The notes under the pieces: generated by a model
What the model was told of the DNA's origin: nothing
Seen by the model: only the letters and a program-made list of their open reading frames with translations
The model's database searches: none
Part shown: positions 1 to 64,000 of the stretch, piece by piece
Position numbering within the stretch: the stretch's first letter is position 1
Layout of the letters: every line of letters starts with the position of its first letter
Assembly: GCA_000002445.1 (NCBI GenBank)
Contig: CP000071.1
Coordinates: 2,417,191 to 2,481,190, forward strand
Direction of reading: 5' to 3'
Source: Trypanosoma brucei
Lineage: Eukaryota
DNA: 64,000 bases
Translations under genes and position numbers: made by a program

Positions 1-1692
1 AAATGTGGGAACGGGCCCAAAGATGGCACTACCATCCACAGCGGTCCCGGTGGTAGGGAAAAAAAAGGTGAAAAGGGTAATATCAAAAGTAACAACGATA
101 ATAAGGGGGGTAATATTAATGACACCAAGCAAAACTATACGGTGGGCCATGTGTTTTCTGGACTTACAACTAGGCAGCTATTCCGTGTATTACGAGTACT
201 TCGAAAGGAATGCTGGTGCAACGATGTCTCTACCGTTTACGACTTTGTCGACAAGGCTCTAAAAAATATTGCCTTTGAGGTGGAGGCTATTGGATCATGT
301 GAAGCCACTTCTCAAAAGCGCCCAATGTCAAGGCAAACAATCACCCAGCGCGTAAAAAAATCAGCGGACCTCACTCCGAAGGAGTTGCTCTCGCTGTTGA
401 GCATCGCGGGCGAACTGGGTGTTGACTTCCATGCATCACTTGCGAGGACATCGGACTTTCTCCTGGCGCCAATGGTACATTATTTGGACCGCGAGGAGTT
501 GTTACAGTTGTCTTTATTTGTTCGAAAGACACGCTGTGATTCACTAACGCTCGTACAATCGATAGCAGATGAAATTGTACGGCGTGGGGTGAATTATCCA
601 CTTTCGGTTAGTCTGAGCAAGGCGGCCCTGCGCACGGCGCTTCAGAAGCCAGTTCTGCTTTCACAACTTACCCTCACACCACTTGTTGATCATGTCATAT
701 CTTTATGCAGGACGTACGGCTGGTATATGCGAGCGTCGCAGCTGCTTGGTTGGGCGGAAGTGTTATATGATCTTTCTCGTCGCTACGCTCCATCGTCATC
801 TGTTGGCGTCAACGTACGTTCGTGTGTAGAAGCACTCGCAGCGCCGTTGCGTGCTATGCTTGAGGCGGGCGTGGTGCCGATGCCCGTCGTTTCCCGCTTC
901 ATTGAGCTCACGGTTATTCTCGGCATGCGCGCAAAGCCACATCAATATACGCAATCTATCAAACTGTGGGAGGAGCGCAATGCTGCGGCGAACGCGCGTA
1001 TAACTTTTGCGAAGAGTGTCTTGAATAAAGAGAGTGACATGTTGATTCCGATGTCGGAGCTCCTGTACGACGCAGCGGAATTGGAGGATTCTGGTGAGGT
1101 GGGCGAGGTAACCTCCCGTCCTACTGCTGAGCTGTGCAGAGCAGCGCGTCAGGTGTATGATGAGCTAATTTACTTGTTTGAGATGCAGATGATCATGCGC
1201 TCGCCGATTACACAAAAGGAGGAGGATCGGCTGAATGACACGTTTAGTCACGTCGGGTTGTACAACATTGTTGTTGGTGCCAGAGCCATGTGGCGGGTAC
1301 ATCTTCAGCCTTCTTCTTTTCCTTCAGCCAATGCCTCTTGTGTTGAGGGCGTCGTTCCATTGAGTTCGCCTCACCGTATTTCCTCTACACCGCCTCGAGC
1401 ACTACCTGTGTGGGTGGAGCGACGCATTAACGCTACCATCGAGGGCCGCATAAGGCGGGCGAATATAAGCCCCACCTCAACCGACGAGGATGTGCTCCGT
1501 TTGTTCGGGCAACGCCACTGTAACGCAGCAAAAGTGCGTCACTTCATGCAACTGCTAATGGAGGAGTCGTCGTTGGTTCTGGTTAAGCAGCAGCGTTTCG
1601 TCTGGATTTTTACGGCGGAACTGGCGCGCCGATTTGGTGGGGGACAGGAGCAGCAAATGGCGCAGAAGATGTTAGCGAAGGTATTTTGTTAG
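1..1692 (+). CDS. Hypothetical protein, probably 5'-truncated by the window edge. If not, the first ATG is at 325; the track start at 142 is a GTG.
   Basis: Frame 1 is open from nt 1 to the TAG at 1690-1692 with no stop upstream of the track start. The track start at 142 is GTG, not ATG. The Leu-rich helical-repeat content resembles FASTK/RAP-type organellar proteins, but only weakly. Confidence 0.5.
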   Translation, partial: KCGNGPKDGTTIHSGPGGREKKGEKGNIKSNNDNKGGNINDTKQNYTVGHVFSGLTTRQLFRVLRVLRKECWCNDVSTVYDFVDKALKNIAFEVEAIGSCEATSQKRPMSRQTITQRVKKSADLTPKELLSLLSIAGELGVDFHASLARTSDFLLAPMVHYLDREELLQLSLFVRKTRCDSLTLVQSIADEIVRRGVNYPLSVSLSKAALRTALQKPVLLSQLTLTPLVDHVISLCRTYGWYMRASQLLGWAEVLYDLSRRYAPSSSVGVNVRSCVEALAAPLRAMLEAGVVPMPVVSRFIELTVILGMRAKPHQYTQSIKLWEERNAAANARITFAKSVLNKESDMLIPMSELLYDAAELEDSGEVGEVTSRPTAELCRAARQVYDELIYLFEMQMIMRSPITQKEEDRLNDTFSHVGLYNIVVGARAMWRVHLQPSSFPSANASCVEGVVPLSSPHRISSTPPRALPVWVERRINATIEGRIRRANISPTSTDEDVLRLFGQRHCNAAKVRHFMQLLMEESSLVLVKQQRFVWIFTAELARRFGGGQEQQMAQKMLAKVFC

Positions 1693-2276
1693 TCCGAAAG
1701 GCTGGATGAGCAACTAAAGAGGCAAATTAAGGAGCCTCAAAGGTACTGGACCGTGGGTAATGCGTGCATAACTGGAGCTAGTTGTGCAGTTGAGGAGGGT
1801 ATTTGGTGGGATTTTGCGTGATCTATGTGTCACATCAACCACGCAGATGCGGATTGCTCCTTTTCAGTTTTGCCACTTATCTAACAAGTTAATTCGCTTT
1901 TAAGCGCATTGGTGTGTGGCAGCCGGCAGTAGGCTGAGGCCAGGTGAAACTAATCCGCGAAGTGAAGTTTGAAGTAAACATCATCGCACGAAATGATGAC
2001 TTGGGACATGGCCGCAGCTCGTTACGTACACAACATGAAGGGGAGCTGTGTGGTCCAGTTTATGCCTTCGCAGTTCCTTTTTCTCTGTTCGCAGATGTCT
2101 GCATTTACTGATTTCTGAGTTTTATGCTCGCACTGAGGGGGGTTGTTAAGCGTACTGCATGATTTCTTTTCGTCGATGTGTCACTCACACCAGTCGCGTA
2201 GTTTGCGTTATTCTGTTTGGGACACACGTTATTATTTTATTTTATTTTTTACACCAATAAAAAACATTGGGGGTAT

Positions 2277-2316
2277 ACTCTCTCTCCCTTCACTTCTCCT
2301 CATTATGTGTTTGTAG
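2277..2316 (+). promoter_or_regulatory. Putative spliced-leader acceptor: polypyrimidine tract plus AG, upstream of the 2340 CDS.
   Basis: A CT-rich tract (ctctctctcccttcacttctcct) is followed by ttgtAG at 2315-2316, 24 nt upstream of the first ATG at 2340. This is the standard kinetoplastid trans-splicing signal architecture. Confidence 0.35.
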
Positions 2317-2339
2317 GTCAAGTCAATAAAATTAGCTTG

Positions 2340-5144
2340 ATGTACCGTCTTTATCGTCGGACTGTAGGTTATCAGTCGCTACACCAGAGGTTGTCAGCGT
2401 GCCACGTTATGTGTCGCCACGTCTCTACGGATAACAGCGATGGCACAACACCACCCAAACCGCGACGCAGCGGCATCAGGCGGGTTGTCCCTTCTGATGA
2501 GGAAATGGCGGAACTGCACGATCTCGAGCAGGAGGTGGCATCCACAACTTCCTCTCGGTCGAAGCAGTCGGCGCTCTCTGGTGTCATGGTGGAACCCATG
2601 CGCTTCTCCACTTCCGGTGGCTCGGGAATGGAAGGCGATGGGGACGATTTAGGGGAGTTAGAAGCCGAAGGGGACGAAGAGGGTGTAGGAACAAATTCGT
2701 TGGCTGAAGCGGAAAACGTATACAAAAGACACAATGATGGAGGTGCGCTGGAGAAGCAGGGCTTAGCGATCCCTCCATCAGGGAAACCGACAGACCCGCT
2801 GCTGGCCAACAGGGACGATGAAGGAGAAGGGGGCGCGGTGCCTTTGTCACAGGCGGAGGAAATGACGGTGAGTCGCAGCACACTTGAACGACAAGCTTGT
2901 GTGCGCTCGCTTTCCCTAGAGGAGTTGGTGGAGGCTGTGACTCTTTACCTGCGTGCGACGAAGAACCCACGGCTGGTGTCCGCCGATGAGGAACATATCT
3001 TTTTTCCTGTTCTCATGGAGCGTCTGAATGAATTCCACGTCAGCCAGTTGCTGGATGTTGTGGAATGCCACTGGGCCCGTTCCACACTTGTGCGGTACGG
3101 TACAACCTTCAAGGATATGGTTCGTGACAGAATTGCACTTATCGCAACCGCGGCGGCAAAGAGCGCCTCCAAGCGGCCGGCGGCTGCGGGGAAGAGTGGT
3201 AATGATAACAGGGATGGTGGTGCCGTGGAGGAGGAAGCTGATGATTATGATGAACAAGGAGATGCAGTGTACGTGCACGAGGCAGAGGAGAAAACTTCAG
3301 ACCTTATCATCCTTCGTGCGGCCGAGGAAATGTCACCCGAGACGGTGCTGCGGTGCATCATTGTTATGGGCATGAGTGCTGGCCGTAGAAAGCGGGACCT
3401 GCAATTCTTTCAGGCGATGGGCATGTTTTTAGTTCACCACATTAATCACTACAAAGATCCACATGAATTGGTGCGTGTGCTCACGGCTTTTGCTCGCGCT
3501 AAGATCGTTCCACCTAAACGTTTCCTGGCGCTCTTAGGTCGGCGTTTTGCTGTGCTCAACAAACGGAAAAAGTTAGGCTCATTGCCTAGTTACCGAGCGT
3601 TCGTTAACCTTTACAAAATGGGCCACGATCAGATGAACACTTTTCGGTTTCTTGCGGACTGCATTTTGGAGACAATTGATTCCAACATTAAAGCGGAGAA
3701 GAAACGGCTGCGCTTGGCCCAACTTCAAAGCAGCTCTAACATTACCGCCGCTACGACCAACGAAAACGGTGCGACTAATGAGAGCGGATGCGGTGGCTCC
3801 ACAAGTAGTTCTAACCCAACTGTAACTAATATTACTGGCGCGGGGGATTTAAAGGCAACACACACATCTGAAGGAGCTTCCGACGTTGCATTCATCGGGG
3901 ATTTGGACCCGCATCTGCTACAGAACCTGAGAGCACGGGAGCGGTTCAAGAGGCTAACGGAACTAAAACCGTCAATGTTTACCAAGCTTCTCCTTGTTCT
4001 TGCACGCTTTGGCGCACCGCATCAACAGTACTTACGACCCACAACTGTGCCGCTCATTCTTCCCACATTGCGGGCCTTCCCACCACCGAGTTTTACACGT
4101 TTACTTCGCGCCATGTCTCTCTTCAGGACGACGGATTTGGACCTCATCGAACCTGTCATCGACTTCATGGCCGATAGCCTTGGTCCAACAAATGTTGTAC
4201 CCGCAGATGTGCTGCAAATGGTCCGCCTGGTGGCGCCGCCTGACGTACCGGTACCCCGCAACCTTGTAAAGCTCATATCGTTATGTGAGGCAGTGTACTC
4301 CAGCTCGGCCTCGTTCAGCCACTCTGATGGGAAAAGTAGCGATAGCGCTGATGCCGCTGCGTGTGCAATGACCACGTTATCCCCAATACGACCTGGGGAT
4401 ATGTGTGCCGTTGCAGTTGTTTTATTAAAGATTCAAATGAAGGACGATGTGCCACTTGAGGCGTTGGACCCACTCACCCGCTTGATGGAATTCTTTGCAG
4501 AGCGAATGTACCTTCTAATGAAGTTACATATCGTTTCATTGACGCACGTTGACGTCTTCACGGATCTTTGCCGACAGCAACAACATCCGGACGTGTCGGG
4601 GCATATTGAACGGCTTTGTGCTGAACGGCGTCGTGTAAATGATGCAGAAGGTGATGACGAATATTACAGCCAGTTGGACATTGATGTGCGCGAAACCCTT
4701 CACCGCATCCTTATCGTAAACGACTATAACACCTACGGTCAGTACCGCCCCACACCTGGCGTTCTGCAAGTGGACTTCAAGCAGGCACTAACAGAAGTTA
4801 GTGCTTTCGATGTGCTTGAGGCGGCAGACCTTTTCGCTCAAGCTTTCTCCAATGCTCTAAAGCCAGCTGTGGAACGGCATCTCAGCAGAAGTATTATCGC
4901 TAAGCTGGACGGTGGTGGGGAGGAGGTCATTACGGAGGGGAACAGCATTGTCCTTCGGCCTCCGCGCGAATTACTGCTTACGCGTGAAGATCTTGGGAAG
5001 TTTGTGTGCTTGCTTCAACGGACACCGCTGAGGCGGGTGCGGGCATCGCCAGTTGTGTGGCGATTTGTTGAAGAAAAAGCGAAGAAACTGGGGATGGATG
5101 ATGTACTGAGGGTGGTCGAGAATAAACTGGCCACAGCAGTTTAG
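2340..5144 (+). CDS. Hypothetical protein (934 aa) with a probable mitochondrial-type presequence at the N-terminus (MYRLYRRTVGYQSLHQRL...). The middle has acidic low-complexity segments and the C-terminal half has Leu-rich helical repeats.
   Basis: Long ORF ending TAG at 5142-5144. The track start at 2217 is TTG and lies inside a polyY tract. The first ATG is at 2340, directly downstream of the polyY+AG. The N-terminus is Arg/Ser/Tyr-rich and amphipathic with no acidic residues. Confidence 0.6.
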   Translation: MYRLYRRTVGYQSLHQRLSACHVMCRHVSTDNSDGTTPPKPRRSGIRRVVPSDEEMAELHDLEQEVASTTSSRSKQSALSGVMVEPMRFSTSGGSGMEGDGDDLGELEAEGDEEGVGTNSLAEAENVYKRHNDGGALEKQGLAIPPSGKPTDPLLANRDDEGEGGAVPLSQAEEMTVSRSTLERQACVRSLSLEELVEAVTLYLRATKNPRLVSADEEHIFFPVLMERLNEFHVSQLLDVVECHWARSTLVRYGTTFKDMVRDRIALIATAAAKSASKRPAAAGKSGNDNRDGGAVEEEADDYDEQGDAVYVHEAEEKTSDLIILRAAEEMSPETVLRCIIVMGMSAGRRKRDLQFFQAMGMFLVHHINHYKDPHELVRVLTAFARAKIVPPKRFLALLGRRFAVLNKRKKLGSLPSYRAFVNLYKMGHDQMNTFRFLADCILETIDSNIKAEKKRLRLAQLQSSSNITAATTNENGATNESGCGGSTSSSNPTVTNITGAGDLKATHTSEGASDVAFIGDLDPHLLQNLRARERFKRLTELKPSMFTKLLLVLARFGAPHQQYLRPTTVPLILPTLRAFPPPSFTRLLRAMSLFRTTDLDLIEPVIDFMADSLGPTNVVPADVLQMVRLVAPPDVPVPRNLVKLISLCEAVYSSSASFSHSDGKSSDSADAAACAMTTLSPIRPGDMCAVAVVLLKIQMKDDVPLEALDPLTRLMEFFAERMYLLMKLHIVSLTHVDVFTDLCRQQQHPDVSGHIERLCAERRRVNDAEGDDEYYSQLDIDVRETLHRILIVNDYNTYGQYRPTPGVLQVDFKQALTEVSAFDVLEAADLFAQAFSNALKPAVERHLSRSIIAKLDGGGEEVITEGNSIVLRPPRELLLTREDLGKFVCLLQRTPLRRVRASPVVWRFVEEKAKKLGMDDVLRVVENKLATAV

Positions 5145-5772
5145 CATGAACTCTTTTTGATACCAGAGGCTGTGATCCTCTGAGGGGAGGGGTAATTTAA
5201 TTATTCACACAAACTGCAGTGGGATGTGCCGCGAGTTGTTGTTTGGGTGAGGAGCGGCACACGGGGAGAGCAGTGGAAAAAGAAGGCAACTGCAATGAGG
5301 AAGCAAGTCAGATGTCTTTCCTGTGCTTTGGTAAGGTTTCAACAAGGCCGGAGGTCACTGTGAAACATCGTGTTATGTTTTTTTTTTTTGAGATTTGCTC
5401 ATTTGTTGCCTCGTCATTTTTTCTTTTTTGCTCGTAACACACCCCTAAAGCAGACGCTTACCGCTAAAACAACATCTCCGATGATACACACATGGTGGTC
5501 ACACAGATGAATTTCTTACCTATGCATCCAATCACAGTACCGGCTTCAGCGGGACGTGTTTTTCGTACATTCGTGCTTTGGGTACCAGCAGGGATGCATC
5601 CCGGAGTAAACTTTTAAACGGTTGTTCATCGCGCACAGTGTTTCTTTGGTATCATTGTTTCTAATGTATTTCTAATCCCTACCCGTTGTGTGTGTAGTAG
5701 TATGGGTCAAAACAGTCAAAAACTTTTGTAAAGGAAGAGAAAGGACATACATACCTTTGTTTAGGGTGCGCA

Positions 5773-7761
5773 ATGACTGCAGTTAAGGAGCCTCGGGTAG
5801 ATTTTGAACTGCACAACTCTTCCATAGCGCGTGACGACGCCTGCCTCCAGTGGCTTTTCTCACGATACCGCGCACACACATCAACTACGTTACCGTCAAG
5901 GAGTGACACCAGTGCTGCACCAACAACAAAGGGGAATGATAACATTAAAAACGCTACAGAAGCACTGTTAGTTCAATTGGAGAATGACGTTACCGCCTGC
6001 AAGGCTCTCCGCTGGGAGAAATTCAGGTACAGCTCACCAATATATGAGGCAGCATCACCAACTTACCCACTGCGAAGGGGCTCCACAATTGAAACGGTTG
6101 TTGAGGAGGTTGAAGATTCCGCTGCCACTACCGGAACAGTGGGGAAACCGCATCGCGTTCTCCGCGTAAAACTTCAGGAATCCTCTCCCAAACATGATCA
6201 TGAAGCTCGCGTCAGGAGCGTGCAGGAGGAGCCATCCCGCCACGTATTCGCTGAGATGTTGAGGAAGAAGAATAGGGAGAACCTTGTAAGGAGCATTGAA
6301 GAAGCGGAAGCCGCTCGTGGCCACAACGGACACTCGGGATGGTTGCGACCGTATTTTGGTGGTTATTTCCACATGCCGCTTCCCCGCGGCCCCACAAGGT
6401 TCCTCGTTTTCCCACAGTGGCACCACGACGTCACTGTCGCAACTGAGAAGCAGCAATGGTTTCCATACTTCCTGCGTGGGAGTTGTTATCAAAAGGTCCC
6501 ACATGCACGTGTCCCTATTGTTGGCGACGCTGTTGGCCCACTCCGCATGCCGTGGAATGACTTAGTTCTGGCTGTGTCTTTTGCGCGAGAATTCCCGAGA
6601 GAACTCTCCGAGGACTTTGGGGATCGGGTGAGGTTGTGGCGGGATGTTGATGCCATTTACTTGGATGGGCACGCCAATCAAGTGCGTACTGAGCGCCTGG
6701 TGCTCTGCAAGACACGTAGCAAGTCACCAGAAATGAGCCATCTGTCTGCAGGTGAGACTGCAGTAGTTGGCATGACAGAAGAGGCGGAGGCCGAGGGGAA
6801 GGAGACGGAGACGGAAATCATTACCACAAAACTTCGTGAGTCGGGGTTTCGTGCGTCACTGCAATTTCGCAACCCACGTTACTCACTCACCGTGAAGGGT
6901 ACCACTTGTATCCCAGAGAGGGCACCGAATCAAAGAATTACTTCATTGTTAGTGCTGGATGAGTATGACAGCTTTGTTCAGCACTTCACGTCCCCATTTT
7001 TGCGTTGGCTTTTTCCACGTGCAACGTACTGTTTGCGGTGGGCTGGTGGTCCCGGCGTGGACTTCAATAGCGATGAGCGTTCATTGACATTCTTCGGTAA
7101 ACTGTGGTCGGAGTGGTGGGTTGAGCTGCCACTCCGCGCGGACCGTTTCTTTCTTCGGCTTCGAAACAAATCATCCCTCGTGCAGCCGCTTACCGCTGGG
7201 CAGTGGAAGCAAACATTTTCGGACGTCCAAGTCAACGGAAGCCATGGGAACCACGCGGTCAGGAGCGGAGAACACTCTTTATTTTGGGCTACGCAAGGCC
7301 CGGTGTGGGATGCGGGTCTCATACGCGGATTCCGTGACATATATCCGGGTATGCACTACGCCTCGAGGTGGTATACGGTGCTCTCCATGGAATTGGGCTT
7401 CGGCGGCAAGTTGCGGGACGAATCCAAAATGCTCGTTGACGGAGCGTCTCAAACCGGTTGGAGAAAACCAGGTGGAATGATTTATGCGAACGCCTGTTTG
7501 ATGGACTCCTTCAAGAACCCACCGCGAGCATCTATGGGATTCTCCTTGACTAGCGGGCCACGTGCCAAAGAGGACGCCTTCAACACCCTTGCGCCCTCGT
7601 CCTTTGAGTGTAATTTTAACTGGTGGTTGAAGTTTGGTAGGGACGGTATGAAACTTTTGTCAGGTCTTGTTGAGGGTCAGTCGGTCGATAAAGCCGTATT
7701 GCGACCCTCGGCAACGGAGGCGTTTCACCATCTTCGCTGCGGGCTGACGTGGAACTTATGA
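5773..7761 (+). CDS. Hypothetical protein (662 aa).
   Basis: ATG-initiated 1989-nt ORF on the same strand as its neighbours. No recognisable domain by eye. Antisense ORFs overlapping it are short. Confidence 0.55.
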   Translation: MTAVKEPRVDFELHNSSIARDDACLQWLFSRYRAHTSTTLPSRSDTSAAPTTKGNDNIKNATEALLVQLENDVTACKALRWEKFRYSSPIYEAASPTYPLRRGSTIETVVEEVEDSAATTGTVGKPHRVLRVKLQESSPKHDHEARVRSVQEEPSRHVFAEMLRKKNRENLVRSIEEAEAARGHNGHSGWLRPYFGGYFHMPLPRGPTRFLVFPQWHHDVTVATEKQQWFPYFLRGSCYQKVPHARVPIVGDAVGPLRMPWNDLVLAVSFAREFPRELSEDFGDRVRLWRDVDAIYLDGHANQVRTERLVLCKTRSKSPEMSHLSAGETAVVGMTEEAEAEGKETETEIITTKLRESGFRASLQFRNPRYSLTVKGTTCIPERAPNQRITSLLVLDEYDSFVQHFTSPFLRWLFPRATYCLRWAGGPGVDFNSDERSLTFFGKLWSEWWVELPLRADRFFLRLRNKSSLVQPLTAGQWKQTFSDVQVNGSHGNHAVRSGEHSLFWATQGPVWDAGLIRGFRDIYPGMHYASRWYTVLSMELGFGGKLRDESKMLVDGASQTGWRKPGGMIYANACLMDSFKNPPRASMGFSLTSGPRAKEDAFNTLAPSSFECNFNWWLKFGRDGMKLLSGLVEGQSVDKAVLRPSATEAFHHLRCGLTWNL

Positions 7762-9081
7762 CAATCTCAGCGTATCATTTGTTTGTTTACATGCTCATTT
7801 TGTCCCCCTCTTCGTTTTTATTTTTTCCGCTCCGGCAAGACGTCTACACAGTGTATTATTACTCAAGTGTACTGCTAGGCGGAGAGAGTAAGGCTGCACG
7901 GTTGAGAGTGAGTTGGTGTGTGTTGTGTCCCCTGGCGATGGCGTCCGGTCTTCGGCAGCAACGATTTCAATGAAGACACAAAGAAAATACGAACAAGAAA
8001 AAAAAGTGTTACGCTACTTCTGTGCTGACTGCAACTCCCCATTCAGTAGTGGTGTTTTGGCTCCACACGTTATGTATTTGAGTTGCTGTTGAAGGTGCCG
8101 GGACCCAAACCGTCCTCCTATCACATCTTATTTTTAACATTCTTCCTTGGCAATTCCCTGCGTTGGTATGTCTTCCCGCGCATTTATTTCGGACCTGTTT
8201 GGGTTGGTGTCGAATTTGGTTTGGCATCAGCGGCTGTGGGGGAGGGAGAGGTACGAGTGCTAATTGGAACAGGGCGAATGACCTATGTGAAGGATACCAA
8301 AATAATGCAAAAAATAGCAGCGGTTCATGTCCCTTTCTTTTCCGGCTGTAATCCTTAGTTTCTTTTTCGGTGTATCTGCGATTAACCTTGTCTTTTTTTT
8401 TTACGCTGATTTGCACGGGCATGCTTCGCCGAGCTGTGTGTTACGTGTGCCACGTGATGGTACTGTAATTCTGTCGCAGGGGTAAACGTGCAACGAACGG
8501 AACTCTGGTGAGTATTTTCTCGTGTTTTTTTTTTCACTGGCGCGGGGGTTTTGAGTTGCCACACACCTCCTCGTCTGGCTGTTGAAGGGGAGTTGTGCCT
8601 TCAGTGTACTTTCTGCATTACGACCAACTGGTGATTGGAAATCATACATGTTTTGTTAAGAACTGCACATTTTGCACTCCTTCCCGGCCTATCATGTGGT
8701 GACACACATATACATGCATAAAGAGGGATAAACAAAGAAACTTCAACGATTCGCCTGAGCGGCCGGTATCCAATTGCCGTTTTGTTCATCTCTTTGAAAC
8801 TACGCACCATTGTTGTTGTTTTTCCCCCTCCTCTTCCCAATGGACCAAACGCGCATCGGTTCTTCACTATCGTCACGAGCAAATTCCTGGATTCACACAT
8901 ATTCCCCGTTGTGGTGTTCTCCTGTGTGAGGTGCAGCGGCGATCACCGTTCCGCATCACTTTTTTTCTGAATTTAACCCCATTGTTTTCACTTCTATCGC
9001 TGGTTTCTCAAACAATTCACAAACTTGTTTTTCGTCCTTGCAACACTTTTTAAATTAGAAAATAATAATACATACATAGGT

Positions 9082-11652
9082 ATGAATCTTGAGGTCGTGG
9101 ATGCCACGGCTGAAGCACTGCCGCTGGAGTTGCTGAATGCGGTTAACAAGGAGCTTACTGCGCAACTCTCACGCCATGAAGAAATACATGACGGACACGT
9201 TCGGGAAGTTCAGGACCAGCGGCGCCGTCTGGAGTTTGTGAAAGAACACCTGGGCAATGTGCGTGGCGAAATTGTAAATACGCAAGCCCTAGCTGACAGT
9301 AAAAAGCGCGAAATGGAGTCCGAGTTGCACATGTACCGGTTGCTGCTTCGTGAGTGCGGTAGACTCAAGCAGAGACAGACGCAAATGCAGGCGGAGCAGG
9401 CAGATGTGCAAGAGAGGCTGCAGGTCGTGCAGGACCGCTTATTCACGGAGAACCTCCGCATGGCGGAGCTGAAGAATTCTATGGCGTACAATCAGGAGGC
9501 GCTTGAGCAGTGGGACGCGGCACGCCAACAAAAGGAGTCGGATGAAGCGGCTGTTGCGCGGTATGCGAAAGATGATGCGGTAAAGTTACGCCAACTCGAC
9601 AATGCAGTTGAGCGGCATGAGGCGCAGTTGCGGGAGCGACGAAGACAACTTCAGGACGAGGTCGCAGTTATGTACAGTGTGCAGTTGGAACTTAATCGCG
9701 TGGCGACGGACTACCGGCGCCAACACAAAGAGCGCGGTGACTTAATCAATGAGTGGGAGCGCGTTGTGAAGGAGATCCGCGAGCGTGACAATTCCATCCG
9801 AGCAGCAGCCCAGCAGTACGCGGAAGGGGCTGAATGGATTGAGCAGCGGCGCGTAGCACTGAAAAAGTTGCACGATGACTACGACGCTGCGCGTGCGGAG
9901 GAGGCACTCATGCAAGCGGGCATTGAGGAGCGCGAGCACCGTGCGGAGAAGAGCCGCCAAACCCGATCATCACTGGAAACGCATGTCACTGGATTGGAGA
10001 ATGAGGTGGAAACAATACGAGAGGAACTTGGACGCTCCATAAAGGAGCGCAACAACGCCCGTATCCGTTTGGAGCAGTCAAAGGCGGCAGTGCGCGACAA
10101 AACAGCAGCTCACCAGCGTCTCACGGCTAAAAGGGATGACTTGAAAGAACAGAAGAGTAGCGTGTACAGTAAGGGAGCGGATCTTTCGACGCAGTTGGCC
10201 ACGATCGGCAGGCTCTTCAAGGAGGCGCAGGATGCTGAAAAGCAGATGGATAAGGAGACTGAAATGTTGAAGAAAGAAAATTTTACGATGAGTGAGAGGC
10301 TCAAAGAAGTGCGCCGGGAACAATCAGATCTTCTCGCGGAGATAAGTGGTGGGCAGCTGCAGGCTCAGAATCTGAGGACCAAAATCGGGCAACTCGACGG
10401 CCAGTACTTCGCGCAACAGCAGGTGCTTTACGGTGTAGAGTTTTCCGTTCAGCAGATGCAGCGGAAAGTTAACCGCGCCAAGGGTGAGCGGTCTTTGGAT
10501 GAGCGCAACAAGCTGCATGAAAAAATAGCAGCTTTGCAGAATACATTGAACGATTTAACAAAGCAGCAGCGCGCGATGGAGACTCAGGTTAAGCGTGTGC
10601 GCGAAGAAACGTGGCACGCAAATGTCGAGTTGGAACGGCTTACTTCAGAGAAGAAGGTCGCGGGGGAGAAGTTGTTGCAGCTGAGTCTAGGTTGCGACAG
10701 CTGCACTGCCGAACTGACAAAGCTTCGCAAACAACACGAAGAGAAGTTGGTGCTTGTTGACACTCAAGAGCTGCAATTACAGGATCTGAAGCGCACATTG
10801 CATCAGCGGAATGGTGAGCTCGGTACTCTCGCCGAGCGGAAGCGACAGTTAACATGTGATATCGCGGAGCGGCTTTCTGAGATTGCCGTGCATCATGATA
10901 TGATGAAGATGGAGGCTAAACTCGTAGAGGAGCAGCGGCGGCGTCTTGTGTCAGATTTGCGTGAGAGGCAAAAGGCGCTTGTCGGCCTTCGCAACCGTTA
11001 CGACGTTCAGCTCGTGCGTCTTGATCCTGAGAAGGCAAATTGGACTCCAGCGCAAGTTGTTATGGAGGCAGCGCGCGAGCGGGAGGATTTGCAATTGCGT
11101 GGTGACACCTTAGATGCCCGCGTGAGCCGAATGGAACGGGAGATGGCAAAGTTAAAGCGGACACTAGATGTCATTCGCGCGAGCAATTCGAACTACCGCC
11201 ACATGTTTGACCCCGTGCCGGAGAGTCACGACATGGTAAAAATGCGCATAGCACTCCAACAGCAGCAACGAGACTTAAAGGCAGCTGTGAGTCGACGCGT
11301 GATGGAGCTGAATGATTACCAGCAGGTAATGGAAAGCAAGGAGCAAGACCTCCGGCAGACACTGGAAAAAAAGGAGAGGGCGCGAGCTACCGTAGAAAAC
11401 CTGCAGCAAGCATGCGAGCAGGTACATGAAGGGATTATGCAAGCCCGGGAGACAGTTATTCGCTACACCCAAACCATACAGAAGGCAAGCGCCAATGTAG
11501 CACCGGAGGTTGTGGCAGATGTCGAACTCCAGGAGAACCGGGAGATGTTCAACAGTGCGTTGGGTCGTTTGCTGCAGTTGGCACAACAGCATGGTGATGA
11601 AGTTCGCCACCATGTGCAGACCTTGCTGGCCAGTCGTTTTGTAGTTGAGTAG
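9082..11652 (+). CDS. Coiled-coil protein (about 856 aa), likely a cytoskeletal or flagellar structural protein.
   Basis: The track start at 9025 is TTG and the first ATG is at 9082 (MNLEVVDATAEAL...). Sequence composition is heptad-like and rich in E/R/Q/L/K along the full length (e.g. ELGRSIKERNNARIRLEQSKAAVRDK). Confidence 0.65.
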   Translation: MNLEVVDATAEALPLELLNAVNKELTAQLSRHEEIHDGHVREVQDQRRRLEFVKEHLGNVRGEIVNTQALADSKKREMESELHMYRLLLRECGRLKQRQTQMQAEQADVQERLQVVQDRLFTENLRMAELKNSMAYNQEALEQWDAARQQKESDEAAVARYAKDDAVKLRQLDNAVERHEAQLRERRRQLQDEVAVMYSVQLELNRVATDYRRQHKERGDLINEWERVVKEIRERDNSIRAAAQQYAEGAEWIEQRRVALKKLHDDYDAARAEEALMQAGIEEREHRAEKSRQTRSSLETHVTGLENEVETIREELGRSIKERNNARIRLEQSKAAVRDKTAAHQRLTAKRDDLKEQKSSVYSKGADLSTQLATIGRLFKEAQDAEKQMDKETEMLKKENFTMSERLKEVRREQSDLLAEISGGQLQAQNLRTKIGQLDGQYFAQQQVLYGVEFSVQQMQRKVNRAKGERSLDERNKLHEKIAALQNTLNDLTKQQRAMETQVKRVREETWHANVELERLTSEKKVAGEKLLQLSLGCDSCTAELTKLRKQHEEKLVLVDTQELQLQDLKRTLHQRNGELGTLAERKRQLTCDIAERLSEIAVHHDMMKMEAKLVEEQRRRLVSDLRERQKALVGLRNRYDVQLVRLDPEKANWTPAQVVMEAAREREDLQLRGDTLDARVSRMEREMAKLKRTLDVIRASNSNYRHMFDPVPESHDMVKMRIALQQQQRDLKAAVSRRVMELNDYQQVMESKEQDLRQTLEKKERARATVENLQQACEQVHEGIMQARETVIRYTQTIQKASANVAPEVVADVELQENREMFNSALGRLLQLAQQHGDEVRHHVQTLLASRFVVE

Positions 11653-12434
11653 CATTTCGAGGGAATTGGCAAGCGGTGATTTGTCGTTCCTTGCGTATGT
11701 GGAGGAGACAAAGTAGCTTTTATGGGAAGCATCATCTATGTATATGTTGAATTGTGTGAAACTTTCTGTGTCGCCCACAACTATCGAATTGTTAGGACAG
11801 CAACTCCTGCGCATCCTACGTTGTAGTTCCTGTCAGTATCGCCACATTTGTTCTGACCTTTTCTCCCTCAGTGATGGTGATTATCTTTGTGAGGAAGAAT
11901 TGCGACAAAAAACTGTTAATCGCACGTATCTGAGTGCAACATGTATGACAGAGAGTCTGTCGTGCTGACTGGATGTAGTGAACAAACAAAGGGCGATGTG
12001 TTAGTGTTGTTTAATGCCCTCCCAGGTGGGCACGTCGCATGTGACTCGCAGCCACGTTAGCAGCTGGGGAGAGGGGCCACAGTGACTTATTGAAATCAGT
12101 TTGTCCCGTGGGGAAGTGCCGATGCAGTTTAATGAATATATAATTTCCCTTTCACAACTGTTATTTGGAAGCTAATGTGCGGCCATCCCTCTCTGCGCGG
12201 TTGATTTTCACAGGAAACTGTGCGCGCCACCGCACTTCTCAGCATGCCTAAACTTACGGGACAAAACACATTCTCCTCCGCTTGTCTTATTCCTTGTTAC
12301 AAAAACCGACTATTTTGACGTGTGTTCTCGGTCTAGCATAGTTCCACCAAACCAGCAATCATTTACTCGAAGCGTTAAGCAGAATTAAGACCATTGTTGG
12401 TAAGTTTGATCGACTGGCTCATTATCTGTAGCAC

Positions 12435-12833
12435 ATGTACTTCGAAGAGGAAGAGAATAATGATGACTACAATAAGGCTGAAGGTGATGAGTCACCACGC
12501 AGTCGAGCATCTTCAAACGTGTCAGACATGCCGATGCCTCCTCTTCCGCCCCCAACACCACCAGCCGATGTATACGGCTTAGCTACAGAGGAGATTTACA
12601 GCATCATCAAAGAATTACGGCGGCAGATTGATGACCCAACAACCCACCATGACATCAAGGCCATGCTGAAGAAGGAACCTTCCATTCTTTTGGCCGTCAC
12701 TCGGGTCCTGCATGAGTCCGGACTCCTACGACGTGGTGTTGTGAATGCACATGGACAAGTGGAGGAGCAGATTGTGCCCCTTCCTGAAGCCCCAGCCCCG
12801 CCGTTGCCAACGGGGTATAGCAGTTGGGTATAG
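12435..12833 (+). CDS. Small hypothetical protein (132 aa) with Pro-rich motifs (PPLPPPTPP, PEAPAPPLP).
   Basis: ATG start at 12435. The codon usage looks like that of the neighbouring genes. It is short, so confidence is low. Confidence 0.3.
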   Translation: MYFEEEENNDDYNKAEGDESPRSRASSNVSDMPMPPLPPPTPPADVYGLATEEIYSIIKELRRQIDDPTTHHDIKAMLKKEPSILLAVTRVLHESGLLRRGVVNAHGQVEEQIVPLPEAPAPPLPTGYSSWV

Positions 12834-13940
12834 GTGAATGTCCAAAGCTGTTGTTGCACACAAGTTAATAACATCCGCTTCGCCGTTAACACTCCGTACA
12901 CATTTCAGGCTCGTCGTGGGAATCGGACATGTAGGTTTATACGCGTGCCTGACTGTTACGCATTGCACCAACCCCCAAATTTACGTTTGGTTGACTAGGA
13001 AGTTAGGGTTGAAACTAGTAGGAAAGTAATGGCAAACACGGCTCTGCTGGAGCGAGAATATGCGCTACCACCGATGGGCGAGCTGTGCTTAGCGACCGCA
13101 AGCAGCGGCGGCGCTGCAACCGTTACGCTTCTTGCTCATAGTGTCGGTGAAAGTCTGTAACCGCGCGCTAGTGCTTTTTTGACAGAGTTGTTTCCAGGTG
13201 TGCGTTACCCTAATTATTTTTTTACGTGCTTCCTGTAGCTTAAACACCTAGCTCTTCTTCCTGATAGTCGCTACGGAGATCATGCTCTTCATCGGATGAA
13301 ATCGTCGCTGTAGTCCACTGAAAGAGGCGGCACATCAAAAGGCAGTTGCAATGAACGGCTTATATGAAACACTCTCGTTAACGCAGGGAAAAAGTTGTTG
13401 CTATAAGAATGTTTGCTACTCTACTTACTCAAATACACGGTAAGATTAGCCCAAGTTGTCAATGCCAATATCTCAGTGTCACCACCTCTTTCACGGATAC
13501 AAAACTTTCACTTCTCATATTAAGGTTTCGCAGTCGATCTCACCGCCACCAGATGTCACCAATAAGAAAATACTCCCCTAGTTCTATACATGCGCCCTAA
13601 TTTCTGCCACACATTCTACTAATTTTGTTGTTTCGTTCCTTCTCTTATCCTTATTGCTTCAGGGTTTGTGTAGGTAAAGAAGTGTCATGACGTGATGTGT
13701 ATTGGCTGCGTGTATTTGAAGCCAGACGCTGGTGAAGACTGACAGCTTATAGTCGGTAAGAACTGTTAGTTTACTATACGTGTGGGTTAACAGTAACTAT
13801 CCCCTCCTTCTGTTGCCGTTTCATGGTTCGATGGCGTAGAGAAATTAACTGTGCGTTGTTATACTGACAGTGCTTCTATTGTTGCAGTGGGATTTTGTTT
13901 TCTTGCGATGTGAGCAGCATTACACTTTGCTGCTTTCCCT

Positions 13941-13999
13941 TTTTCCAATGCACATGTTCACCTTTCGTGTTTAATTGCTTGTTATCACAATTCCAATAG
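13941..13999 (+). promoter_or_regulatory. Putative spliced-leader acceptor region (polypyrimidine tract plus AG) for the A-type AAT copy. It is repeated upstream of the second A-type copy at about 22180-22238.
   Basis: A pyrimidine-rich run (ccctttttccaatgcacatgttcacctttcgtgtttaattgcttgttatcacaattccaatAG) ends in AG at 13998-13999, 37 nt upstream of the ATG at 14036. Confidence 0.3.
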
Positions 14000-14035
14000 G
14001 TTAGGTCACATTATTCCTTGCGTAGTGGAAGTGAA

Positions 14036-15418
14036 ATGCGAGCCACCAAAAAGCATCCGAATGATGGAAAGGGAGCCACTACCGATCCATTTGTTGACGG
14101 CAGCGATCCAATTCCTTCTGAGGTCGCTGCTTTCGATCCTTTGCAGCAGGAACATGTTGATGTGGTAAAGGAAGTGAAACCCTCGCTTTTCGCCGTACTT
14201 CTTGAGAAGTTTATTCCCCATGGTGGATTGTGGTCCTGTGCCCTGAACCTGGCCTCTGCTACATTGGGTGCTGGCATTTGCTCACTGCCTGCAGGTTTCA
14301 ATTTGAGTGGGATTGTTATGTCCTGCATTTACCTTGTTTGCGTTGCGGTTGGCACGGTGTACTCTCTTAATCTTCTTGCAAAGGTTGCAGTGAAGACGGG
14401 ATCGCGTAATTACGGAGAAGCTGCCAAAGCAGTGATGGGTCCACTTGCTGGTTACTACACGGCAGCGCTTATGATAGTGATGTGTTTTGGCGGCTCCGTT
14501 GCTTACATCATCATTATTGGTATCATTTTGAAGGCTGTGCTCAATCGTGATGGTGTTCCGGAATATTTGAAATCAGAAAGTGGTAATCGGCTAATGACAT
14601 CCATGGTGTGGTTGGTGATTATCTTGCCTATGTGCATTCCCAAGCAGGTTAATTCATTGCGCCACTTATCCTTTGTGGGTGTGATGTTTATTGTGTATTT
14701 TTCATGTGTTGTTATTGGCCATTCCATTAATAAGATCATTAATGAGGGTGTCGCTGATGGCATCGTGTACATGCGCACTGGAAATAGCGCTTTAGATGGC
14801 TTATCACTATTTCTCTTCTCATTTATCTGCCAGCCGAACGCATTTGAAATATTCCGTGAGATGAAACACCGGTCGCCGCAACGCTTCACAATATATGGTA
14901 CTGTCGGCATGTCAATGTGTGCTGTGCTTTACTTCCTGGTTGGTTTATTTGGTTATTTGGAGTTTGGAGGGGATGCCATTGACACAGTGCTGTCTCTATA
15001 TGATCCAGGTGAGAATGTTGCCGTTGCAATTGCGTACATTGGGGTTGCTGCCAAGGTTTGTGTTGCCTTTGCTTTGCACATCATACCAATGCGTGATGCA
15101 CTGTACCATTGTACGGGTTGGCATGTTGATACTGTACCGTACTGGAAGCATTCCCTCATTGTGACGTCTATTACTTTAGCGGCTCTACTAATGGGACTCT
15201 TCATTCCGAAAGCATCCACTGTTTTTGGTCTCGTTGGTGCTTTCTGTGGCGGTCATATCGGACTTGTGTTGCCTCCGTTGTTCTACATGTACTCAGGTGG
15301 CTTCACGAGGGAAAAAGTTGGTAATATTGATTTCTTTGGCACTTATCTCCTTCTTTTTGTTGGTGTTGTGGCTGTTGTATTTGGCACGGTTTCAACAATA
15401 TACAACACGGTGCCGTAG
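14036..15418 (+). CDS. Amino acid transporter (Aa_trans / kinetoplastid AAT family), A-type copy 1, 460 aa.
   Basis: The track start at 14018 is TTG and the first ATG is at 14036 (MRATKKHPNDGKG...). It has a hydrophilic N-terminus followed by about 11 hydrophobic segments. Conserved motifs: FIPHGGLWSCALNLASATLGAGICSLP and MYSGGFTREKVGN. It is near-identical to the copy at 22275. Confidence 0.85.
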   Translation: MRATKKHPNDGKGATTDPFVDGSDPIPSEVAAFDPLQQEHVDVVKEVKPSLFAVLLEKFIPHGGLWSCALNLASATLGAGICSLPAGFNLSGIVMSCIYLVCVAVGTVYSLNLLAKVAVKTGSRNYGEAAKAVMGPLAGYYTAALMIVMCFGGSVAYIIIIGIILKAVLNRDGVPEYLKSESGNRLMTSMVWLVIILPMCIPKQVNSLRHLSFVGVMFIVYFSCVVIGHSINKIINEGVADGIVYMRTGNSALDGLSLFLFSFICQPNAFEIFREMKHRSPQRFTIYGTVGMSMCAVLYFLVGLFGYLEFGGDAIDTVLSLYDPGENVAVAIAYIGVAAKVCVAFALHIIPMRDALYHCTGWHVDTVPYWKHSLIVTSITLAALLMGLFIPKASTVFGLVGAFCGGHIGLVLPPLFYMYSGGFTREKVGNIDFFGTYLLLFVGVVAVVFGTVSTIYNTVP

Positions 15419-16175
15419 TATGATGATGATTTCTACGCGGGTATGTTCTTGGTGCACACATACTTTATTTTTTATCCATAGGTATTGCTTGTGTATATCC
15501 ACATGCGCAAATATATATTTATATATTTGTACCGTGTAATATTTAATGGGTTGTGATTTCTTTCATTTTCTTTGCAGTAGCAATATTTCTATGGATCTTC
15601 ATCTTTCGGTTGCTCCCACATCTTGTCAGTGATTTATCACTATTATTACATTCTTTTGTGAAAATTATATATGTCGTTTCTTTATGATAACTGAATCCAG
15701 TTATTCATTTGTCGTACTCCCTTTTGTTTCCATTTTCCCCAAAAGGAGAGAGCACACACAACGGTTGGTGTCCCTTTCCACACTTGTTGTTATTGTTATC
15801 ATTATTATCGGGCTAAACTTAGCATTATTCCTCCCCTAGTGTCACTGCTGCTGTCAACTGGGTTATTGTTGTATCTCTTCTCTTTTGTCAGTCTTAGTGA
15901 TTCAACTGTTGGAGGAAAAGATCAGGGGCAAGACGTTGTGGTAACGTGTAACGAGATCGGATATCTGTGTTTGAGTTACTGGTTCCGTTTTTTGTTTGCA
16001 GTACACATCTCTTTGTTTGTCGACTTCCTATTGACTTCCAGCACTTTGTATAGAGTTTGCTACAGATGTATTTATTATCTTCTTTCTGGTATGTCTTTCA
16101 AAATCTCTTCGTTTTCACTTGGATGTTATATTACTATCTTGAAGCGTAAGGTTCGTATCATAATACGCTACCAAT

Positions 16176-17561
16176 ATGACGAATCAATCCAGCGGGGGCA
16201 ATGACAGGGGCCGTCGTGACACGGATCCTTTTGCTCACGCTGGTGATGTAAAATTATCTTCTGACGCTATTGCACTTGATGTAACTCAGAAAGGCCAGGA
16301 TGATGTGGTAAAGGAAGTGAAACCCTCGCTTTTCGCCGTACTTCTTGAGAAGTTTATTCCCCATGGTGGATTGTGGTCCTGTGCCCTGAACCTGGCCTCT
16401 GCTACATTGGGTGCTGGCATTTGCTCACTTCCGACTGGTTTCAATTTGAGTGGGATTGTTATGTCCTGCATTTACCTTGTTTGCGTTGCGGTTGGCACGG
16501 TGTACTCTCTTAATCTTCTTGCAAAGGTTGCAGTGAAGACGGGATCGCGTAATTACGGAGAAGCTGCGCGGATGGTGATGGGTCCACTTACTGGTTACTA
16601 CGCGGCAGCGCTTATGATAGCGATGTGCTTTGGAGGTAACGTTGCTTACATCATCATTATTGGTATCATTTTGAAGGCTGTGCTCAATCGTGATAGTGTT
16701 CCGGAATATTTGAAATCAGAAAGTGGTAATCGGCTAATGACATTCATGGTGTGGTTGGTGATTATCTTGCCTATGTGCATTCCCAAGCGGGTTAATTCAT
16801 TGCGCCACTTATCCTTTGTGGGTGTGATCGCTATTGCTTATTTCGCATTTTTCATTGTTGGCCATTCCATTAATAAGATCATTAATGAGGGTGTCGCTGA
16901 TGACATCGTGTACATGCGCACTGGAAATAGCGCTTTAGATGGCTTATCACTATTTCTCTTCTCATTTATCTGCCAGTCGAACGCATTTGAAATATTCCGT
17001 GAGATGAAACACCGGTCGCCGCAACGCTTCACAATATATGGTATTGTGGGTGTTGTGATGTGTGCTGTGCTTTACTTCCTGGTTGGTTTATTTGGTTATT
17101 TGGAGTTTGGAGGGAAATCTGTTGACACAGTGCTGTCTCTATATGATCCAGGTGAGAATGTTGCCCTTGCAATTGCGTATATTGGAATTGCAATTAAAAT
17201 AACAGTTGCTCATGCTCTACACTCTATTCCCATACGTGACGGTCTGTACCATTGTGTGGGTTGGCATGTTGATACTGTACCGTATTGGAAGCATGTTGTT
17301 GTGGTTGTAACTATTAACTTTACCTCACTGATTATTGGACTCTTCATTCCGAAAGCATCCACTGTTTTTGGTCTCGTTGGTGCTTTCTGTGGTGGTCATA
17401 TCGGACTTGTGTTGCCTCCGTTGTTCTACATGTACTCAGGTGGCTTCACGAGGGAAAAAGTTGGTAATATTGATTTCTTTGGCACTTATCTCCTTCTTTT
17501 TGTTGGTGTTGTGGCTGTTGTATTTGGCACGGTAACGACCATAGCCGGTGCACTGTCTTGA
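16176..17561 (+). CDS. Amino acid transporter (AAT family), B-type copy 1, 461 aa. This is the most diverged member of the array.
   Basis: ATG at 16176 (MTNQSSGGNDRGRRDTDP...). It has the same core as the A-type copies. It carries unique substitutions (VIAIAYFAFFIVGH; GKSVDT) and a unique C-terminus (TVTTIAGALS). Confidence 0.85.
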   Translation: MTNQSSGGNDRGRRDTDPFAHAGDVKLSSDAIALDVTQKGQDDVVKEVKPSLFAVLLEKFIPHGGLWSCALNLASATLGAGICSLPTGFNLSGIVMSCIYLVCVAVGTVYSLNLLAKVAVKTGSRNYGEAARMVMGPLTGYYAAALMIAMCFGGNVAYIIIIGIILKAVLNRDSVPEYLKSESGNRLMTFMVWLVIILPMCIPKRVNSLRHLSFVGVIAIAYFAFFIVGHSINKIINEGVADDIVYMRTGNSALDGLSLFLFSFICQSNAFEIFREMKHRSPQRFTIYGIVGVVMCAVLYFLVGLFGYLEFGGKSVDTVLSLYDPGENVALAIAYIGIAIKITVAHALHSIPIRDGLYHCVGWHVDTVPYWKHVVVVVTINFTSLIIGLFIPKASTVFGLVGAFCGGHIGLVLPPLFYMYSGGFTREKVGNIDFFGTYLLLFVGVVAVVFGTVTTIAGALS

Positions 17562-19789
17562 CACATTAGATTGCAAATGGAGCGTCTATGGATGTTTAAC
17601 CTTTATGAATCCTCCTGTAGGAATTTGTGTGTGTAAATGAGAATTTCTTGATTCAATAAATAATTCTTTTGATAGAACCAAAAAAAGTAGTAATTAATTA
17701 AATGTGGTAAATATCTTTTCTTATATTTTTGTTTTCATTCCTTTGGCTGCCTGCACGGCGTCGGTAATAATTGTAATTTGTACCGGTGCTGTTGGGACAG
17801 GTTGGTAGTTTGGCCTCCAGCTCAACCTGTAAGGGTGAGGGGGAATAGCCATGGTGATGGCATTAATTTTAACTTAAGGAGAAAGGGACCAACTGAGCAT
17901 AAAGGGCAACTTTAAGGAAATATATAAGGTTTAGGCAATATATACACGCAGGTATGTCTTGGGTGTAGAAACCCATGTGACTTATTTGCGTGACGTTTTT
18001 GCTTTCATTTTTCATTTTTTTTTTTTGGAAACCCTGCGTTACCAATGGTTTTGGATATGGGATTACATGGTATTATTTTGTACGAATTTCCTTATATAAA
18101 TACACTGTCTTCTCCAATATTTTACAGCTGCCTGCCAGAGGGTGTAAGTTCTAGAAAGAAAAAAATATGTTTTATGATATCAAAGATGCTGCCTCATACA
18201 CGATCGATTTTCAGAGAGAGAGGGTAATAAATGTCACGGCTTTTATGGAATCTGTTCGCCAAAAGGGACCAGCATCTTTTTCTTTCGACTTTGAACCAGT
18301 ACAGAACCCGAGGGATGCATACCACGTGGATGGAATTCTGACAATCGAGGATGAAAACCCTAATGGTGTTTACTTTGACCGCGAACAGAAAATGGATCTG
18401 GGATCGCTGAGGCAATTGATGGTAAGTTTTGTGTTGCCTAGAAACTCAGATTTCCTAAAGGCTTTTTGAAGAGGCGAGAGAAGCAATGAATTTGGGGGCT
18501 TTAATATTTCCCTACCTATACTCCACCACAAGGGAAAAAACCAACACAACGGAGAAAGTTACACTGGAGGACGGTAACAACTACTACTACTCCTACCCTT
18601 TGTCCGCCAATGAGTTACCCGACACGGACGGGAATAGTACGACCCTTACGCGCAGAAAAGTCGACAGCAGCTCAACGTATGAGAGGAGCCTTTCAAGAGA
18701 TCTGGGAAATGTCAAATGGAAATTAAAAACATGCAACAAGGTGGTCGTCGGTGAACGACGTCAAGGTTATTCTAGCTTCTACGCACGATTCGTATATTGT
18801 GACACTGGTTTCAGAAGAAAACAAAGTAGCAAAAAGGATGTGGACACACACAACTTGGGACAAACAGAAAGGGTCCATAATCCGAAGGTTCTATGCGTTT
18901 GCAGACAAACACGGACTACCGGCTGTCGAAACGACAATCCCCTTGTTTATTGTAAGTTTGCAACTGGCAAAGAGCACCACCATACAGTACACAAGGACAC
19001 TACTATCATTACTAGCCGCAGAGCATACACCAGCGCGAATGTATTTGTAGCCGGACTATGCAGAATGACAGGGGGAAATACCATAAAACAGGCTTGACCC
19101 ATGTTGCGTTGGGAGCTCGATCTCGTATGCGACACTTTAACACTGGAGCGGGATCGAGTAGCTTTAAGACTATCCTGAATCACAGCTAGCAGATGGGGAG
19201 AAATAGCAGAGCTACAACAAGAGAATTTTGTGCTCCATCCACAAGACAAAAAAGATGATGCCATAGTGGTAAACTGAGGAGCACTCCCAAAGACATTCAA
19301 AAGCGACACACACAGAACCGCGAAGTATGTGGTGATAAGCGGAGAAGATGCAGGAAGGATCCGAAGGGTAATCAGGGAAATGGAGGGTAGTGAAAAGCTC
19401 ATAGCCATTACAACGAAGGGAATGGAAACAATATTCTGCCCATTTGGGGTGACTGCACATTCAATAAAGAGAGGGGCTTTGGCACACCCAGAGTTGGCAT
19501 TAGTGGCGTAAAAACACACGCCCTCGATTCAATATTATTAACACAATTGGGAAAGCACACAAACCCTCAGGAGCTTCCTCGAAGCACGGTAGGACGCTAT
19601 CTGTGTCTATGGACCGCCACCATCAACAAGTCGGAGTTGCGCATGACTGTGCTGATGTAAAACCCCTGAAAAGGGGAAAAACAGATTTACCATGGGATAT
19701 GCCAGATAATTCCCGCCAAGCAGGGATAGCTTTAGTAACCAGGAGTAAAACATTTTCAAGGGCATAGCATCACACGACGTTCGCAAGGA

Positions 19790-21300
19790 CCACGGGTGGC
19801 GTCTAAGGAAGAAGAGATGACATTGCCTCTTCAGGAAGTAAATGTGGGCACATTGTATTTAGAACGGGTACGAAGACGAATGAAGGAGGAGACGCGGCAA
19901 CGGTTTGAGAAGGTATGGAACTTGAAGATTGCCACAGAAGGAAAATCGAAAGAAAGAGACAGGGAGTCACATTTGCGGATTGCGGAAAAAGACGCTGTAA
20001 TCATAAAAGAAGCAGGTGTTATAAGCCAACCTTCGGATCTTCCTACAAAGGGATGGGTCATACCTTTTTCAGTTGTGGAGTAGAAGTCGGCAGGAAAAAG
20101 ACGCCGATTTATTGCTTGGTCCAAGGTAAAAAATGCCAAAAATGATTACGAGGCCGAAGTCCCGTTGGGATATATATCCCAATATCTAAGTGCAGTTTAT
20201 GATGAATCCGCAGGGTTGTTTGATTTAAAGGCTTCTTTTTTTCCGGATGAACATGCCACAAAAGACATTTGAGTGTGTCTCCGCTGTTGCACAGAAAAGT
20301 GGGGAACTCGTAGAATTGAATCAACTCCAATTGGTTAATAAATGAAGTCATGAAATTGTAAAGACATCACGAGAGTTTTGGCAGGAGATCCTGGGGCAGC
20401 GAAACCACAATATGCGGCCACCAACGAATTGAGGGCGCACACATGGATCGACAACATCCGTATCAGTAGACCACACAAAACGGTCAAGGAATGGGGGGAC
20501 CACATTGCTAAAAATATGAAAGAGTGCGGAGTAAATGTTGATGAGCAAAGAAATGGCAACACGTTACGAATTTATCGGGTTTTTATTTGAGCATGACAAA
20601 CAGACGGTTTTGTTGAATGCAAAGACAATGCGGCGGATTCGAGAATCGGCTCCACTCGAGGTAGCGACCATACAACAGATGGAGAGAGTTGTATTCTGCA
20701 TGATATATGCGGCTGGGGTTAGGGGAGAACCACTTTTTTCTTACTATACTTTCTTTTAAATGATGCGTTGGCGTTTATCTCGCCTAAATATGGGTTTGGT
20801 AAACCCCTCCGATTTGGTTTTTCTGCCAAAAAGTGTATTGAAGCTGGAGAAGCAGTGGATGAGCGAGTTGTTGAAAAATGTGCCAGTGGTTCCACCACAG
20901 GCTCAGCCCACTACGGCCACGCTGGTGACAGATGCCTCCGTGCAGGGATGGGGAGGGATGTCATTTAAAGGTACAGGAGAGATTATAATAGCAGGAGGCT
21001 CCTGGGAAACGGCACCTCATATGATATCATAAGGAGAAGTGCGAGCGATTCAATTCGCATTGTTAGCGATTCGGGGGCGTTTCGATGGGCCATTGCACAT
21101 ATGTGTGGATAACACTGCTGTAATGCATATTATGAGAAAAGGCAACACGCATTCAAGCGCCCTAGTGCGATAGGCATCTGCAAAAAACAGGATATTACGA
21201 CAAGAACGGATAAGTGCCATATGGAGCTACGTACATTCCGGGATAAATCCGGCCGATGGGGCGTCTCGAGGGTTACTTGCCATGGGGTAGGACTTAGCGA
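19790..21300 (+). mobile_element. Degenerate retrotransposon remnant (RT/RNase H-like; ingi/DIRE-like or VIPER-like). Boundaries are uncertain.
   Basis: A chain of short ORFs interrupted by frame shifts and stops (19796-20083, 20378-20590, 20535-20759, 20760-21032) ends in a clear RNase H signature. It sits in a block (17562-21822) that is absent from the other array units. Confidence 0.5.
20760..21290 (+). pseudogene. RNase H domain remnant of a retroelement pol, disrupted by two in-frame stops.
   Basis: One frame reads ...LVTDASVQGWGGM..GGSWETAPHMIS*GEVRAIQFALLAIRGRFDGPLHICVDNTAVMHIMRKGNTHSSALVR*ASAKNRILRQERISAIWSYVHSGINPADGASRGLLAMG*. This matches the RNase H motifs (TDAS/GxG; E..A.L.A; DN..V; H.G...AD.LA). 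The stops are TAA at 21030-21032 and TAG at 21171-21173. Confidence 0.6.
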
Positions 21301-22274
21301 AGGAAAGCGCGGGAGGCGGGATGAGAACGCTTTCAGCTCTTCCACATAGTTAGTAAATTATCGTTTAAGATCATAGTTTGTGTAGGATGATGAGGAACGC
21401 TTACTGTTTCTTCAGCATGATAGTTATTTCCTATATATATATTTCTATGAAGTAAAGGGAAGGTGAACACAAAGCTATTCGGTTTTCAGTTGAAAAAATA
21501 AATGTATTGTATTAAGGTTCTTTTCGGATACTGTGATGACGTATGTTTTTCCCTCCTTGTGCTAAATTTCTTTTTCGCTGGTATTCCTCTTTCCATAGAT
21601 TCGTGGCTTCCTACCGTTTGGAACGATTACGGACCCCTACACACAATAAGTAAATTTCTTATATATTTCCTTTATATATTTCCTTTATATATATTCTTTA
21701 TATATTTGTTTTTGATTTCTTTGGAGTTTTTAAGTCTATTTCTCGTTTGTTTTTTTGTATTCCTGTCTCGCATTTGCCATGTTGTCATTATGTCTGTAAC
21801 CGAGATTGTCGTCGAGTGATGCCTATACATGCGCCCTAATTTCTGCCACACATTCTACTAATTTTGTTGTTTCGTTCCTTCTCTTATCCTTATTGCTTCA
21901 GGGTTTGTGTAGGTAAAGAAGTGCCATGACGTGATGTGTATTGGCTGCGTGTATTTGAAGCCAGACGCTGGTGAAGACTGACAGCTTATAGTCGGTAAGA
22001 ACTGTTAGTTTACTATACGTGTGGGTTAACAGTAACCATCCCCTCCTTCTGTTGCCGTTTCATGGTTCGATGGCGTAGAGAAATTAACTGTGCGTTGTTA
22101 TACTGACAGTGCTTCTATTGTTGCAGTGGGATTTTGTTTTCTTGCGATGTGAGCAGCATTACACTTTGCTGCTTTCCCTTTTTCCAATGCACATGTTCAC
22201 CTTTCGTGTTTAATTGCTTGTTATCACAATTCCAATAGGTTAGGTCACATTATTCCTTGCGTAGTGGAAGTGAG

Positions 22275-23657
22275 ATGCGAGCCACCAAAAAGCATCCGAA
22301 TGATGGAAAGGGAGCCACTACCGATCCATTTGTTGACGGCAGCGATCCAATTCCTTCTGAGGTCGCTGCTTTCGATCCTTCGCAGCAGGAGCATGTTGAT
22401 GTGGTAAAGGAAGTGAAACCCTCGCTTTTCACCGTACTTCTTGAGAAGTTTATTCCCCATGGTGGATTGTGGTCCTGTGCCCTGAACCTGGCCTCTGCTA
22501 CATTGGGTGCTGGCATTTGCTCACTGCCTGCAGGTTTCAATTTGAGTGGGATTGTTATGTCCTGCATTTACCTTGTTTGCGTTGCGGTTGGCACGGTGTA
22601 CTCTCTTAATCTTCTTGCAAAGGTTGCAGTGAAGACGGGATCGCGTAATTACGGAGAAGCTGCCAAAGCAGTGATGGGTCCACTTGCTGGTTACTACACG
22701 GCAGCGCTTATGATAGTGATGTGCTTTGGCGGCTCCGTTGCTTACATCATCATTATTGGTATCATTTTGAAGGCTGTGCTCAATCGTGATGGTGTTCCGG
22801 AATATTTGAAATCAGAGAGTGGTAATCGGCTAATGACATCCATGGTGTGGTTGGTGATTATCTTGCCTATGTGCATTCCCAAGCAGGTTAATTCATTGCG
22901 CCACTTATCCTTTGTGGGTGTGATGTTTATTGTGTATTTTTCATGTGTTGTTATTGGCCATTCCATTAATAAGATCATTAATGAGGGTGTCGCTGATGGC
23001 ATCGTGTACATGCGCACTGGAAATAGCGCTTTAGATGGCTTATCACTATTTCTCTTCTCATTTATCTGCCAGCCGAACGCATTTGAAATATTCCGTGAGA
23101 TGAAACACCGGTCGCCGCAACGCTTCACAATATATGGTACTGTCGGCATGTCAATGTGTGCTGTGCTTTACTTCCTGGTTGGTTTATTTGGTTATTTGGA
23201 GTTTGGAGGGGATGCCATTGACACAGTGCTGTCTCTATATGATCCAGGTGAGAATGTTGCCGTTGCAATTGCGTACATTGGGGTTGCTGCCAAGGTTTGT
23301 GTTGCCTTTGCTTTGCACATCATACCAATGCGTGATGCGCTGTACCATTGTACGGGTTGGCATGTTGATACTGTACCGTACTGGAAGCATTCCCTTATTG
23401 TGACGTCTATTACTTTAGCGGCTCTACTAATGGGACTCTTCATTCCGAAAGCATCCACTGTTTTTGGTCTCGTTGGTGCTTTCTGTGGTGGTCATATCGG
23501 ACTTGTGTTGCCTCCGTTGTTCTACATGTACTCAGGTGGCTTCACGAGGGAAAAAGTTGGTAATATTGATTTCTTTGGCACTTATCTCCTTCTTTTTGTT
23601 GGTGTTGTGGCTGTTGTATTTGGCACGGTTTCAACAATATACAACACGGTGCCGTAG
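22275..23657 (+). CDS. Amino acid transporter (AAT family), A-type copy 2, 460 aa.
   Basis: First ATG at 22275 (the track TTG is at 22257). It is near-identical to 14036-15418 apart from a few substitutions (L->S in DPSQQ; A->T in LFTV). Confidence 0.85.
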   Translation: MRATKKHPNDGKGATTDPFVDGSDPIPSEVAAFDPSQQEHVDVVKEVKPSLFTVLLEKFIPHGGLWSCALNLASATLGAGICSLPAGFNLSGIVMSCIYLVCVAVGTVYSLNLLAKVAVKTGSRNYGEAAKAVMGPLAGYYTAALMIVMCFGGSVAYIIIIGIILKAVLNRDGVPEYLKSESGNRLMTSMVWLVIILPMCIPKQVNSLRHLSFVGVMFIVYFSCVVIGHSINKIINEGVADGIVYMRTGNSALDGLSLFLFSFICQPNAFEIFREMKHRSPQRFTIYGTVGMSMCAVLYFLVGLFGYLEFGGDAIDTVLSLYDPGENVAVAIAYIGVAAKVCVAFALHIIPMRDALYHCTGWHVDTVPYWKHSLIVTSITLAALLMGLFIPKASTVFGLVGAFCGGHIGLVLPPLFYMYSGGFTREKVGNIDFFGTYLLLFVGVVAVVFGTVSTIYNTVP

Positions 23658-24414
23658 TATGATGATGATTTCTACGCGAGTATGTTCTTGGTGCACACAT
23701 ACTTTATTTTTTATCCATAGGTATTGCTTGTGTATATCCACATGCGCAAATATATATTTATATATTTGTACCGTGTAATATTTAATGGGTTGTGATTTCT
23801 TTCATTTTCTTTGCAGTAGCAATATTTCTATGGATCTTCATCTTTCGGTTGCTCCCACATCTTGTCAGTGATTTATCACTATTATTACATTCTTTTGTGA
23901 AAATTATATATGTCGTTTCTTTATGATAACTGAATCCAGTTATTCATTTGTCGTACTCCCTTTTGTTTCCATTTTCCCCAAAAGGAGAGAGCACACACAA
24001 CGGTTGGCGTCCCTTTCCACACTTGTTGTTATTGTTATCATTATTATCGGGGTAAACTTAGCATTATTCCTCCCCTAGTGTCACTGCTGCTGTCAACTGG
24101 GTTATTGTTGTATCTCTTCTCTTTTGTCAGTCTTAGTGATTCAACTGTTGGAGGAAAAGATCAGGGGCAAGACGTTGTGGTAACGTGTAACGAGATCGGA
24201 TATCTGTGTTTGAGTTACTGGTTCCGTTTTTTGTTTGCAGTACACATCTCTTTGTCTGTCGACTTCCTATTGACTTCCAGCACTTTGTATAGAGTTTGCT
24301 ACAGATGTATTTATTATCTTCTTTCTGGTATGTCTTTCAAAATCTCTTCGTTTTCACTTGGATGTTATATTACTATCTTGAAGCGTAAGGTTCGTATCAT
24401 AATACGCTACCAAT

Positions 24415-25800
24415 ATGACGAATCAATCCAGCGGGGGCAATGACAGGGGCCGTCGTGACACGGATCCTTTTGCTCACGCTGGTGATGTAAAATTATCTTC
24501 TGACGCTATTGCACTTGATGTAACTCAGAAAGGCCAGGATGATGTGGTAAAGGAAGTGAAACCCTCGCTTTTCACCGTACTTCTTGAGAAGTTTATTCCC
24601 CATGGTGGATTGTGGTCCTGTGCCCTGAACCTGGCCTCTGCTACATTGGGTGCTGGCATTTGCTCACTTCCGACTGGTTTCAATTTGAGTGGGATTGTTA
24701 TGTCCTGCATTTACCTTGTTTGCGTTGCGGTTGGCACGGTGTACTCTCTTAATCTTCTTGCAAAGGTTGCAGTGAAGACGGGATCGCGTAATTACGGAGA
24801 AGCTGCGCGGATGGTGATGGGTCCACTTACTGGTTACTACGCGGCAGCGCTTATGATAGCGATGTGCTTTGGAGGTAACGTTGCTTACATCATCATTATT
24901 GGTATCATTTTGAAGGCTGTGCTCAATCGTGATGGTGTTCCGGAATATTTGAAATCAGAAAGTGGTAATCGGCTAATGACATCCATGGTGTGGTTGGTGA
25001 TTATCTTGCCTATGTGCATTCCCAAGCAGGTTAATTCATTGCGCCACTTATCCTTTGTGGGTGTGATGTTTATTGTGTATTTTTCATGTGTTGTTATTGG
25101 CCATTCCATTAATAAGATCATTAATGAGGGTGTCGCTGATGGCATCGTGTACATGCGCACTGGAAATAGCGCTTTAGATGGCTTATCACTATTTCTCTTC
25201 TCATTTATCTGCCAGTCGAACGCATTTGAAATATTCCGTGAGATGAAACACCGGTCGCCGCAACGCTTCACAATATATGGTACTGTCGGCATGTCAATAT
25301 GTGCTGTGCTTTACTTCCTGGTTGGTTTATTTGGTTATTTGGAGTTTGGAGGGGATGCCATTGACACAGTGCTGTCTCTATATGATCCAGGTGAGAATGT
25401 TGCCCTTGCAATTGCGTACATTGGGGTTGCAATTAAAATAACAGTTGCTCATGCTCTACACGCTATTCCCATACGTGACGGTCTGTACCATTGTGTGGGT
25501 TGGCATGTTGATACTGTACCGTATTGGAAGCATGTTGTTGTGGTTGTAACTATTAACTTTACCTCACTGATTATTGGACTCTTCATTCCGAAAGCATCCA
25601 CTGTTTTTGGTCTCGTTGGTGCTTTCTGTGGTGGTCATATCGGACTTGTGTTGCCTCCGTTGTTCTACATGTACTCAGGTGGCTTCACGAGGGAAAAAGT
25701 TGGTAATATTGATTTCTTTGGCGCTTATCTCCTTCTTTTTGTTGGTGTTGTGGCTGTTGTATTTGGCACGGTTTCAACAATATACAACACGGTGCCGTAG
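24415..25800 (+). CDS. Amino acid transporter (AAT family), mosaic B/A/B/A copy, 461 aa.
   Basis: ATG at 24415. The N-terminus is B-type (to about 24885). The middle is A-type (MFIVYFSCVVIGH, TVGMSICAVLY, GGDAIDT; about 24930-25360). Then it is B-type again (VAIKITVAHALHAIPIRDGLYHCVGW...VVVVVTINFTSLIIG; about 25390-25580). The C-terminus and downstream sequence are A-type (TVSTIYNTVP). Confidence 0.85.
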   Translation: MTNQSSGGNDRGRRDTDPFAHAGDVKLSSDAIALDVTQKGQDDVVKEVKPSLFTVLLEKFIPHGGLWSCALNLASATLGAGICSLPTGFNLSGIVMSCIYLVCVAVGTVYSLNLLAKVAVKTGSRNYGEAARMVMGPLTGYYAAALMIAMCFGGNVAYIIIIGIILKAVLNRDGVPEYLKSESGNRLMTSMVWLVIILPMCIPKQVNSLRHLSFVGVMFIVYFSCVVIGHSINKIINEGVADGIVYMRTGNSALDGLSLFLFSFICQSNAFEIFREMKHRSPQRFTIYGTVGMSICAVLYFLVGLFGYLEFGGDAIDTVLSLYDPGENVALAIAYIGVAIKITVAHALHAIPIRDGLYHCVGWHVDTVPYWKHVVVVVTINFTSLIIGLFIPKASTVFGLVGAFCGGHIGLVLPPLFYMYSGGFTREKVGNIDFFGAYLLLFVGVVAVVFGTVSTIYNTVP

Positions 25801-26550
25801 TATGATGATGATTTCTACGCGGGTATGTTCTTGGTGTACACATACTTTATTTCTAGGTATTGCTTGTGTATATCCACATGCGCAAATATTTATTTATATA
25901 TTTGTACCGTGTAATATTTAATGGGCTGTGATTTCTTTCATTTTCTTTGCAGTAGCAATATTTCTATGGATCTTCATCTTTCAGTTGCTCCCACATCTTG
26001 TCAGTGATTTATCACTATTATTACATTCTTTTGTGAAAATTATATATGTCGTTTCTTTATGATAACTGAATCCAGTTATTCCTTTGTCGTACTCCCTTTT
26101 GTTTCCATTTTCCCCAAAAGGAGAGAGCACACACAACGGTTGGCGTCCCTTTCCACACTTGTTGTTATTGTTATCATTATTATCGGGGTAAACTTAGCAT
26201 TATTCCTCCCCTAGTGTCACTGCTGCTGTCAACTGGGTTATTGTTGTATCTCTTCTCTTTTGTCAGTCTTAGTGATTCAACTGTTGGAGGAAAAGATCAG
26301 GGGCAAGACGTTGTGGTAACGTGTAACGAGATCGGATATCTGTGTTTGAGTTACTGGTTCCGTTTTTTGTTTGCAGTACACATCTCTTTGTTTGTCGACT
26401 TCCTATTGACTTCCAGCACTTTGTATAGAGTTTGCTGCAGATGTATTTATTATCTTCTTTCTGGTATGTCTTTCAAAATCTCTTCGTTTTCACTTGGATG
26501 TTATATTACTATCTTGAAGCGTAAGGTTCGTATCATAATACGCTACCAAT

Positions 26551-27933
26551 ATGACGAATCAATCCAGCGGGGGCAATGACAGGGGCCGTCGTGACACGGA
26601 TCCTTTTGCTCACGCTGGTGATGTAAAATTATCTTCTGACGCTATTGCACTTGATGTAACTCAGAAAGGCCAGGATGATGTGGTAAAGGAAGTGAAACCC
26701 TCGCTTTTCACCGTACTTCTTGAGAAGTTTATTCCCCATGGTGGATTGTGGTCCTGTGCCCTGAACCTGGCCTCTGCTACATTGGGTGCTGGCATTTGCT
26801 CACTTCCGACTGGTTTCAATTTGAGTGGGATTGTTATGTCCTGCATTTACCTTGTTTGCGTTGCGGTTGGCACGGTGTACTCTCTTAATCTTCTTGCAAA
26901 GGTTGCAGTGAAGACGGGATCGCGTAATTACGGAGAAGCTGCGCGGATGGTGATGGGTCCACTTGCTGGCTACTACGCGGCAGCGCTTATGATAGCGATG
27001 TGCTTTGGAGGTAACGTTGCTTACATCATCATTATTGGTATCATTTTGAGAGCTCTATTTAGTCGTGATGGTGTTCCGGAATATTTGAAATCAGAGAGTG
27101 GTAATCGGCTAATGACATCCATGGTGTGGTTGGTGATTATCTTGCCTATGTGCATTCCCAAGCAGGTTAATTCATTGCGCCACTTATCCTTTGTGGGTGT
27201 GATGTTTATTGTGTATTTTTCATGTGTTGTTATTGGCCATTCCATTAATAAGATCATTAATGAGGGTGTCGCTGATGGCATCGTGTACATGCGCACTGGA
27301 AATAGCGCTTTAGATGGCTTATCACTATTTCTCTTCTCATTTATCTGCCAGTCGAACGCATTTGAAATATTCCGTGAGATGAAACACCGGTCGCCGCAAC
27401 GCTTCACAATATATGGTACTGTCGGCATGTCAATGTGTGCTGTGCTTTACTTCCTGGTTGGTTTATTTGGTTATTTGGAGTTTGGAGGGGATGCCATTGA
27501 CACAGTGCTGTCTCTATATGATCCAGGTGAGAATGTTGCCGTTGCAATTGCGTACATTGGGGTTGCTGCCAAGGTTTGTGTTGCCTTTGCTTTGCACATC
27601 ATACCAATGCGTGATGCGCTGTACCATTGTACGGGTTGGCATGTTGATACTGTACCTTACTGGAAGCATTCCCTTATTGTGACGTCTATTACTTTAGCGG
27701 CTCTACTAGTGGGACTCTTCATTCCGAAAGCATCCACTGTTTTTGGTCTCGTTGGTGCTTTCTGTGGTGGTCATATCGGACTTGTGTTGCCTCCGTTGTT
27801 CTACATGTACTCAGGTGGCTTCACGAGGGAAAAAGTTGGTAATATTGATTTCTTTGGTACTTATCTCCTTCTTTTTGTTGGTGTTGTGGCTGTTGTACTT
27901 GGTACTGGATCGGCAGTATATTATGCTGTGTAG
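26551..27933 (+). CDS. Amino acid transporter (AAT family), mosaic B/A copy with a unique C-terminus, 460 aa.
   Basis: ATG at 26551. The N-terminal third is B-type. The rest is A-type from about 27070. It has a unique cluster at 27047-27062 (RALFS instead of KAVLN) and a unique terminus (VVLGTGSAVYYAV). Confidence 0.8.
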   Translation: MTNQSSGGNDRGRRDTDPFAHAGDVKLSSDAIALDVTQKGQDDVVKEVKPSLFTVLLEKFIPHGGLWSCALNLASATLGAGICSLPTGFNLSGIVMSCIYLVCVAVGTVYSLNLLAKVAVKTGSRNYGEAARMVMGPLAGYYAAALMIAMCFGGNVAYIIIIGIILRALFSRDGVPEYLKSESGNRLMTSMVWLVIILPMCIPKQVNSLRHLSFVGVMFIVYFSCVVIGHSINKIINEGVADGIVYMRTGNSALDGLSLFLFSFICQSNAFEIFREMKHRSPQRFTIYGTVGMSMCAVLYFLVGLFGYLEFGGDAIDTVLSLYDPGENVAVAIAYIGVAAKVCVAFALHIIPMRDALYHCTGWHVDTVPYWKHSLIVTSITLAALLVGLFIPKASTVFGLVGAFCGGHIGLVLPPLFYMYSGGFTREKVGNIDFFGTYLLLFVGVVAVVLGTGSAVYYAV

Positions 27934-28398
27934 TTGTTTTTTATGTTAATCGTTGAATATTGTGGGAAGGCACTAGTTTTTTTTTCCTGGATGTTGTGGG
28001 GACACTGTTTTTTATGAGGCCAAGTAATGTTTTTCTGTTTTTTAATATTTGTTTAAAAATTTTTTCTTTGTGGTTTTTATTTTTAATTTATTTTGTTGTT
28101 GCTGATTAATTGTTTAGTGTACGCCGCTTCGTGTTGTATCCTTATTTTGCTGTACTGTTAAGTGTAGTAGCTTGCTTTTGTTGTTACGGATGAATCGGGG
28201 TTGTATCGTCGCTTTGCGGGTAACCTCCGATGATTTTTTCTTCTTCCTTCTTTGCCCCAGCTGGATGCCGTACGCGACAATCTCGAAGGGAGTTTTCCTT
28301 TATTTAGAATATAAGATATTTCCCCCCTATTATTGCTGTCGTGTCGTTGCGGGTTTTAGCTTTATCGAAGCTTAATAATGTTTGTTGCTAACGGTGGG

Positions 28399-28612
28399 GT
28401 TCTATACATGCGCCCTAATTTCTGCCACACATTCTACTAATTTTGTTGTTTCGTTCCTTCTCTTATCCTTATTGCTTCAGGGTTTGTGTAGGTAAAGAAG
28501 TGTCATGACGTGATGTGTATTGGCTGCGTGTATTTGAAGCCAGACGCTGGTGAAGACTGACAACTTATAGTCGGTGAGAACTGTTAGTTTACTATACGTG
28601 TGGGTTAACGGT
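28399..28612 (+). repeat. Partial third copy of the array upstream element U, with no gene downstream.
   Basis: About 210 nt (gttctatacatgcgccctaatttctgccacacattctac...tgggttaac) are near-identical to 13581-13800 and 21823-22040. Similarity ends abruptly at about 28612. Confidence 0.85.
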
Positions 28613-29558
28613 AATTAAAGGAATTTCTTAAAAGTTTGTGTGTTTTTTTTTGTAATGGCACGTGGCCGGAGGTTTGATGCGAAGTGGTGTCTGGGGTTGG
28701 GCGCAGCTGTTGCAAAATGAGTTACAAGTTATTTCCTTGTCTGTAATTGCGTTGATTTATACTGGAATGGTGACCTGATGCTTTTGTGAGTTTATGATGT
28801 GTTTGGATGTGCTGCGTCTGTTGTTGGATCGCTGAAGTGTAGTTCCTTTAGTGGCGACGTTGAGGTTTGATTTGTGGTTATGTGGTCTCTTTTGTAGCTT
28901 TGTGGTGTTTATGTAGTTTTTTTTCATCTTTTAGCTCTTATTTGCTTCGAGATTCAGTGGTCAGTGAAGCAGTAGTTTTCGAATTTATATCTGTAGCCTT
29001 TCTGTGTCGCTGGGGTTATTGTTTTTATAGTTGAGTTGGATGGTTGTTGTTGTTGCAAGTTTGTGATTAATTGAGTTACATGTTCTCTAGGATCTTATTG
29101 AGAGATATTTAAAGGTTAGTTCGTGCTCTTAATTTAGAGTAAATGAAGATTATGGGGATTGTCTAGTGGCTTTTCAGTGCGTCATACAGCATTTACATAA
29201 TCGGCCGTCTGCTTATCTTTTTTTTTTTTGTGTGTGTGTGGTAGAACCTAATGGAGATATTATTTTTTGCACATTGGTTTTGTGACTTTAGTTTTGGATC
29301 ATCATGCGAGGTATCCCTCCATATTTAGTTGTTTCTTATTATTGCCATTTGCTGTGTGCTTGTCCTCACATCGTTAAGCCATGGATTTGTTATCTGCCGT
29401 TGTCGATTGTGATTTTGTTGAAAGCAGGTGCGTTATTGCTTCCAATCCATTTCTCTTTTTTTCCCTCATCCGTTTCAATGACACACACGTAAGGGATACA
29501 TATTAGTCCCGTTTGTCTTACTTTTGTTCCTCCCTTCTCACCTTTGCAGCTCACTTTT

Positions 29559-32381
29559 ATGTCTCACAAGCGGGTGGCTCGGCAGCAGCTGCCGATGCCG
29601 TGTTATACATCCACGGGAATGACAGGGATATGTGCCACGTCTCCGACACCCGCAACCCTCCCACTCGATGCGCTGCAACGTATCAGTAGCTTGCGGCAGT
29701 CACTCAGTAGTGTTGTCGCGTCACAAGCGCCTTCACTGGACCGCCCCGATACGCTCAGCTTACATCTACTACAGAATAGTGGCGTGTCCAAGGAGAGTAC
29801 AGTCATGTTTTTGCTCACCTCGTCCCAGCGGCGGATGAAGGAGCTTCTGAATGAGAACCACAGACTTGAACTCCTCTGCATTAAGCAGGAAGACACCATC
29901 AAGGAAATACGAGCTGAGATGTCGATAAACAAGAGGCATCAACATGCAACTGTTGCGGATGATGTGGTCGCCGAAAAGCCTGCCACAAGTTGCGTTCGGT
30001 CCACTCCCTTTGGAGCTCGCCGAATGGGTTTGAGGGATAGAACAGACCGCGGATCTAAGAATGAAGAGCTTGAAAGCCCAGGAAGTTTCATTGGGGCGTT
30101 CCGGAGTTCATCTATCGCTGCAGAGTTGGATGATGTGGTACAGCAACTTGTGAGTACCGCCATCGCATTGTTTCCAGAGCTGGAGGTACGTATGGAGTCC
30201 GCCTGTCACAATGGCGCTGACGAGTGGAGCACCGCTCGCGACATACTTTACTTCATTGAAAGCCACCTTGAAGAGTGGAGCGGCTGCGCATCTCGAGAAA
30301 ATGTTAGCTTTAGGGAGACAAGCATGTTGCTGTCACGGGTCCTTACATGTATAGACACGGACCAGCGGGAGTGGTGTGAGTGTCTTTTCGACATCGCGTA
30401 TAGACTTCAGGCGGCTTGGAGGGGACAAAAGCACGCTATGGAAAGGAGGGATGCCCTCATCTGCAAGCTCGAGGACGATGTCAAGTCGCTCGCCACGGAG
30501 TTATCTGATGCGGTGGAGGTGCGCATGCAATGTGAGTGTCGGTGCGCGGAGTTGGAGGAGACACTTTCACGTATGATGGATAAACGTGCAGTACACGATG
30601 GCAGTGTGCAAAGCTTGCAAGAAGAGCGTAGAATAGTGCGTGATGAGGCCAATTCTCCCTTGGCGTTAGCTGACCAGGAGGGTATCACCGTTATCGAGGC
30701 CTCTGGCGTAAAGCGGGACGTGCCGGGAATGAGCGATGGGACCATGCCCAAGATGTCTGAGGATTCCCTCCGGAGAGCTGTAGTGGAGCACGATGCGGAA
30801 GCGCTGCGACTCTCGTTGGATCGCATCACCAAGGAGCGGGATGAGCTGCGGGCGCAGCTCAGAGTAGTGAATGATGCGTTAGATGAAGCGGAGCTGCGTG
30901 TGAAAGTTGTGGGGACGGAGCGGGAGATGCTTCAATCTGAAGTGGGAGAGTTAAAGTATTGCGGTGGCATGCTAACAGTCGGCTCCACGGCTGCGCCACA
31001 GCCATCGCTAAGCTCGACAAGTGAAGCAATGAGGCCGTGGTGCGGACCACTTCTTTCCCGTGGCTGTGACCATGATCTCGCTGAAGGTGGTGATGCTGCT
31101 TCGAATGTTTCTATTACCGGTCTCTTACACGTGATTAGCGATACAACCGTTGATATTTTCTCGGTGGCGCATGAGCATAGTAGTTTGAGGTCTCCAGGGC
31201 TGCTTTTCCACGTTGGCTGCGCCATTGCTCTGGACTCTGGGGCCTTCAACAACATGCCAAAACCGGATTTATCCTTAACTGCGTGGAAGCGACTACTGCT
31301 TCACTTTCAGAATGGGTTTGTGGATGTCCCCTTCCATAACGCCGATCGTGCAGCGGACAGTTTGCAGTTCTTCTATAGTCTTCTGTTCCATTCGGGAATG
31401 GTGGAGCACATGGCTGATGTGGAAATCATTGCTTCCATTACGTCTGCATTATGTGCTATGTACGTTTATGTCACTCCTTCAAGTGAGGGGTGCAGGTCAT
31501 TAGATGTTTACTCGAACAGTTGTGCTGGTGGCAGCTCGGATTCTTGTGAACCTCTGCTACTGGAACATAGCTGTAGTTATGAAACCATCTGTCGGCTGAT
31601 GGAGCGCAGCCGGTTTGACTTCGCGGCGCTTTGGGAAGCGGAGGATCGTGCACTTCTTTTCCAGACGATGAAGGCCCTTCTGCTACCACAGGTGTCGTTG
31701 TACCAACTGGAGAGTCTCATGTACACTAGTGGAATTGAGGCGGTCAGCAACATTTCTTCACGACTGCATGACCCACCGGTTCGCCATCAGCTCATTCGGT
31801 TGCTCGTTGCACTTGCCCACCATGCCTTTACTATGCGCAGTGCTTCCGTGAACAAGTACTGGGCAAATGAGAGGTTTAGTTTATACCAACACCAGATGCG
31901 CTTCAGAAATGAGTTTGGCGAGGAGAGTATTGAGGTTCCATACAATATGAGAGCGGTTGCGGAAGCGCAGTTGTTGTTGATCAGTACTACTGTACTTCCA
32001 CTGTGCGAAGCTGTGGTTGGTGTGTTTCCTAGATTGCAACCGTGCTTAGTAGCTCTTCGAGGGAATTTGCACATGTGGACATTATGTGGATCTAACGGCG
32101 GCAGCACGTCTCCCTCCTCCATCGCATCAGTCCTTGAGCAGGTGACAACACCCTCAACATCCGAAGAGAAACTTCCGCCCGGTGCCGCCAATTTCAAGCT
32201 TGTTTCATCGGAGGAAATAAAGCGTGGCTCCCTTGTGGTGGATACCGGTGGATTCATATCAATGCAGGAGGAGATATCGGCTCTTTACAAGGAGAATGCA
32301 GTGCTCCGTGACATGCTGCAGAAACTTTTTCATGAGATGGATTCGGCCCGACAACATGTGAGGGTCGTGGGGGATGAATAA
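29559..32381 (+). CDS. Hypothetical protein (about 940 aa) with coiled-coil segments.
   Basis: The track start at 29544 is TTG and the first ATG is at 29559 (MSHKRVARQQLPMP...). It is a long ORF ending TAA at 32379-32381. Coiled-coil stretches occur around aa 100-130 and 400-470. Confidence 0.55.
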   Translation: MSHKRVARQQLPMPCYTSTGMTGICATSPTPATLPLDALQRISSLRQSLSSVVASQAPSLDRPDTLSLHLLQNSGVSKESTVMFLLTSSQRRMKELLNENHRLELLCIKQEDTIKEIRAEMSINKRHQHATVADDVVAEKPATSCVRSTPFGARRMGLRDRTDRGSKNEELESPGSFIGAFRSSSIAAELDDVVQQLVSTAIALFPELEVRMESACHNGADEWSTARDILYFIESHLEEWSGCASRENVSFRETSMLLSRVLTCIDTDQREWCECLFDIAYRLQAAWRGQKHAMERRDALICKLEDDVKSLATELSDAVEVRMQCECRCAELEETLSRMMDKRAVHDGSVQSLQEERRIVRDEANSPLALADQEGITVIEASGVKRDVPGMSDGTMPKMSEDSLRRAVVEHDAEALRLSLDRITKERDELRAQLRVVNDALDEAELRVKVVGTEREMLQSEVGELKYCGGMLTVGSTAAPQPSLSSTSEAMRPWCGPLLSRGCDHDLAEGGDAASNVSITGLLHVISDTTVDIFSVAHEHSSLRSPGLLFHVGCAIALDSGAFNNMPKPDLSLTAWKRLLLHFQNGFVDVPFHNADRAADSLQFFYSLLFHSGMVEHMADVEIIASITSALCAMYVYVTPSSEGCRSLDVYSNSCAGGSSDSCEPLLLEHSCSYETICRLMERSRFDFAALWEAEDRALLFQTMKALLLPQVSLYQLESLMYTSGIEAVSNISSRLHDPPVRHQLIRLLVALAHHAFTMRSASVNKYWANERFSLYQHQMRFRNEFGEESIEVPYNMRAVAEAQLLLISTTVLPLCEAVVGVFPRLQPCLVALRGNLHMWTLCGSNGGSTSPSSIASVLEQVTTPSTSEEKLPPGAANFKLVSSEEIKRGSLVVDTGGFISMQEEISALYKENAVLRDMLQKLFHEMDSARQHVRVVGDE

Positions 32382-34495
32382 CATCTAAAGAAAGTGAGGG
32401 GGGCAAAAAAGAAAAAAAGAAAAAGAGAAACAGAAACAGAAAAAAAAAGAAATTGTTAAGTGAGAGATTCGGACCATCTACTGTCTTTCTTCCTCTACCT
32501 ACTGCGTGATTTCTCGTTTTGTTTTTGGTTTTAGTTTTGCCCTCTTCCTTCTTATTTAGCTGATGTCGTGTGAGGTGTTAATTATTTGTATAATTTGTTG
32601 TTCGGAGGCCAGCAGCCGTGTGCCAGCGGCAGATAAAAAATATATTGTTGTCGATGTTCTTGAGATTTTAGGTCAACCTGTGCGGTTCTTTCCTTCTTCC
32701 TCCGCTGCTACGCATTAGTTGTTTACCTTCTGTTTTGTGTTACTTTTCGCCATTGCGGGCCGCAGTTATGACATTTCCTTCTTGGAAACTGTATATTTGA
32801 ATCATGGAAAAGGCCTATTGCTTACTGCTTCCCGCTTGTCAGTTTTTAATTTTTATATACCTTCTTGTTCAACCTTCACGTATTTGAGTATTTGCTTTAA
32901 TTTTTTTCCTTAATTTCGTCGACAACCACGGAACCCGTGCCCTATTTTGTGCAGAAGCGAATATATATGTATGCAGATACGTACAAACGTAAGCCCAAAT
33001 ATAATTAACGATGCATGTGCCATCACTTTTGTTTGGTGTTCGCAGTTCTGCTGGTACGTTGTGCTGCTGCGCACGCGTTATCTCATAAGTTGGGCGAATA
33101 TATTCGTGTAAGTGTATCGTGCTCAAATAATTAATATCATTCATATGTTTCTTCCATATGGTGCGACCGTCAGGTGCTTCAGGTTTATATGCTTGCGTTC
33201 ACATCTACATTTGCATTCACTTGTTTGCAAATCCAAACGTTTCACCCCCTTTTCTCTACGCTGTGTATCGTTACTTTGCACCAAATACACATGCCCTGGA
33301 AAAGTAAAACAAAGGAAAGCTAAGCAAGAAGTGTCTAAGCTACGTAGAGAAATATGTTGCAGTAATGAGACAATGAACAAGATGGAGCAGCAATTAAAAA
33401 TAAATCGTGCGATTGGATTTGAAGTGAGTGCCTTAACATGCACCTCTCGTTGCGTTTAGTCTGCTGTAACTGAGCCGAACGTTTGTTTATTCTTTGCAAG
33501 CGCATCGCCAGAGAGACCTCTGATCATTTGGTGGCAATTCAATCTTTCCGTCGATTTGTCCTCTGTAGCTTTTACATTTTAATAATAATGTTGCCAATAG
33601 TGATGGCAAATATAGTTCGATGACCATTACGCGTTAGTTGTAATTATTATTCACATGTGTGTTTTCTCTTTTCACCGATGGTATGTAACACTTCATTGCG
33701 TCTGAAAAGTTGTTGTGAGAAGTACGCGTAGACGCGTGGAAATTGTTGTCATATGAGTCGCTTAAAGCTATCATATGTAGATATTTAACAGGGCGTGGTG
33801 GGAGAAGCGTCACGAATCAGATCTTCAGTTCGGTTGCACCAAAACATTTGTGTGCTGGTGTTTCCGTTTTGTTTGCTCTTTATAACGGAAACTGTAGCAT
33901 CATGGAAGCTACGGAGACTCATTGCTTTTTGCTTTTTATTAATTGTTATTTATTTGTTTACTTCATTATTAACGGTACCGATGTTAAATATAATGACGTA
34001 ACAAAACACGGAGAAGGGTGGGAGGGGCTGGCGGTTGGATGAATGAATGAATGGGAAAATGTATGAGGCGATTCATATGTTATTTGAAATATGGCAATAT
34101 TGGCTTCTTCAGGTCAGTGGTTACACATTTGGGCCATCAGTGAGTCTATGCCCTTATTTTTGTTGAACTCATTGCCTTAACTAAGAAAAAAAAAAATAAC
34201 AGAGAATATTTCTTTAAGAGTTCCCTTTTATTTGTTATTGATGCATTCTGTATTTGCGCTTTTCTTTGTCTGTGCTGATTTGGCACTAAAAGTGATGATT
34301 TTTATTTCCCCTCTCTATTTCTTTCTTCACGTATACTGTTTCAAGACAAGTAACTTCTTGGAAACTCGTTTGTTAGAGAGCGAAAACGAAAACAACCCGA
34401 GAAAACAAAACGAAAAGAGACAAGCACATACCTGAACACCATTACTATTATTATTATTATTATTGGTATTGATATTATTAGAATTGAGCAAGATA

Positions 34496-35284
34496 ATGGA
34501 ATATGAGGGGTGTGCATCGGAAGTAATAAACCATTCAGCTGTTGAAGAAACCGCCATGTTGGGAGGGATTTTGGTTCAGGAGGAGGACCCCCTTTTTGCC
34601 GTGGTTTCTCGTCTTGCTGCTGGTGAGACGTTCGCACGTGAAAATTTGTGTCAGCGATGGTACCGCGGTATTACAAAATTGAAATGGGCAGAGGAATTGC
34701 AGCGGTCAGGTATTCTTCTCGTGCAAAAGAACGCCGCGGGTGGAAGCAACCCTGAGGGCAACAAGGAACAAAAGAAGGATGAAAATGATGATGCAGATGG
34801 GGAAAATGTAGAACAGGGAGAGGAGGAGTACATCAATGCAGATGAATGCGTCGCTCGGTTGAGGCGTGAGTTCAACTTTCAACGTGTGCTGAATGTCGTC
34901 ATTTATGGTGAAGATGATGAGCGCGCGGAGATTTTAAAGGAAGAACATGATAACATTTCTCAAATTGTCATGATGATGGAGGAGTGTATGGATCGCCAGT
35001 CATTGATTGAAGAGGCTCAGTCACGAGCTGCGCTTGTTCTTGAAGTAATGAAACCCCGTATTACCAGTCGCTACAGTTACGCATGGGGAGTGAAAACGTA
35101 CTCCACTTTTAAACCCGTGAAAGCAGAAATGGATCGCCTTCGTCCCGCTGACCGACACAAACCCGCATATATGCGTAGCAAACAACCGACCTGTCGTGTG
35201 CCTTTTGAACACGCTCATTATTTACCCAATGGTGAGCAAAAAATGGTAAGGGTCAGCGAACTTAATTTCGAAAAGGGGAATTAA
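34496..35284 (+). CDS. Hypothetical protein (262 aa) with an acidic middle region.
   Basis: The track start at 34463 is TTG and the first ATG is at 34496 (MEYEGCASEV...). It is preceded by a (TTA)n-rich tract. Confidence 0.45.
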   Translation: MEYEGCASEVINHSAVEETAMLGGILVQEEDPLFAVVSRLAAGETFARENLCQRWYRGITKLKWAEELQRSGILLVQKNAAGGSNPEGNKEQKKDENDDADGENVEQGEEEYINADECVARLRREFNFQRVLNVVIYGEDDERAEILKEEHDNISQIVMMMEECMDRQSLIEEAQSRAALVLEVMKPRITSRYSYAWGVKTYSTFKPVKAEMDRLRPADRHKPAYMRSKQPTCRVPFEHAHYLPNGEQKMVRVSELNFEKGN

Positions 35285-36154
35285 AGTGATATTTGAATGC
35301 TTTTGCATTTCACTATTTTTATTTTTGTTTTGTTTTGTGTTTTTTTTTTTCATTTGGTAGTCATTTCGGGCTTATGTTTATTTATTTGTAACGCCCTGCT
35401 CATTTCGTTGAGTTTACCCCCCGTTACACTGGATTGTCGTTTCCCTTCAATTTCGTTTTTCACTCTTATTCGTCGTGTAACTTTTGCTACTTTACTAATG
35501 ATTATTCTCGCTTCAGTTTGATGCTGTCCGTAAACAATGTTTGTCATTTTTGTTATTATTGTTGTTGTTATGTTTATACGTTTAGGTTGCAATGGAAAAT
35601 GCAGCAATGATACAACCGATAGCATGTGCCTTGCAGAGTTGAGTGCCAACCATTTTTCGAGGTTCAACGCCTTCCCCCCTCTTTTTGTTACTTTCTCTCC
35701 GTTAGTATTTTGTTTCTCTCTCCCTTTTTTTAAACTGCTACGAGGTTACCATCTGCAATCGTTGTATTACTACTATATATATATATACATTTAAAATGTA
35801 CAACAGCGTAGGGAAGAAAAGAGAGAGAGGAACTAAAACAACAAAAAAAATATGTAGAGTGTATCGGAATAGAAACGAAAGAAAGAAGCACAAAAAAAGA
35901 AAAAAGAAACCCGTCGCCATATAAATGATAAAAAGGCGTAAATAAACGAACAAATAATCAAAGGGATTTGTTTATGTATTTTAATTGTCCAATTGTTTTA
36001 TTTTCCATCTCACCACCTTTAGATCCTTTTTTCTTTTTCTTTTTTTCTTCTTCTATGATATTTGTTTCATTTACTGCAGGTGAGGTTTCTGTTAGTAATT
36101 GGTGATTTCAGCCAGCGACCAACTAAATCAGACCCTAAGCTGTTATTGGACCTA

Positions 36155-37570
36155 ATGAGTAATGTCCGTGGAAATATAACCCCCGCCGTTGTTTATGCTT
36201 CCAATGAGCCGAATGCTCTTAATGCCTCGGATGATGGCATTAAAAACTATGAGGCCTACGAAGACATTCAATCAAACAATTCAGAATCTAAATTTGCTCC
36301 ATTTTCCAAACTGAGCAAAAAAATTGCCGCCGTCATTCCTCCTGGAGGGATTTTTGCCAGCGCCTTTAACATCGCGGCCACGACGTTGGGCGCCGGCATC
36401 TTTGGTTTGCCGTCAACCGCCAATGGAAGCGGACTTGTGATGGGAATATTATATCTCGTCATAATTAATTGCATGACCATATATTCCATGTATAATCTCG
36501 CCCTTGCAGCCGAACGTTCTAAAGCACTCACATATGAAGGCGTTACATTTGTGGTGTTGGGGCGCTGGGCTGCATATGCCATCGCTGCTGTTCGAGCATT
36601 TGATGGCTTTACGAGTTGTATTGCCTACGTGATTTCAGTGGGAGATATTTTCTCTTCTATTTTGAAGGGAACCGATGCACCTGAGTTCTGGAAGGGAAAT
36701 ACGGGCAACCGACTTTTGACCGCGCTTCTATGGCTCTGTTGTATGCTTCCACTTGTGATACCGCGACATGTGGATTCACTTCGTCATGTTTCCACCTGTG
36801 CCGTTACTTTCATGGTGTATTTTGTCATTGTGATTGTTGTGCACTCGTGTCTAAATGGGCTTCCGGAGAATATTAAGGATGTTAGTGTTGGAAAGAGTGA
36901 TACAGCTGCTATCATTCTCTTTAATAGCGGGAATGCAGCTGTTGAAGGATTGGGAGTATTTATGTTCTCATACACGTGCCAGGACACGGCGTATGAAATA
37001 TATATGGACATGAAGGATCGCTCCGTGCGTAAGTTCGTTATTTCATCCGCTATCGCGATGTGTATGTGTACCGTGTTGTATATACTCACCGTATTTTTCG
37101 GTTACATGGACTTTGGCCGTGATGTTACCGGTTCAATTTTGCTCATGTACGATCCCGTGAATGAACCTGCGGTGATGGTTGGTATGATTGGTGTGCTTGT
37201 GAAGCTGATCGCCTCATATGCGCTGCTCGCTATGGCGTGTCGTAATGCGTTATACAGCATTGCAGGAAAGAATGCGGATGTATTGCCCTTTTGGAAACAT
37301 TGTGCCTCAGTTGTAACCTTATCTGTAGCGGCACTGGTTTTGGGTCTCTTCATCCCAAAGGTTAATACGGTTCTTGGTTTTGCTGGTTCCATTACTGGTG
37401 GCTCACTTGGTTATATTTTCCCTTCGCTACTTCTTATGTACTCGGGTGGCTTCACATGGCAACGCGTTGGGCCTTTTCATTATCTCGTAGCGTACGGGTT
37501 GTTAATTTCAGGTGTTGTCGGCGTTGTTTTTGGTACCGGTGCCACCATTTGGGGCACAATTGTTGGCTAA
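36155..37570 (+). CDS. Amino acid transporter (AAT family), divergent paralog, 471 aa.
   Basis: The track start at 36062 is TTG and the first ATG is at 36155 (MSNVRGNITP...). Motifs: IPPGGIFASAFNIAATTLGAGIFGLP and LLLMYSGGFTWQRVGPFHY. It has about 11 hydrophobic segments. Confidence 0.8.
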   Translation: MSNVRGNITPAVVYASNEPNALNASDDGIKNYEAYEDIQSNNSESKFAPFSKLSKKIAAVIPPGGIFASAFNIAATTLGAGIFGLPSTANGSGLVMGILYLVIINCMTIYSMYNLALAAERSKALTYEGVTFVVLGRWAAYAIAAVRAFDGFTSCIAYVISVGDIFSSILKGTDAPEFWKGNTGNRLLTALLWLCCMLPLVIPRHVDSLRHVSTCAVTFMVYFVIVIVVHSCLNGLPENIKDVSVGKSDTAAIILFNSGNAAVEGLGVFMFSYTCQDTAYEIYMDMKDRSVRKFVISSAIAMCMCTVLYILTVFFGYMDFGRDVTGSILLMYDPVNEPAVMVGMIGVLVKLIASYALLAMACRNALYSIAGKNADVLPFWKHCASVVTLSVAALVLGLFIPKVNTVLGFAGSITGGSLGYIFPSLLLMYSGGFTWQRVGPFHYLVAYGLLISGVVGVVFGTGATIWGTIVG

Positions 37571-39382
37571 AACTGAGCAAAGTAAAGTAAAAAATAAAGT
37601 AATGTGAGAGATCATATAGCTCTCGGTATTTTAATTGTTGTTGTTGTTGTTTTCCCCCCTTTTCTTTTCTGATTGTAATTTTTCATCTTTGACTTCCTTT
37701 TTTTTTTTTGAGTGCAATTAAGTCGAGGCAACAGTTAAAAAACAAAACAAAACGAAAAGAAGAAATGATATGCCCGTCTATTACTAAAGAAAAACAAACT
37801 AACTAAAACTTATTAAGCACAAATGAATTAACAGGAGGAGGAGGAGGAAGAAGAGATGTTGAACGACATCAGGTTGTAATGGTTGTTTCGATCCGATGCA
37901 CTTTAAAGCAAGAAAAATTTCCCCTTTTTTTAAAAAAAAAAGAAAAAAGAAACAACAATATTCTCAAAGATCAGAAGAGAGAAAAATTAAAAAAGAAGAA
38001 GCAAAAACAACAACAACAACAACAGCAACAACGAAGTGGTGAATAGAAGAAAGAAAGAAAGAAAAAAAAACTAAAACGTCTAATTATTTATTTTATTGTG
38101 AGGCATATCGACTTTATGAAATGAAAAAATTGTTTTTCACTGTCAAAGGAATTACAAGAAAAAGAAGTAGAAGACAAGCAAAACGGTTTTTAGAACGCAT
38201 TCGACACTAGGGAAAAAGGCAAAATTAGGAAAAGTTTGGTTATTAAACTTTTTTTTTTCAGTAATAAAATACAATATAATTCTATCTTATTTTTTTTTTC
38301 AATTTTTGTTTTCCTTAACCTCATTTAGCAAGTAGTTGCAGCTACCAGTGCAAATAATGCAATTTCTTTTTTTTCTTTTTCTCTTTCTCTTTTTGTATGT
38401 GCGTGTTCTTTCCTTCTTTTTTTTTCGTTTTAATTTTTTTTTTTTACTATTTCCCCACTGCGTCACGGTATTTGCCCCGCATGAGTTCCTCTTAAACACG
38501 CCTTTATTATTCATGTGAGTGCAGGAAATATAAAAAGAGGAGGAAAAGAAAAAAAAAAGAGGAGGATTTGGGGATGAGGGCGGCAGGACTTTAACGATAT
38601 TAATATATTTATTTATGGGTCACAATTTCCTCGGCACTTCAGTACTTTCAATGCAAACAATTGTGATGACTCCACACGCATTTGTGAATAATTACTCTCC
38701 ATCCTCGAACATGCGGTGCTTCATGTTGCTAAACAGAAGCCACCAAATAATTTAAAAAAAAAGTAAAGAGTAAAAAAGGGGGAAAAAGAAACATTATTTA
38801 TTTTTCAGAGTTCTCTTTTTTATTTTTCTTCTTCTTTTTAAAGCCATCATTTCACGCTGTTAAAAAGGTAAAAAAAAAATATGCACATGGCGGTCAAAGT
38901 ACGCATTCCTCCAAGACTCAAAATGGGTGAAAGGTTAGCTTGAAACTGTGAGCTGCAGCTTCCACTGATGGAAGGAACCGCTTCAAAAAAAAAAAAGAAA
39001 AAAAGGGAGACAACCGTAACATAACGAAGGTTTCCGCACTTATATATTCCGGTGTAGGTTCAAATGCAAGTTTTTTTTTTTTGTATCCAATTGAAATAAA
39101 TGATACGGTACTTTGGACCTTTTATGCCGGCTGCGGTGTAACCCTTTATTGCATTAGTGGTGCTGACGTCCTCCACTTTGCCCTACAGAGGGAATGTCGC
39201 TTTGTTTTGTTTTGTTACACTTACCACATAACCATCATCACCGTCACCACCGGTATTTTTTGCATGCTGTCACATTATTATCATTATTATTATTATTATC
39301 ATTATTATTATTATTATTTCCGTTATTCCTTTTAATTTCTTTTTGTTTTATTGGTTGTGGAATTTTACAAGGGCCTTTGAAG

Positions 39383-39407
39383 CACACAACACACACACAC
39401 ACACACA
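39383..39407. repeat. (CA)n microsatellite in the 5' region of the AAT gene at 39427. An (ATT)n tract lies just upstream at 39266-39322.
   Basis: Direct reading gives acacacacacacacacacaca. Confidence 0.9.
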
Positions 39408-39426
39408 AGGAGCGCGTGAAGGAGTG

Positions 39427-40842
39427 ATGGACAGATCTGGCAGTCAATCCGCAGCATCAGCGGCGTCGGAACTTGCTGACAGTCGGGGTTTTGTGGGGCC
39501 AATATCGGATGCCCATGACCACGGAAATACTGACGAGAAAAATACCTCAAAAGCAAAGGATTCAAATGGTTTCTTCTCGAAGGTGAGTTTATGCATCGCC
39601 ACTGTTTTACCTCCAGGCGGCATTGCGGCGAGTGCTTTCAACATGGCCTCAACAACTCTTGGCGGCGGTATTATTGGGATGCCAGCAGCAACCAACAGCA
39701 GTGGACTTGTTATGGGATTATTTTATCTCATGCTCATTTCCTCCGTAACCGTTTTTACAATGCACAACCTTTCCATTGCAGCGGAGCGCACCAACACCCA
39801 CACGTTTGAGGAGGTGACTCGTGTGCTTCTTGGCCGTGGGGCTGCATATATTCTCGCTGCTATCCGAGCATTCCTTGGGTTTAGTGCCTGTGTTGCTTTT
39901 GTTATATCTTTGGGGGATATTATGTCTTCTATTCTAAATGGCACTAATGCACCGGATTTTTGGAAAGAAAAATCAGGTAACCGCGTCTTGACGGTAATAG
40001 TTTGGGCATGTTGTATGCTTCCACTTGTGATACCGCGACATGTGGATTCACTTCGTCATGTTTCCACCTGTGCCGTTACTTTCATGGTGTATTTTGTCAT
40101 TGTGATTGTTGTGCACTCGTGTCTAAATGGGCTTCCGGAGAATATTAAGAGCGTTAGTGTTGGAAAGAGTGATACAGCTGAAATTATCCTTTTCAACACC
40201 GGAAACAAGGCAATTGAAGGATTGGGAGTATTTATGTTTGCCTTTATTTCGCAAGTTACAGCATATGAGGTCTATGTGGACATGAAGGATCGCTCCGTGC
40301 GTAAGTTTGTTATCGCAGCCACCGTAGCCAATGCACTTTGTTTTGTTTTGTACGCTCTAACGGCCTTTTTCGGTTACATGGACTTTGGCCGTGATGTTAC
40401 CGATTCAATTTTGCTCATGTACGATCCCGTGAATGAACCCGAAATGATGGTTGCAATGGTTGGCATATTGGTGAAGTTGTGTGTATCGTATGCACTGCTT
40501 GCCATGGCACTTCGCAATTCATTGTACAGCATTGTTGGAGTAACTGCGGATAAGCTGCCTTTTTGGAAGCATTGCGTTACAGTTTTGGTCTTGTCTGGTA
40601 TTATTCTCCTTTTAGGGCTATTCATCCCAAAGATCAATACAGTATTCGGTTTTGCTGGTTCCATTACTGGTGGCTCACTTGGTTTTATTTTTCCCGCGCT
40701 GCTTGTGATGTATTCGGGTGACTTCACATGGCAGAAGGTGGGTCCTGCATATTACATTGCAACTTACTTACTTTTGGCAGGCGGCGTGTTTGTCATCGTA
40801 TTTGGCACCGGTGCCACCATTTGGGGCGCTGCTGTGGGTTGA
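39427..40842 (+). CDS. Amino acid transporter (AAT family), divergent paralog, 471 aa.
   Basis: The track start at 39343 is TTG and the first ATG is at 39427 (MDRSGSQSAASAA...). Motifs: LPPGGIAASAFNMASTTLGGGIIGMP and LLVMYSGDFTWQKVGPAYY. Its central region is nucleotide-identical to the 36155 gene over a long tract. Confidence 0.8.
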   Translation: MDRSGSQSAASAASELADSRGFVGPISDAHDHGNTDEKNTSKAKDSNGFFSKVSLCIATVLPPGGIAASAFNMASTTLGGGIIGMPAATNSSGLVMGLFYLMLISSVTVFTMHNLSIAAERTNTHTFEEVTRVLLGRGAAYILAAIRAFLGFSACVAFVISLGDIMSSILNGTNAPDFWKEKSGNRVLTVIVWACCMLPLVIPRHVDSLRHVSTCAVTFMVYFVIVIVVHSCLNGLPENIKSVSVGKSDTAEIILFNTGNKAIEGLGVFMFAFISQVTAYEVYVDMKDRSVRKFVIAATVANALCFVLYALTAFFGYMDFGRDVTDSILLMYDPVNEPEMMVAMVGILVKLCVSYALLAMALRNSLYSIVGVTADKLPFWKHCVTVLVLSGIILLLGLFIPKINTVFGFAGSITGGSLGFIFPALLVMYSGDFTWQKVGPAYYIATYLLLAGGVFVIVFGTGATIWGAAVG

Positions 40843-42898
40843 GCCAAAGCCGTACGAGCAAACCGCTTTTTATTTTTATTTTTATTATTTTTATTATTAT
40901 TTTTCGATCATCCCCTCATTTGTGTTTCCTCTGCACCGCTTATTCATTTATTTTCCTTGTTTTATTTCTTCTTCTTTTCGTATTATGACGGCTCCAGTCG
41001 ATATATGCAATGCACTGTGGTGTGTATGTAAGTTTTAAATATGATATTGTGTTAATTATATATGCTCATTTATGGTTGATATAAAAGTGATTGTAGGAAA
41101 CATAATTAATAAAATGTGGTAGTTGTTCAGTTATTTTTAACAAGATACCTTCGATCGCACGTGTACGTCCCCTCCCAAAAAAAAGTAGTGTTTCAAGACG
41201 GCTTAAATTTTGTTTGTTTGTTTGTTGATCACTTCTTTGTTTTACCGTTATTATTATTATTATTATTTTCCCTCTCGCTTTGTCGCATCTTTCAGTTTGT
41301 TGTAATTTATCTTTTTTTTTCTTATTTCGTTACTTTACCTCCTCATTTTATATTGTTTACAGACATGAAAAAAAAAGATATTATGTTTCTTGTCTGCTAA
41401 TAATAATAGAAAGGGGAGGAATAAGCTGTTATCTGCAGGTCGTCCTTTTTTATAAATTTTATAAATTTTTTCTTCCACTTACCTTTTTAAAAAAAATTTT
41501 CATTTCTTTTTCTTTCTCCTTTCAGATTTATTTTCCTTTTTATTTTATTATTTAGCAAGTGAGTGCGATTGTAAAGTTTTTACAAACGTGCGCGCACGGA
41601 TGTGTGCGTCTGGGAGTCATTCCACCTCCTTTCCGTCTGTTGCAGTTATTTTACCGCTTCACTTTTAACTTTCTTCCTTTGTTTTCCTCCCTATTTTATT
41701 TTGTTATATTTTAACTCAATTTAATTGTCTTTCCTTTTTTATCTTTTTCATTTTTTTCCATTTTATTTTGTTTCGTCTTTTCCCTCTTATTTGTTGTATT
41801 TATGATTGTTACGTATAAGTACATACACACGTGCGCATTTGTCTCAATAAATATATACATATTTGTTTATTTTTATATTTGCGGGTGCGCTTGTATATAT
41901 GTACCCCTGATTTTATTTATAGATGGCAGTGAAGGAGGGGCCAACACATTTATTTGTTTTTTTTTAAATTCCTTTTTTCTTTTATTTTTCCTTTATTTTA
42001 TTTCCTTTCTCTCTAAGTGGTAACTCCCTCTTTACTGTTTTTTTTCTTTTTTCTCTTCCTCTTCTTTTAACTGACTTTAATTGGTTACTACCACGCTTCA
42101 ACTAACACAAGACTGTTTCTTTTTATTTTTTCCTTTAATTATGTCATTACCACTCACTATGAAAATATTAATATTCCTCAGTATCTTTTCACCTCATGTC
42201 ATCTCATCTCATCATTTCTTTTTTTTTTGATTTACTTCTCTTTTAAATACTTTAAAGGAAGTTGAAGAAAAGGTTAAATATGTTCACTTAACAAATGGTC
42301 GGAACTCCGCGCGTACTGGAAAAAAAAAATTCTTTAGGAAGATGATGCGTTACGACCACCGCTGTGTAGTGTTTCCACTCTTTGAGAAACTTCTTTCCTC
42401 ACTTTTTTTTTTCCTCAGAGGATATACGCTAAAGTTTAATGATATGTTGCTGTGCCCTTAAAAAAACTCCACAAGTTCTGTTGTCAGTCTTTTTTAATAA
42501 ATATAAGAATAATAATATATGAGTTAAATGAACGTATGCCACCTTCTTGTTTCTTTTTTTTTTCTTTCCCCTTTCGTTTTTGATGTCTTTAATGCCACTT
42601 AAGTTTTGCGGTGTGTTGTCACTCAGCATATGTGTACCATCCTGAAATGCTAAAATGGTGAAATGTTAACGCACGGTTGCCGCAAATGGTGGTGATGCCG
42701 CCTTTATTAATTACATGCGGGGTGATTTGTTGCAAGCGCGCACGTGAAGTTGTCTTTTTAAACATATATTTGACTTGTGGTTATTATATTTCTGCTTTAT
42801 TTCATTATATATATATATATATATATGTATATTAGCATGTGCGACACTCTTATTTTCTATTCTCCTTATACTTTTCGTCATAAGTAACAATCAATAAA

Positions 42899-44344
42899 AT
42901 GAAGAAAGAATCCGTTCCTTCCAAATCAGAAAACACAACGGACTTGCAACCGGAAGGTGTTGATATGCCCGGTGAGCCTCTTGATGTGATCGGTCGTGCC
43001 TTTTCAAATCGTCAACCCAAACATATCGGGCAGGGACTTGCGGATGCCGTCAGAAATGTTGCGGTAGGACTTGGAGTAGGAATAAGTAGTTTTATTGCAC
43101 TTCCAATTGCTGGTGGTAAACGAGAAGGTGCCACAGGTGTTGCTAAAGGAATTGGATTTGGACTTCTCGGGCTTGCAGGTGGTGCCGCTGCCGGTTTGGT
43201 GACGGGTGCCAGACAGTTGGGTCGTGGAGTTGTCAACACAAAAGCGGCTGTTGAGGAAACCATACGAAGGGAACGGTATTGGTGCAGTATAACTGGAGGT
43301 TGGATTGAAGTACGTCTAAATGAGATGTTGGCCGACATTCCCGTAACGGATGATGACATTTATTGTAAGGCACGTGAAGAATACCGTAAAGTCAGTTCGT
43401 CATCATGGGATGGCGCGGCATCTCCATCTGGAAGTGAAGGCAACGACCCCAGTGAGGAAGGTTGTGAAGGTTCATGCGGAAAGGAAGATTACTACAGTCT
43501 AATTGGTGTAGAGAGAACAGCAACAACATCTCAAATACGTGCGGCTTTCCACCGCAAGGCATTGACGTTGCATCCAGATAAAAATACGGGCGATGCGGAG
43601 GCTACTCAGCGCTTTCAGGCCATACTGGAGGCTTATAATGTGTTGAGTAATGACGCACAGCGCTCCGAATATGATGCACGCGGATCTGTAGATATCAACG
43701 CGGGAGAAGGCGGGTTAACTTCTCCAATTGAACAGTCTCTTGGCGCCACGCAATTGGAGCCTTTCATTGGTCGCGTGGAGTGGGCGGTTCATCTCACTCC
43801 ATATGTATATTTTGACAGCGAATTAAGAAAAGAGCTGAAGAAACGGAGGGTTCTGCGTTTGGCCCAAAACCTCGTGCGGTTTGTGGATGGCGACGAGTCG
43901 ACGCTCGAATCCGTGCGACCGTTAATTATCGACGCCGTTTCCACACGAGGTGGCGCGAGACTTATGCCAGTGGTGGCGCAACAATACGCCGCGGCTGCAC
44001 GGCAGCATTTGACGAGCTCTTCCCTTTTGCGCGAAGTGGACAACTTCGGTACGTCAAAATTAGCCTTTTTAGGTGGCGTGGCGGATGCAACAGTGGCATG
44101 TTTAACGACGGCGGTTAAAGCTGCGCGGAAGCGTCTGGATGGAGATGAATTCCTTGACACAGTGTTAGCGCTGTGTGAGTGCGATGTACAGAAAAATGTT
44201 TTGCGCGCGGCCCGCCTTCTTTTTTATGATTTATCAGCATCTGCTGAGCAACGCAATACGCGGGCATATAACTTGTTGAAGCTTAGCAATATGATCAAAG
44301 ATATTTGCCTGTCATGTTCCAGTGTGGTAATTGAAGCACAATAA
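42899..44344 (+). CDS. DnaJ (J-domain) protein, 481 aa. It has an N-terminal Gly-rich hydrophobic segment and a central J-domain.
   Basis: ATG at 42899. The J-domain reads DYYSLIGVERTATTSQIRAAFHRKALTLHPDKNTGDAEATQRFQAILEAYNVLSNDAQRSEYD, with the canonical HPD tripeptide. The N-terminus (GLLGLAGGAAAGLVTGA) is a glycine-zipper-like hydrophobic segment. Confidence 0.85.
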   Translation: MKKESVPSKSENTTDLQPEGVDMPGEPLDVIGRAFSNRQPKHIGQGLADAVRNVAVGLGVGISSFIALPIAGGKREGATGVAKGIGFGLLGLAGGAAAGLVTGARQLGRGVVNTKAAVEETIRRERYWCSITGGWIEVRLNEMLADIPVTDDDIYCKAREEYRKVSSSSWDGAASPSGSEGNDPSEEGCEGSCGKEDYYSLIGVERTATTSQIRAAFHRKALTLHPDKNTGDAEATQRFQAILEAYNVLSNDAQRSEYDARGSVDINAGEGGLTSPIEQSLGATQLEPFIGRVEWAVHLTPYVYFDSELRKELKKRRVLRLAQNLVRFVDGDESTLESVRPLIIDAVSTRGGARLMPVVAQQYAAAARQHLTSSSLLREVDNFGTSKLAFLGGVADATVACLTTAVKAARKRLDGDEFLDTVLALCECDVQKNVLRAARLLFYDLSASAEQRNTRAYNLLKLSNMIKDICLSCSSVVIEAQ

Positions 44345-44868
44345 TATTCCTTATGAAATCAAAAACCAAAAAAGAGTAAAAAAAAAAGAGTTCTCTACTC
44401 ACACTCATCTCATGGGTATACCTTAAGAAACACTAGTAAAGCATCTTTCGCGCTTCCATAAACGTTTTTTAAATTCCAAACTCAAACAGAGACACAGTCA
44501 CGAACGTGCATTTACACCCATAAAGGTATGCGAATACAAATGAATATTCAAATTTATTTATGTGATGTCTATCCACATCTGTGCTGTGCCACCGTTGCTA
44601 TACGGTTGTGTTGTTAAGCAGTAGGCACCTTGGGGTGGCTGCTTGAAAGTTTATGTCATATATACAAAAATTTATTTTTCTGCTTTACCGTTTGTTTCTG
44701 ACAGTGATATTCTTTTCATGGTTTCTTCCTCCATTTACTTTTTTATTCATTCTCCGTAGCCTCACCGCGCGCCTCCCCATTTTGTGTTGGGGTCTCAGTG
44801 TAGTTGGCGCTTCCGTTTTGCTTTTCGTTTTGTTTTGATAGTTTTTTTTTAATTTAAATTTTGATTAA

Positions 44869-46179
44869 ATGAATGTACTTTCTGACATTGCTCACTCGGA
44901 TAGTAGTTTTGGTTCACCCACTGAGAGGGGTGAAATCGCGCAAAGGAAACCAGCGGATGGTAAGCGGGGAAATGATCGGCTGACTATAATGAAAGATTCG
45001 ATACGTGCGCGATCGCGTTTTCATGCGGCAGGTAACTTACGTGCAGCGAAGTTGGCGGATGATGACAGTTCATATGGGACAAAATGCAAAGGAACTCAAG
45101 CCGATGGGAACAGATCAGGAAGAGGTACCCCTCTTTTGAATAATGCTTTCTTTAATTTGTGTCCCTTTTATGAGAAGGAGGCATCTGACGGAGCTGAGCT
45201 GCAGGAACAATCAAAGCATGAAGCCGCCATTGCGAGAAATGATTTGGCAGAGGGGGATGCGGCATTTGATGTACAGTCACTCAATAGCCTCTCCGATATG
45301 CTAAATAATGATGCAAAGGAGGATTACAATCGAGTTTGTACGGTACGACGTCATCACCACGTGGAGCCGCACTTCGGTCTTCTCCCACAACGTTCGCACC
45401 GACTTTCTACGGTTTCCACTGGGAAAATTAGTAGGGACGAGAAACTTCAGGCTCACCCTGAGCGTGTTGTGGACTGTCGTTTTCTCCCAATGGAGGAAAA
45501 ATCTAGGAATTGGTTGCAGAGTTGTTCCGCAAAGGAAGCCTGCAATAGCGTGACGTTGTTGGTGAATCGTGCTGTCGACAACTTTGTTTTAAAGGAGGCG
45601 TCCATCTCCTTTGCGGAAACCGCGTCGAGTCACTCCATTCTCTCACTCGATGACGAGTTAGTTTTTCATAACCCTCTCACTTTCCCCGTGTTTAGTGAGC
45701 CTGGCGAATCCGATGATCAAAGTGAAGCACTGATGAGGTCTAACTTTGTGGCGCTGCTGCCAACATTTGAATCACAGAAGGCCTCGAGTTGTATGAGTGG
45801 AAGTGCGTTCCTACAAATAAATGGGGAACTTTTAACACCAGACGCGAGCAATGCGGTTGAGCTGGCGCCGGAGACCTCACCTGCTATACCAAAAAAGCAT
45901 CAGCGACCACCGTTGTCTGTTGAGGGAGAAGGAATGGAATTATCTTTGCAAGTTGCGCCGAGTGCGTCACTTTACTCGAATGGTGCTGACGAGTTGAATG
46001 CCAATAACAGTTGGAGCAGTTCAGCGAATTGCACGAGTTCTCTTCTTGATTCCTTAGCGGCACTCCCGTTGGAATGGAGTTTAGCCGTAATTCAACTTGT
46101 TTATCGGGAGGAATTGACGCGGAGCGCATTGGTATCAGCGGAGCGTGGCGCTCGAGCGTGCATGATATCCCTCAAGTGA
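44869..46179 (+). CDS. Hypothetical protein (436 aa), Ser/acidic-rich.
   Basis: ATG at 44869 and stop at 46177-46179. No recognisable domain. It lies on the same strand and has compatible spacing in the polycistron. Confidence 0.5.
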   Translation: MNVLSDIAHSDSSFGSPTERGEIAQRKPADGKRGNDRLTIMKDSIRARSRFHAAGNLRAAKLADDDSSYGTKCKGTQADGNRSGRGTPLLNNAFFNLCPFYEKEASDGAELQEQSKHEAAIARNDLAEGDAAFDVQSLNSLSDMLNNDAKEDYNRVCTVRRHHHVEPHFGLLPQRSHRLSTVSTGKISRDEKLQAHPERVVDCRFLPMEEKSRNWLQSCSAKEACNSVTLLVNRAVDNFVLKEASISFAETASSHSILSLDDELVFHNPLTFPVFSEPGESDDQSEALMRSNFVALLPTFESQKASSCMSGSAFLQINGELLTPDASNAVELAPETSPAIPKKHQRPPLSVEGEGMELSLQVAPSASLYSNGADELNANNSWSSSANCTSSLLDSLAALPLEWSLAVIQLVYREELTRSALVSAERGARACMISLK

Positions 46180-48202
46180 CACGGGTCTCCACTTATTGCT
46201 CAAGCGGATCCAAACAATGATATGGGGTCTTCTCCAACTTTCTCGGGTGTGAAGAGGCCGTCCACTTCGTTTACGGAACAAAATACTGTTGAATTTTTTA
46301 ATAGCCAACCTCATAATTAGTTTTCCAATGTTGATGGTGATGCTTTTCTTTTTTTTTTCCCCTCTTCTTCTTCTTCCCCGTTTTGTTTTCTTCTTTCTTT
46401 TTCTGAGGAATGGTGCAGGTGAAGCAACTTTCCTCACACCCCTATTGGATTTTTTTTTTGCGTTCTCCCTCTTTTCTGTGACGTCCGCTGTGCTGGTACG
46501 CCGCTTCTGATGTTAATGATGATCGAAGAAAGGAGCGGATTTGTTTTGCTTTGTTTTTATTTTTCCTCTCTTTCACCCTCCTCTTTTTTTTTTGTGCGTT
46601 TTCCATTTCTCTTTGGTCTTCACTAGGATCGGGAGAAATCGCTTATTGAATCTAAAATTTTTCTTTTTAGATTCGCTCCTCTGTTTATTCTCAACTTTCT
46701 CTTTAACTTTTTCCACCCGTTTTAAGCCACATTGCACCCTTATGTTTCTATTCTCCTGCACGGTTTCATTTTATATTTATTTATTAATACACATGTTTTA
46801 TTATTATTAAAATTAATATACAACGTTATAAATACTTTCTTTCCTTTTTCCCCCTTTCCCCGAGGCAATATGAAAATGTACGTATATAAGTATGCATGTA
46901 TATGTGAACGTGTGGATAAGGTATTAAATTATGTACAAAAGGAAATTGGGAGGACAGCGGATATTTTTCTTTTTTCTTTTTTGCCTTGTGTGTAATAACA
47001 ACAATGACAACAATAATAATAATAATGGTAATAACAACAATAATAATAATTATTATTGTTTGCCGATGTACGTGTAATGTTTCTATGACTTAAAAAACCG
47101 TTGCATCCTTTCAAATGTATTATGTTCCTCCTCAGTGTGGTGATATTATTAATGAAGTATCCGCAGGTTTTGACACATTCATTTCTTTCCTCCGTGCTTT
47201 CTTCTTTCTTCTTTCTTCTTCTTTCTTCTTTTTTGTTTTTTGTTTTGTGTGTGTGCTTGTGTGTATTTGTTTCGGTTTTCTTTTGTTTTGCTGATTCTGT
47301 GTTTTCATTTTTCTTCATTTTCTTCTTGGGCGTTTTGCTTTTGCTTTTGTTTTTTCTTTTTCTTTTACCTTGAGGCGCTACCACACACTTCATTTTTAAA
47401 TTCATTTATTTGTTTGTTTGTTTTTCCATTCATTTCGGTACTGTAGGCGATTTGAAGATTACCGAATGAAAGGACGGGGCCGTAATGACGGAATATTTAA
47501 AAAAAAAACAAAAAGAAGAAAAGAAAAGAGACGAAAATTAAAAGGAGGAAAAAGCGGTAAAAAGAAACAAAAAGCAAAATTAAAAGAGAGCAAAAAAAAA
47601 GAATTAAAGCGATAAATATACTCAAAACTTGTGTGTGCGTTTACGTTTTGAGGTTTCGAGCGCGTTGGTCAGTTTTCTTCTTTTCTTCTTTTCTTCCTTT
47701 TTCTTTGTTTATTTTTCTTGTGCCAACGGAGGTGTTTTCATTAGTGGTGTTTAACAAAAGAAAAGGGTTAGAGGGAGAGAAAGAGGGAAGTAGTTCAGAT
47801 TTTTGTTTTAACCCTTTCTTTTTTCTTTTTATGCAAAGGAAAGTAAAAAAAGAAAAAAAAGTCCACGAAAGGAACGAAAGGAGTAATTAAAAAAAAAAAA
47901 TGAAAAATTGCACTTCTGAGTAAATGAGGGGGAGATCACCTTTTCTTTTCTTTTTTTTTTTCGTTTTAAAATGTAGATATTTAAGTGTTTGAAATTGCGT
48001 AACCTTGCGTGCACTACCTTGTTGTATTTCCGATAATCCGCGTGATCTTTTTTTTTTGTCGCATTGAAATTTATTACCCCTTTCGTGTTTTTTTACTTTT
48101 GTTCCGCTTCGTTTTCTCCTTAACCACATGCCTCCCGCTTGATTTCTGCCATTCTTTTGGAAAGAAGGAAAGAAAGAAACAAACAAACACAAACAAACAA
48201 AG

Positions 48203-48245
<43 letters not shown>

Positions 48246-48254
48246 ATATATATG
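48203..48254. repeat. (AT)n microsatellite inside a 3 kb low-complexity intergenic region (46180-49220).
   Basis: Direct reading. Similar (TA)n/(TG)n runs occur at 42806-42826, 51929-51974 and 52148-52175. Confidence 0.9.
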
Positions 48255-49220
48255 AGTAAATAAATACAAATATTTTATGTGTTTGTGTGTTCTTTCCTCC
48301 GTTGTGACATGTGAGACTTGCCACACTAAGTTCAAGTTGGCGAGAGAACATCACGCATTAAAAAAAAGGAAAAAAAATAATGCAGGAGGAGAGGAGGGAA
48401 ATGTTGGGTGGTGAGGTGATAGTTTTTCTTTTTTCCTTTTTGGGATGGGGGAGGAGGGACAAAATAAAGAAAAAGAAGGCACATATGAAAAGGGGACATT
48501 ATATAAATTAGTCCTTTTAAAACTGAATGCAATTTGTGACGTTTGTTTTTTTGTTTGTTTGATTGTTTCGCTTTAGTTGATACGATACACGTTACTATTC
48601 TGCATGTTGCACTGCAGAGGTCATTTATATCATTTATATATTTGTTCAATTTTTTTTTGCTTCCGGATGCACTTATTGAATTCACCTTTTATTTCCCTGT
48701 TTTTTTTTTGAATTATTTATTTTGGTTTTGGGGTGCCGTTGAGGTTACTCTCACCCGTTTTCACTTCTCTTCTCATTTCTTTTAAACCAAATTTATTTCC
48801 TCTCAATTGACTGCTGTAAATAAAATAAAATAAAAGCACTCAGCAAGACAAGGCACTAGGTTAAAACAAGTCAATAAAAACAACATAACAAGGAAGGTTA
48901 TTCAAAAGAAATTCAAACTTGAATAATTATTGCAACAGGAGAAAAAAAAACGCGAATAAAGCAGTGAAGAGCAAGAGCGGGGTAATAGTTGTTGTTGCGT
49001 ATTTGTGTCTGTGTGTGTGTCTACTCCATTGAGGCCCTCAATCACACCAGTACACTGTCAACACAGAACGAGAGGGAGAAAAAAAAAGAGGTAGAAAGAG
49101 ATCAAAGAGAGGGGAAGAGAATTAAAGCGAGCGTATTAGGCTCATTTAATTACATTTTATTTGTAAGTGAAATCTCAAGAAGTTAACAGATAAACTAATT
49201 CAACAAACCAACTTAAACTT

Positions 49221-51887
49221 ATGGGTTGTGGTGGATCAAAGCCGAGGCCACAACCTCCTCAAATGCCTCCACCACCGCCACCACCAGTTGTTGCACCGCC
49301 GCCGCCGCCGCCACCACCACCACCAGAACCCGTCGCGCCGCCAACACCACCACCAAAATCTCCAACTGTTCAATCCGAAGAATCGGTGGTTGAGGAAGTT
49401 GAGGAGGTGCCATTAACTCCAAGAGCCGCACGCCTTCAGAATGTTATTGCAGCAAAGCAGTCGACTTTTATGTACAACAAATGCACCGTTACCGGTGAGG
49501 TGACACCGTTTTTTCCACCGAAAGGTCGATGTTTCCGCATCATTGATGAGGAGGGTCGCTGGTTCTTCTACAACGACACCATGAACTATGAGATGTGCGT
49601 ACAGGCCTTTTTTTCACCCGATTCGGATGTGAAGCACTGCGGGACAACAACAATAAAAAGCATAAGGAATGGATTAACTGTTATATCTGCCTTTGTATAC
49701 CCACTAGAAACGCTGGAGTTCCTTTCTGGTTCAGTGGAGTTGGGAGCCATGTATGTGTATGCGCAACAGCTTTCTAAGCGGTATTACAGCCATCTTCGTG
49801 TTTTCAGCGTGGATGGTAAGAAGGAGATGGAGACAGTTATGACGCTACCGTGGGAGGAAGTGGACGATGAAGAACTTCTAAAGCTATGTTCAGACTCTTT
49901 TATGCGTTACGCTGATGTGAAATTCCTTCCATCAACTGGTATGTTCTCACGCCTCGATATTGATGGTCGTTTCATTCAACCAGTGGAGGTGCGTCGTCCA
50001 AGCGAGTTTGCTCAATGTGACGAGGAAAATATCGATGCTGTGCGCGGTGTCGTCCTTTCCTCCTGCGTGGAGGCGGGCACGCTTGGAGATTCGTGGTTCG
50101 TAAGTGCGCTTTCCCTGCTTGCCACCGATGAGGAACGCGTCAAGGCGATGTTTGCCTCCACCACACCTGCCGAGAAGCAAATGGGCGCCTACCGTGTCCT
50201 ACTAAACAAAGACGGATGGTGGAAGAACATTCTGGTAGATGACTTTCTTCCAACAGTTGGTGGTGTGCCATGCTACGCACGGTGCATCGATGACCCCGGA
50301 GAGTTGTGGCCATCTTTGCTGCAAAAAGCTTACGCGAAATTGTATGGCTCTTATGCAAGCATCACAGGAGGCGACACACTCCTCGCCCTACAGAACTTTA
50401 CTGGAGCGCCAGTGTACCGATTCGATAAAGCATGGCGTGACGCGGCGACAGATGAGGAGAAAAAGAATGCACTCATTCAGAAGATTATGGGATACGTTGA
50501 AGCTCACAATCCCGTCATTTTGAGCGTTCCAACCGGAAAGGAGGCGAAAACCGCTGTTGCGAATGGTCTTGGAGAGGGTTACTCATACGCGCTACTGTCT
50601 GTCCACAACTTCCCTGAGGAGAACATTACGCTTCTGAAGATGTTCAACCCGTGGGAACCTGCGATGCCGTGGTCCGGTCAGTGGCGAGAAGGTAGCGACA
50701 AGTGGACCGAGCACAGCGAGATACAGTCGAGTTGCGAGCCGTGCTTCGAAGCGCATGACGGTATATTTTTCATCGAATGGTCAGAAGCTGTTGAGGTATT
50801 TAATGGTTGCGGAGTTCTGTACTTGGACGAGAAGCCGGTGTATGACTACCGTGTTGCTGGTGAATTTGACAATGAGCAGCCCAACCTTGCGCTTATGATT
50901 CGGGCAAAGGAAACCGTTGAAGTTATGTTGACTCTCTCGCAGAGGGATAAACGCGGTCTGCCTATAGAGTCGCCTGATGCAAAGCTGTCGCCTGTGTTAC
51001 TGTGTGTTTCCCGCGCCGAGCGAAAAAGGCAAGTTGTGTATCAATGCACCAGCTCTGATCCCGAAACCCCTGCAGAAGGCTTTAACTTTGTTGTGGGGCG
51101 AGACCTTGCAATGAAATGTACCTTTGAGGCCAGGGAAGCGCCATACTTTGTTATTCCTCGCATCCACCGCCGGGGAACATGCGAGGGACGCCGCAGGGGT
51201 TTCGTAATTGGCATTCGGTCCAGTACACCATTGGATGAAAAGCTTGAGATTCACTTCACCACACTTGAGCCTACGTGTCGTGTGTTGCATAACTGCATTA
51301 CATTTACAGCTAACCGAATGCCTGGTGCTGTGCGTGAGTGGCAGATAAAGACGCCTGATGCAGAACCCGCAACATACAGGGGTTGGGGTCTCTCTCCAGC
51401 GGAGGAATTCCATGAAGACGATGAAGGTGCGCTGACAAGGGAATATGTTGTGTCGCAGCCTGAAGAATCCCCAACACCTCAAAGTGAAGCACATGTAAGC
51501 GAAGAGGAGGCAAAACCAGAGGAAGAATGTCAACAGCCTTCTGATGAGAAGCCGCACGAGTTGACGGAAGAACCCGAAGCAGAGGCCGCTGCACCTGAAC
51601 CGATGGGAGAAGGAGATGTGGTGGCGGAAGCGCAACCGGAACTTGCCGTTGAGGAACTTTCGGAAGGGGATGTGGAGGCGAGAGAAGCGCCAGCACCACC
51701 GGAGGAGCCACAAGTAACCGCTGAGCCCGAGTCACCGCAGCAATCAGCGGAACCGGAACCGGAAGCTGCGCCTCCCGCCCCCACTGATGACGGTTCCGCT
51801 TCCGAAAGCTCCGATGATGGACTGGGAAGATTTGCAGCTGATCGTATCGGTGCATTTGCCTTATCGGATGATAGCGACACTGACTAG
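49221..51887 (+). CDS. Calpain-like cysteine peptidase family protein (888 aa), predicted to be catalytically inactive. It has an N-terminal dual-acylation motif, a Pro-rich N-region and an acidic Glu/Pro-rich C-terminal tail.
   Basis: The ATG at 49221 gives MGCGGSKPRP..., with Gly2 for myristoylation and Cys3 for palmitoylation. The calpain catalytic-domain region reads ...VEAGTLGDSWFVSALSLLA, with Ser where the catalytic Cys normally sits (QG.LGDCWLL). The His-box region is degenerate (GEGYSYALLSV versus GHAYS). The architecture resembles the T. brucei cytoskeleton-associated calpain-related proteins (CAP5.5/CAP5.5V type), but that assignment is from memory and not verified. Confidence 0.8.
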   Translation: MGCGGSKPRPQPPQMPPPPPPPVVAPPPPPPPPPPEPVAPPTPPPKSPTVQSEESVVEEVEEVPLTPRAARLQNVIAAKQSTFMYNKCTVTGEVTPFFPPKGRCFRIIDEEGRWFFYNDTMNYEMCVQAFFSPDSDVKHCGTTTIKSIRNGLTVISAFVYPLETLEFLSGSVELGAMYVYAQQLSKRYYSHLRVFSVDGKKEMETVMTLPWEEVDDEELLKLCSDSFMRYADVKFLPSTGMFSRLDIDGRFIQPVEVRRPSEFAQCDEENIDAVRGVVLSSCVEAGTLGDSWFVSALSLLATDEERVKAMFASTTPAEKQMGAYRVLLNKDGWWKNILVDDFLPTVGGVPCYARCIDDPGELWPSLLQKAYAKLYGSYASITGGDTLLALQNFTGAPVYRFDKAWRDAATDEEKKNALIQKIMGYVEAHNPVILSVPTGKEAKTAVANGLGEGYSYALLSVHNFPEENITLLKMFNPWEPAMPWSGQWREGSDKWTEHSEIQSSCEPCFEAHDGIFFIEWSEAVEVFNGCGVLYLDEKPVYDYRVAGEFDNEQPNLALMIRAKETVEVMLTLSQRDKRGLPIESPDAKLSPVLLCVSRAERKRQVVYQCTSSDPETPAEGFNFVVGRDLAMKCTFEAREAPYFVIPRIHRRGTCEGRRRGFVIGIRSSTPLDEKLEIHFTTLEPTCRVLHNCITFTANRMPGAVREWQIKTPDAEPATYRGWGLSPAEEFHEDDEGALTREYVVSQPEESPTPQSEAHVSEEEAKPEEECQQPSDEKPHELTEEPEAEAAAPEPMGEGDVVAEAQPELAVEELSEGDVEAREAPAPPEEPQVTAEPESPQQSAEPEPEAAPPAPTDDGSASESSDDGLGRFAADRIGAFALSDDSDTD

Positions 51888-52138
51888 TTGAGGTGGCTGA
51901 AAGGAAATAAGAGACAGAAAATGTCTACTGTGTGTGTATGTGTGTGTGTGTGCTTATATATATATATATATATGTCTGATAGTAAGTGGTTGTGGTATAT
52001 TAATTATTGGTCTGAATGGCTTTTTTTTTTCTACTTGATTTTGGTGTTGGTGTTGGTGTTTTCTTTTAAAATTATTTTTGTGGAAAGAAAAGTCGGTGGC
52101 CAAAGGTACGTCCACGTGCATAAATATGTAGCAATAAT

Positions 52139-52178
<40 letters not shown>

Positions 52179-53005
52179 GCATATCCGTGTATTTTATTGA
52201 TGCATGCCTGGTGTGTATTTATATCGGTTTGTAAATATTCATTTTCATGTCCATGTCCATGTCCATGGGAAATCGATGTTGCTATTGTTTATTATTTGAA
52301 GAGGAAGAGGAGGGGGGAAGACCGGATACGAAGTGAAAATGAATTTAATTTGGAGGATTGAGTGTAAGTTGGGGGTTATTCCTTCATATCATCCTTCATT
52401 CTTTTAACTATTCCCTTCATTTTTCATTTTCTCATTCTCAACAACAACAACAAAAAAAAAGAAAAAAAAGCAAATATTTATACTGCTACGAACATATAAA
52501 TCTATTTGTACAAATCTACGGAAGAGGCTTGGTTTGAATATTTGTGAGAAGGGAATAAATCATATATTTCTCAAATTTGATGAAAGGAAATCTTCTTTTT
52601 TCCCTTAGAAGAAAATAAAATAAAAAAAGAGAAGCAAATAGAAAGGAAAACTAAAGCGTGTACATAAAAATACGCATTCATGCATTTACATATGTATTTG
52701 TATAGCGTAATAAAATAAAAGAAGAAAAACTAAAGTAAAGCAGAGTGAAGATAAGAAAAGGTAAGATAAAATAAAAGGAATGGGCATTGATTTTCTCCCT
52801 CTTATTTGCGTTTTTTTTTTTGATGGAGAAAAAGTGTCGTTTTTTCCGTTTTTTTTTTGCCTTACTTTGTTGTGAAGCACCGGAGTTGATGGATTGGCGT
52901 GTAATTATTATTATCACTGTTATTATTATTATTATTGTCGTTGTTGTTGTTTTTGTTGTTGTCGAGTGGAGTAAAGTAATTTAGAAAAAGATGTTTTGAG
53001 GTAAG

Positions 53006-53065
53006 NNNNNNNNNNNNNNNNNNNNNNNNNNNNNNNNNNNNNNNNNNNNNNNNNNNNNNNNNNNN
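53006..53065. other. Assembly gap (a run of 60 N).
   Basis: Direct reading. It is flanked by A-rich and (AAGAAT)n low-complexity sequence, 262 nt upstream of the CRAL-TRIO gene start. Confidence 1.
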
Positions 53066-53326
53066 ATTTTTATACGTCCGTGAGCAGACAGGGAGTAGGA
53101 AAGGAAACGAAACCCCATATACGAAAAAAAAAAAATAACTGAGGAAAAGGAATAAGAATAAGAATAAGAAAAGAAAAAGAAAGGGAAGAACAAATAAAAA
53201 AAAAGATAATAATAATAGTAATAAAGGGAACAAAAAAAAAAAAAAGAAAACTGGTTCATTTTTTTACTCCAATTGCTGCATCGTTATCTTTTTCTTTCCG
53301 ATAGAAAAAAAACAAAAGAACCCAAA

Positions 53327-54169
53327 ATGACTTCCTCTTCTTTTCTAGAGGAACTTGGCCCCGTAGCGGTTTCCCATCGGAATGAGTTGGAGGAGGTGAA
53401 GCGTCAGTTGGGTATTGAAAGGAATGAATTGGACTGTTGGATTTATGCTTTTCTGGAGAACAAAAAGTTTGATATCAAAGAAACTGTGGCAAAATTGCAG
53501 CGGCGCTTTGCAATGGAAGTGAGTGAAATGGCCAAATATGAAGTAACGGAAAGCATGCGCTCGTCTCTTCGTTCCGGCATTATTCAAGCAATTGGGGAGG
53601 ATAAATGTGGTCGTACCGTATTTTACGTCACAGTCAGTAGAGATACAAGTTCAGAAGGTACTCGTGAAGAGAAGAAACGGACATTTGACTTGATAGTGAG
53701 TTATGGAACACGGTTACGAGCGGATAACAAACGGTGCCAAATGGTACTGCTCGTGAATTATGAGAACGCAAGTATGTTAAGTAACGTGGACATGTCGCTT
53801 CAGATGGATGTTGCGACGCGCGTGTCCAAATTTTTTCCAGGATGCATCAGTAAAGTCCTGCTGTGCAATATGGGCTCAATTTTGTGTACGTTTATGAAGC
53901 CGGTGTTGGGAACCATGCCGGCTTCTTTTTCCGATACCATTTCGTTATTTTCTTCAAATGATGTGACTAATGGTTCGTTACTTGAATATATCGACAAGAG
54001 CGTCCTTCCCGTACAACTTGGCGGGACAAACGACTGTGATGATCAGGTGCATTGGGACCGTTACGCGGATATTATTGAGAATTATTACCGTGATATGAGG
54101 ATCGCTATTGTGGAGCGAGGGCTAAAGGTGAAGGATTGGGAGTTGGAGTGCCTTTCTGCTAATGAATAA
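53327..54169 (+). CDS. CRAL-TRIO / SEC14-like lipid-binding domain protein (280 aa).
   Basis: The track start at 53273 is TTG and the first ATG is at 53327 (MTSSSFLEELGP...). The CRAL-TRIO N-terminal helix pattern (LDCWIYAFLENKKFDIKETVAKLQRR) fits. GEDKCGRTVFYV matches G.DkeGRPv. The C-terminal ...FMKPVLGTMPASFSDTISLF...LLEYIDKSVLPVQLGG matches the SEC14 lP..lGG end motif. Confidence 0.7.
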   Translation: MTSSSFLEELGPVAVSHRNELEEVKRQLGIERNELDCWIYAFLENKKFDIKETVAKLQRRFAMEVSEMAKYEVTESMRSSLRSGIIQAIGEDKCGRTVFYVTVSRDTSSEGTREEKKRTFDLIVSYGTRLRADNKRCQMVLLVNYENASMLSNVDMSLQMDVATRVSKFFPGCISKVLLCNMGSILCTFMKPVLGTMPASFSDTISLFSSNDVTNGSLLEYIDKSVLPVQLGGTNDCDDQVHWDRYADIIENYYRDMRIAIVERGLKVKDWELECLSANE

Positions 54170-56036
54170 ATAAATGTTGTAATGAAGGTAAATATAAATG
54201 TAATGTGTTCCATTCGCTTCTCATAGGAGGAAGAGAGAAATGGTGATATTTTTGTGTTTCTTTTCTTTTGTTTCATGAATGTGCGTAACATTTCATTTAT
54301 GCAAGGGACATTTCACGCCGACTTCTCCTCGTGTGCCACACACACACACACACACTTGTTTTTTATACACGCGTATCCCCGTGCGTTTAGTTGTGTCCAT
54401 CTTTTTTTTTTTTTATCTTGCTCCAAAAGTATTTTTATACTCCATGCGTGTGTGTCTGCATTTGTCCTTGTTTTTGTTTTTATTGTTATTTGAGTGTGCA
54501 TGTTATTGAAGACCGCATGCATCCACTTTTCATGCTCCTGCAGCACATATTTTGTGTTAGCCCTTCTGTAATATTAATAATTACGCATATTGCGTCAAAA
54601 AGGGAGCCGATTTGTTTGGTGCATTCTTTTTTTTTTGTATTTATTCATTTTTGTGCGGTTGTAGAGGCTCACTTCTGTGCAAAGGAAATTTAAAAGATGG
54701 AGGAAGTTAGTCTTTTTTTCTGTATTTCTAGTTCCACTGTTTTTGCGGTTCCATTCAACAAGAAGAGGAAAATTAAAGAAAAGATACGCCCACCTTCTAC
54801 ATGCAGGTATTTAAATTTTTTTCATTTTTCTTTCTTTTTGTTTTGCTGTTTTTTTTCTTTTTATCCCCTCTCTCTTTTCTTTTTTTTTTTCTGGCGATTA
54901 ATTTTCATGCAATTTACATGCAGTTTTTGACAATTTTTTTTTGTTGTTATGTTTTTGTTACATGTTCTTTCCTTTACTTTTTTTTTTCCATCATTTGCTT
55001 TTGGAATGCAGCGTCTTTACCACCTGCACTGCGGGGCAGATGGTTTGAAACGCTGGAAGCGAAGGAGGACAAAAACAAAACAAAACAAAACAAAACGACA
55101 AAACTCACCCACATAAACGGTTGGCTTGTTAAAATTTTATTTATAATTTTAAGTGGGTATCGAAATATGTTTCGTTATGAATAGTTCATCAACAACCATT
55201 TATTACGAGTGATTGTATTGCCGCAGGGCCTTCATCATCGCCATTTTACTAATTGTCTTTCTTCCCCCCCATTTTTTTTTTTAAAAGAAAAAGTTTTTAA
55301 AAAAATTTTCTTGTAGTTGCATGTGTGTTTGCATTTGTGTTGTTTCCCACTCCTTTTCGTTGCTTTTACATGAAGTTTTTAGTCATATCACTTGTTATTT
55401 GGGGAAATTGGGAGAGAGGTACAAAAGGCAAATGGGAATATATGAGGCGTGTACGTTTTTGTGTTTATATTATAATTGTAATAATGATAATAATTGTTGT
55501 TGTTGTTGTTCTTGTTGCGCGGTGAAACCTCATCAGATATATAATGGAGGGACGGTAAAGATTGGCAGGTGCGAGTAAGTGGTAAATGCAGGGCGAGAGG
55601 AAAATAAAAATATATTTAAAAAAAAATGATTCGGAAGGTGCATGTGTAAATAGCCTCGTTTTTAGTCATTCGCTATTACTGCTCTGAAAACGGGGGTGGA
55701 CTTCTCCCACTCGTCACCAGCTGTGTTTTTTATATATAATTTACTAACAATTGAATTTGTTTCGTCGTTTATTGTTTCATCTTCTCTTTTAATTTTTGTT
55801 ACTTGTGCCTCAAATATCGTGTTTTAGTGACTTTGCTCTACATTTAGAAGCGTTGGGGGAGGAAAGTAATACGGCAGGCAACGACGTGTTGCCACGAAAG
55901 CTTCTAAGAGGAAAAAAAGAAGGTGTGTAGGCAAAAAAAAAAAAGAAAAGAGTGTGTGTGTGAGGGAAGTGCCTTGCGCTAAGTAAGTGACTCAAAGGGG
56001 CTTTACACTGAAAAGCGCGTTAACTTTCACGCCCAT

Positions 56037-58343
56037 ATGCAGAAAAGTATACAAGATGAAGTGCGGTTTAGTTCTTCACCCCGGGTCTTAAGGTCAGCTA
56101 GTCGTGACACCCATAAGGAAATGGAGGAACTTCCTAATGCATCGTCACCTCTTCTTATGCGGCGTGTGGCATCGTTAGACGCACTTCCACCTCGACCTTC
56201 CTCGCGTCATCCCCGCAGTGAAGGCGATAGCGTTCCATCAGTGCTGAATCCCAACCGACAGCTGGAGGATTTATCGCGTGATACGCAGCTACTCAATGCA
56301 TATGGTGGTTCAGACAGCATGCCCGGTATTAATAAGATACCCGTGAAGTCATTTCAACAACATCTGCAGGGAAGGCAATTCCACTTCGCAAAGCATCGGC
56401 TTCCTCAACTCAGTAATGTTCAATCAGCTCGGAGTGTTTCGACACCTGCGCGAAAGGGACGACAGTCACCGCGGTGTCGTTACAATGCACTTCCAGCTTT
56501 ATCTTCAAGCCCACCTCGCACACGTCGTGGCGCTTCGTTTGCACGCCCATATCCCAACAAACCGGGGACGCCGCAGTCCTCTCGTGCTCCCCCCAGACGA
56601 GCCTCAGCACGGCCCATTGCATCTCCTTCTTCTCCATTGGCTGCACCGCTACATCGCGCAGATTCCGTCATCCCTGCAGCAGTTGCTGAAGATTCCTCAG
56701 CAGACGGTAAACAATCTGCGGTGGCGCGAACACGTGGCGGTCGCATACGCGTTGTTGTGCGTAAGCGGCCGTTGCCTCCGGATGAAGAGGGCTGTGATTG
56801 TGTTTCTATGGACCCACCTAATGTGAAGGTTGCGGTGCGGAAGCAGCGTGTGGACCTTACGGAGTATGCGGATGTGAATGACTTTACCTTTGATGACGCT
56901 TTCGGTGAGGATAAACACAATGAACATGTGTTCGATTCGTGTTGTAAGGAACTTCTAGAGACAACGTTGCAAGGTGGTAGTGCCTCATGTTTCGCATACG
57001 GCCAAACAGGAAGTGGCAAAACGCATACAATGCTTGGTAACAGCGGAGAGCGTGGCCTTTATATATTAGCCGCCGCCGCTATTTTTAGTTCGTTAGAGAA
57101 GGATCAGGAGGTGTATGCCTCGCTCTATGAAATTTACTGTAATTCGCTGTTTGACTTGCTCAACAATCGTTCACCCGTCGTAGTGCGTGAGGATCATAAC
57201 CGCCGTATGCATATAACAGGCCTTACGTGGCATGCCGTTACGTCGGCTGAGGAACTTCAGCTACTGATCAACAGTGGAGCTGACCGGCGGAGCACCGGAA
57301 GCACAACTGCTAATGAGCGTTCCAGCCGTTCCCACGCAGTGCTCACCATTCAGGTTAGGGATCGCGAGGACAACAGGTTCTGTGGCACGCTTAACCTTGT
57401 GGATCTAGCAGGTAGCGAACGCGCGGCCGATACCGCCACTAATGATCGTCAGACACGGCAGGAAGGTGCGGAAATTAATAAATCGTTACTCGCCCTCAAG
57501 GAGTGCATCCGTGCGTTAGACGAAAAGAAGAAGCATGTTCCCTTCCGTGGGTCGAAGTTGACGGAGATTCTACGGGACAGCTTCATTGGAAATAGTCGTA
57601 CAGTTATGATTGCCAACATATCGGCATCGTCACAAAACTACGAGCACACCCTCAACACACTGCGATATGCCTTTCGCGTGAAGGGTTTAAGTGTTGTCAA
57701 TTTTGAACCGAGTCGTGCCCGCAATGCACCGCGGCCGCTGAAACCGGTTGTTTCTGACATGAATCCCACGCAAGGAGTTCCTCAGGTAAATGCCGGCCCT
57801 TTGAAAACAACACCGGGGCGGTGGCGTTCGGTCTCATCTAATGCCTTTTTAGCTAACAGGCGTAACGTCTCCTCGGGAAACGCACTTGTACAACAGCGTA
57901 ACCATGTTACCAGCAGTCCTTTGCGTAGTAATAACACTCAGGGAGCAAATATTGCTTCGGGAGCTGGCGAGAATAATTTCGCTGTTTATGTTCGTCAAAT
58001 AGCCGGAGAAGTGGTGGGGAATATTATTCCACAGTTAAGGGCGGATGGGGGTCGTGATTCCTCGCTTCCATCAAACAGTGATTACCTGCAAGAGGAGGGC
58101 TCCGGTGTTTCTTTTAACGATGAATTGATAAGGCAGTTAGAAGATCGTGTTGTTGCAAGGATGAAATTGGATGTGATAAGGTTGGTTAGGGATACAATGC
58201 TGAGGAGGGAGCGTGCTATTTCAAAGTTGCGTAGTGAAAACACGATGTTGAGCAAACTTAATGGGGCGTTAGAAAGGCGTGCCGCGGAGTGTGCGCACTG
58301 TAGAGGGCAGAACACACGTCAAATACAACAGCAACAAAACTAG
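56037..58343 (+). CDS. Kinesin-13 family motor protein (768 aa), of the MCAK-like microtubule-depolymerising class.
   Basis: ATG at 56037. It has a central motor domain with a P-loop (FAYGQTGSGKTHTM), switch I (SSRSHAVLTIQV) and switch II (LVDLAGSER). It also has the kinesin-13 diagnostic KLTEILRDSF motif, a KVD-like neck region (IRVVVRKRPL) preceding the motor, and a C-terminal coiled coil. Confidence 0.85.
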   Translation: MQKSIQDEVRFSSSPRVLRSASRDTHKEMEELPNASSPLLMRRVASLDALPPRPSSRHPRSEGDSVPSVLNPNRQLEDLSRDTQLLNAYGGSDSMPGINKIPVKSFQQHLQGRQFHFAKHRLPQLSNVQSARSVSTPARKGRQSPRCRYNALPALSSSPPRTRRGASFARPYPNKPGTPQSSRAPPRRASARPIASPSSPLAAPLHRADSVIPAAVAEDSSADGKQSAVARTRGGRIRVVVRKRPLPPDEEGCDCVSMDPPNVKVAVRKQRVDLTEYADVNDFTFDDAFGEDKHNEHVFDSCCKELLETTLQGGSASCFAYGQTGSGKTHTMLGNSGERGLYILAAAAIFSSLEKDQEVYASLYEIYCNSLFDLLNNRSPVVVREDHNRRMHITGLTWHAVTSAEELQLLINSGADRRSTGSTTANERSSRSHAVLTIQVRDREDNRFCGTLNLVDLAGSERAADTATNDRQTRQEGAEINKSLLALKECIRALDEKKKHVPFRGSKLTEILRDSFIGNSRTVMIANISASSQNYEHTLNTLRYAFRVKGLSVVNFEPSRARNAPRPLKPVVSDMNPTQGVPQVNAGPLKTTPGRWRSVSSNAFLANRRNVSSGNALVQQRNHVTSSPLRSNNTQGANIASGAGENNFAVYVRQIAGEVVGNIIPQLRADGGRDSSLPSNSDYLQEEGSGVSFNDELIRQLEDRVVARMKLDVIRLVRDTMLRRERAISKLRSENTMLSKLNGALERRAAECAHCRGQNTRQIQQQQN

Positions 58344-61300
58344 ACACAATGCAACATCAACCGAACAGGGCACTGCGCAGCGAAGGTCAAGTGGAGACCG
58401 GTAGCTAGCAGTTTTACGTGTCAGTAACTAAAAAATATATTTATCACCGTCATTCCTTAGCTTGAAGGGGGAAAGTATGACGTTTTCATCCCCCATTTTC
58501 TGCTGTTTTTCGAGGTAAGTGCACTTCCCCTCTCTGATTTTCTTTTTCTTTTTCTTCTTTGATGTAACATTTTCTCCAACATCTTCCCACCATCCTAACA
58601 ATAATTCCAATGTCGGGATGTGTGTACGTATACTTGTATGTGTGGGGGAATGAGGAGAATGACGGGAGCGTGCGATGCGTATCATTGCACCAATTTTTTT
58701 TTTTTTTTTTGCAGTGAGGCGTGTCATGAATGGAAGTTTAAAGAGGAAAGAGGGAGTAATCCGATGGAACGTAATCAACAGTATAGATGCTGGTGGTTGT
58801 GGTTGTGGCAGTGGGTGAATTATATTCTTTTTGCATAGAACCCATTGGGCCGCTGATATATCGACTGTACAAGAGGGATATGCAAGAGGTATTTAGAGGA
58901 GGGATAGAGGGAAAGGACGAGTTGAAAAAAGAAAAAAAGAAAAATAAGGGGGAAAAATAAATAGTGAGACCAAACATTGTTTTGTTTTGTTTTTTTTACA
59001 GTTGATATTGTGGACGCAAACATATTTGCATGTGTATGGGGGTTTGTAAACCACTGCGTCAAGTTTAACGACATTTCGGGACGTTAAGGAGGAGCGATGC
59101 ATGTGTAAAAGGGAAGGAAAGAGCTGTGAAAGTGTTTTTGTTCATTTGTTTTCAAGACATTTACCACATTTTAGGGGGTGATGTCGTAGCGTATTATAAA
59201 ATGTAAATAAATAATAAAAAAAGGAAAAGGAAAAGGAAAATGGGAATGAAGGGACTGTGATGGAAAGATTATTCCTGCAGCAGAAGCTACTGGTGTCTGA
59301 TTTTAGGTGGGTACGTCCACGTGGTTTTTATTTTAACTATAGTGACGCTACCTCTCTTTCCGCTTAAGTTTTTATCTTTGCTTTTCTTTTGTACATGGCG
59401 CTGACGCTGACGCTGACAGTGACGCAAGTATGTTTTCTTTTCTTTTCTTTTTTTTCATTTCATGTTCCCACCTTGCATTATACGGAAGTGAACATGTGTC
59501 GTTACTTTTCTTTCGTATGTTCGTGCGTGCAGCCTTGTAAATACTATTCTGTTAACGCACAACACTTCCCAAACCTGAAGGAGGCGCAGCACAACAACAT
59601 AAGTCTTGTCGAGGAGTATCAACAGCTTTTATTATCACGATTGATTATAAGTTATCAACTTTTCTCGCGTATTTCTGCTCATTTATAATAATAATAATTA
59701 TTATTAACATCTCCTCACGCTCTGTCACCTCGTGTGTTTCTTTTCTCTCTTTTTTTTTCCCCTTCTTTCGAATGTTCGTTATTCTTTGGCGCACGGTTTA
59801 CCCTTCACCACCGCGGAGGTTTGTTTGGTTGTTTTTTGATCACTTTTGTTAATGCATTTGGGTGAAGGGATGTCAGTATCATTTTTGCTGCGGCTTAATT
59901 TTTTCTTGCCCCTCTCTTTTTCCCCTCAAAAAAAAAAAAAAAATAACATTAATTCTCCAACGCCGCTTCTAAAGGTGTTATCACAGTCATTTCATGTGCT
60001 TGCAACCGACCTTTTAATTGGGGGTGCGTGTTGCAGTTCCTTCTTGGGATTGCACGGCTTTATGAGGCCGAAAAGTATACTTATCCTCATTTCATTTGCA
60101 CTTAACACATGCCGCTGCTTTGCATGCATTCGTTCTTCGAAACGGTTTGTTGTGTCAGGAGTTTTTTTTTGTTTTTTTTCTTCTTCTCGTGCTTCTAATT
60201 TTCTCCTCTTTTATAATGTTACTGTACATTGAAACAATCACACGCAATCAATCCCGTCCTTTTTTTTTTCTTTCCATACCTTCCACTGCGGCTTGAGATG
60301 CTTTCATTAATTGGCGATGTTTTACCATGTATATTTTATTGCCATCTTCACTGTTTTAGCACACACTTTACTTCTCACTATCTCCTTTTTTTTTTTGTCG
60401 CTCCTCGCTTTAGTTGGAAATGGTACAAACCCCTTAAGATGTGAAATACAACTAAAAAAAATCTTTTTTTCTTTAGTGATTCATTGAATTTCTTTAGCCT
60501 AACAGGCATGCGGCTGCGCATCGCACCTTTTACCACCGCCTCCCCCACACTTATTGTTTACAGCAGTACTTCCGCCACGAAACACGCGATGTTTATTTAA
60601 TGTCTTCATTTCGACACAACATATAACTTCACATGGAAAATGGGTTAATGTTTCACTGGCTCATAATGAGGTAGCAAAGTTATGGATTATTGTACTAACA
60701 GTAAAGTTAATAAATGAAGATCCAAAAGACGACAGAAGAGGCTTGCATTTCTGTTAGGGAAATGCATGAAAATGTTCGGTTTCTTTTATTCCCTGAAGAA
60801 CAACAACTGGCGCTGCGGGCTTTACTAAAATCCAGCGAAGGATGATGTTTGATGCCGGTCGGTAAGAACATTAATGAAGGAAAGAGAAGGTGGCTTTATT
60901 ATGCGTGTACGCTCGTTAATTTTCTCTTTTTTATTTTTTATTTATCGGAGCGGGAGGTTACTTCGGGAATTTTGGCCTCTTTTTTTTTCCCCGTAATTGC
61001 AGCGGCACGAATTGATGAGCTCTCGACCACATATATGCTCTTTAAAGTGAGTGAAGCTGAGGGAAGGGGAGGGGGAGGGAGTGAGTCAAAAAAAAAAAAA
61101 AAGGAAAATTCACACCATTGTGCGAAAAGTGTGATGTTGAGAGCGGAGGGTAATGATAAGTTGTTGAGAGTTTAATTAAGGCCCCTTGTTGTCAACCCTA
61201 CACAAAATTACAAACCTCCTCTATTCCCGTAATTTTTATTTATTTACGGTATCTGTATAAAATGTACTCATTTTTATGTGCGCAATGCCGTATGTCCCAC

Positions 61301-62489
61301 AGTTACCCTTGTTTATTTTTATTTTTATATTTATCCATTTATTTTGCGTTGTTTCCCCGTTTCCTTCTTGCTGGAGGGAAGGCTCTGTCCTGTTGCTAAC
61401 AATGGCGCCGAGTAGTGCCTCTTCATGAGAACAACACAACTACCAGCAGAGGAGGGAGAATAATAATAACAAATTAATTCGCATCACTCTCTACATATAC
61501 CGCCGGTAGCAGCACTGCGGCACTTGGAGATTTGGAAGGTGACACAAATGAATAATGCCGGGTGTTAGATAAAACAACTTCCCATGTATGTAATGTGACG
61601 GAAAAGAGGCACAACATGTTGTTAATAGGATTTTGACGTTTGGAAAACGACCCACTTCCTTTTACTTGTAAAATGATGTTCTGCTTCCACTTAAATCTTT
61701 TCGTTCCGCCACCGTTACACGGTGTATACTAGCGGTGCATTATTCACTAATTACTATGAGTTCACCAACGTTGCCGCGCAAACACATTTTTATCGTTGTA
61801 GGTTTTTTTTTTGTGGGTGGGAGGCTGCAAGGTTTTCTTTTCGGGTTATGCGCGTAATTCCGGGATACCTTCAATTTTTGCCTACGCAACATCCGTTAGT
61901 GAAGTGACTGCCCCTGTCAACCTTCAGTTGCAGGTCAAAAGGCGTGACTCCGCGTAATTTACCCTCCGTTTCTTTAGCTGTGACGACAATGAAGGACACC
62001 ACTCGGTTGAAATGGAAGCATGTGTTTGTGTGAGTGCCTTTCATTTCTTCGTAACTCATGCGGCAGCGTCGACTTTTTTAAGGGCACGCAAAAAAGTATA
62101 TGGGGTTGCTCGAAAATATGAACGACATAGCGGACGGTTTCCATTATTTCCCTCTTTACAACCACTGAATCCAATAGACCAGGCCGCAACCTACTCTACA
62201 CACTGCATTAACAAAGCAGGCGTCGTTATGATTATTCAGCATGTGGGGATACGAATTGCACTGAAAGGGAGGATGGGGAGGGAGGAAGGAGACATGAACA
62301 TCATGTGACATCTTCATTTTGGGATGTTAGTTATTTATTCCTGACTGGGAGAATGCGCGAAATAACGTTGTGTGTGGTGTGGTGTGGTGGCCCACTAACT
62401 CACTAACTCACTCACTCTTCCTCCCACTTCTTATGTCTCTCGAAACTTTCTCCAAGACAATATATTTCCTCGACTAAGGTAAAATAAGC

Positions 62490-64000
62490 ATGGCTTCCGT
62501 CGGTCAGTCGACCGGATTCGGCGGATTCGCTGGCGTCATCACCGGCAGGCATATCACCACATATTCCACTGGGGGCACCATGAGGCGCCGACCACCCGCC
62601 ATCACTTTTTTTTTAATACCGCTACTGTTGGTGTTGCCACACATCGTGAGACCACTCGCTGCAAAGAAAAGCATAAAAGTAAAGGTTTATAATTTGCTTT
62701 TCACTAACCGAGCGCCGCGCCGGTCAATTGAGACTATGGGGGCCGGCCTGAACGCATCGTTTGCTGCTCGTCACTGGGCCACTGCGGAGAACGTCACCGT
62801 GGAGATCATTCCGCCACCTTCCCGTTCGGTTTCCACATTGAAGTTACTGGAAGCCGCCGCCGATCAGAATAAAGGTGAATTTTTCGTTGTAGTTGGGCCA
62901 ATGGGCGATACTCGAACGTTGGCAGTGCTTCCACTGCTGCGGCGGGAGGACTTGGTTGCATTTGCGCCTCTTACCGGATCGAGTGCTGTTCGCGGGTGGG
63001 ACCCTCACTTCTATTTTTTAACCCCCGCGCCCAACGCTGAGCTCATCGCCCTCCTCCGGTACGCGATAAACCGCCTTCGTTTGCTTCGGGTTGGATTTAT
63101 GTACCTTCAGGGTGTGCACTTCGGTGACAGGGAATATCAAGAGACCCTGAAGCTCATGACCCGTATGGGCAGAAGGTTGTGCGGGGTTTTTACCAAGATG
63201 CATGCAGCCACCGTAATGAGAGCCGATGAAGAGTTTGATTCGCTCTGGGAGGAATTTGTGATGACGCATCCGCAGGGGGTCATCGTGTTCACTCCCCCGA
63301 TCCGTGAGGCGTTGAAGTTTGTAAGGAGGGTTGCGATGGATGCCCGCACGCGTGGTGTGTACGTGTTGGCTCCTTCGGCGATGCAATTCGTTATCGGTGC
63401 AACCTGGCGCACTGCAGTGGAAGAAGCTGCGGTCCCATATATTCCCGATAGGGTTATTGTGGCTGCGCCGAACCCGCTTGCAAGCGAAACGAAATACCAC
63501 GCGGTACGGCGCTTCCAGGAGGATGCGAGGTCATACCTGCGTTATCATCCTGGCGTAACCGCGTTCAATGCTTCGGACGATTTTGATCACGATGATGCGG
63601 ATGGAGCGCTTATGGTTTCTGGATGGGTTATAGGGGAGGTGCTATCGCAAGCGCTGAGTAGCCGTACGTGGTTGGAAAGTAGGGAGGCGTTCATTAAGTC
63701 ATTGTACAACCAGCGTCGGTACGTTGTCGATGATCTCGTGTTTGGTAACTTCGGTGGTGAGTGCCATGGTATGGCGGGAGAGCGGGGTGCGTCGTGTTTA
63801 TGTAACCAAGGTGGAAATGTTGTTTACATGAATTCTTTAGGTGATGACCATCGGATGATTCCACTAAGGGACGGCATAACAGTATTCAACATTGACCAAT
63901 GTTCAACCAGTGGCGTGAAGATGCCCACCCCCCTCATTGTCGTAGTTGTACTTGTGGTAGATGATTCCGCCGCCGTAAGTGCATTTTTTTCATTGGTTAT
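62490..64000 (+). CDS. 3'-truncated ORF (more than 503 codons) not listed in the ORF track. It has a predicted signal peptide or N-terminal membrane anchor. One possibility is a receptor-type adenylate cyclase (GRESAG4-like) extracellular domain, or another large ectodomain protein.
   Basis: An ATG at 62490 follows an in-frame TAA at 62475-62477. There are no stops through the end of the window (by manual translation). The hydrophobic segment MRRRPPAITFFLIPLLLVLPHIVRPLAA comes 30 aa in, and an alternative start is at 62580. The mixed alpha/beta-looking ectodomain (IKVKVYNLLFTN..., VVVGPMGDTRTL...) is compatible with a periplasmic-binding-protein-like fold. That fold interpretation rests on recollection of trypanosome cyclase N-termini, not on a search. 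Confidence 0.45.
   Translation, partial: MASVGQSTGFGGFAGVITGRHITTYSTGGTMRRRPPAITFFLIPLLLVLPHIVRPLAAKKSIKVKVYNLLFTNRAPRRSIETMGAGLNASFAARHWATAENVTVEIIPPPSRSVSTLKLLEAAADQNKGEFFVVVGPMGDTRTLAVLPLLRREDLVAFAPLTGSSAVRGWDPHFYFLTPAPNAELIALLRYAINRLRLLRVGFMYLQGVHFGDREYQETLKLMTRMGRRLCGVFTKMHAATVMRADEEFDSLWEEFVMTHPQGVIVFTPPIREALKFVRRVAMDARTRGVYVLAPSAMQFVIGATWRTAVEEAAVPYIPDRVIVAAPNPLASETKYHAVRRFQEDARSYLRYHPGVTAFNASDDFDHDDADGALMVSGWVIGEVLSQALSSRTWLESREAFIKSLYNQRRYVVDDLVFGNFGGECHGMAGERGASCLCNQGGNVVYMNSLGDDHRMIPLRDGITVFNIDQCSTSGVKMPTPLIVVVVLVVDDSAAVSAFFSLV

What the first reader, a model, noticed from the sequence alone, without database searches (positions are those of the whole stretch)
17562..21822. 4.3 kb non-repeat block with a degenerate retroelement splits the transporter array; the upstream B copy is the most diverged
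Units 1 and 2 of the array are separated by sequence found nowhere else in the array. This block contains a frame-shifted chain of pol-like ORFs ending in an RNase H remnant, then an AT-rich tail (21400-21820). The B-type gene immediately upstream (16176-17561) has many private substitutions compared with the downstream B-type segments. That is what one would expect if the insertion reduced homogenising gene conversion with the rest of the array. Alternatively, the retroelement block may be the ancient unit boundary across which the duplication occurred.
Basis: partly seen in the sequence, partly recalled or inferred. Interest (0 to 1): 0.6.

Follow-up and report, generated by a model that had tools for sequence, protein, structure and literature searches.

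The report
Dead VIPER retrotransposon inside transporter array
The 4.3 kb block that splits this Trypanosoma brucei amino-acid-transporter gene array is about 0.9 kb of unique spacer holding a decayed copy of the known VIPER retrotransposon, and it does not shield the neighbouring gene from homogenisation, so the finding is real but ordinary.

Summary
The window is T. brucei brucei TREU927 chromosome 8. By inference the array is the AAT9 locus (Tb927.8.8220-8260).

**Observation confirmed.**
- 17534-21822 occurs nowhere else in the window.
- It holds a frame-shifted gag / tyrosine-recombinase / RT / RNase H chain.
- The upstream gene B1 has the most private substitutions (39, against 0-20 in the others).

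**Identity.** The retroelement is a degenerate VIPER, a DIRS-like tyrosine-recombinase retrotransposon, at 18016-~21400.
- It lacks about 0.93 kb of gag.
- It sits in about 0.9 kb of unique intergenic DNA.
- It is not an ingi, RIME, DIRE or SLACS element.
- The orthologous T. b. gambiense copy is already listed as a degenerate VIPER in Ribeiro et al. 2019.

- The 3,950-bp units on either side of the block are colinear and 98.7% identical, and 99.5% over the first 3.1 kb.
- In gambiense the gene next to the block is homogenised except for the last 28 bp, which are anchored to the unique flank.
- B1's private changes are dense short patches.

**Age and stability.** The block is shared by TREU927 and DAL972. 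It is absent from a gap-free nine-gene T. equiperdum array whose flanks nearly match the gambiense haplotype. This points to loss by unequal crossover. T. vivax has a single gene and no VIPER.

Low interest; already known in kind.

The parts
13584..17533 (+). Array unit 1: upstream region U (13584-14032), A-type transporter gene A1 (14033-15418), 757-bp spacer, and the body of B-type gene B1
   Evidence: Colinear with 21823-25772: 3,950 bp each, no indel, 51 differences. Pfam Aa_trans E=4e-47 for B1.
16176..17561 (+). B1 transporter gene (exact match to XP_847646; inferred to be Tb927.8.8230, AAT9.2). Dense private patches lie at 16835-16863 and 17050-17063.
17534..17561 (+). Private 3' end of B1 (C-terminus ...TIAGALS*). 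Homology with all other array copies stops at 17533. The tail is shared only with the gambiense gene that abuts the same block.
17562..18015 (+). Unique non-coding left flank, presumably the B1 3'UTR and intergenic DNA. Not part of VIPER.
   Evidence: No similarity to the other spacers, to U, or to the chr6 VIPER flank. 98% identical to gambiense.
18016..21397 (+). Degenerate VIPER retrotransposon remnant. Weak similarity continues to 21463.
   Evidence: Limits come from a paralogous copy of about 4.2 kb on T. b. gambiense chr6 (L007 6515-10742; 80-90% nt). 70-74% nt identity to a T. congolense copy over 18289-21343.
18155..18466 (+). Remnant of the gag-like ORF N-terminus. About 0.93 kb of gag, including the CCHC-box part, is deleted just downstream at about 18485.
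   Evidence: 37% identity over 62 aa, E=1e-8, to the T. theileri 415-aa gag-like ORF that has a CCHC box. The gap is seen against L007 6993-7924 and L001 5184-6181.
18700..19657 (+). Tyrosine-recombinase ORF remnant, spread over three frames with in-frame stops. The motifs SRWGE, HSIKRG and GRYL are still readable.
   Evidence: 62% identity and 99% coverage to intact T. theileri P0054, E=2e-106. A model of P0054 hits Cre, Xer and Tn1549 integrase.
19739..20590 (+). Reverse-transcriptase remnant
   Evidence: Pfam RVT_1 is sub-threshold on homologues P0002 and P0001.
20930..21250 (+). RNase H remnant. Homology to the RT/RH ORF ends at about 21302-21343.
   Evidence: Pfam RVT_3 scores 26.9 bits against a cutoff of 21.6 on P0004 residues 315-415, which map here.
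21464..21822 (+). Unique T-rich right flank. It contains a 13-bp tandem repeat of 3.8 copies at 21659-21707.
   Evidence: Gambiense lacks one 13-bp unit.
21823..25772 (+). Array unit 2: second copy of U, A2, the spacer and the body of B2
28402..28617 (+). Third copy of the first ~216 bp of U, lying downstream of the last gene. With 13584-13799 it brackets the whole array as direct repeats.
   Evidence: 98% identity. Present at the same place in gambiense and T. equiperdum.

Best explanation
The block is an old intergenic junction inside the T. brucei AAT9 amino-acid-transporter array, and it carries a dead VIPER element.

Origin. VIPER is a retrotransposon that encodes gag-like, tyrosine-recombinase and RT/RNase H proteins. 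One copy integrated into the spacer between the second and third genes. It then decayed through frameshifts, stop codons and a 0.93 kb deletion in gag. It has no activity of its own now.

Effect on the array. The block is a passive island of unique sequence in an array that evolves in concert.
- Gene conversion and unequal crossover act freely across it, which keeps the 3.95 kb units on either side nearly identical.
- Exchange tracts end where homology ends, at 17533. The upstream gene therefore keeps a private seven-residue C-terminus and a private 3' flank.
- B1's extra internal differences are short patch-wise events specific to TREU927. They are not a consequence of lying next to the block.
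- The same intra-array recombination can delete the block, which is the likely origin of the block-free nine-gene array in T. equiperdum.

Shown: the element's identity, its limits and decay, its uniqueness, similarity across the block, and presence or absence in other genomes.

Inferred: integration by transposition, deletion in T. equiperdum, and the absence of any present function.
For: Identity:
- The RT/RH stretch matches VIPER-type proteins at E=1e-130 and the YR stretch at E=2e-106.
- The gag-YR-RT-RH order is colinear with T. theileri NBCO01000004.1. Ribeiro et al. 2019 analysed that copy as VIPER.
- The YR homologue folds like Cre and Xer.
- RNase H is supported by Pfam on a homologue.

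Limits: a paralogous chr6 copy with unrelated flanks shares exactly 18016-21397.

Not a barrier to exchange:
- The flanking units are 98.7-99.5% identical.
- A1 and A2 are 99.35% identical.
- The gambiense block-adjacent gene Tbg_3 is 97.5% identical to its neighbour and has none of B1's internal private sites.
- Jackson 2007 (PMC1810246) had already reported gene conversion in AAT9.

Age and loss:
- The block is at the same place in DAL972.
- It is absent from the gap-free T. equiperdum array.
- The immediate flanks of the T. equiperdum array differ from gambiense at only 5 of about 2,080 sites. TREU927 has 28 private differences over the same sites.
- T. vivax has one gene and no VIPER.
Against: - No terminal split direct repeats and no target-site duplication could be found, so integration by transposition is inferred, not shown.
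- The non-VIPER flanks of the block match nothing else, so how the B1-tail / U-A2 junction arose is unresolved.
- The T. equiperdum assembly has indel errors in 4 of 9 genes. Absence of the block there could be an assembly or haplotype artefact.
- The donor of B1's dense patches was not found.
- No transcript data were available, so a regulatory role for the private 3' flank or for the remnant cannot be excluded.
Confidence: 0.85

Rival explanations
1. One reading: the insertion isolates the upstream B copy from gene conversion with the rest of the array, so B1 drifts apart.
For: In TREU927, B1 has the most private sites (39). Its last 28 bp are indeed protected by the unique flank.
Against: - The units across the block are 98.7-99.5% identical, non-coding DNA included.
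- The gambiense gene in the same position is homogenised.
- B1's private sites form dense patches (12 of 29 nt, 8 of 14 nt). Two of its five patches are shared with copies in gambiense or T. equiperdum that do not abut the block.
- At the patch at positions 660-688 the majority variant, not B1's, resembles the outgroups.
Confidence: 0.07
2. The block-free T. equiperdum arrangement is ancestral. The block, together with a second U and A-type gene, was gained in the lineage leading to TREU927 and DAL972.
For: The T. equiperdum array is a clean U-A-(B)x7-C array. T. vivax has no VIPER at this locus.
Against: - Both immediate flanks of the T. equiperdum array are nearly identical to the block-bearing gambiense haplotype, while block-bearing TREU927 is the outlier.
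- A gain needs about 0.9 kb of unique DNA, a VIPER and a duplicated 5' boundary to arrive together. A loss needs one unequal crossover.
Confidence: 0.12
3. The block is a non-LTR retroposon remnant (ingi/RIME, DIRE or SLACS).
For: These are the abundant retroelements of T. brucei (general knowledge). Pfam did not classify the fragments directly.
Against: - All significant protein hits are VIPER-type RT/RH and YR proteins.
- A tyrosine-recombinase ORF lies upstream of the RT.
- No endonuclease domain, no poly(A) tail at the 3' end and no target-site duplication were seen.
Confidence: 0.01
4. The remnant is exapted. It could be a VIPER-derived gene, as reported in Leishmania braziliensis, or a source of regulatory RNA or 3'UTR signals for the upstream transporter.
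For: - The remnant is retained in two subspecies.
- B1 has a private 3' flank ending at a T-run at the VIPER 5' edge.
- Stretches of the remnant are 98-100% identical to the chr6 copy.
Against: - Stops and frameshifts occur in every ORF.
- There is no Rfam or tRNA hit.
- The remnant is dispensable in T. equiperdum.
- The high identity to chr6 is patchy, which fits gene conversion and not constraint.
Confidence: 0.04

Closest known systems
VIPER (vestigial interposed retroelement): the VIPER-like subgroup of DIRS-order tyrosine-recombinase retrotransposons of kinetoplastids (Ribeiro et al. 2019, PMC6681497; earlier work by Vazquez and by Lorenzi is cited from that paper)
   Same: - The ORF order is gag-like, YR, RT/RNase H.
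- The YR is 36-62% and the RT/RH 38-51% identical to VIPER proteins of T. cruzi, T. theileri, T. grayi and Angomonas.
- The copy is degenerate, as reported for all T. brucei copies (36 YR and 58 RT/RH tblastn hits in TREU927).
- The orthologous gambiense copy, Tbg972_08_2159853_2176197, is in that paper's table.
   Different: - This copy lacks about 0.93 kb of gag, including the CCHC-box region.
- It has no recognisable split direct repeats.
- At 3.4 kb it is shorter than the chr6 copy (about 4.2 kb). The full T. cruzi element is about 4.5 kb by my recollection, which I did not check here.
Concerted evolution and partial gene conversion in T. brucei amino-acid-transporter arrays (Jackson 2007, PMC1810246: AAT9Tb has five copies, the first and third cluster, and copy 5 is converted by copy 3)
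   Same: - The same array, by inference.
- The same clustering of A1 with A2.
- Mosaic patches are shared among copies.
   Different: That paper does not mention the retroelement or the spacer. This analysis adds that exchange spans the block, that exchange tracts stop at 17533, and that copy number (5, 6, 9) and presence of the block vary among T. brucei-group genomes.
VIPER remnant interrupting a tandem cathepsin (Peptidase_C1) array in T. congolense IL3000 (locus L001)
   Same: A degenerate VIPER of about 4.2 kb sits between members of a tandem gene array. It is 70% identical at the nucleotide level to the window copy.
   Different: There it is a clean insertion into a regular 1,881-bp repeat, and the spacing becomes 6,103-6,110 bp. 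Here the element lies in unique spacer and is followed by a duplicated array boundary.

Membership tests
VIPER-like (DIRS-order YR retrotransposon) | Three ORFs in the order gag-like, tyrosine recombinase, RT/RNase H | tested here: met
   Colinear tblastx with T. theileri VIPER L002 from 18220 to 21302. Gag N-terminus E=1e-8, YR E=2e-106, RT/RH E=1e-130. All are remnants.
VIPER-like (DIRS-order YR retrotransposon) | ORF2 is a tyrosine recombinase (fold plus the R...HxxR...Y catalytic residues) | tested here: met
   - Pfam and a PDB sequence-profile search found nothing.
- An AlphaFold model of the intact homologue P0054 (62% identical; core pLDDT 80-90, overall 58) gives Cre, Xer, XerH and Tn1549 integrase as all top Foldseek hits, E=2e-5, probability 1.0.
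- The window copy still reads SRWGE, HSIKRG and GRYL. Assigning these to the catalytic residues is my inference.
VIPER-like (DIRS-order YR retrotransposon) | Reverse transcriptase domain | tested here: inconclusive
   Homology to VIPER RT/RH proteins is strong. Pfam RVT_1 reaches only 17-26 bits on the homologues against a cutoff of 29.6, and nothing on the window fragments.
VIPER-like (DIRS-order YR retrotransposon) | RNase H domain C-terminal to the RT | tested here: met
   Pfam RVT_3 scores 26.9 bits, above the 21.6 cutoff, on P0004 residues 315-415. This region is 50% identical to window 20529-21302.
VIPER-like (DIRS-order YR retrotransposon) | Split direct repeats (A1 at the 5' end; B1-A2-B2 at the 3' end) | tested here: not met
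   Only low-complexity T-rich matches were found. PMC6681497 reports such repeats for copies in T. cruzi, C. fasciculata, B. saltans and, incompletely, T. theileri, and scores the T. brucei copies only as degenerate. This bears on completeness, not on homology.
VIPER-like (DIRS-order YR retrotransposon) | Intact ORFs (potentially autonomous copy) | tested here: not met
   At least four frameshifts, at least eight in-frame stops and a 0.93 kb gag deletion.
ingi/RIME, DIRE, SLACS (non-LTR retroposons of T. brucei) | Non-LTR-type RT with an endonuclease, a 3' poly(A) tail and target-site duplications (RIME-like ends for ingi) | tested here: not met
   - No protein hit to these families appears among 11 RT/RH and 52 YR hits.
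- No endonuclease domain.
- No A-run at 21340-21470.
- No flanking direct repeat.
- The consensus sequences themselves could not be fetched, so no direct alignment was made.
AAT9 locus of T. brucei (Tb927.8.8220-8260) | Five tandem AAAP-family genes on chr8 in which the first and third cluster, upstream of the AAT10 pair | tested here: met
   - Exact protein matches to TREU927 chr8 entries.
- Five Aa_trans genes, with A1/A2 99.4% identical.
- Two further Aa_trans genes lie 8-11 kb downstream.
- The description in PMC1810246 fits, as does the S28 peptide shared by 8230, 8250 and 8260.
- The mapping from gene ID to window gene is inferred, not looked up.

The most novel reading that the evidence does not exclude
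The scattered, long-dead VIPER remnants of T. brucei still exchange sequence between chromosomes by ectopic gene conversion. The chr8 copies of TREU927 and DAL972 differ by 13-26% in three patches but by only 0-3% elsewhere. In those patches one or the other matches the gambiense chr6 copy in unbroken runs of up to 23 informative sites. In addition, the remnant in AAT9 gives Tb927.8.8230 a private C-terminus and 3'UTR that could set its expression apart from its near-identical neighbours.
Probability: 0.35. Interest if true: 0.35.

Novelty: already known. Interest (0 to 1): 0.15.

Why it matters
Its main use is as a correction and an annotation. The block should be labelled a degenerate VIPER copy lying in unique spacer. 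It should not be read as a barrier to concerted evolution.

- The case shows that a 4.3 kb unique insert does not stop exchange between array units 8 kb apart.
- It shows that homogenisation tracts end exactly where homology ends. This is how one array member acquires a private C-terminus and 3' flank.
- The presence or absence of the block (TREU927 and DAL972 versus T. equiperdum) and the copy numbers (5, 6, 9) could serve as a structural marker for T. brucei-group haplotypes.
- None of this opens a new question.

Tried and rejected
- **Direct Pfam scan** of the window's ORF fragments found no retroelement domain. Homology had to come through intact relatives.
- **PDB profile and Pfam searches** with a three-sequence YR alignment gave only chance hits. 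A predicted structure and fold search replaced them.
- **Exact look-ups of the window's transporter proteins** in the contig index failed four times. Orthologous loci were reached through gambiense and T. equiperdum proteins instead.
- **Terminal repeats and target-site duplications.** The search found only T-rich low-complexity matches.
- **Smith-Waterman tests** of the block flanks against the other spacers, U, the region upstream of U and the chr6 flank were all within shuffle range. The only exceptions were a T-rich match between the block's two flanks (z=4.3, low complexity) and a short extension of the VIPER 3' end to 21463. So the idea that the flanks are a diverged copy of the terminal spacer, or that U is a SIRE-like VIPER end, found no support.
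- **Rfam and tRNA scans** of 13000-29500 were empty.
- **Donor of B1's private patches.** Nothing was found in the window.
- **Locus name.** I first took the locus for AAT5 (Tb927.8.4700-4750) from papers on that array. I corrected this to AAT9 once the gambiense coordinates, the clustering of the first and third copies, and the downstream AAT10 pair were considered. The copy numbers that PMC2854126 gives for Tb927.8.4740 therefore do not apply here.
- **A full-text search for 'TcC31.12'** found no paper.
Full report
**Where the window comes from**

Three of the five transporter ORFs match, residue for residue, 'amino acid transporter, putative' proteins of Trypanosoma brucei brucei TREU927 encoded on a 2,481,190-bp contig, chromosome 8. 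The local layout is:

| Coordinates | Feature |
|---|---|
| 13584-14032 | upstream region U |
| 14033-15418 | A-type gene A1 |
| 15419-16175 | 757-bp spacer |
| 16176-17561 | B-type gene B1 |
| 17534-21822 | the block |
| 21823-22271 | second U |
| 22272-23657 | A2 |
| 23658-24414 | spacer |
| 24415-25800 | B2 |
| 25801-26550 | spacer |
| 26551-27933 | C |
| 27906-28401 | terminal spacer ('c-tail'; starts inside C's coding end) |
| 28402-28617 | third copy of the first ~216 bp of U |

A CCDC39 gene lies upstream. A phosphodiesterase-like gene and two more Aa_trans genes lie downstream.

This fits the published description of the AAT9 locus (Tb927.8.8220-8260):
- It has five copies, and the first and third cluster apart from the others (PMC1810246).
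- A phosphopeptide at S28 is shared by 8230, 8250 and 8260, the three genes with the B-type N-terminus (PMC13524880).

The locus name is my inference. I first mistook the array for AAT5 and corrected this.

**Checking the observation**

BLASTN of 17400-22000 against the whole window finds nothing but self for 17534-21822.
- Homology with all other gene copies ends at 17533, 28 bp before B1's stop codon. B1 therefore ends ...TIAGALS, while A1, A2 and B2 end ...TIYNTVP and C ends ...GSAVYYAV.
- The right edge is exact. At 21823 the sequence of 13584 onward starts again at 99.4% identity.
- In an alignment of the five genes, B1 has 39 sites where it alone differs. A1, A2, B2 and C have 5, 0, 2 and 20.

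**What the block contains**

Pfam recognises nothing in the broken ORFs themselves. The evidence comes from homologues.
- *RT/RH.* A pseudo-protein stitched from 19739-21170 matches trypanosome proteins named 'TcC31.12' (T. grayi, E=1e-130, 48% identity, 99% coverage) and T. theileri proteins carrying RVT_1 or RNase H Pfam marks.
- *Colinearity.* The T. theileri locus of one hit (L002, NBCO01000004.1) has a 415-aa gag-like ORF with a CCHC box, then a broken second ORF, then an RT/RH ORF. The window is colinear with it from about 18220 to 21302.
- *Published status of the comparison copies.* That T. theileri copy, the gambiense chr6 copy used below and the gambiense chr8 copy orthologous to this block are all listed as VIPER copies in the supplement of Ribeiro et al. 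2019 (PMC6681497). A TREU927 chr8 entry near 2.43 Mb is probably this very copy.
- *Tyrosine recombinase.* The second ORF (18700-19657, three frames, several in-frame stops) is 62% identical over 99% of its length to an intact 319-aa T. theileri protein, E=2e-106.
  - Many of its relatives are misnamed 'trans-sialidase'.
  - Sequence searches against Pfam and the PDB gave nothing.
  - A predicted structure of the intact homologue has a confident core only. Against the PDB it returns Cre, Xer, XerH, Tn1549 and P2 integrases as all its top matches.
- *RNase H.* Pfam RVT_3 passes its cutoff on homologue P0004 at residues that map to about 20930-21250.

The element is therefore a VIPER, a DIRS-like tyrosine-recombinase retrotransposon. 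It is not a non-LTR element. No hit to ingi, DIRE or SLACS proteins appeared, there is no endonuclease domain, and there is no poly(A) tail.

**Limits and state of the element**

- A second copy on T. b. gambiense chromosome 6 (L007, about 4.2 kb, unrelated flanks) shares 18016-18491, 18479-19995 and 20093-21397 with the window at 80-90% nucleotide identity. It carries about 0.93 kb of gag that the window copy lacks. Weak similarity runs on to 21463.
- A T. congolense copy matches 18289-21343 at 70-74%.
- The VIPER remnant is therefore 18016-~21400.
- The remaining 482 bp on the left and about 360-425 bp on the right are unique non-VIPER DNA. These flanks resemble none of the other spacers, U, or the sequence upstream of U.
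- The 'AT-rich tail' (GC 0.33, 44% T) has the same composition as the ordinary spacers of this array.
- No split direct repeats or target-site duplications are detectable.
- No Rfam family or tRNA lies in or near the block.

**Does the block shield B1 from homogenisation?**

The evidence says no.
1. *Similarity across the block.* 13584-17533 and 21823-25772 are each 3,950 bp, have no indel, and differ at 51 sites. Only 16 of these fall in the first 3,092 bp (99.5% identity, non-coding DNA included), and 34 fall in 16584-17333. Orthologous single-copy flanks of TREU927 and DAL972 are 98.98% identical. The two units are thus at least as alike as the subspecies, although the arrangement itself is shared by both and so is older.
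2. *The gambiense counterpart.* T. b. gambiense DAL972 has the same block at the same place, in an array U-A-B-B-block-U-A-B-C. The gene abutting the block there is 97.5% identical to its upstream neighbour. It has none of B1's internal private sites and keeps only the seven private sites of the last 28 bp.
3. *Pattern of B1's private sites.* They are clustered: 12 of 29 nt at gene positions 660-688 and 8 of 14 nt at 875-888.
   - Compared with 18 gene copies from three genomes, only the patches at 526-688 and 875-888 are unique to TREU927 B1 (apart from the single site at 734, which is shared by every gambiense and T. equiperdum copy).
   - The patches at 946-952 and 1011-1018 occur in gambiense or T. 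equiperdum copies that are not next to the block.
   - At 660-688 the majority variant is the one closer to outgroup orthologues.

This is the mosaic pattern expected from patch-wise exchange. Jackson (2007) reported partial conversion for AAT9. Being next to the block matters only for the last 28 bp and the 3' flank, because exchange tracts cannot run past the end of homology.

**History**

- T. vivax has one transporter gene between CCDC39 and the next gene, and no VIPER. The array and the insertion therefore arose on the T. brucei side.
- The three C-terminal variants are all recognisable versions of the ancestral ...FGTV(S/T)TIY.TV... tail. The three kinds of 3' end are thus old paralogous variants, not fusion junctions.
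- An assembly named T. brucei equiperdum (GCA_003543875.1) has, over 34 kb without gaps, U-A-(B)x7-C: nine genes at 2.14 kb spacing, a single U and A-type gene, and no trace of the block.
- The immediate flanks of the T. equiperdum array are almost the gambiense haplotype:

| Region | TREU927-only | gambiense-only | T. equiperdum-only |
|---|---|---|---|
| upstream 12001-13583 | 14 | 1 | 2 |
| terminal spacer 27906-28401 | 14 | 0 | 2 |

- The block is present on both the gambiense haplotype and the more distant TREU927 haplotype. The simplest reading is that it is ancestral and was deleted in T. equiperdum by unequal crossover between genes on either side.
- Four of the nine T. equiperdum genes carry frameshifts that look like long-read errors, so an assembly artefact is not excluded.
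- How the junction 'B1 tail - unique spacer - U - A2' first arose remains unresolved. The ~216-bp U repeats that bracket the array suggest unequal exchange between them, but the expected homology of the spacers is absent.

**Side observation on the VIPER remnant**

TREU927 and DAL972 differ by only 0-3% over most of the block, but by 13-26% in 18534-18834, 19734-19834 and 20734-21334, all inside the VIPER part. In a three-way comparison with the gambiense chr6 copy, the sites where the two chr8 copies differ fall into alternating runs. In each run the chr6 copy agrees with one chr8 copy or the other, for up to 23 consecutive sites, and is 100% identical to gambiense chr8 over 18700-18799. This fits ectopic conversion among dispersed remnants. 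Mis-assembly of a repeat in DAL972 is the alternative.

**Verdict**

The causal interpretation is not supported, and the 'old boundary' alternative is partly supported. Degenerate VIPER copies in T. brucei, this copy's gambiense orthologue, and gene conversion in this array are all in the literature. The finding is already known in kind and of low interest.

Noticed in passing
window 13584-13799, 21823-22035, 28402-28617: A segment of about 216 bp, the start of the array's upstream region, occurs three times at 98-99% identity with the same sharp left edge: before A1, before A2, and after the last gene's spacer. The outer two bracket the whole array as direct repeats, also in gambiense and T. 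equiperdum. Its origin is unexplained.
   Followed up: partly
window 18534-18834, 19734-19834, 20734-21334 versus L003 and L007: Divergence between the TREU927 and DAL972 copies of the block is patchy: 13-26% in these stretches and 0-3% elsewhere. In these stretches one copy or the other matches the gambiense chr6 VIPER in runs of up to 23 informative sites. This suggests ectopic gene conversion among dead VIPER copies, or chimeric assembly.
   Followed up: partly
window 16835-16863 and 17050-17063 (B1): Two very dense private patches (12 of 29 nt and 8 of 14 nt) give conservative changes in predicted membrane segments. They are absent from 17 other copies in three genomes, and no donor was found in the window.
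   Followed up: partly
L004+L006 (T. brucei equiperdum GCA_003543875.1, CM010679.1 1464456-1498680): The orthologous array has nine genes at 2.14 kb spacing and no block. Four of the nine have premature stops, probably from uncorrected long-read indels. Copy number at this locus is 5 in TREU927, 6 in DAL972 and 9 here.
   Followed up: yes
L001 (T. congolense IL3000 CAEQ01001738.1) 4992-8841 and 11095-11287: A degenerate VIPER of about 4.2 kb cleanly interrupts a tandem cathepsin (Peptidase_C1) array with a 1,881-bp period, so the spacing becomes 6,103-6,110 bp. A second VIPER 5' end follows the next gene, so VIPER remnants sit inside tandem arrays in another species too.
   Followed up: partly
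proteins P0054-P0100: Most database relatives of the VIPER tyrosine-recombinase ORF in T. cruzi, T. theileri and T. grayi are named 'trans-sialidase' or 'SH3 domain protein'. This looks like a propagated mis-annotation, and none carries a Pfam domain.
   Followed up: no
window 21659-21707: A 13-bp tandem repeat (TTATATATTTCCT, 3.8 copies) lies in the T-rich right flank of the block. The gambiense orthologue has exactly one unit fewer.
   Followed up: no
window 28618-37000 versus gambiense and T. equiperdum: The local genealogy switches along the locus. Next to the array, T. equiperdum is nearly identical to gambiense and TREU927 is the outlier. From about 31.5 kb onward gambiense is the outlier (46 private sites, against 4 for TREU927). 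This is consistent with a recombination breakpoint just downstream of the array.
   Followed up: partly
window 18947-19519 (- strand): A 190-aa ORF runs antisense across the tyrosine-recombinase remnant and is longer than any sense ORF there. It was not examined and is probably chance.
   Followed up: no

What the first reader, a model, noticed from the sequence alone, without database searches (positions are those of the whole stretch)
20760..21290. RNase H domain fossil with two in-frame stop codons
A single reading frame carries all the canonical RNase H catalytic motifs: TDAS..GWGG, GEVRAIQFALLA, ICVDNTAV and HSGINPADGASRGLLA. It is broken by TAA at 21030 and TAG at 21171. Upstream short ORFs in shifting frames (19796-20759) probably represent the decayed RT. 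This is a dead retroelement copy. Its presence inside a housekeeping transporter locus is a possible recombination hotspot.
Basis: seen in the sequence. Interest (0 to 1): 0.5.

Follow-up and report, generated by a model that had tools for sequence, protein, structure and literature searches.

The report
Dead VIPER retrotransposon between transporter genes
The broken RNase H reading frame is real, but it is one part of an already catalogued, long-dead VIPER retrotransposon lying between two amino-acid transporter genes on Trypanosoma brucei chromosome 8, so it is ordinary.

Summary
One + strand frame over 20760-21290 carries the quoted motifs and is broken by TAA 21030 and TAG 21171.

It is the RNase H end of a roughly 3.1 kb degenerate VIPER element, a tyrosine-recombinase retrotransposon of the DIRS order. 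The parts, all on the + strand, are:
- a Gag-like remnant at 18218-18466
- a tyrosine recombinase at 18748-19660
- a reverse transcriptase (RT) at 19748-20900
- an RNase H at 20900-21290, with the natural stop at 21322-21324

The stitched RT/RNase H translation matches VIPER polyproteins of T. grayi and T. theileri at E about 1e-154. The recombinase is 63% identical to an intact T. theileri protein. In total there are 9 in-frame stops and about 8 frameshifts, and no terminal repeats.

Pfam RNase_H and RVT_1 do not hit the window copy directly. RNase H identity rests on a family profile (CaMV and Ty3 RNase H in the PDB), per-member Pfam hits, and a confident model of a homologue.

The window is T. 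brucei TREU927 chromosome 8. The T. b. gambiense orthologue lies inside a region listed as degenerate VIPER by Ribeiro et al. 2019. Substitutions between the two copies are neutral. The "recombination hotspot" idea is not shown. Verdict: already known, low interest.

The parts
18218..18466 (+). Gag-like ORF remnant, inside the open frame 18167-18469
   Evidence: tblastn with the N-terminal part of the T. melophagium protein P0005 gives 38% identity over 86 aa, E = 8e-11. No CCHC box is retained, and Pfam finds nothing.
18748..19660 (+). Tyrosine recombinase (YR) pseudogene. It has 2 frameshifts (about 19042 and 19506) and 3 in-frame TGA stops (19095, 19176, 19275). The natural stop TAA is at 19658.
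   Evidence: A frameshift-aware alignment to the intact T. theileri protein P0094 (319 aa) gives 63% identity over 295 aa. The homologue search gave E = 6e-96. The motifs RLS*ITASRWGEIAEL, LPKTFKSD, HSIKRGAL and STVGRYL are visible.
19748..20900 (+). Reverse transcriptase pseudogene (fingers, palm, thumb and connection). Stops are TAG 20081, TGA 20343 and TAA 20757. Frameshifts lie near 20237, 20274, 20300, 20367 and 20549.
   Evidence: A frameshift-aware alignment to T. grayi P0001 gives 52% identity over 515 aa, including the RNase H part. Homologues match Pfam RVT_1, below its cut-off. The homologue model matches CaMV, MMLV, HIV-1 and Ty3 RTs at E down to 1e-18.
20901..21290 (+). RNase H domain fossil, the core of the finding. 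In-frame stops are TAA 21030, TAG 21171 and TAG 21288. The catalytic codons D 20931, E 21036, D 21108 and D 21255 are intact.
   Evidence: The family profile A4 matches the RNase H domains of CaMV RT (8r0s_A, E = 7e-6) and Ty3 (7q5b and 4ol8, E = 3e-4 and 8e-4) over the full domain. Of 37 family members, 21 hit Pfam RT_RNaseH.
21291..21324 (+). C-terminal tail of the RT/RNase H ORF, now in another frame (...RRKAREAG), ending at the natural stop TGA 21322-21324
   Evidence: Homologues end in ...GEREAG or GAREAG. The window reads KAREAG-TGA in the +1 frame.
17562..22256 (+). The 4.7 kb spacer between transporter genes 16176-17561 and 22257-23657 that holds the fossil. Other spacers in the array are about 755 bp. 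The element's true ends within it are undetermined.
   Evidence: The stretch 21823-22256 is the repeated 434-bp leader of the next transporter gene and matches 13584-14017. No split direct repeats were found.

Best explanation
The feature is the RNase H end of one degenerate, non-autonomous copy of VIPER. VIPER is the tyrosine-recombinase retrotransposon of trypanosomes (DIRS order, VIPER-like subgroup).

The copy lies in sense orientation in the spacer between the second and third genes of the five-copy AAT9 amino-acid transporter array on T. brucei brucei TREU927 chromosome 8.

When alive, by the published model for DIRS-like elements rather than anything shown here, such an element would work as follows:
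- It is transcribed.
- Its RT/RNase H copies the RNA into DNA.
- Split direct repeats allow a circular double-stranded intermediate to form.
- The tyrosine recombinase integrates that circle without target-site duplication.

This copy can do none of that. All three coding regions are broken, by 9 in-frame stops and about 8 frameshifts. The Gag-like part is reduced to a short remnant, and no terminal repeats remain.

The copy was already dead in the common ancestor of T. b. brucei and T. b. gambiense, because most lesions are shared. It has drifted neutrally since.

By inference, it is now simply carried along as intergenic or UTR sequence in the polycistronic transcription unit.
For: Shown by tool results:
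- The stitched RT/RNase H translation matches trypanosome proteins at E = 2.6e-154 to 1e-81. Some of these carry the Pfam domains RVT_1 and RVT_3.
- The upstream frames match an intact T. theileri tyrosine recombinase at E = 6e-96, with 63% identity.
- The order Gag-like, YR, RT/RNase H on one strand matches the published VIPER structure (PMC6681497; PMC12278014).
- The RNase H identity of the family is supported three ways. The profile hits the CaMV and Ty3 RNase H domains, with the invariant D, E, D, D columns aligned to theirs; in the Ty3 chains one of these columns reads D in 7q5b and N in 4ol8. Per-member Pfam hits include RT_RNaseH, RT_RNaseH_2, RVT_3, DNA_pol_viral_C and RNase_H. An AlphaFold model of homologue P0003 has pLDDT 95 and matches RT-RNase H structures at E = 1e-18.
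- Eight window proteins are exact matches to TREU927 chromosome 8 entries AAZ13575-AAZ13591.
- The T. b. gambiense orthologue (L001, record 2166715-2171408) lies inside Tbg972_08_2159853_2176197, which is listed as a degenerated VIPER copy. Tb927_08_v5.1_2428219_(2)444677 is listed likewise.
- Substitutions between the two copies fall 48:52:54 on codon positions 1, 2 and 3 (p = 0.83). In the RNase H region, 45 differing codons are nonsynonymous and 17 synonymous.
- Ten lesions are shared by both subspecies.
- No protein accession lies between AAZ13580 and AAZ13581, the two flanking transporter genes.
Against: - Pfam RNase_H (PF00075) and RVT_1 do not hit the window's own translation. The only match is a sub-threshold one to DNA_pol_viral_C.
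- No split direct repeats were found and the element's ends could not be located, so one defining structural feature of VIPER is absent from this copy.
- The Pfam Phage_integrase match of the intact YR homologue is not significant, at E = 0.069.
- I could not map the window onto Tb927_08_v5.1 coordinates. That this exact copy is the listed Tb927 entry is therefore inferred from the orthologous T. b. gambiense entry and from its distance to the chromosome end.
Confidence: 0.95

Rival explanations
1. The fossil is a substrate for ectopic recombination or gene conversion and so destabilises the transporter array.
For: - Divergence between the TREU927 and T. b. gambiense copies is mosaic. Most of the spacer shows 0-3 differences per 100 bp. 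The tracts 18510-18860, 19700-19810, 20650-21300 and 21750-21850 show 12-25 per 100 bp, with sharp edges.
- Every lesion inside the 20650-21300 tract is lineage-specific, while lesions elsewhere are shared.
- T. b. equiperdum IVM-t1 has about nine uninterrupted transporter copies and no VIPER homology at this locus.
- TREU927 has 36 and 58 tblastn hits to VIPER proteins that could act as donors.
Against: - No donor copy was identified.
- The mosaic could instead be old haplotypes or a chimeric T. b. gambiense assembly.
- Loss of the element and changes in copy number are fully explained by unequal crossover between the flanking 97%-identical transporter repeats. Gene conversion within this array is already documented without reference to the fossil (PMC1810246).
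- There is only one VIPER copy in the 64 kb window.
Confidence: 0.2
2. The sequence is a domesticated or still-expressed VIPER-derived gene, for example read through its stops, like the VIPER-derived gene reported in Leishmania and Crithidia.
For: - VIPER domestication has been proposed in other trypanosomatids (PMC5146736, abstract).
- All four RNase H catalytic codons are intact in TREU927.
- The element lies in sense orientation within a polycistronic unit.
Against: - There are 9 stops and about 8 frameshifts across the element.
- Substitutions are evenly spread over codon positions.
- The T. b. gambiense copy has lost a catalytic Asp (NPADG has become NPTYG) and carries different stops and frameshifts.
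- The element is absent from the T. b. equiperdum array.
- No protein entry is annotated between the flanking genes.
Confidence: 0.02
3. The RNase H belongs to a non-LTR retroposon remnant (ingi/DIRE), or is a pseudogene of the host RNase H1.
For: - ingi elements are abundant in T. brucei and encode RT and RNase H (PMC12278014).
Against: - All seven significant protein hits are the same trypanosome RT/RNase H family (T. grayi, T. theileri, T. melophagium, one unnamed), and this locus is catalogued as VIPER. None is ingi, L1Tc or a cellular RNase H.
- The RNase H is contiguous with an LTR-type RT, and a tyrosine recombinase lies upstream. ingi has no tyrosine recombinase.
- Ribeiro et al. place the VIPER RNase H with hepadnaviruses in their tree. 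This agrees with the DNA_pol_viral_C match found here.
Confidence: 0.01

Closest known systems
TbVIPER, the degenerate VIPER copies of Trypanosoma brucei (reported in T. brucei, ref 26 of Ribeiro et al.; catalogued by Ribeiro et al. 2019, PMC6681497)
   Same: - Same species and same chromosome.
- Same Gag-like, YR, RT/RNase H order.
- All ORFs degenerate and no terminal repeats.
- The orthologous T. b. gambiense copy lies inside a region listed there as degenerated VIPER.
   Different: Nothing of substance differs. This report only adds a base-level lesion map and a comparison between subspecies.
Potentially coding VIPER copies of T. theileri, T. grayi and T. cruzi Dm28c
   Same: - 52% amino-acid identity over RT/RNase H and 63% over the YR.
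- Same domain order.
- Same RNase H catalytic D, E, D, D columns.
   Different: - Those copies have open reading frames.
- In T. cruzi they also have split direct repeats, A1 at the 5' end and B1-A2-B2 at the 3' end.
- The window copy has neither.
RNase H domains of Ty3/Gypsy and caulimovirus reverse transcriptases (PDB 4ol8, 7q5b, 8r0s)
   Same: - Profile-level sequence match across the whole domain, with aligned catalytic residues.
- Same RT-plus-RNase H fold for the homologue model.
   Different: - Only about 15-19% identity.
- VIPER uses a tyrosine recombinase rather than a DDE integrase.
Hepadnavirus polymerase C-terminal domain (Pfam DNA_pol_viral_C; its RNase H domain by my recollection)
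   Same: - It is the only Pfam family the window copy touches directly (E = 0.006).
- 6 of 37 family members also match it.
- Ribeiro et al. report that VIPER RNase H groups with hepadnaviruses.
   Different: The match is below the Pfam gathering score, and the two belong to entirely different elements and hosts.

Membership tests
VIPER (VIPER-like subgroup of DIRS-order tyrosine-recombinase retrotransposons) | An RT/RNase H ORF most similar to VIPER RT/RNase H | tested here: met
   E = 2.6e-154 and 51-53% identity to T. grayi and T. theileri proteins. The orthologous locus is catalogued as VIPER. T. brucei has VIPER hits but no TATE hits in Additional file 1; this is my reading of its column order.
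VIPER (VIPER-like subgroup of DIRS-order tyrosine-recombinase retrotransposons) | A tyrosine recombinase ORF immediately upstream of, or overlapping, the RT/RNase H ORF on the same strand | tested here: met
   The stretch 18748-19660 is 63% identical to the intact T. theileri P0094. The R, K, HxxR and Y motifs are visible. Pfam Phage_integrase scores only E = 0.069 on P0094.
VIPER (VIPER-like subgroup of DIRS-order tyrosine-recombinase retrotransposons) | A Gag-like first ORF | tested here: inconclusive
   Only an 86-aa match to the N-terminus of T. melophagium P0005 (E = 8e-11). There is no CCHC box and no Pfam hit. The Gag-like ORF is poorly conserved in this family in any case.
VIPER (VIPER-like subgroup of DIRS-order tyrosine-recombinase retrotransposons) | Split direct repeats (A1 at the 5' end; B1-A2-B2 at the 3' end) | tested here: not met
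   Only short repeats at chance level were found in 17400-22400. This is expected for a degenerate copy: VIPER was long considered to lack conserved terminal repeats.
VIPER (VIPER-like subgroup of DIRS-order tyrosine-recombinase retrotransposons) | Insertion without target-site duplication | not testable with these tools
   The element's ends are not defined, and no empty site is available among the paralogous spacers.
RNase H type 1 fold, retroelement branch | The D-E-D-D catalytic residues in the conserved order | tested here: met
   The codons are GAT 20931, GAA 21036, GAT 21108 and GAT 21255. They fall in the invariant or nearly invariant columns D20, E55, D79 and D128 of alignment A4. Those columns align with the Ty3 and CaMV RNase H domains.
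RNase H type 1 fold, retroelement branch | A significant profile match to RNase H families | tested here: inconclusive
   The window copy alone gives no PF00075 hit, and DNA_pol_viral_C at E = 0.006 is below its cut-off. At family level the feature is met: the PDB profile search gives E = 7e-6 to 8e-4, and 21 of 37 members match RT_RNaseH with a best E of 1e-7.
RNase H type 1 fold, retroelement branch | An RT plus RNase H three-dimensional fold | tested here: met
   Tested on the intact homologue P0003, which is 57% identical in the RNase H region. The model has pLDDT 95.2, and Foldseek gives E = 1e-18 to CaMV RT and about 1e-16 to MMLV and HIV-1 RT. The window's own sequence could not be submitted.
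RNase H type 1 fold, retroelement branch | An open reading frame able to produce an enzyme | tested here: not met
   There are stops at 20757, 21030, 21171 and 21288 and a terminal frameshift.
ingi / DIRE non-LTR retroposons | An apurinic endonuclease with a LINE-type RT, a poly(A) tail and target-site duplications | tested here: not met
   The homologue searches returned no ingi- or L1Tc-like hits. A tyrosine recombinase is present instead. No poly(A) run was noted at the 3' end when reading the sequence.

The most novel reading that the evidence does not exclude
The sharply bounded, highly diverged tracts between the TREU927 and T. b. gambiense copies may mean that dead VIPER copies scattered through the T. 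brucei genome still exchange sequence by ectopic gene conversion. If so, this fossil would be an active recombination substrate inside a strain-variable transporter array. The array holds 5 copies with the fossil in TREU927, and about 9 copies without it in T. b. equiperdum.
Probability: 0.15. Interest if true: 0.35.

Novelty: already known. Interest (0 to 1): 0.1.

Why it matters
It matters little. VIPER fossils in T. brucei have been reported before (ref 26 of PMC6681497), and this locus appears in a published catalogue (PMC6681497).

The practical lesson is methodological. A direct Pfam RNase_H or RVT_1 scan misses this divergent family, so a "no hit" result would have wrongly refuted a correct observation.

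The base-level lesion map and the presence/absence difference among T. brucei strains may be useful for annotating the AAT9 array. They may also serve as a neutral marker.

Tried and rejected
- **Direct Pfam scan.** Scanning the window translation gave no RNase_H or RVT_1 hit. The stitched YR and the Gag-like ORF gave no Pfam hits either.
- **Shallow PDB profile search.** The 8-sequence alignment A1 returned only spurious kinesin hits. A 37-sequence RNase H alignment was needed.
- **First AlphaFold run.** With 7 sequences the model was unusable, at pLDDT 47.
- **Terminal or split direct repeats.** Nothing above chance was found.
- **Locating the insertion point.** Comparison with other spacers in the array found no informative similarity.
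- **Exact-protein look-ups for TREU927 gene positions.** These failed. The organism was identified through cluster membership instead.
- **Chromosome 4 paralogous block.** It lacks the array altogether.
- **T. equiperdum OVI contig.** It is too short to be informative.
- **Rfam scan of 17400-22400.** No hits.
- **CCHC zinc-knuckle search.** None found.
- **Literature search for the name TcC31.12.** Nothing useful. Any link between that name and the original T. cruzi VIPER clone rests on my memory only.
- **ingi/DIRE and host RNase H1 readings.** Rejected on homology and domain context.

Full report
**1. The observation**

Three details need amending:
- The ATG at 20760 is not a start codon. 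It follows another in-frame stop (TAA 20757) that replaces a conserved Lys, and the homology runs through it.
- The frame ends at a third stop (TAG 21288). After a frameshift, the natural ORF end (...KAREAG-TGA) is at 21322-21324.
- The RNase H domain proper is about 20900-21290.

**2. What it is**

The only match is sub-threshold, to DNA_pol_viral_C, the hepadnavirus polymerase C-terminal domain (by my recollection its RNase H domain), at E = 0.006.

A homologue search with the RT/RNase H translation stitched across frames settles the matter. It returns seven proteins, six of them named and from trypanosomes (T. grayi "TcC31.12", four from T. theileri, one from T. melophagium). E-values run from 2.6e-154 to 1e-81, with 43-53% identity and up to 99% coverage. 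Some carry precomputed RVT_1 or RVT_3 domains.

The + strand frames upstream hold two more remnants:
- A decayed tyrosine recombinase at 18748-19660. It is 63% identical to an intact 319-aa T. theileri protein (E = 6e-96). The expected motifs RLS*ITASRWGEIAEL, LPKTFKSD, HSIKRGAL and STVGRYL are visible.
- A short Gag-like remnant at 18218-18466 (E = 8e-11 to the N-terminus of a T. melophagium protein).

The order Gag-like, tyrosine recombinase, RT/RNase H on one strand is the published architecture of VIPER (PMC6681497; PMC12278014).

**3. Is it really an RNase H?**

At family level, yes. A profile search of 1.84 billion representative proteins found 2817 relatives. From these I extracted 36 diverse RNase H segments and aligned them with the window copy as alignment A4.
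- The invariant or nearly invariant columns are D20, E55, D79/N80 and D128.
- The A4 profile matches the RNase H domains of CaMV RT (8r0s_A, E = 7e-6) and Ty3 RT (7q5b and 4ol8, E = 3e-4 and 8e-4) across the whole domain.
- Those four columns sit on the corresponding residues of the solved structures. In one of them Ty3 reads D in 7q5b and N in 4ol8, which looks like a catalytic-site mutant used for crystallisation (my reading).
- Scanned singly, 21 of 37 members match Pfam RT_RNaseH, 18 RT_RNaseH_2, 6 RVT_3, 6 DNA_pol_viral_C and 3 RNase_H.

An AlphaFold model of the intact T. theileri homologue P0003 was built with a 72-sequence alignment. It reached pLDDT 95.2. Foldseek matched it to CaMV, MMLV, HIV-1, foamy virus and Ty3 RT-RNase H structures at E = 1e-18 to 1e-15.

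In the window all four catalytic codons are intact: 20931, 21036, 21108 and 21255.

The DNA_pol_viral_C signal agrees with the report that VIPER RNase H groups with hepadnaviruses (PMC6681497).

**4. How dead is it?**

I ran a frameshift-aware protein-to-DNA alignment.

| Region | In-frame stops | Frameshifts |
|---|---|---|
| Tyrosine recombinase | TGA 19095, TGA 19176, TGA 19275 | near 19042 and 19506 |
| RT/RNase H | TAG 20081, TGA 20343, TAA 20757, TAA 21030, TAG 21171, TAG 21288 | near 20237, 20274, 20300, 20367, 20549, plus one near the C-terminus |

Other signs of decay or absence of function:
- No split direct repeats or other terminal repeats are detectable.
- No CCHC box survives.
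- No Rfam family matches the spacer.
- The element is a single copy within the window.
- It stands out by positive AT skew in a T-rich neighbourhood.

**5. Where it is**

Eight window proteins are exact matches to T. brucei brucei TREU927 chromosome 8 entries AAZ13575-AAZ13591. More were confirmed later.

The five transporter genes at 14036, 16176, 22275, 24415 and 26551 correspond to the AAT9 array (Tb927.8.8220, n = 5) of Jackson 2007. The two at 36062 and 39343 correspond to AAT10.

The fossil occupies the spacer between AAT9 copies 2 and 3. That spacer is 4696 bp, against about 755 bp elsewhere in the array.

The accessions of the two flanking genes are consecutive (AAZ13580 and AAZ13581). 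No protein is therefore annotated in between.

**6. Already catalogued**

The orthologous locus in T. b. gambiense DAL972 (L001, FN554971.1) has the same 4.7 kb spacer. Its record coordinates, 2166715-2171408, fall inside Tbg972_08_2159853_2176197. Additional file 2 of Ribeiro et al. 2019 lists that region as a VIPER copy with all three ORFs "degenerated".

The same table lists Tb927_08_v5.1_2428219_(2)444677. This is very probably the window's copy, although I could not map the coordinates.

VIPER had already been reported in T. brucei and was considered extinct there (PMC6681497).

**7. Evolution**

Ten lesions are shared by the TREU927 and T. b. gambiense copies, so the element was dead before those lineages split.

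Substitutions between the two copies fall 48:52:54 on codon positions 1, 2 and 3 (p = 0.83). In the RNase H region 45 differing codons are nonsynonymous and 17 synonymous. This means there is no coding constraint.

T. b. gambiense has CAA and GAG at those positions, but it carries its own stops and frameshifts and has lost a catalytic Asp, with NPADG changed to NPTYG.

**8. The "recombination hotspot" idea**

Two observations bear on it.

First, divergence between the two subspecies' copies is mosaic. The background is 0-3 differences per 100 bp. The tracts 18510-18860, 19700-19810, 20650-21300 and 21750-21850 have 12-25 per 100 bp, with sharp edges. All lesions in the RNase H tract are lineage-specific.

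Second, the T. b. equiperdum IVM-t1 assembly has about nine uninterrupted transporter copies and no VIPER homology here. The 2.5 kb I could not fetch fits exactly one repeat unit.

These observations are compatible with gene conversion and unequal crossover. However, the flanking 97%-identical transporter repeats are a sufficient cause, and conversion within AAT9 is already documented (PMC1810246). The mosaic could also reflect old haplotypes or an assembly chimera. No role for the fossil itself has been shown.

**9. Verdict**

The proposed test would have misled, and the hotspot speculation is unproven. This is a known kind of element at a catalogued locus, so interest is low.

Noticed in passing
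window 17562-22256 versus L001 13530-18223: Divergence between the TREU927 and T. b. gambiense copies of the spacer is mosaic. Tracts at 18510-18860, 19700-19810, 20650-21300 and 21750-21850 differ by 12-25 per 100 bp, against a background of 0-3 per 100 bp, with sharp boundaries. Possible causes are gene conversion from other VIPER copies, old haplotypes or an assembly chimera.
   Followed up: partly
L003 and L004 (T. b. equiperdum IVM-t1, CM010679.1 1455224-1503135) versus window 13584-28614: In this assembly the same array has about nine uninterrupted transporter copies with a period of about 2140 bp and no VIPER remnant. This is a presence/absence and copy-number difference within the T. 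brucei group.
   Followed up: partly
window about 13143; L002 about 14063: Homology to the chromosome 4 paralogous block (T. b. gambiense chromosome 4) ends at about 13143. That is about 440 bp before the repeated 434-bp leader of the first AAT9 gene. Chromosome 4 continues with unrelated genes (CLP1 and others). This fits Jackson's view that AAT9 was transposed into chromosome 8 after the block duplication.
   Followed up: partly
window 21659-21707: A 13-bp tandem repeat, TTATATATTTCCT, present in 3.8 copies within the pyrimidine-rich stretch upstream of the next transporter gene. T. b. gambiense has one unit fewer.
   Followed up: no
window 20447-20458 (WIDN) and alignment A5: At the position of RT motif C, the window copy and the family consensus read W-I-D-N rather than Y-x-D-D. 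The second Asp is an Asn in the consensus of 72 relatives. Whether this is known for VIPER was not checked.
   Followed up: no
proteins P0002, P0007, P0094, P0095 (T. theileri): Public names for these VIPER proteins look wrong. The RT/RNase H proteins carry a UniRef name beginning "Target of rapamycin (TOR)", and the tyrosine recombinases are called "trans-sialidase".
   Followed up: no
window 18947-19519, minus strand: A 190-aa open frame lies antisense to the recombinase remnant. It is one of only two ORFs of 150 aa or more in the spacer. It is presumed spurious and was not tested.
   Followed up: no
window 18001-21000: The fossil has positive AT skew (+0.08 to +0.27), while the surrounding transporter genes and spacers are strongly negative (about -0.2 to -0.3). 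It is therefore compositionally distinct from its host array.
   Followed up: no

What the first reader, a model, noticed from the sequence alone, without database searches (positions are those of the whole stretch)
24415..25800. Mosaic B/A/B/A transporter copy: precise conversion tracts
Within one 1.4 kb gene the diagnostic A-type and B-type blocks switch three times. It is B-type to about 24885. It is A-type from about 24930 to 25360 (MFIVYFSCVVIGH...GGDAIDT). It is B-type again from about 25390 to 25580 (VAIKITVAHALHAIPIRDGLYHCVGW...VVVVVTINFTSLIIG). It is A-type from about 25760 through the stop and into the downstream I element. Conversion tracts of about 200-450 nt can be read off directly. 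This is a good natural example of tract length in kinetoplastid homologous recombination.
Basis: seen in the sequence. Interest (0 to 1): 0.6.

Follow-up and report, generated by a model that had tools for sequence, protein, structure and literature searches.

The report
Mosaic amino-acid transporter gene, T. brucei
One gene in a tandem array of Trypanosoma brucei amino-acid transporter genes really is a patchwork of two older gene types, but the patchwork is old, is shared with other T. brucei subspecies, and comes from recombination already described for this same array.

Summary
Gene 24415-25800 is identical to XP_847648, the fourth copy of the T. brucei TREU927 chromosome 8 AAT9 array, so by numbering Tb927.8.8250. 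It is B-type (like copy 2) to 24878, A-type (like copies 1 and 3) over 24934-25360, B-type over 25405-25575, and A-type from 25773 through the stop and the 750-nt spacer. The 168 informative sites form 8 runs against 69.6 expected (0 of 200,000 permutations).

It is not an assembler chimera. Copies 99% identical with the same pattern occur in T. b. gambiense DAL972 (1 copy) and T. b. equiperdum (6 copies). They share two variants that no other TREU927 copy has.

- The mosaic predates the subspecies split.
- The "B" states of the middle block occur only in copy 2, so it is unclear when, and in which copy, that exchange happened.
- The 3' switch runs into a whole A-type spacer, so it looks like an unequal-crossover or repeat-unit junction, not a short tract.
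- Tract lengths can only be bracketed.

The blocks are islands of old divergence (dS about 1.1) in sequence that is otherwise homogenised (dS 0-0.04). Jackson (2007, 2010) already reported gene conversion in this array and mosaics in T. brucei arrays. Interest is low.

The parts
24415..25800 (+). Mosaic amino-acid transporter gene c4. It is identical to XP_847648/AAZ13582, the fourth copy of the AAT9 array (Tb927.8.8250 by numbering). 461 aa, intact ORF, Aa_trans fold.
   Evidence: Exact protein match; PF01490 E = 1.2e-49; diagnostic-site map.
24415..24878 (+). B-type 5' part. It comprises the very divergent N-terminal block 24415-24540 and block 2 (24669-24878), and is identical to c2 at all 71 diagnostic substitution sites (24425-24878). 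It is continuous with the B-type upstream spacer.
   Evidence: Upstream 450 nt is 99.3% identical to c2 and 99.6% to c5, and about 49% to c1/c3.
24879..24933 (+). First switch interval (B to A). These 55 nt are identical between the A and B types.
   Evidence: no A/B difference between 24878 and 24934.
24934..25360 (+). A-type middle block (block 3). It has 2-3 mismatches to c1/c3 and 30 to c2. The exception at 25216 looks like a change private to c1/c3, because the other copies scored in the other two genomes carry the c2/c4/c5 base there.
25361..25404 (+). Second switch interval (A to B). These 44 nt are identical between types.
25405..25575 (+). B-type block 4. It spans two predicted transmembrane segments and is an island of old divergence (A vs B dS 1.14, dN 0.27). 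It contains an A-type micro-patch at 25419-25426 that is shared with the gambiense and equiperdum mosaic copies.
25576..25772 (+). Third switch interval (B to A). This 197-nt stretch is almost invariant in all copies.
   Evidence: dS 0.04, dN 0.
25773..26550 (+). A-type C-terminal codons, stop, and the complete 750-nt A-type intergenic spacer ('I element') leading to c5.
   Evidence: The spacer is 97.9% identical to those after c1/c3 and about 48% to the sequence after c2/c5.
14036..15418 (+). c1, A-type reference copy (XP_847645).
16176..17561 (+). c2, the only 'pure B' copy (XP_847646). It is the positional counterpart of c4 in the segmental duplication.
22275..23657 (+). c3, A-type copy (XP_847647), nearly identical to c1.
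26551..27933 (+). c5 (XP_847649), another mosaic. It has a B-type 5' part, A-type blocks 3-4 and its own third type of 3' end.
   Evidence: Its conversion was published in PMC1810246 Table 3.
21823..25772 (+). Second copy of the segmental duplication [U - A gene - spacer - B-headed gene]. It is 98.7% identical to 13584-17533 and ends exactly where the c2 and c4 3' ends diverge.

Best explanation
The window is T. brucei brucei TREU927 chromosome 8. The gene is the fourth copy of the five-copy AAT9 amino-acid transporter array (AAAP/Aa_trans family); by numbering it is Tb927.8.8250.

The array holds two old paralogue types, A and B. Repeated non-allelic homologous recombination has homogenised most of the coding sequence. 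It left a few islands of old divergence: the N-terminus, 24669-24878, small clusters within 24934-25360, 25405-25575, and the C-terminus with its 3' flank. The same exchanges shuffle these islands between copies, so nearly every copy in three T. brucei genomes is a different A/B combination.

c4 is one such combination, B-B-A-B-A. It arose before the T. brucei subspecies separated and has been inherited since, and it is amplified to six copies in T. b. equiperdum.

Inferred steps:
- The internal A block (bracket 427-526 nt) is a gene-conversion patch laid on a B-type gene. This probably happened once, in an ancestor of all B-headed copies except c2.
- The 3' B-to-A switch lies in the invariant 197 nt at 25576-25772. 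It is an unequal-crossover or duplication junction that joined a B-type gene body to an A-type gene end plus spacer. This created the extra repeat unit that carries c5.

Shown directly: the mosaic pattern and its statistics, conservation across assemblies, flank identities, and block-wise dS. Inferred: the order, direction and number of events.
For: - Identity: exact matches of c1-c5 to XP_847645-XP_847649 of TREU927. The AAT9 locus is listed as starting at Tb927.8.8220 with 5 copies. A phosphopeptide in the N-terminal region (S28) is listed for Tb927.8.8230/8250/8260, which fits c2, c4 and c5 having identical N-termini.
- Mosaic: 8 runs against 69.6 expected, 0 of 200,000 permutations.
- Old islands in a homogenised background: A vs B dS is 1.14 in block 4 and pS is 0.73 at the C-terminus. 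dS is 0-0.04 in 24541-24668 and 25576-25772.
- Conservation: G5 and E3-E8 show the same B/A/B/A string. They differ from c4 at only 14-16 of 1386 nt, against 52 for c2 and 141-145 for c1/c3.
- Shared variants: two of the three sites that are private to c4 within TREU927 (25299 A, 25462 G) are shared with those copies.
- Background divergence: the c4-G5 divergence is about 1%, against the published 99.2% mean coding identity between the subspecies.
- Combinatorial shuffling: G4 has an A head with B block 4. G3 has a B head, A middle and B tail. c5, G6 and E9 have a third tail type.
- Junction nature of the 3' switch: the downstream 750 nt is the A-type spacer, 97.9% identical. The segmental duplication 13584-17533 / 21823-25772 ends at the switch. 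Copy number is 5, 6 and 9 in the three genomes.
- Precedent: gene conversion was detected in this array by GENECONV and SISCAN. Mosaics are common in T. brucei tandem arrays.
Against: - The order and direction of events cannot be recovered from three genomes.
- The 'B' states of 24934-25296 occur only in c2. An alternative is that c2, rather than the c4 lineage, acquired an unusual block.
- Apart from that block the two duplicated segments are about 99.4% identical. Taken alone, that would suggest a recent conversion in c4 or c2, not an old one. Reconciling it with the conserved mosaic requires ongoing homogenisation of the flanks.
- No sequencing reads were available, so the TREU927 copy itself was confirmed only indirectly.
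- DAL972 contigs were ordered against the TREU927 reference, though they were assembled from their own reads.
Confidence: 0.76

Rival explanations
1. Recent, gene-specific events. A pure B gene (a duplicate of c2) received two fresh A-type conversion tracts in TREU927's recent ancestry, so tract lengths can be read directly.
For: c4 is the positional counterpart of c2 in a 3.95-kb duplication. That duplication is 98.7% identical overall and about 99.4% outside block 3. The A-type donors c1, c3 and c5 lie adjacent and differ from c4's A block at only 2-3 sites for c1/c3.
Against: The same mosaic, with the same major boundaries and shared derived variants, exists in DAL972 and equiperdum, so it predates TREU927. 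The 3' A-type segment extends through the whole spacer. The fine patches at 25354-25360, 25405 and 25419-25426 differ or are shared in ways that imply layered events.
Confidence: 0.07
2. c2 is the odd copy. The ancestral B gene already had the 'A-like' sequence in 24934-25296, and c2 later acquired its unique clustered differences. These would come from a diverged allele or a lost copy by conversion, or from local rapid evolution. c4 would then carry essentially one real switch, the 3' junction.
For: The c2 states at 24934, 24983, 25028, 25068-25096 and 25283-25296 occur in none of 19 other copies in three genomes. At several of these positions the outgroup transporters (T. grayi, T. theileri, T. 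vivax, Leishmania) resemble the A form. Examples are FIVYF..CV and MTS. dS for the whole block is only 0.08.
Against: At other positions the outgroups resemble c2: R in KRVN, S in RDS, K in GGKSV. Both forms therefore look like old lineages. Twelve changes in 29 nt and eight in 14 nt are too dense for recent point mutation. No close donor outside the array was found: the next-best protein hit is 53% identical and from another species. This reading still needs a conversion event, only in a different copy.
Confidence: 0.15
3. Assembly artefact. The assembler stitched reads from A and B paralogues into a chimeric consensus.
For: Tandem arrays are hard to assemble, and Jackson 2007 raises this caveat. 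No reads could be inspected here.
Against: Two independent assemblies from other subspecies contain the same mosaic at 99% identity. c4 carries variants at 25299 and 25462 that are absent from every other TREU927 copy but present in those copies, which stitching cannot produce. The flanks are colinear and the ORF is intact.
Confidence: 0.02

Closest known systems
Gene conversion in the AAT9Tb array (Jackson 2007, BMC Evol Biol 7:26, PMC1810246)
   Same: It is the same five-copy array, listed as starting at Tb927.8.8220, with the same A (copies 1 and 3) versus non-A grouping. A significant partial conversion between copies was detected by GENECONV and SISCAN: 327 bp, alignment positions 739-1066, donor copy 3, recipient copy 5.
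   Different: The published event concerns copy 5. The B/A/B/A composition of copy 4, the uniqueness of copy 2's middle block and the comparison with equiperdum are not in the text I read. That paper could not test concerted evolution for AAT9 because it lacked homoeologous loci.
Sequence mosaics and concerted evolution in T. brucei tandem gene arrays (Jackson 2007, PMC1855330; Jackson et al. 2010, PMC2854126)
   Same: Variant duplicates in arrays exchange segments and produce mosaics. Conversions often span start or stop codons and UTRs. Subspecies differ in which mosaics they carry and in copy number.
   Different: Here the particular mosaic is conserved between subspecies rather than specific to one. 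Neighbouring copies (G4 vs c3, G3 vs c2) do show subspecies-specific mosaics.
Hybrid genes from unequal crossing-over in tandem arrays (for example haemoglobin Lepore, opsin arrays); from general knowledge
   Same: The gene has a 5' part and upstream flank of one paralogue and a 3' end and downstream flank of the other. The switch lies inside a shared identical stretch, and array copy number changes.
   Different: c4 also carries an internal patch, so at least one further exchange of conversion type is superimposed.
Segmental gene conversion forming mosaic VSG genes in T. brucei; from general knowledge
   Same: The organism and the homologous-recombination machinery are the same, and the result is again patchwork genes assembled from diverged family members.
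   Different: VSG mosaics form somatically during infection under immune selection. The transporter mosaic is a germline-stable, inherited chromosomal-core gene.

Membership tests
AAAP / Aa_trans amino-acid transporters (Pfam PF01490) | Significant full-length match to the Aa_trans profile | tested here: met
   E = 1.2e-49, 169.6 bits against a cut-off of 25.6; residues 65-456 cover profile positions 4-409 of 410.
AAAP / Aa_trans amino-acid transporters (Pfam PF01490) | Multi-pass membrane topology (about 10-11 hydrophobic segments) | tested here: inconclusive
   A Kyte-Doolittle scan finds about 9-10 hydrophobic peaks. No dedicated topology predictor or structure model was run.
AAAP / Aa_trans amino-acid transporters (Pfam PF01490) | Demonstrated amino-acid transport | not testable with these tools
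   No functional data for AAT9 copies were found. The only report is a shared N-terminal phosphopeptide.
T. brucei AAT9 tandem array (starts at Tb927.8.8220, 5 copies) | Sequence identity to the annotated TREU927 chromosome 8 proteins, in array order | tested here: met
   c1-c5 are exact matches to XP_847645-XP_847649 on a 2,481,190-bp record.
Non-allelic (interparalogue) gene-conversion mosaic | Discordant sites cluster in runs far beyond chance | tested here: met
   8 runs against 69.6 expected, z = -11.7, 0 of 200,000 permutations.
Non-allelic (interparalogue) gene-conversion mosaic | A patch bounded on both sides by recipient-type sequence, with a candidate donor in the same array | tested here: met
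   A block 24934-25360 is flanked by B-type 24425-24878 and 25431-25575. Candidate donors c1/c3 differ at 2-3 sites.
Non-allelic (interparalogue) gene-conversion mosaic | Non-reciprocal transfer with identifiable donor and recipient | tested here: inconclusive
   The direction is ambiguous. The B states of block 3 are unique to c2 and outgroup polarisation is mixed.
Unequal crossing-over / repeat-unit junction (hybrid gene) | Upstream flank of one parent type, downstream flank of the other, with the switch in shared identical sequence | tested here: met
   Upstream is 99.3% identical to c2's. Downstream is 97.9% identical to the c1/c3 spacer and about 48% to c2's downstream. The switch lies within the invariant 25576-25772.
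Unequal crossing-over / repeat-unit junction (hybrid gene) | Array copy-number variation between related genomes | tested here: met
   5 copies in TREU927, 6 in DAL972 and 9 in equiperdum, with 2.14-kb spacing.
Assembly chimera | The mosaic is absent from independent assemblies and has no variants of its own | tested here: not met
   The mosaic is present in DAL972 G5 and equiperdum E3-E8. Variants 25299 A and 25462 G are shared with them.

The most novel reading that the evidence does not exclude
The block shuffling may not be neutral by-product. The divergent islands lie over predicted transmembrane segments, for example block 4 over two helices and blocks 2b and 3a over others. They could be functional modules that recombination reassorts to generate transporters with different substrate or kinetic properties. 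Under this reading, selection keeps the islands from being homogenised and favours particular combinations. One candidate is the B-B-A-B-A type, which is conserved in three subspecies and amplified six-fold in T. b. equiperdum.
Probability: 0.15. Interest if true: 0.5.

Novelty: already known. Interest (0 to 1): 0.15.

Why it matters
It matters little beyond a clean worked example. It shows how a trypanosome tandem array evolves: most of the sequence is homogenised, a few old divergent islands are reshuffled among copies, and copy number changes by unequal crossing-over.

It is a caution for annotation and proteomics. The AAT9 copies share long identical stretches, so peptides and short reads cannot be assigned to single copies.

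It is also a caution for anyone who wants to read conversion-tract lengths from a single genome. Inherited, layered events and unit junctions can look like fresh tracts.

Tried and rejected
- Exact-product look-ups for c4 and c2, to find further independent assemblies, returned nothing. The TREU927 chromosome is evidently not indexed there, so there is no Logan or short-read evidence either way.
- I searched the supplement of PMC1855330 for this array. The AAT9 event is not listed there; it appears only in PMC1810246 Table 3.
- A donor outside the array for c2's unique block was considered and judged unlikely. After the array members, the next protein hit is 53% identical and from another species.
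- Outgroup polarisation of the block states gave mixed signals and does not settle direction.
- Pfam scans of ORFs in the 4.26-kb insert gave only weak hits below cut-off.
- The bacterial-style TTG starts listed for c1 and c3 (14018, 22257) were rejected in favour of the in-frame ATG at 14036/22275. The ATG versions match the database proteins exactly.

Full report
**What the window is**

All long ORFs lie on the + strand. The five paralogous transporter proteins encoded at 14036-15418 (c1), 16176-17561 (c2), 22275-23657 (c3), 24415-25800 (c4) and 26551-27933 (c5) are exact matches to consecutive proteins XP_847645-XP_847649 of Trypanosoma brucei brucei TREU927. They sit on a 2,481,190-bp record, chromosome 8.

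Jackson (2007, PMC1810246) lists this as locus AAT9Tb, starting at Tb927.8.8220 with five copies. By numbering, c4 is then Tb927.8.8250. A 2026 phosphoproteome paper lists one peptide in the N-terminal region (S28) for Tb927.8.8230/8250/8260. That fits c2, c4 and c5 having identical N-termini. c4 is a full-length Aa_trans (PF01490) protein, E = 1.2e-49.

**Checking the observation**

I aligned the five CDS and used sites where c1 = c3 (type A) differ from c2 (type B). Labels along c4:

| c4 coordinates | Type | Sites |
|---|---|---|
| 24425-24878 | B | 71 |
| 24934-25142 | A | 16 |
| 25216 | B | 1 |
| 25283-25360 | A | 13 |
| 25405 | B | 1 |
| 25419-25426 | A | 3 |
| 25431-25575 | B | 47 |
| 25773-25800 | A | 16 |

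That is 8 runs among 168 informative sites, against 69.6 expected (z = -11.7). None of 200,000 label permutations gave so few. After collapsing sites into 15-nt bins, 7 of 200,000 did.

The A-type 3' end continues into the spacer. 25801-26550 is 97.9% identical to the spacers after c1 and c3, and about 48% (unrelated) to the sequence after c2 or c5. The 450 nt upstream of c4 are 99.3% identical to those upstream of c2 and 99.6% to those upstream of c5.

**Array architecture**

A segment 13584-17533 is repeated at 21823-25772 with 98.7% identity. A 2.14-kb register shift also aligns 22397-25769 with 24540-27905 at 95.6%. The layout is therefore:

U - A(c1) - I - B(c2) - X - U - A(c3) - I - c4 - I - c5 - ... 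- U'

- I is the 750-757-nt spacer.
- U is a roughly 215-nt element: 13581-13799, 21823-22035 and 28399-28617.
- X is a 4.26-kb insert at 17562-21822.
- c4 is the positional counterpart of c2. The duplicated segment ends exactly where their 3' ends diverge.

**Is it an assembly chimera? No**

I fetched the orthologous arrays from T. b. gambiense DAL972 (FN554971.1; six copies, G1-G6) and T. b. equiperdum (CM010679.1; nine copies, E1-E9).

- Scored at the same diagnostic sites, G5 and E3-E8 have the same B/A/B/A string as c4.
- They differ from c4 at only 14-16 of 1386 nt. c2 differs at 52 and c1/c3 at 141-145.
- Five of those 14-16 differences are one small cluster, 25354-25360, which is B-type in G5 and E3-E8 and A-type in c4.
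- Two of the three sites that make c4 unique within TREU927 (25299 A, 25462 G) are shared with G4, G5 and the E copies. Stitching A and B reads together cannot create them.
- The divergence between c4 and G5 is about 1%. The published mean coding identity between the two subspecies is 99.2%.
- c4 and G5 therefore behave as orthologues, and the mosaic predates the subspecies split.

**What the blocks are**

Nei-Gojobori estimates between c1 and c2:

| Region | dS | dN |
|---|---|---|
| Block 4 (25405-25575) | 1.14 | 0.27 |
| 24541-24668 | 0.03 | 0 |
| 25576-25772 | 0.04 | 0 |
| Switch intervals 24879-24933 and 25361-25404 | 0 | 0.03-0.05 |

At the C-terminal codons pS is 0.73. The N-terminal 126 nt are barely alignable.

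A and B are therefore old paralogues. Most of their coding sequence has been homogenised, which leaves islands of old divergence. The islands lie over predicted hydrophobic segments. Outgroup transporters suggest that B block 4 is the more derived form.

Across three genomes the islands occur in many combinations:
- G4 has an A head with B block 4.
- G3 has a B head, A middle and B tail.
- c5, G6 and E9 have a third tail type.
- G2, E1, E2 and E9 have mixed block 2.

This is the picture of concerted evolution plus mosaic formation that Jackson described for T. brucei arrays.

Recombination between paralogues is the right class of mechanism. Four qualifications apply.

1. The pattern is inherited, not three fresh events in this gene. 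The 24878/24934 boundary is shared by nearly all B-headed copies.
2. The 'B' states at 24934-25296 are found only in c2 among 20 copies. Outgroup comparison is mixed: A-like at FIVYF..CV and MTS, c2-like at KRVN, RDS and GGKSV. Both forms look old. The likeliest history is a single A-over-B conversion in an ancestor of all B-headed copies except c2. I cannot exclude that c2 itself is the converted copy (I give this about 0.15).
3. The 3' switch is followed by the entire A-type spacer and then a B-headed gene. This is what an unequal crossover between a B gene and an A gene within the invariant 25576-25772 would produce. It would also add a repeat unit, and copy number does differ between the genomes at 5, 6 and 9.
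4. Tract ends can only be placed inside invariant stretches. That gives brackets of 427-526 nt for the A block and 171-412 nt for the B block. Micro-patches at 25354-25360, 25405 and 25419-25426 show that further small exchanges are superimposed.

**Comparison with what is known**

Jackson (2007) ran GENECONV and SISCAN on this very array. He reported one event: 327 bp, positions 739-1066, donor copy 3, recipient copy 5, p = 7.9e-17 and 1.3e-18. My data reproduce the anomaly behind it, since c5 is A-type through blocks 3-4.

The companion paper and the gambiense genome paper establish that such arrays frequently contain mosaics, that conversions often cross stop codons into UTRs, and that single reads usually confirm the breakpoints.

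The specific composition of copy 4 is not spelled out in the texts I read, but it is the same phenomenon in the same locus. I therefore rate it as already known, with low interest.

**Residual uncertainty**

- No TREU927 reads were available.
- Exact-product look-ups for further assemblies returned nothing.
- The order and direction of events are inferred.
- The most novel reading not excluded is that the islands are functional modules reassorted under selection. The c4-type combination is conserved and is amplified six-fold in equiperdum. I give this about 0.15.

Noticed in passing
window 17562-21822: A 4.26-kb insert splits the array after c2. It holds only broken ORFs. One frame reads like a degenerate retroelement RNase H (..LVTDASVQGWGG..ICVDNTAV..INPADGASRG, about 20900-21300) and another like a tyrosine-recombinase motif (HSIKRGALAH), which suggests a decayed DIRS/VIPER-like element. 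The only Pfam support is weak (PF00336, E = 0.006, below cut-off). The insert is conserved at 94% at the same place in DAL972 and is absent from the equiperdum array.
   Followed up: partly
window 26551-27933 (c5): c5 is itself a mosaic. It is B-type to about 27014 and then has a private 7-site patch at 27050-27062 (RALFS instead of KAVLN). Blocks 3-4 are A-type, and the C-terminus and 3' flank are a third type shared with G6 and E9. This corresponds to the conversion published for AAT9.5.
   Followed up: partly
L002/L005/L006 (T. b. equiperdum CM010679.1, 1464456-1496540): The equiperdum array has nine copies at uniform 2.14-kb spacing with no X insert. Six of them (E3-E8) are near-identical c4-type mosaics. 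E2, E4, E6 and E7 carry frameshifts that may be long-read indel errors.
   Followed up: partly
L001/L003 (T. b. gambiense FN554971.1), copies G3 and G4: The positional counterparts of TREU927 c2 and c3 are different mosaics in gambiense. G3 has a B head, A-type blocks 3-4 and a B tail. G4 has an A head, B-type block 4 and an A tail. These are subspecies-specific mosaics next to a conserved one.
   Followed up: partly
window 13581-13799, 21823-22035, 28399-28617: A roughly 215-nt element (98% identical between copies) lies upstream of each A-type gene and again about 465 nt downstream of c5. It marks the edges of the duplicated unit and is a plausible substrate for the segmental duplication.
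   Followed up: no
window 14018 and 22257: The ORF lister starts c1 and c3 at an upstream TTG because it uses bacterial start rules. The in-frame ATG at 14036/22275 gives proteins identical to the database entries.
   Followed up: yes
window 36062-37570, 39343-40842, 42899-44344, 44869-46179: Further + strand ORFs of transporter-like size lie downstream of the array. The gambiense counterpart of the first is called Aa_trans (L003 19583-20998). They may include the AAT10 pair (Tb927.8.8290/8300), but I did not examine this.
   Followed up: no

What the first reader, a model, noticed from the sequence alone, without database searches (positions are those of the whole stretch)
36737..36877. 141-nt perfectly identical tract shared by two otherwise diverged transporter paralogs (36155 and 39427 genes)
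The two downstream AAT genes are clearly diverged over most of their length. They have different N-termini and many synonymous and non-synonymous differences. Yet 36737-36877 is base-for-base identical to 40011-40151 (CCMLPLVIPRHVDSLRHVSTCAVTFMVYFVIVIVVHSCLNGLPENIK). Further short identical islands follow at 37003-37031/40283-40311, 37098-37165/40371-40438 and 37376-37415/40654-40693. Such islands embedded in diverged genes point to recent ectopic gene conversion across the 3.3 kb separating the paralogs. Strong purifying selection on a nucleotide-level element such as an internal RNA structure is a less likely alternative.
Basis: seen in the sequence. Interest (0 to 1): 0.6.

Follow-up and report, generated by a model that had tools for sequence, protein, structure and literature searches.

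The report
Gene-conversion patch between neighbouring transporter paralogs
Two neighbouring but long-diverged amino-acid transporter genes of Trypanosoma brucei share a 141-base stretch that is identical letter for letter because one gene recently copied it from the other; this process is well known in the parasite's gene arrays but had not been listed for this gene pair.

Summary
It lies inside two Aa_trans genes that are otherwise 69% identical. These genes are T. brucei AAT10.1 (ornithine transporter) and AAT10.2 (branched-chain amino-acid transporter). The window looks like strain TREU927, chromosome 8.

Synonymous divergence is 0 in the tract (0 of 34 sites) and about 1.46 outside it. No shuffle came near 141 nt (maximum 46-59).

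Nucleotide-level constraint is excluded:
- The same segment differs at 28 of 141 sites (dS 0.95) from the chromosome-4 paralogous pair (AAT2).
- That pair has its own 257-nt identical tract over the same region.
- The three T. congolense AAT10 proteins are identical to each other there but carry five species-specific residues.
- The RNA fold is unremarkable (z = -0.5) and there is no Rfam hit.

The tract is present in three independent assemblies. A synonymous SNP (36847/40119) is G in both paralogs here and A in both paralogs of DAL972 and T. equiperdum, so conversion is recent or ongoing.

The tract encodes the end of TM4, the following loop and TM5, away from the type-specific TM1/TM3/TM6 residues.

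Verdict: short-tract non-allelic gene conversion, recurrent at this segment. It is a new instance of a known process and of modest interest.

The parts
36155..37570 (+). AAT10.1 coding sequence (471 aa; Tb927.8.8290-type ornithine transporter). The true ATG start lies inside the mechanical ORF 36062-37570.
   Evidence: Pfam Aa_trans E=7.6e-42. The protein is identical to P0055 = TREU927 AAZ13586.1 / DAL972 CBH13919.1. Function is taken from PMC13524880 and PMC8094907.
39427..40842 (+). AAT10.2 coding sequence (471 aa; Tb927.8.8300, branched-chain amino-acid transporter)
   Evidence: Pfam Aa_trans E=9e-40. The protein is identical to P0004 = TREU927 AAZ13587.1. Function is taken from PMC13524880.
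36737..36877 (+). Conversion tract, copy in AAT10.1 (141 nt, aa 195-241: end of TM4, loop, TM5)
   Evidence: Exact identity to 40009-40149. dS = 0. Permutation tests. Helix mapping from the AF2 model.
40009..40149 (+). Conversion tract, copy in AAT10.2
   Evidence: Exact identity to 36737-36877.
36881..36908 (+). 28-nt extension of the tract (partner 40153-40180). It is separated from the main tract by the 3-nt GAT/AGC codon difference. It is also identical to the chr4 AAT2 10.1-like gene.
   Evidence: P about 0.01 for AAT10.1/10.2; P about 0.001 for AAT10.2/AAT2a.
37094..37167 (+). Second island (partner 40366-40439): 74 nt with one mismatch at 37131/40403 in this window, and a perfect 74-nt match in DAL972 and T. 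equiperdum
   Evidence: P about 0.003 for the first half alone.
37376..37412 (+). Third island (partner 40648-40684), 37 nt identical, in TM10
   Evidence: P about 0.001.
37535..37555 (+). Short 21-nt island near the 3' end (partner 40807-40827)
   Evidence: P about 0.01.
37005..37035 (+). 31-nt identical stretch (partner 40277-40307) encoding DMKDRSVRKF. It is not distinguishable from conservation.
   Evidence: It spans only 4 variable sites, global P about 1.

Best explanation
The tract is the footprint of short-tract, non-allelic (interlocus) gene conversion. It occurred between two ancient tandem paralogs that lie 3,272 bp apart on the same strand of a polycistronic unit.

Inferred mechanism. 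A break or stalled fork inside one copy was repaired by RAD51-type homologous recombination (synthesis-dependent strand annealing). The neighbouring paralog served as the template, on the same chromatid, the sister or the homologue. About 140-170 nt were copied without crossover. The flanks are about 30% diverged, so heteroduplex extension is rejected by mismatch repair and the tract stays short. Once a segment has been homogenised it offers perfect homology for the next event, so the same segment is converted again and again.

Selection on substrate specificity removes conversions that overwrite the TM1/TM3/TM6 residues. These residues distinguish the ornithine carrier AAT10.1 from the branched-chain carrier AAT10.2. 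The TM4-loop-TM5 scaffold module is interchangeable, so conversions there are tolerated.

Shown: the identity, the drop in dS, the patch-like mosaic, the locus- and species-specific versions, presence in three genomes, and the co-varying SNP.

Inferred: the molecular pathway, the self-reinforcing hotspot, and the filtering by selection. The direction is only tentatively AAT10.1 to AAT10.2.
For: 1. The 141-nt exact run sits in genes that are 69% identical, far beyond every shuffle.

2. dS is 0 in the tract (0 of 34.3 synonymous sites) and 1.46 in the rest of the core. pS is 0.70 immediately 5' and 0.60 immediately 3'.

3. Both flanks keep paralog-specific sequence. In the four-gene quartet analysis with the chr4 pair, the 5' core 36311-36631 has 41 'by type' sites against 8 'by locus'. 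The tract has 0 'by type' and 28 'by locus'.

4. The same segment compared with the chr4 AAT2 genes has dS 0.95 and 28/141 differences, so its synonymous sites are free to change.

5. Parallel homogenisation:
- DAL972 chr4 AAT2a and AAT2b are identical over 257 nt (L003 10478-10734 = 13312-13568). This corresponds to window 36632-36888.
- T. congolense TCIL3000_10_13950/13960/13970 are identical to each other over 54-77 aa in the same region.
- They carry five species-specific residues and no type-specific residue there (Fisher P = 0.006).

6. The tract is present in the window (TREU927-like), in DAL972 (L001) and in T. equiperdum IVM-t1 (L002).

7. Synonymous SNP 36847/40119 is G in both paralogs of the window and A in both paralogs of DAL972 and T. 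equiperdum. My back-of-envelope chance of such a coincidence is about 0.002-0.01.

8. The extent of identity in the AAT2 pair differs between strains: 39 aa in TREU927 and 91 aa in DAL972. This indicates ongoing turnover.

9. Similarity between the two gene regions is confined to the CDS core, so this is not a recent duplication.

10. Literature:
- Partial gene conversion was found in 21 of 47 T. brucei tandem arrays (PMC1855330).
- It was found in AAT4, AAT7 and AAT9 (PMC1810246).
- T. brucei recombination efficiency rises linearly from 50 to 200 bp of homology, is impeded by mismatches, and shows short-patch mismatch repair (PMC1904282).
Against: - No donor or recipient can be assigned firmly, because every available relative has itself been homogenised in this segment.
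- The T. congolense evidence is at protein level only; no DNA was retrievable.
- The GAT/AGC triplet between 36877 and 36881 means that either two separate events or patchy mismatch repair must be invoked.
- GC3 gives no consistent signal of GC-biased conversion: 0.40 in the AAT10 tract and 0.66 in the AAT2 tract.
- Recurrence at one segment could reflect selection for identity rather than a purely mechanistic hotspot.
- No direct observation of a conversion event is possible with these tools.
Confidence: 0.9

Rival explanations
1. Conversion supplies the identity, but natural selection actively favours keeping the TM4-loop-TM5 module identical between neighbouring paralogs. The reason could be a shared partner, an oligomer interface or a trafficking signal. 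This would explain why the same segment is homogenised in three independent pairs.
For: - The identical runs in the AAT10 pair, the chr4 AAT2 pair and the T. congolense trio all overlap on aa 207-241.
- Family-wide protein conservation of the tract is only slightly above average: 0.69 against 0.66, rank 59 of 364 windows. Extra sequence conservation alone therefore does not obviously mark it as the preferred recombination substrate.
Against: - No partner or interface is known.
- A self-reinforcing mechanistic hotspot plus purifying selection on the flanks explains the same pattern without positive selection.
- T. equiperdum AAT10.1 tolerates Phe215 where AAT10.2 has Cys.
- Other islands (TM7-TM8 loop, TM10) are homogenised as well.
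Confidence: 0.12
2. The tract is a nucleotide-level functional element held invariant by purifying selection in both genes, for example an RNA structure, a regulatory site or a small-RNA target.
For: There are zero synonymous differences in 34 synonymous sites. That is the only supporting observation.
Against: - The same segment differs at 18 synonymous and 10 non-synonymous positions from the chr4 AAT2 genes, dS 0.95.
- It differs at 5 residues from T. congolense.
- The polymorphic site 36847 changes in both copies among strains.
- The RNA fold energy is ordinary: z = -0.50, and 55 of 200 shuffles fold as well.
- No Rfam family reaches E <= 1 in the tract.
Confidence: 0.02
3. The identity is an assembly or consensus-polishing artefact, in which reads from one paralog were used for both.
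For: Repeated gene families are classic sites of collapse. The DAL972 assembly has fewer AAT2 and AAT9 copies than TREU927.
Against: - The tract occurs in three different assemblies that differ from one another by SNPs in and around it. The window is 98.2% identical to DAL972 over 21 kb, and T. equiperdum has one extra difference at 36798.
- The tract is only 141 nt long and is flanked on both sides by unique, strongly diverged sequence. Sanger or long reads span it easily.
- Deposited TREU927, DAL972 and T. equiperdum proteins carry it.
Confidence: 0.02
4. Reciprocal exchange produced the patch, through two unequal crossovers or a double crossover between misaligned sisters, rather than non-reciprocal conversion.
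For: Unequal crossing-over clearly operates in the neighbouring AAT9 array and in the AAT2 array, where copy number differs between strains.
Against: - A single unequal crossover changes copy number and gives one switch point. Here copy number is 2 in all three genomes and the patch has two switch points 141-172 nt apart.
- Both copies carry the same sequence, which means non-reciprocal transfer.
- A double crossover within about 170 nt of 70%-identical DNA is far less likely than a non-crossover repair event.
Confidence: 0.03

Closest known systems
Partial gene conversion in T. brucei amino-acid transporter arrays AAT4, AAT7 and AAT9 (Jackson 2007, PMC1810246, Table 3; also 21 of 47 tandem arrays in PMC1855330)
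   Same: - Same gene family, same genome and same chromosome; AAT9 is the five-gene array at 14018-27933 of this window.
- Same signature: 19-327-nt windows of identity inside otherwise distinct tandem duplicates, detected with GENECONV or SISCAN.
   Different: - AAT10 was not among the loci listed. The paper states that no further events were confirmed in other arrays.
- The AAT10 pair is much more diverged (dS about 1.5) and functionally differentiated (ornithine versus branched-chain amino acids).
- The same segment is also homogenised in the chr4 paralogon and in T. congolense. That study did not describe this parallelism.
Concerted evolution of the AAT2 locus on chromosome 4 (Jackson 2007, PMC1810246, Table 2)
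   Same: AAT2 is the paralogon partner of AAT10, with the same gene order: PDE-like gene, unknown ORF, 10.1-like AAT, 10.2-like AAT, DnaJ. Its copies cluster by species.
   Different: At AAT2 homogenisation is extensive: many islands, and dS 0.69 outside the main tract. At AAT10 it is confined to one 141-172-nt patch plus a few islands under 75 nt.
Segmental (mosaic) gene conversion of VSG genes in T. brucei (e.g. PMC13233330; substrate rules in PMC1904282)
   Same: Short homology-driven, non-reciprocal patches are copied between diverged paralogs by the parasite's homologous-recombination machinery. Short-patch mismatch repair can give discontinuous tracts.
   Different: VSG mosaics diversify an expressed antigen under immune selection and use a large silent archive. 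Here two housekeeping-type core-chromosome genes are partly homogenised, with no evidence of adaptive diversification.
Classic interlocus conversion between functionally distinct tandem paralogs (from my own knowledge, not tested here): T. brucei phosphoglycerate kinase genes, human gamma-globin genes, red/green opsin genes, RHD/RHCE
   Same: Converted patches with near-zero dS are embedded in diverged genes, and selection preserves the specificity-determining segments.
   Different: Different organisms and proteins. This is a resemblance only, and no sequence comparison was made.

Membership tests
Non-allelic (interlocus) gene conversion between tandem paralogs | A run of identity significantly longer than expected from the overall divergence of the pair | tested here: met
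   The run is 141 nt, against a shuffle maximum of 46-59 nt. The run of identical silent codons is 54, against a maximum of 41 in 1e5 shuffles. The run of 28 variable sites has global P < 2e-4.
Non-allelic (interlocus) gene conversion between tandem paralogs | Synonymous divergence collapses inside the tract relative to the flanks | tested here: met
   dS is 0 (0 of 34.3 sites) inside and 1.46 outside. It is 2.08 in the 5' core and 1.22 in the 3' core.
Non-allelic (interlocus) gene conversion between tandem paralogs | An internal patch with paralog-specific sequence retained on both sides and copy number unchanged, i.e. non-crossover | tested here: met
   The boundaries at 36736/36737 and 36877-36908 are sharp. 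There are two genes at the locus in all three genomes. Intergenic regions are unrelated.
Non-allelic (interlocus) gene conversion between tandem paralogs | Phylogenetic incongruence: the tract groups genes by genome or locus, while the flanks group them by orthology or type | tested here: met
   At DNA level with the chr4 paralogon, the 5' core has 41 by-type sites against 8 by-locus. The tract has 0 against 28. At protein level with T. congolense, aa 195-260 has 5 species-pattern and 0 type-pattern sites, against 9 and 21 elsewhere. Fisher P = 0.006.
Non-allelic (interlocus) gene conversion between tandem paralogs | Not an assembly artefact: the tract is reproducible in independent genomes | tested here: met
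   The window, DAL972 (L001 10583-10723 = 13825-13965) and T. equiperdum (L002, 140/141) all show it.
Non-allelic (interlocus) gene conversion between tandem paralogs | Donor and recipient identified | tested here: inconclusive
   All relatives are themselves homogenised in the tract. The hints for AAT10.1 to AAT10.2 are weak:
- Cys196 is shared with T. congolense 10.1.
- 36881-36908 equals the chr4 10.1-like gene but not the 10.2-like one.
Non-allelic (interlocus) gene conversion between tandem paralogs | Dependence on the homologous-recombination machinery (RAD51/BRCA2, restrained by MSH2/MLH1) | not testable with these tools
   This needs genetics. The only support is by analogy with PMC1904282.
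AAAP / Aa_trans (PF01490) amino-acid transporters, LeuT fold | Significant match to the family profile over the full membrane domain | tested here: met
   PF01490 E = 7.6e-42 and 9e-40, covering profile positions 4-409 of 410.
AAAP / Aa_trans (PF01490) amino-acid transporters, LeuT fold | Eleven-helix LeuT-type fold with broken TM1 and TM6 | tested here: met
   The AF2 model has pLDDT 82 and pTM 0.80, with helices broken at 77-81 and 263-276. The best solved matches are LAX3, AUX1 and SLC38A9 (TM-score 0.6-0.8, E down to 3e-11).
Structured or regulatory RNA element inside the CDS | Nucleotide conservation across paralogous loci or species, including synonymous sites | tested here: not met
   dS is 0.95 against the chr4 genes, with 28/141 differences.
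Structured or regulatory RNA element inside the CDS | Folding energy beyond shuffled controls, or a match to a known RNA family | tested here: not met
   z = -0.50. There is no Rfam hit in the tract at E <= 1.

The most novel reading that the evidence does not exclude
The TM4-loop-TM5 module of this trypanosome AAT subfamily is a long-lived conversion hotspot. The module is kept identical between neighbouring paralogs in three independent pairs: chr8 AAT10, chr4 AAT2 and T. congolense AAT10. It is kept identical because selection favours a shared module, for example a common oligomerisation, trafficking or regulatory interface. The specificity helices are meanwhile kept apart. This would be a modular 'concerted scaffold, divergent binding site' mode of transporter evolution.
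Probability: 0.12. Interest if true: 0.5.

Novelty: new member of a known kind. Interest (0 to 1): 0.3.

Why it matters
Biologically, the tract is a natural domain swap. AAT10.1 transports ornithine and AAT10.2 transports branched-chain amino acids, yet both carry an identical TM4-loop-TM5. Substrate selectivity must therefore reside elsewhere. The type-specific residues cluster in TM1, TM3, TM6, TM7 and TM10. This narrows the search for specificity determinants in a parasite transporter family linked to eflornithine and suramin sensitivity (PMC13524880).

In evolutionary terms, conversion still acts between paralogs with dS of about 1.5. It acts repeatedly on the same segment in parallel lineages. 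This can mislead phylogenies of the AAT family and estimates of duplication age.

Practically, 141-172 nt of perfect identity is enough to cause several problems:
- RNAi cross-silencing.
- Ambiguous short-read or RNA-seq mapping.
- Non-unique peptides in proteomics of AAT10.1 and AAT10.2.
- Off-target integration of targeting constructs. T. brucei recombines efficiently on 50-200 bp of homology (PMC1904282).

Tried and rejected
They fail. The true offset is 3272 nt.
- DNA for TREU927 and T. congolense orthologues. The exact-protein look-ups for P0004, P0060 and P0002 found nothing. T. congolense could therefore be used only at protein level.
- T. vivax as an outgroup. The loci of P0024 and P0023 (L004-L006) are not syntenic with AAT10, having no PDE-like or DnaJ neighbours, and their proteins are not identical in the tract. 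They were dropped.
- RNA-structure rival. Folding and Rfam were both negative.
- GC-biased gene conversion. GC3 is 0.40 in the AAT10 tract and 0.66 in the AAT2 tract, so there is no consistent signal.
- 'The tract is simply the most conserved part of the protein.' Family-wide conservation is 0.69 against a core mean of 0.66, rank 59 of 364 windows. Rejected as sufficient.
- Sequence search of the PDB. The only match is PAT1 (9v3t), and that alignment does not cover the tract. An AF2 model was used for the topology instead.
- Strain identity. I first assumed the window was DAL972 because the look-up returned that genome. Direct comparison shows 1.8% divergence, and the AAT10.2 protein matches TREU927 only. 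In some searches the labels 'Tbg10.1/10.2' therefore mean the window genes.
- Quartet 'by locus' counts outside the tract. They are confounded by conversion in the AAT2 pair. I did not use them to claim extra AAT10 tracts.
Full report
**What the window is.** The two genes are Aa_trans (PF01490) transporters. The product of gene 1 (36155-37570) is identical to the AAT10.1 protein of both T. b. brucei TREU927 and T. b. gambiense DAL972. The product of gene 2 (39427-40842) is identical to the TREU927 AAT10.2 protein only. The window is 98.2% identical to the DAL972 locus over 21 kb. It is therefore not DAL972 and is most likely TREU927 chromosome 8, genes Tb927.8.8290 and Tb927.8.8300. Upstream lies the five-gene AAT9 array (14018-27933). 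According to the literature, AAT10.1 transports ornithine. AAT10.2 is a selective, proton-coupled transporter of branched-chain amino acids that ornithine does not compete with (PMC13524880).

**The observation.** 36737-36877 is identical to 40009-40149 (141 nt). After a three-base difference (GAT/AGC) another 28 nt are identical, so 36737-36908 matches at 169/172. Further exact runs are:
- 36942-36966 (25 nt);
- 37005-37035 (31 nt);
- 37094-37130 and 37132-37167 (74 nt with one mismatch);
- 37376-37412 (37 nt);
- 37535-37555 (21 nt).

The coding sequences are 69% identical overall, and the N-terminal 50 or so codons cannot be aligned. Similarity between the two gene regions stops at the edges of the conserved CDS core, and the intergenic DNA is unrelated. 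These are old duplicates.

**Is it more than chance?** Yes.
- Shuffling the sites or codons of the core never gave a run longer than 46 or 59 nt in 10,000 trials.
- The analytic expectation for a run of 141 nt or more is 3.5e-17.
- Among degenerate codons encoding the same amino acid, 54.5% are identical outside the tract and 45 of 45 inside (P about 1e-12).
- The run of identical silent codons is 54, against a maximum of 41 in 100,000 shuffles.
- A GENECONV-style test on sites variable among four paralogs gives a run of 28 variable sites, with a null maximum of 13.
- The islands at 37376-37412, 37094-37130, 36881-36908 and 37535-37555 reach P of about 0.001-0.01.
- The island at 37005-37035 does not.

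**Conversion or constraint?** Nei-Gojobori estimates give dS = 0 in the tract (0 of 34.3 synonymous sites). This compares with 2.08 in the 5' core, 1.22 in the 3' core and 1.46 overall outside the tract. The decisive control is the paralogous locus on chromosome 4 (AAT2), fetched from DAL972 as L003. It has the same gene order: PDE-like gene, small ORF, a 10.1-like AAT, a 10.2-like AAT, DnaJ.

Against either chr4 gene, the AAT10 tract differs at 28 of 141 positions (18 synonymous, 10 non-synonymous; dS 0.95). This is as diverged as the rest of the gene. Its synonymous sites are therefore not constrained. The two chr4 genes are in turn identical to each other over 257 nt (L003 10478-10734 = 13312-13568). 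This stretch corresponds to window 36632-36888 and so covers the same segment.

In the quartet formed by AAT10.1, AAT10.2 and the 10.1-like and 10.2-like AAT2 genes, the 5' core (36311-36631) has 41 sites grouping genes by type and 8 grouping them by locus. The tract has 0 and 28. This is the classic incongruence of concerted evolution.

**A second species.** The three T. congolense AAT10 proteins (TCIL3000_10_13950/60/70) are identical to one another over 54-77 residues in the same place (aa 184 or 207 to 260). They carry five residues there that differ from both T. brucei genes (positions 215, 218, 229, 233 and 250 in AAT10.1 numbering). No site in aa 195-260 groups proteins by type, whereas 21 do elsewhere (Fisher P = 0.006). 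Each locus or species has its own signature shared by both gene types:
- T. brucei AAT10: V206, H211, C215, L233, P237.
- T. brucei AAT2: Y211, F215, M233, S237, N242.
- T. congolense: I206, F215, S218, I229, M233, S242, D250.

T. congolense DNA could not be retrieved, so this step rests on protein sequence.

**Artefact?** The tract is present in three assemblies that differ by SNPs:
- In DAL972 it is again a perfect 141-nt match (L001 10583-10723 = 13825-13965).
- In T. equiperdum IVM-t1 (L002) it is 140/141. The single difference is 36798 G>T in AAT10.1, giving Cys215Phe.
- In DAL972 and T. equiperdum the island 37094-37167 is a perfect 74-nt match. The window's AAT10.2 has a private A at 40403, giving Asp326.

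**How recent?** Among the three genomes AAT10.2 has only three polymorphic sites. One of them, the synonymous site 36847/40119 (TCG/TCA), lies in the tract. It shows the same alleles with the same strain distribution in both paralogs: G/G in the window, A/A in DAL972 and A/A in T. equiperdum. By my rough estimate, the chance of an independent identical hit is about 0.002-0.01. The simple reading is that a mutation in one copy was transferred to the other after these lineages separated. Zero differences in 141 nt also bounds the divergence since the last event to less than about 2% (Poisson, 95%; my calculation). At the chr4 locus the extent of identity differs between strains: 39 aa in TREU927 and 91 aa in DAL972. 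This again indicates continuing exchange.

**Other rivals.** The tract folds no better than shuffled sequence (minimum free energy -33 kcal/mol, z = -0.50). Nothing in Rfam matches it. Across 36 more distant family members the tract is only slightly more conserved than the core average (0.69 against 0.66; rank 59 of 364 windows). Protein constraint therefore does not explain even the 47/47 amino-acid identity. GC3 gives no consistent sign of GC-biased conversion.

**Where it sits in the protein.** An AlphaFold2 model (pLDDT 82, pTM 0.80) shows the 11-helix LeuT-type fold with broken TM1 (66-77/81-92) and broken TM6 (259-284). Its best solved matches are LAX3, AUX1 and SLC38A9. The tract (aa 195-241) covers the last turns of TM4 (182-201), the following loop and TM5 (209-242). 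The 28-nt extension reaches the first strand of the hairpin after TM5.

Residues that group by type in both T. brucei and T. congolense lie in TM1 (67, 91), before and in TM3 (129-171, ten sites), TM6 (272, 274, 284), TM7, TM10 and TM11. In LeuT-fold carriers the substrate site is formed by TM1, TM3, TM6 and TM8 (established knowledge). I therefore infer that conversions are tolerated in the TM4-TM5 scaffold and are removed by selection where they would blur the difference between ornithine and branched-chain amino-acid selectivity.

**Mechanism (inferred).** A lesion in one copy is repaired by homologous recombination using the neighbour 3.27 kb away as template, without crossover. In T. brucei, recombination efficiency rises linearly between 50 and 200 bp of homology. 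It is impeded by mismatches through mismatch repair, and it shows short-patch mismatch correction (PMC1904282). This fits three features of the tract:
- its length of about 140-170 nt, bounded by flanks that are 30% diverged;
- the isolated unconverted GAT/AGC codon;
- a self-reinforcing hotspot, in which a homogenised segment is the best substrate for the next event.

The direction is unresolved. Two weak hints favour AAT10.1 as donor:
- Cys196 is shared with T. congolense 10.1 against the family consensus Phe.
- 36881-36908 equals the chr4 10.1-like gene but not the 10.2-like gene.

**Comparison with what is known.** Partial gene conversion is documented in 21 of 47 T. brucei tandem arrays (PMC1855330). 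Within this family it is documented for AAT4, AAT7 and AAT9, with tracts of 19-327 nt. The same paper reports that no further events were confirmed in other arrays (PMC1810246). AAT10 is thus an unlisted instance of a known process. What is mildly new is the parallel homogenisation of one structural module in three paralog pairs whose members have different substrates.

**Verdict.** This is a new member of a known kind, and interest is about 0.3.

Noticed in passing
window 26133-47594 vs L001 (DAL972): The window is not the DAL972 genome that the exact-protein look-up returned. It is 98.2% identical to it over 21 kb. Its AAT10.2 protein matches only the TREU927 accession, so the source is most likely T. 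b. brucei TREU927 chromosome 8.
   Followed up: yes
window 37471 and 40743: The same synonymous Gly-codon third position is polymorphic in both paralogs, with the same strain partition (window versus DAL972 plus T. equiperdum). The bases differ: AAT10.1 GGG>GGA and AAT10.2 GGT>GGC. AAT10.2 has only three polymorphic sites in all, so this positional coincidence is unexpected. Transfer of an allele does not explain it.
   Followed up: partly
window 36798 (L002 6644): T. equiperdum AAT10.1 has TTT (Phe215) where the window and DAL972 AAT10.1, and every AAT10.2, have TGT (Cys). Phe is the state in AAT2, in T. congolense and in the family consensus. This is either a reversion or a copy that escaped the spread of the Cys allele.
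   Followed up: partly
window 40403: The window's AAT10.2 has a private non-synonymous change, GAT (Asp326). DAL972 and T. equiperdum have GGT (Gly), as AAT10.1 does. This change breaks what is a perfect 74-nt identity island (37094-37167) in the other two genomes.
   Followed up: yes
L003 10478-10734 and 13312-13568 (DAL972 chr4 AAT2 pair); proteins P0060/P0010, P0059/P0063: The chr4 paralogon pair has its own 257-nt identical tract plus several 64-75-nt islands. The extent of identity differs between strains: 39 aa in TREU927, 91 aa in DAL972, and a different 92-aa block (aa 305-396) as the longest run in T. equiperdum.
   Followed up: partly
window 36881-36908 and 36621-36651 vs L003: There are short exact identities across chromosomes. 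36881-36908 is identical in AAT10.1, AAT10.2 and the chr4 10.1-like gene. 36621-36651 of AAT10.1 is identical to the chr4 10.2-like gene (P about 0.0002). The first may be a retained type-specific sequence. The second is probably a 10.1-type sequence that conversion within the chr4 pair placed in the 10.2-like copy. Inter-chromosomal conversion was not excluded.
   Followed up: partly
window 13584-28701: The AAT9 array has five Aa_trans genes (14018-15418, 16176-17561, 22257-23657, 24415-25800, 26551-27933). It has a near-perfect 8,239-bp higher-order repeat, with 99-100% identity between 14115-15770 and 22354-24009. The last gene's 3' end (27580-27879) is 99% identical to copy 3 rather than to its own type. 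This matches the AAT9.3 to AAT9.5 conversion reported by Jackson 2007.
   Followed up: partly
window 53006-53065: A run of 60 N, probably an assembly gap, lies between ORFs 49221-51887 and 53273-54169.
   Followed up: no
window 29544-32381 and 42899-44344; L003 1-2325 and 15953-17440: The AAT10 pair is bracketed by a 945-aa protein with only a fragmentary PDEase_I match (E = 8e-9, 41 residues) and by a DnaJ-domain protein. The same bracket surrounds AAT2 on chr4, confirming the chr4/chr8 block duplication. In DAL972 the chr4 copy has extra genes (an ABC transporter and a TRM13-like gene) between the PDE-like gene and the AATs.
   Followed up: partly
window 39385-39409 and 37640-37660, 40860-40900: A (CA)n microsatellite lies immediately upstream of the AAT10.2 start. 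Long T-rich and pyrimidine tracts lie downstream of both genes. These are typical trypanosome trans-splicing and polyadenylation signal regions, and they are not shared between the two genes.
   Followed up: no
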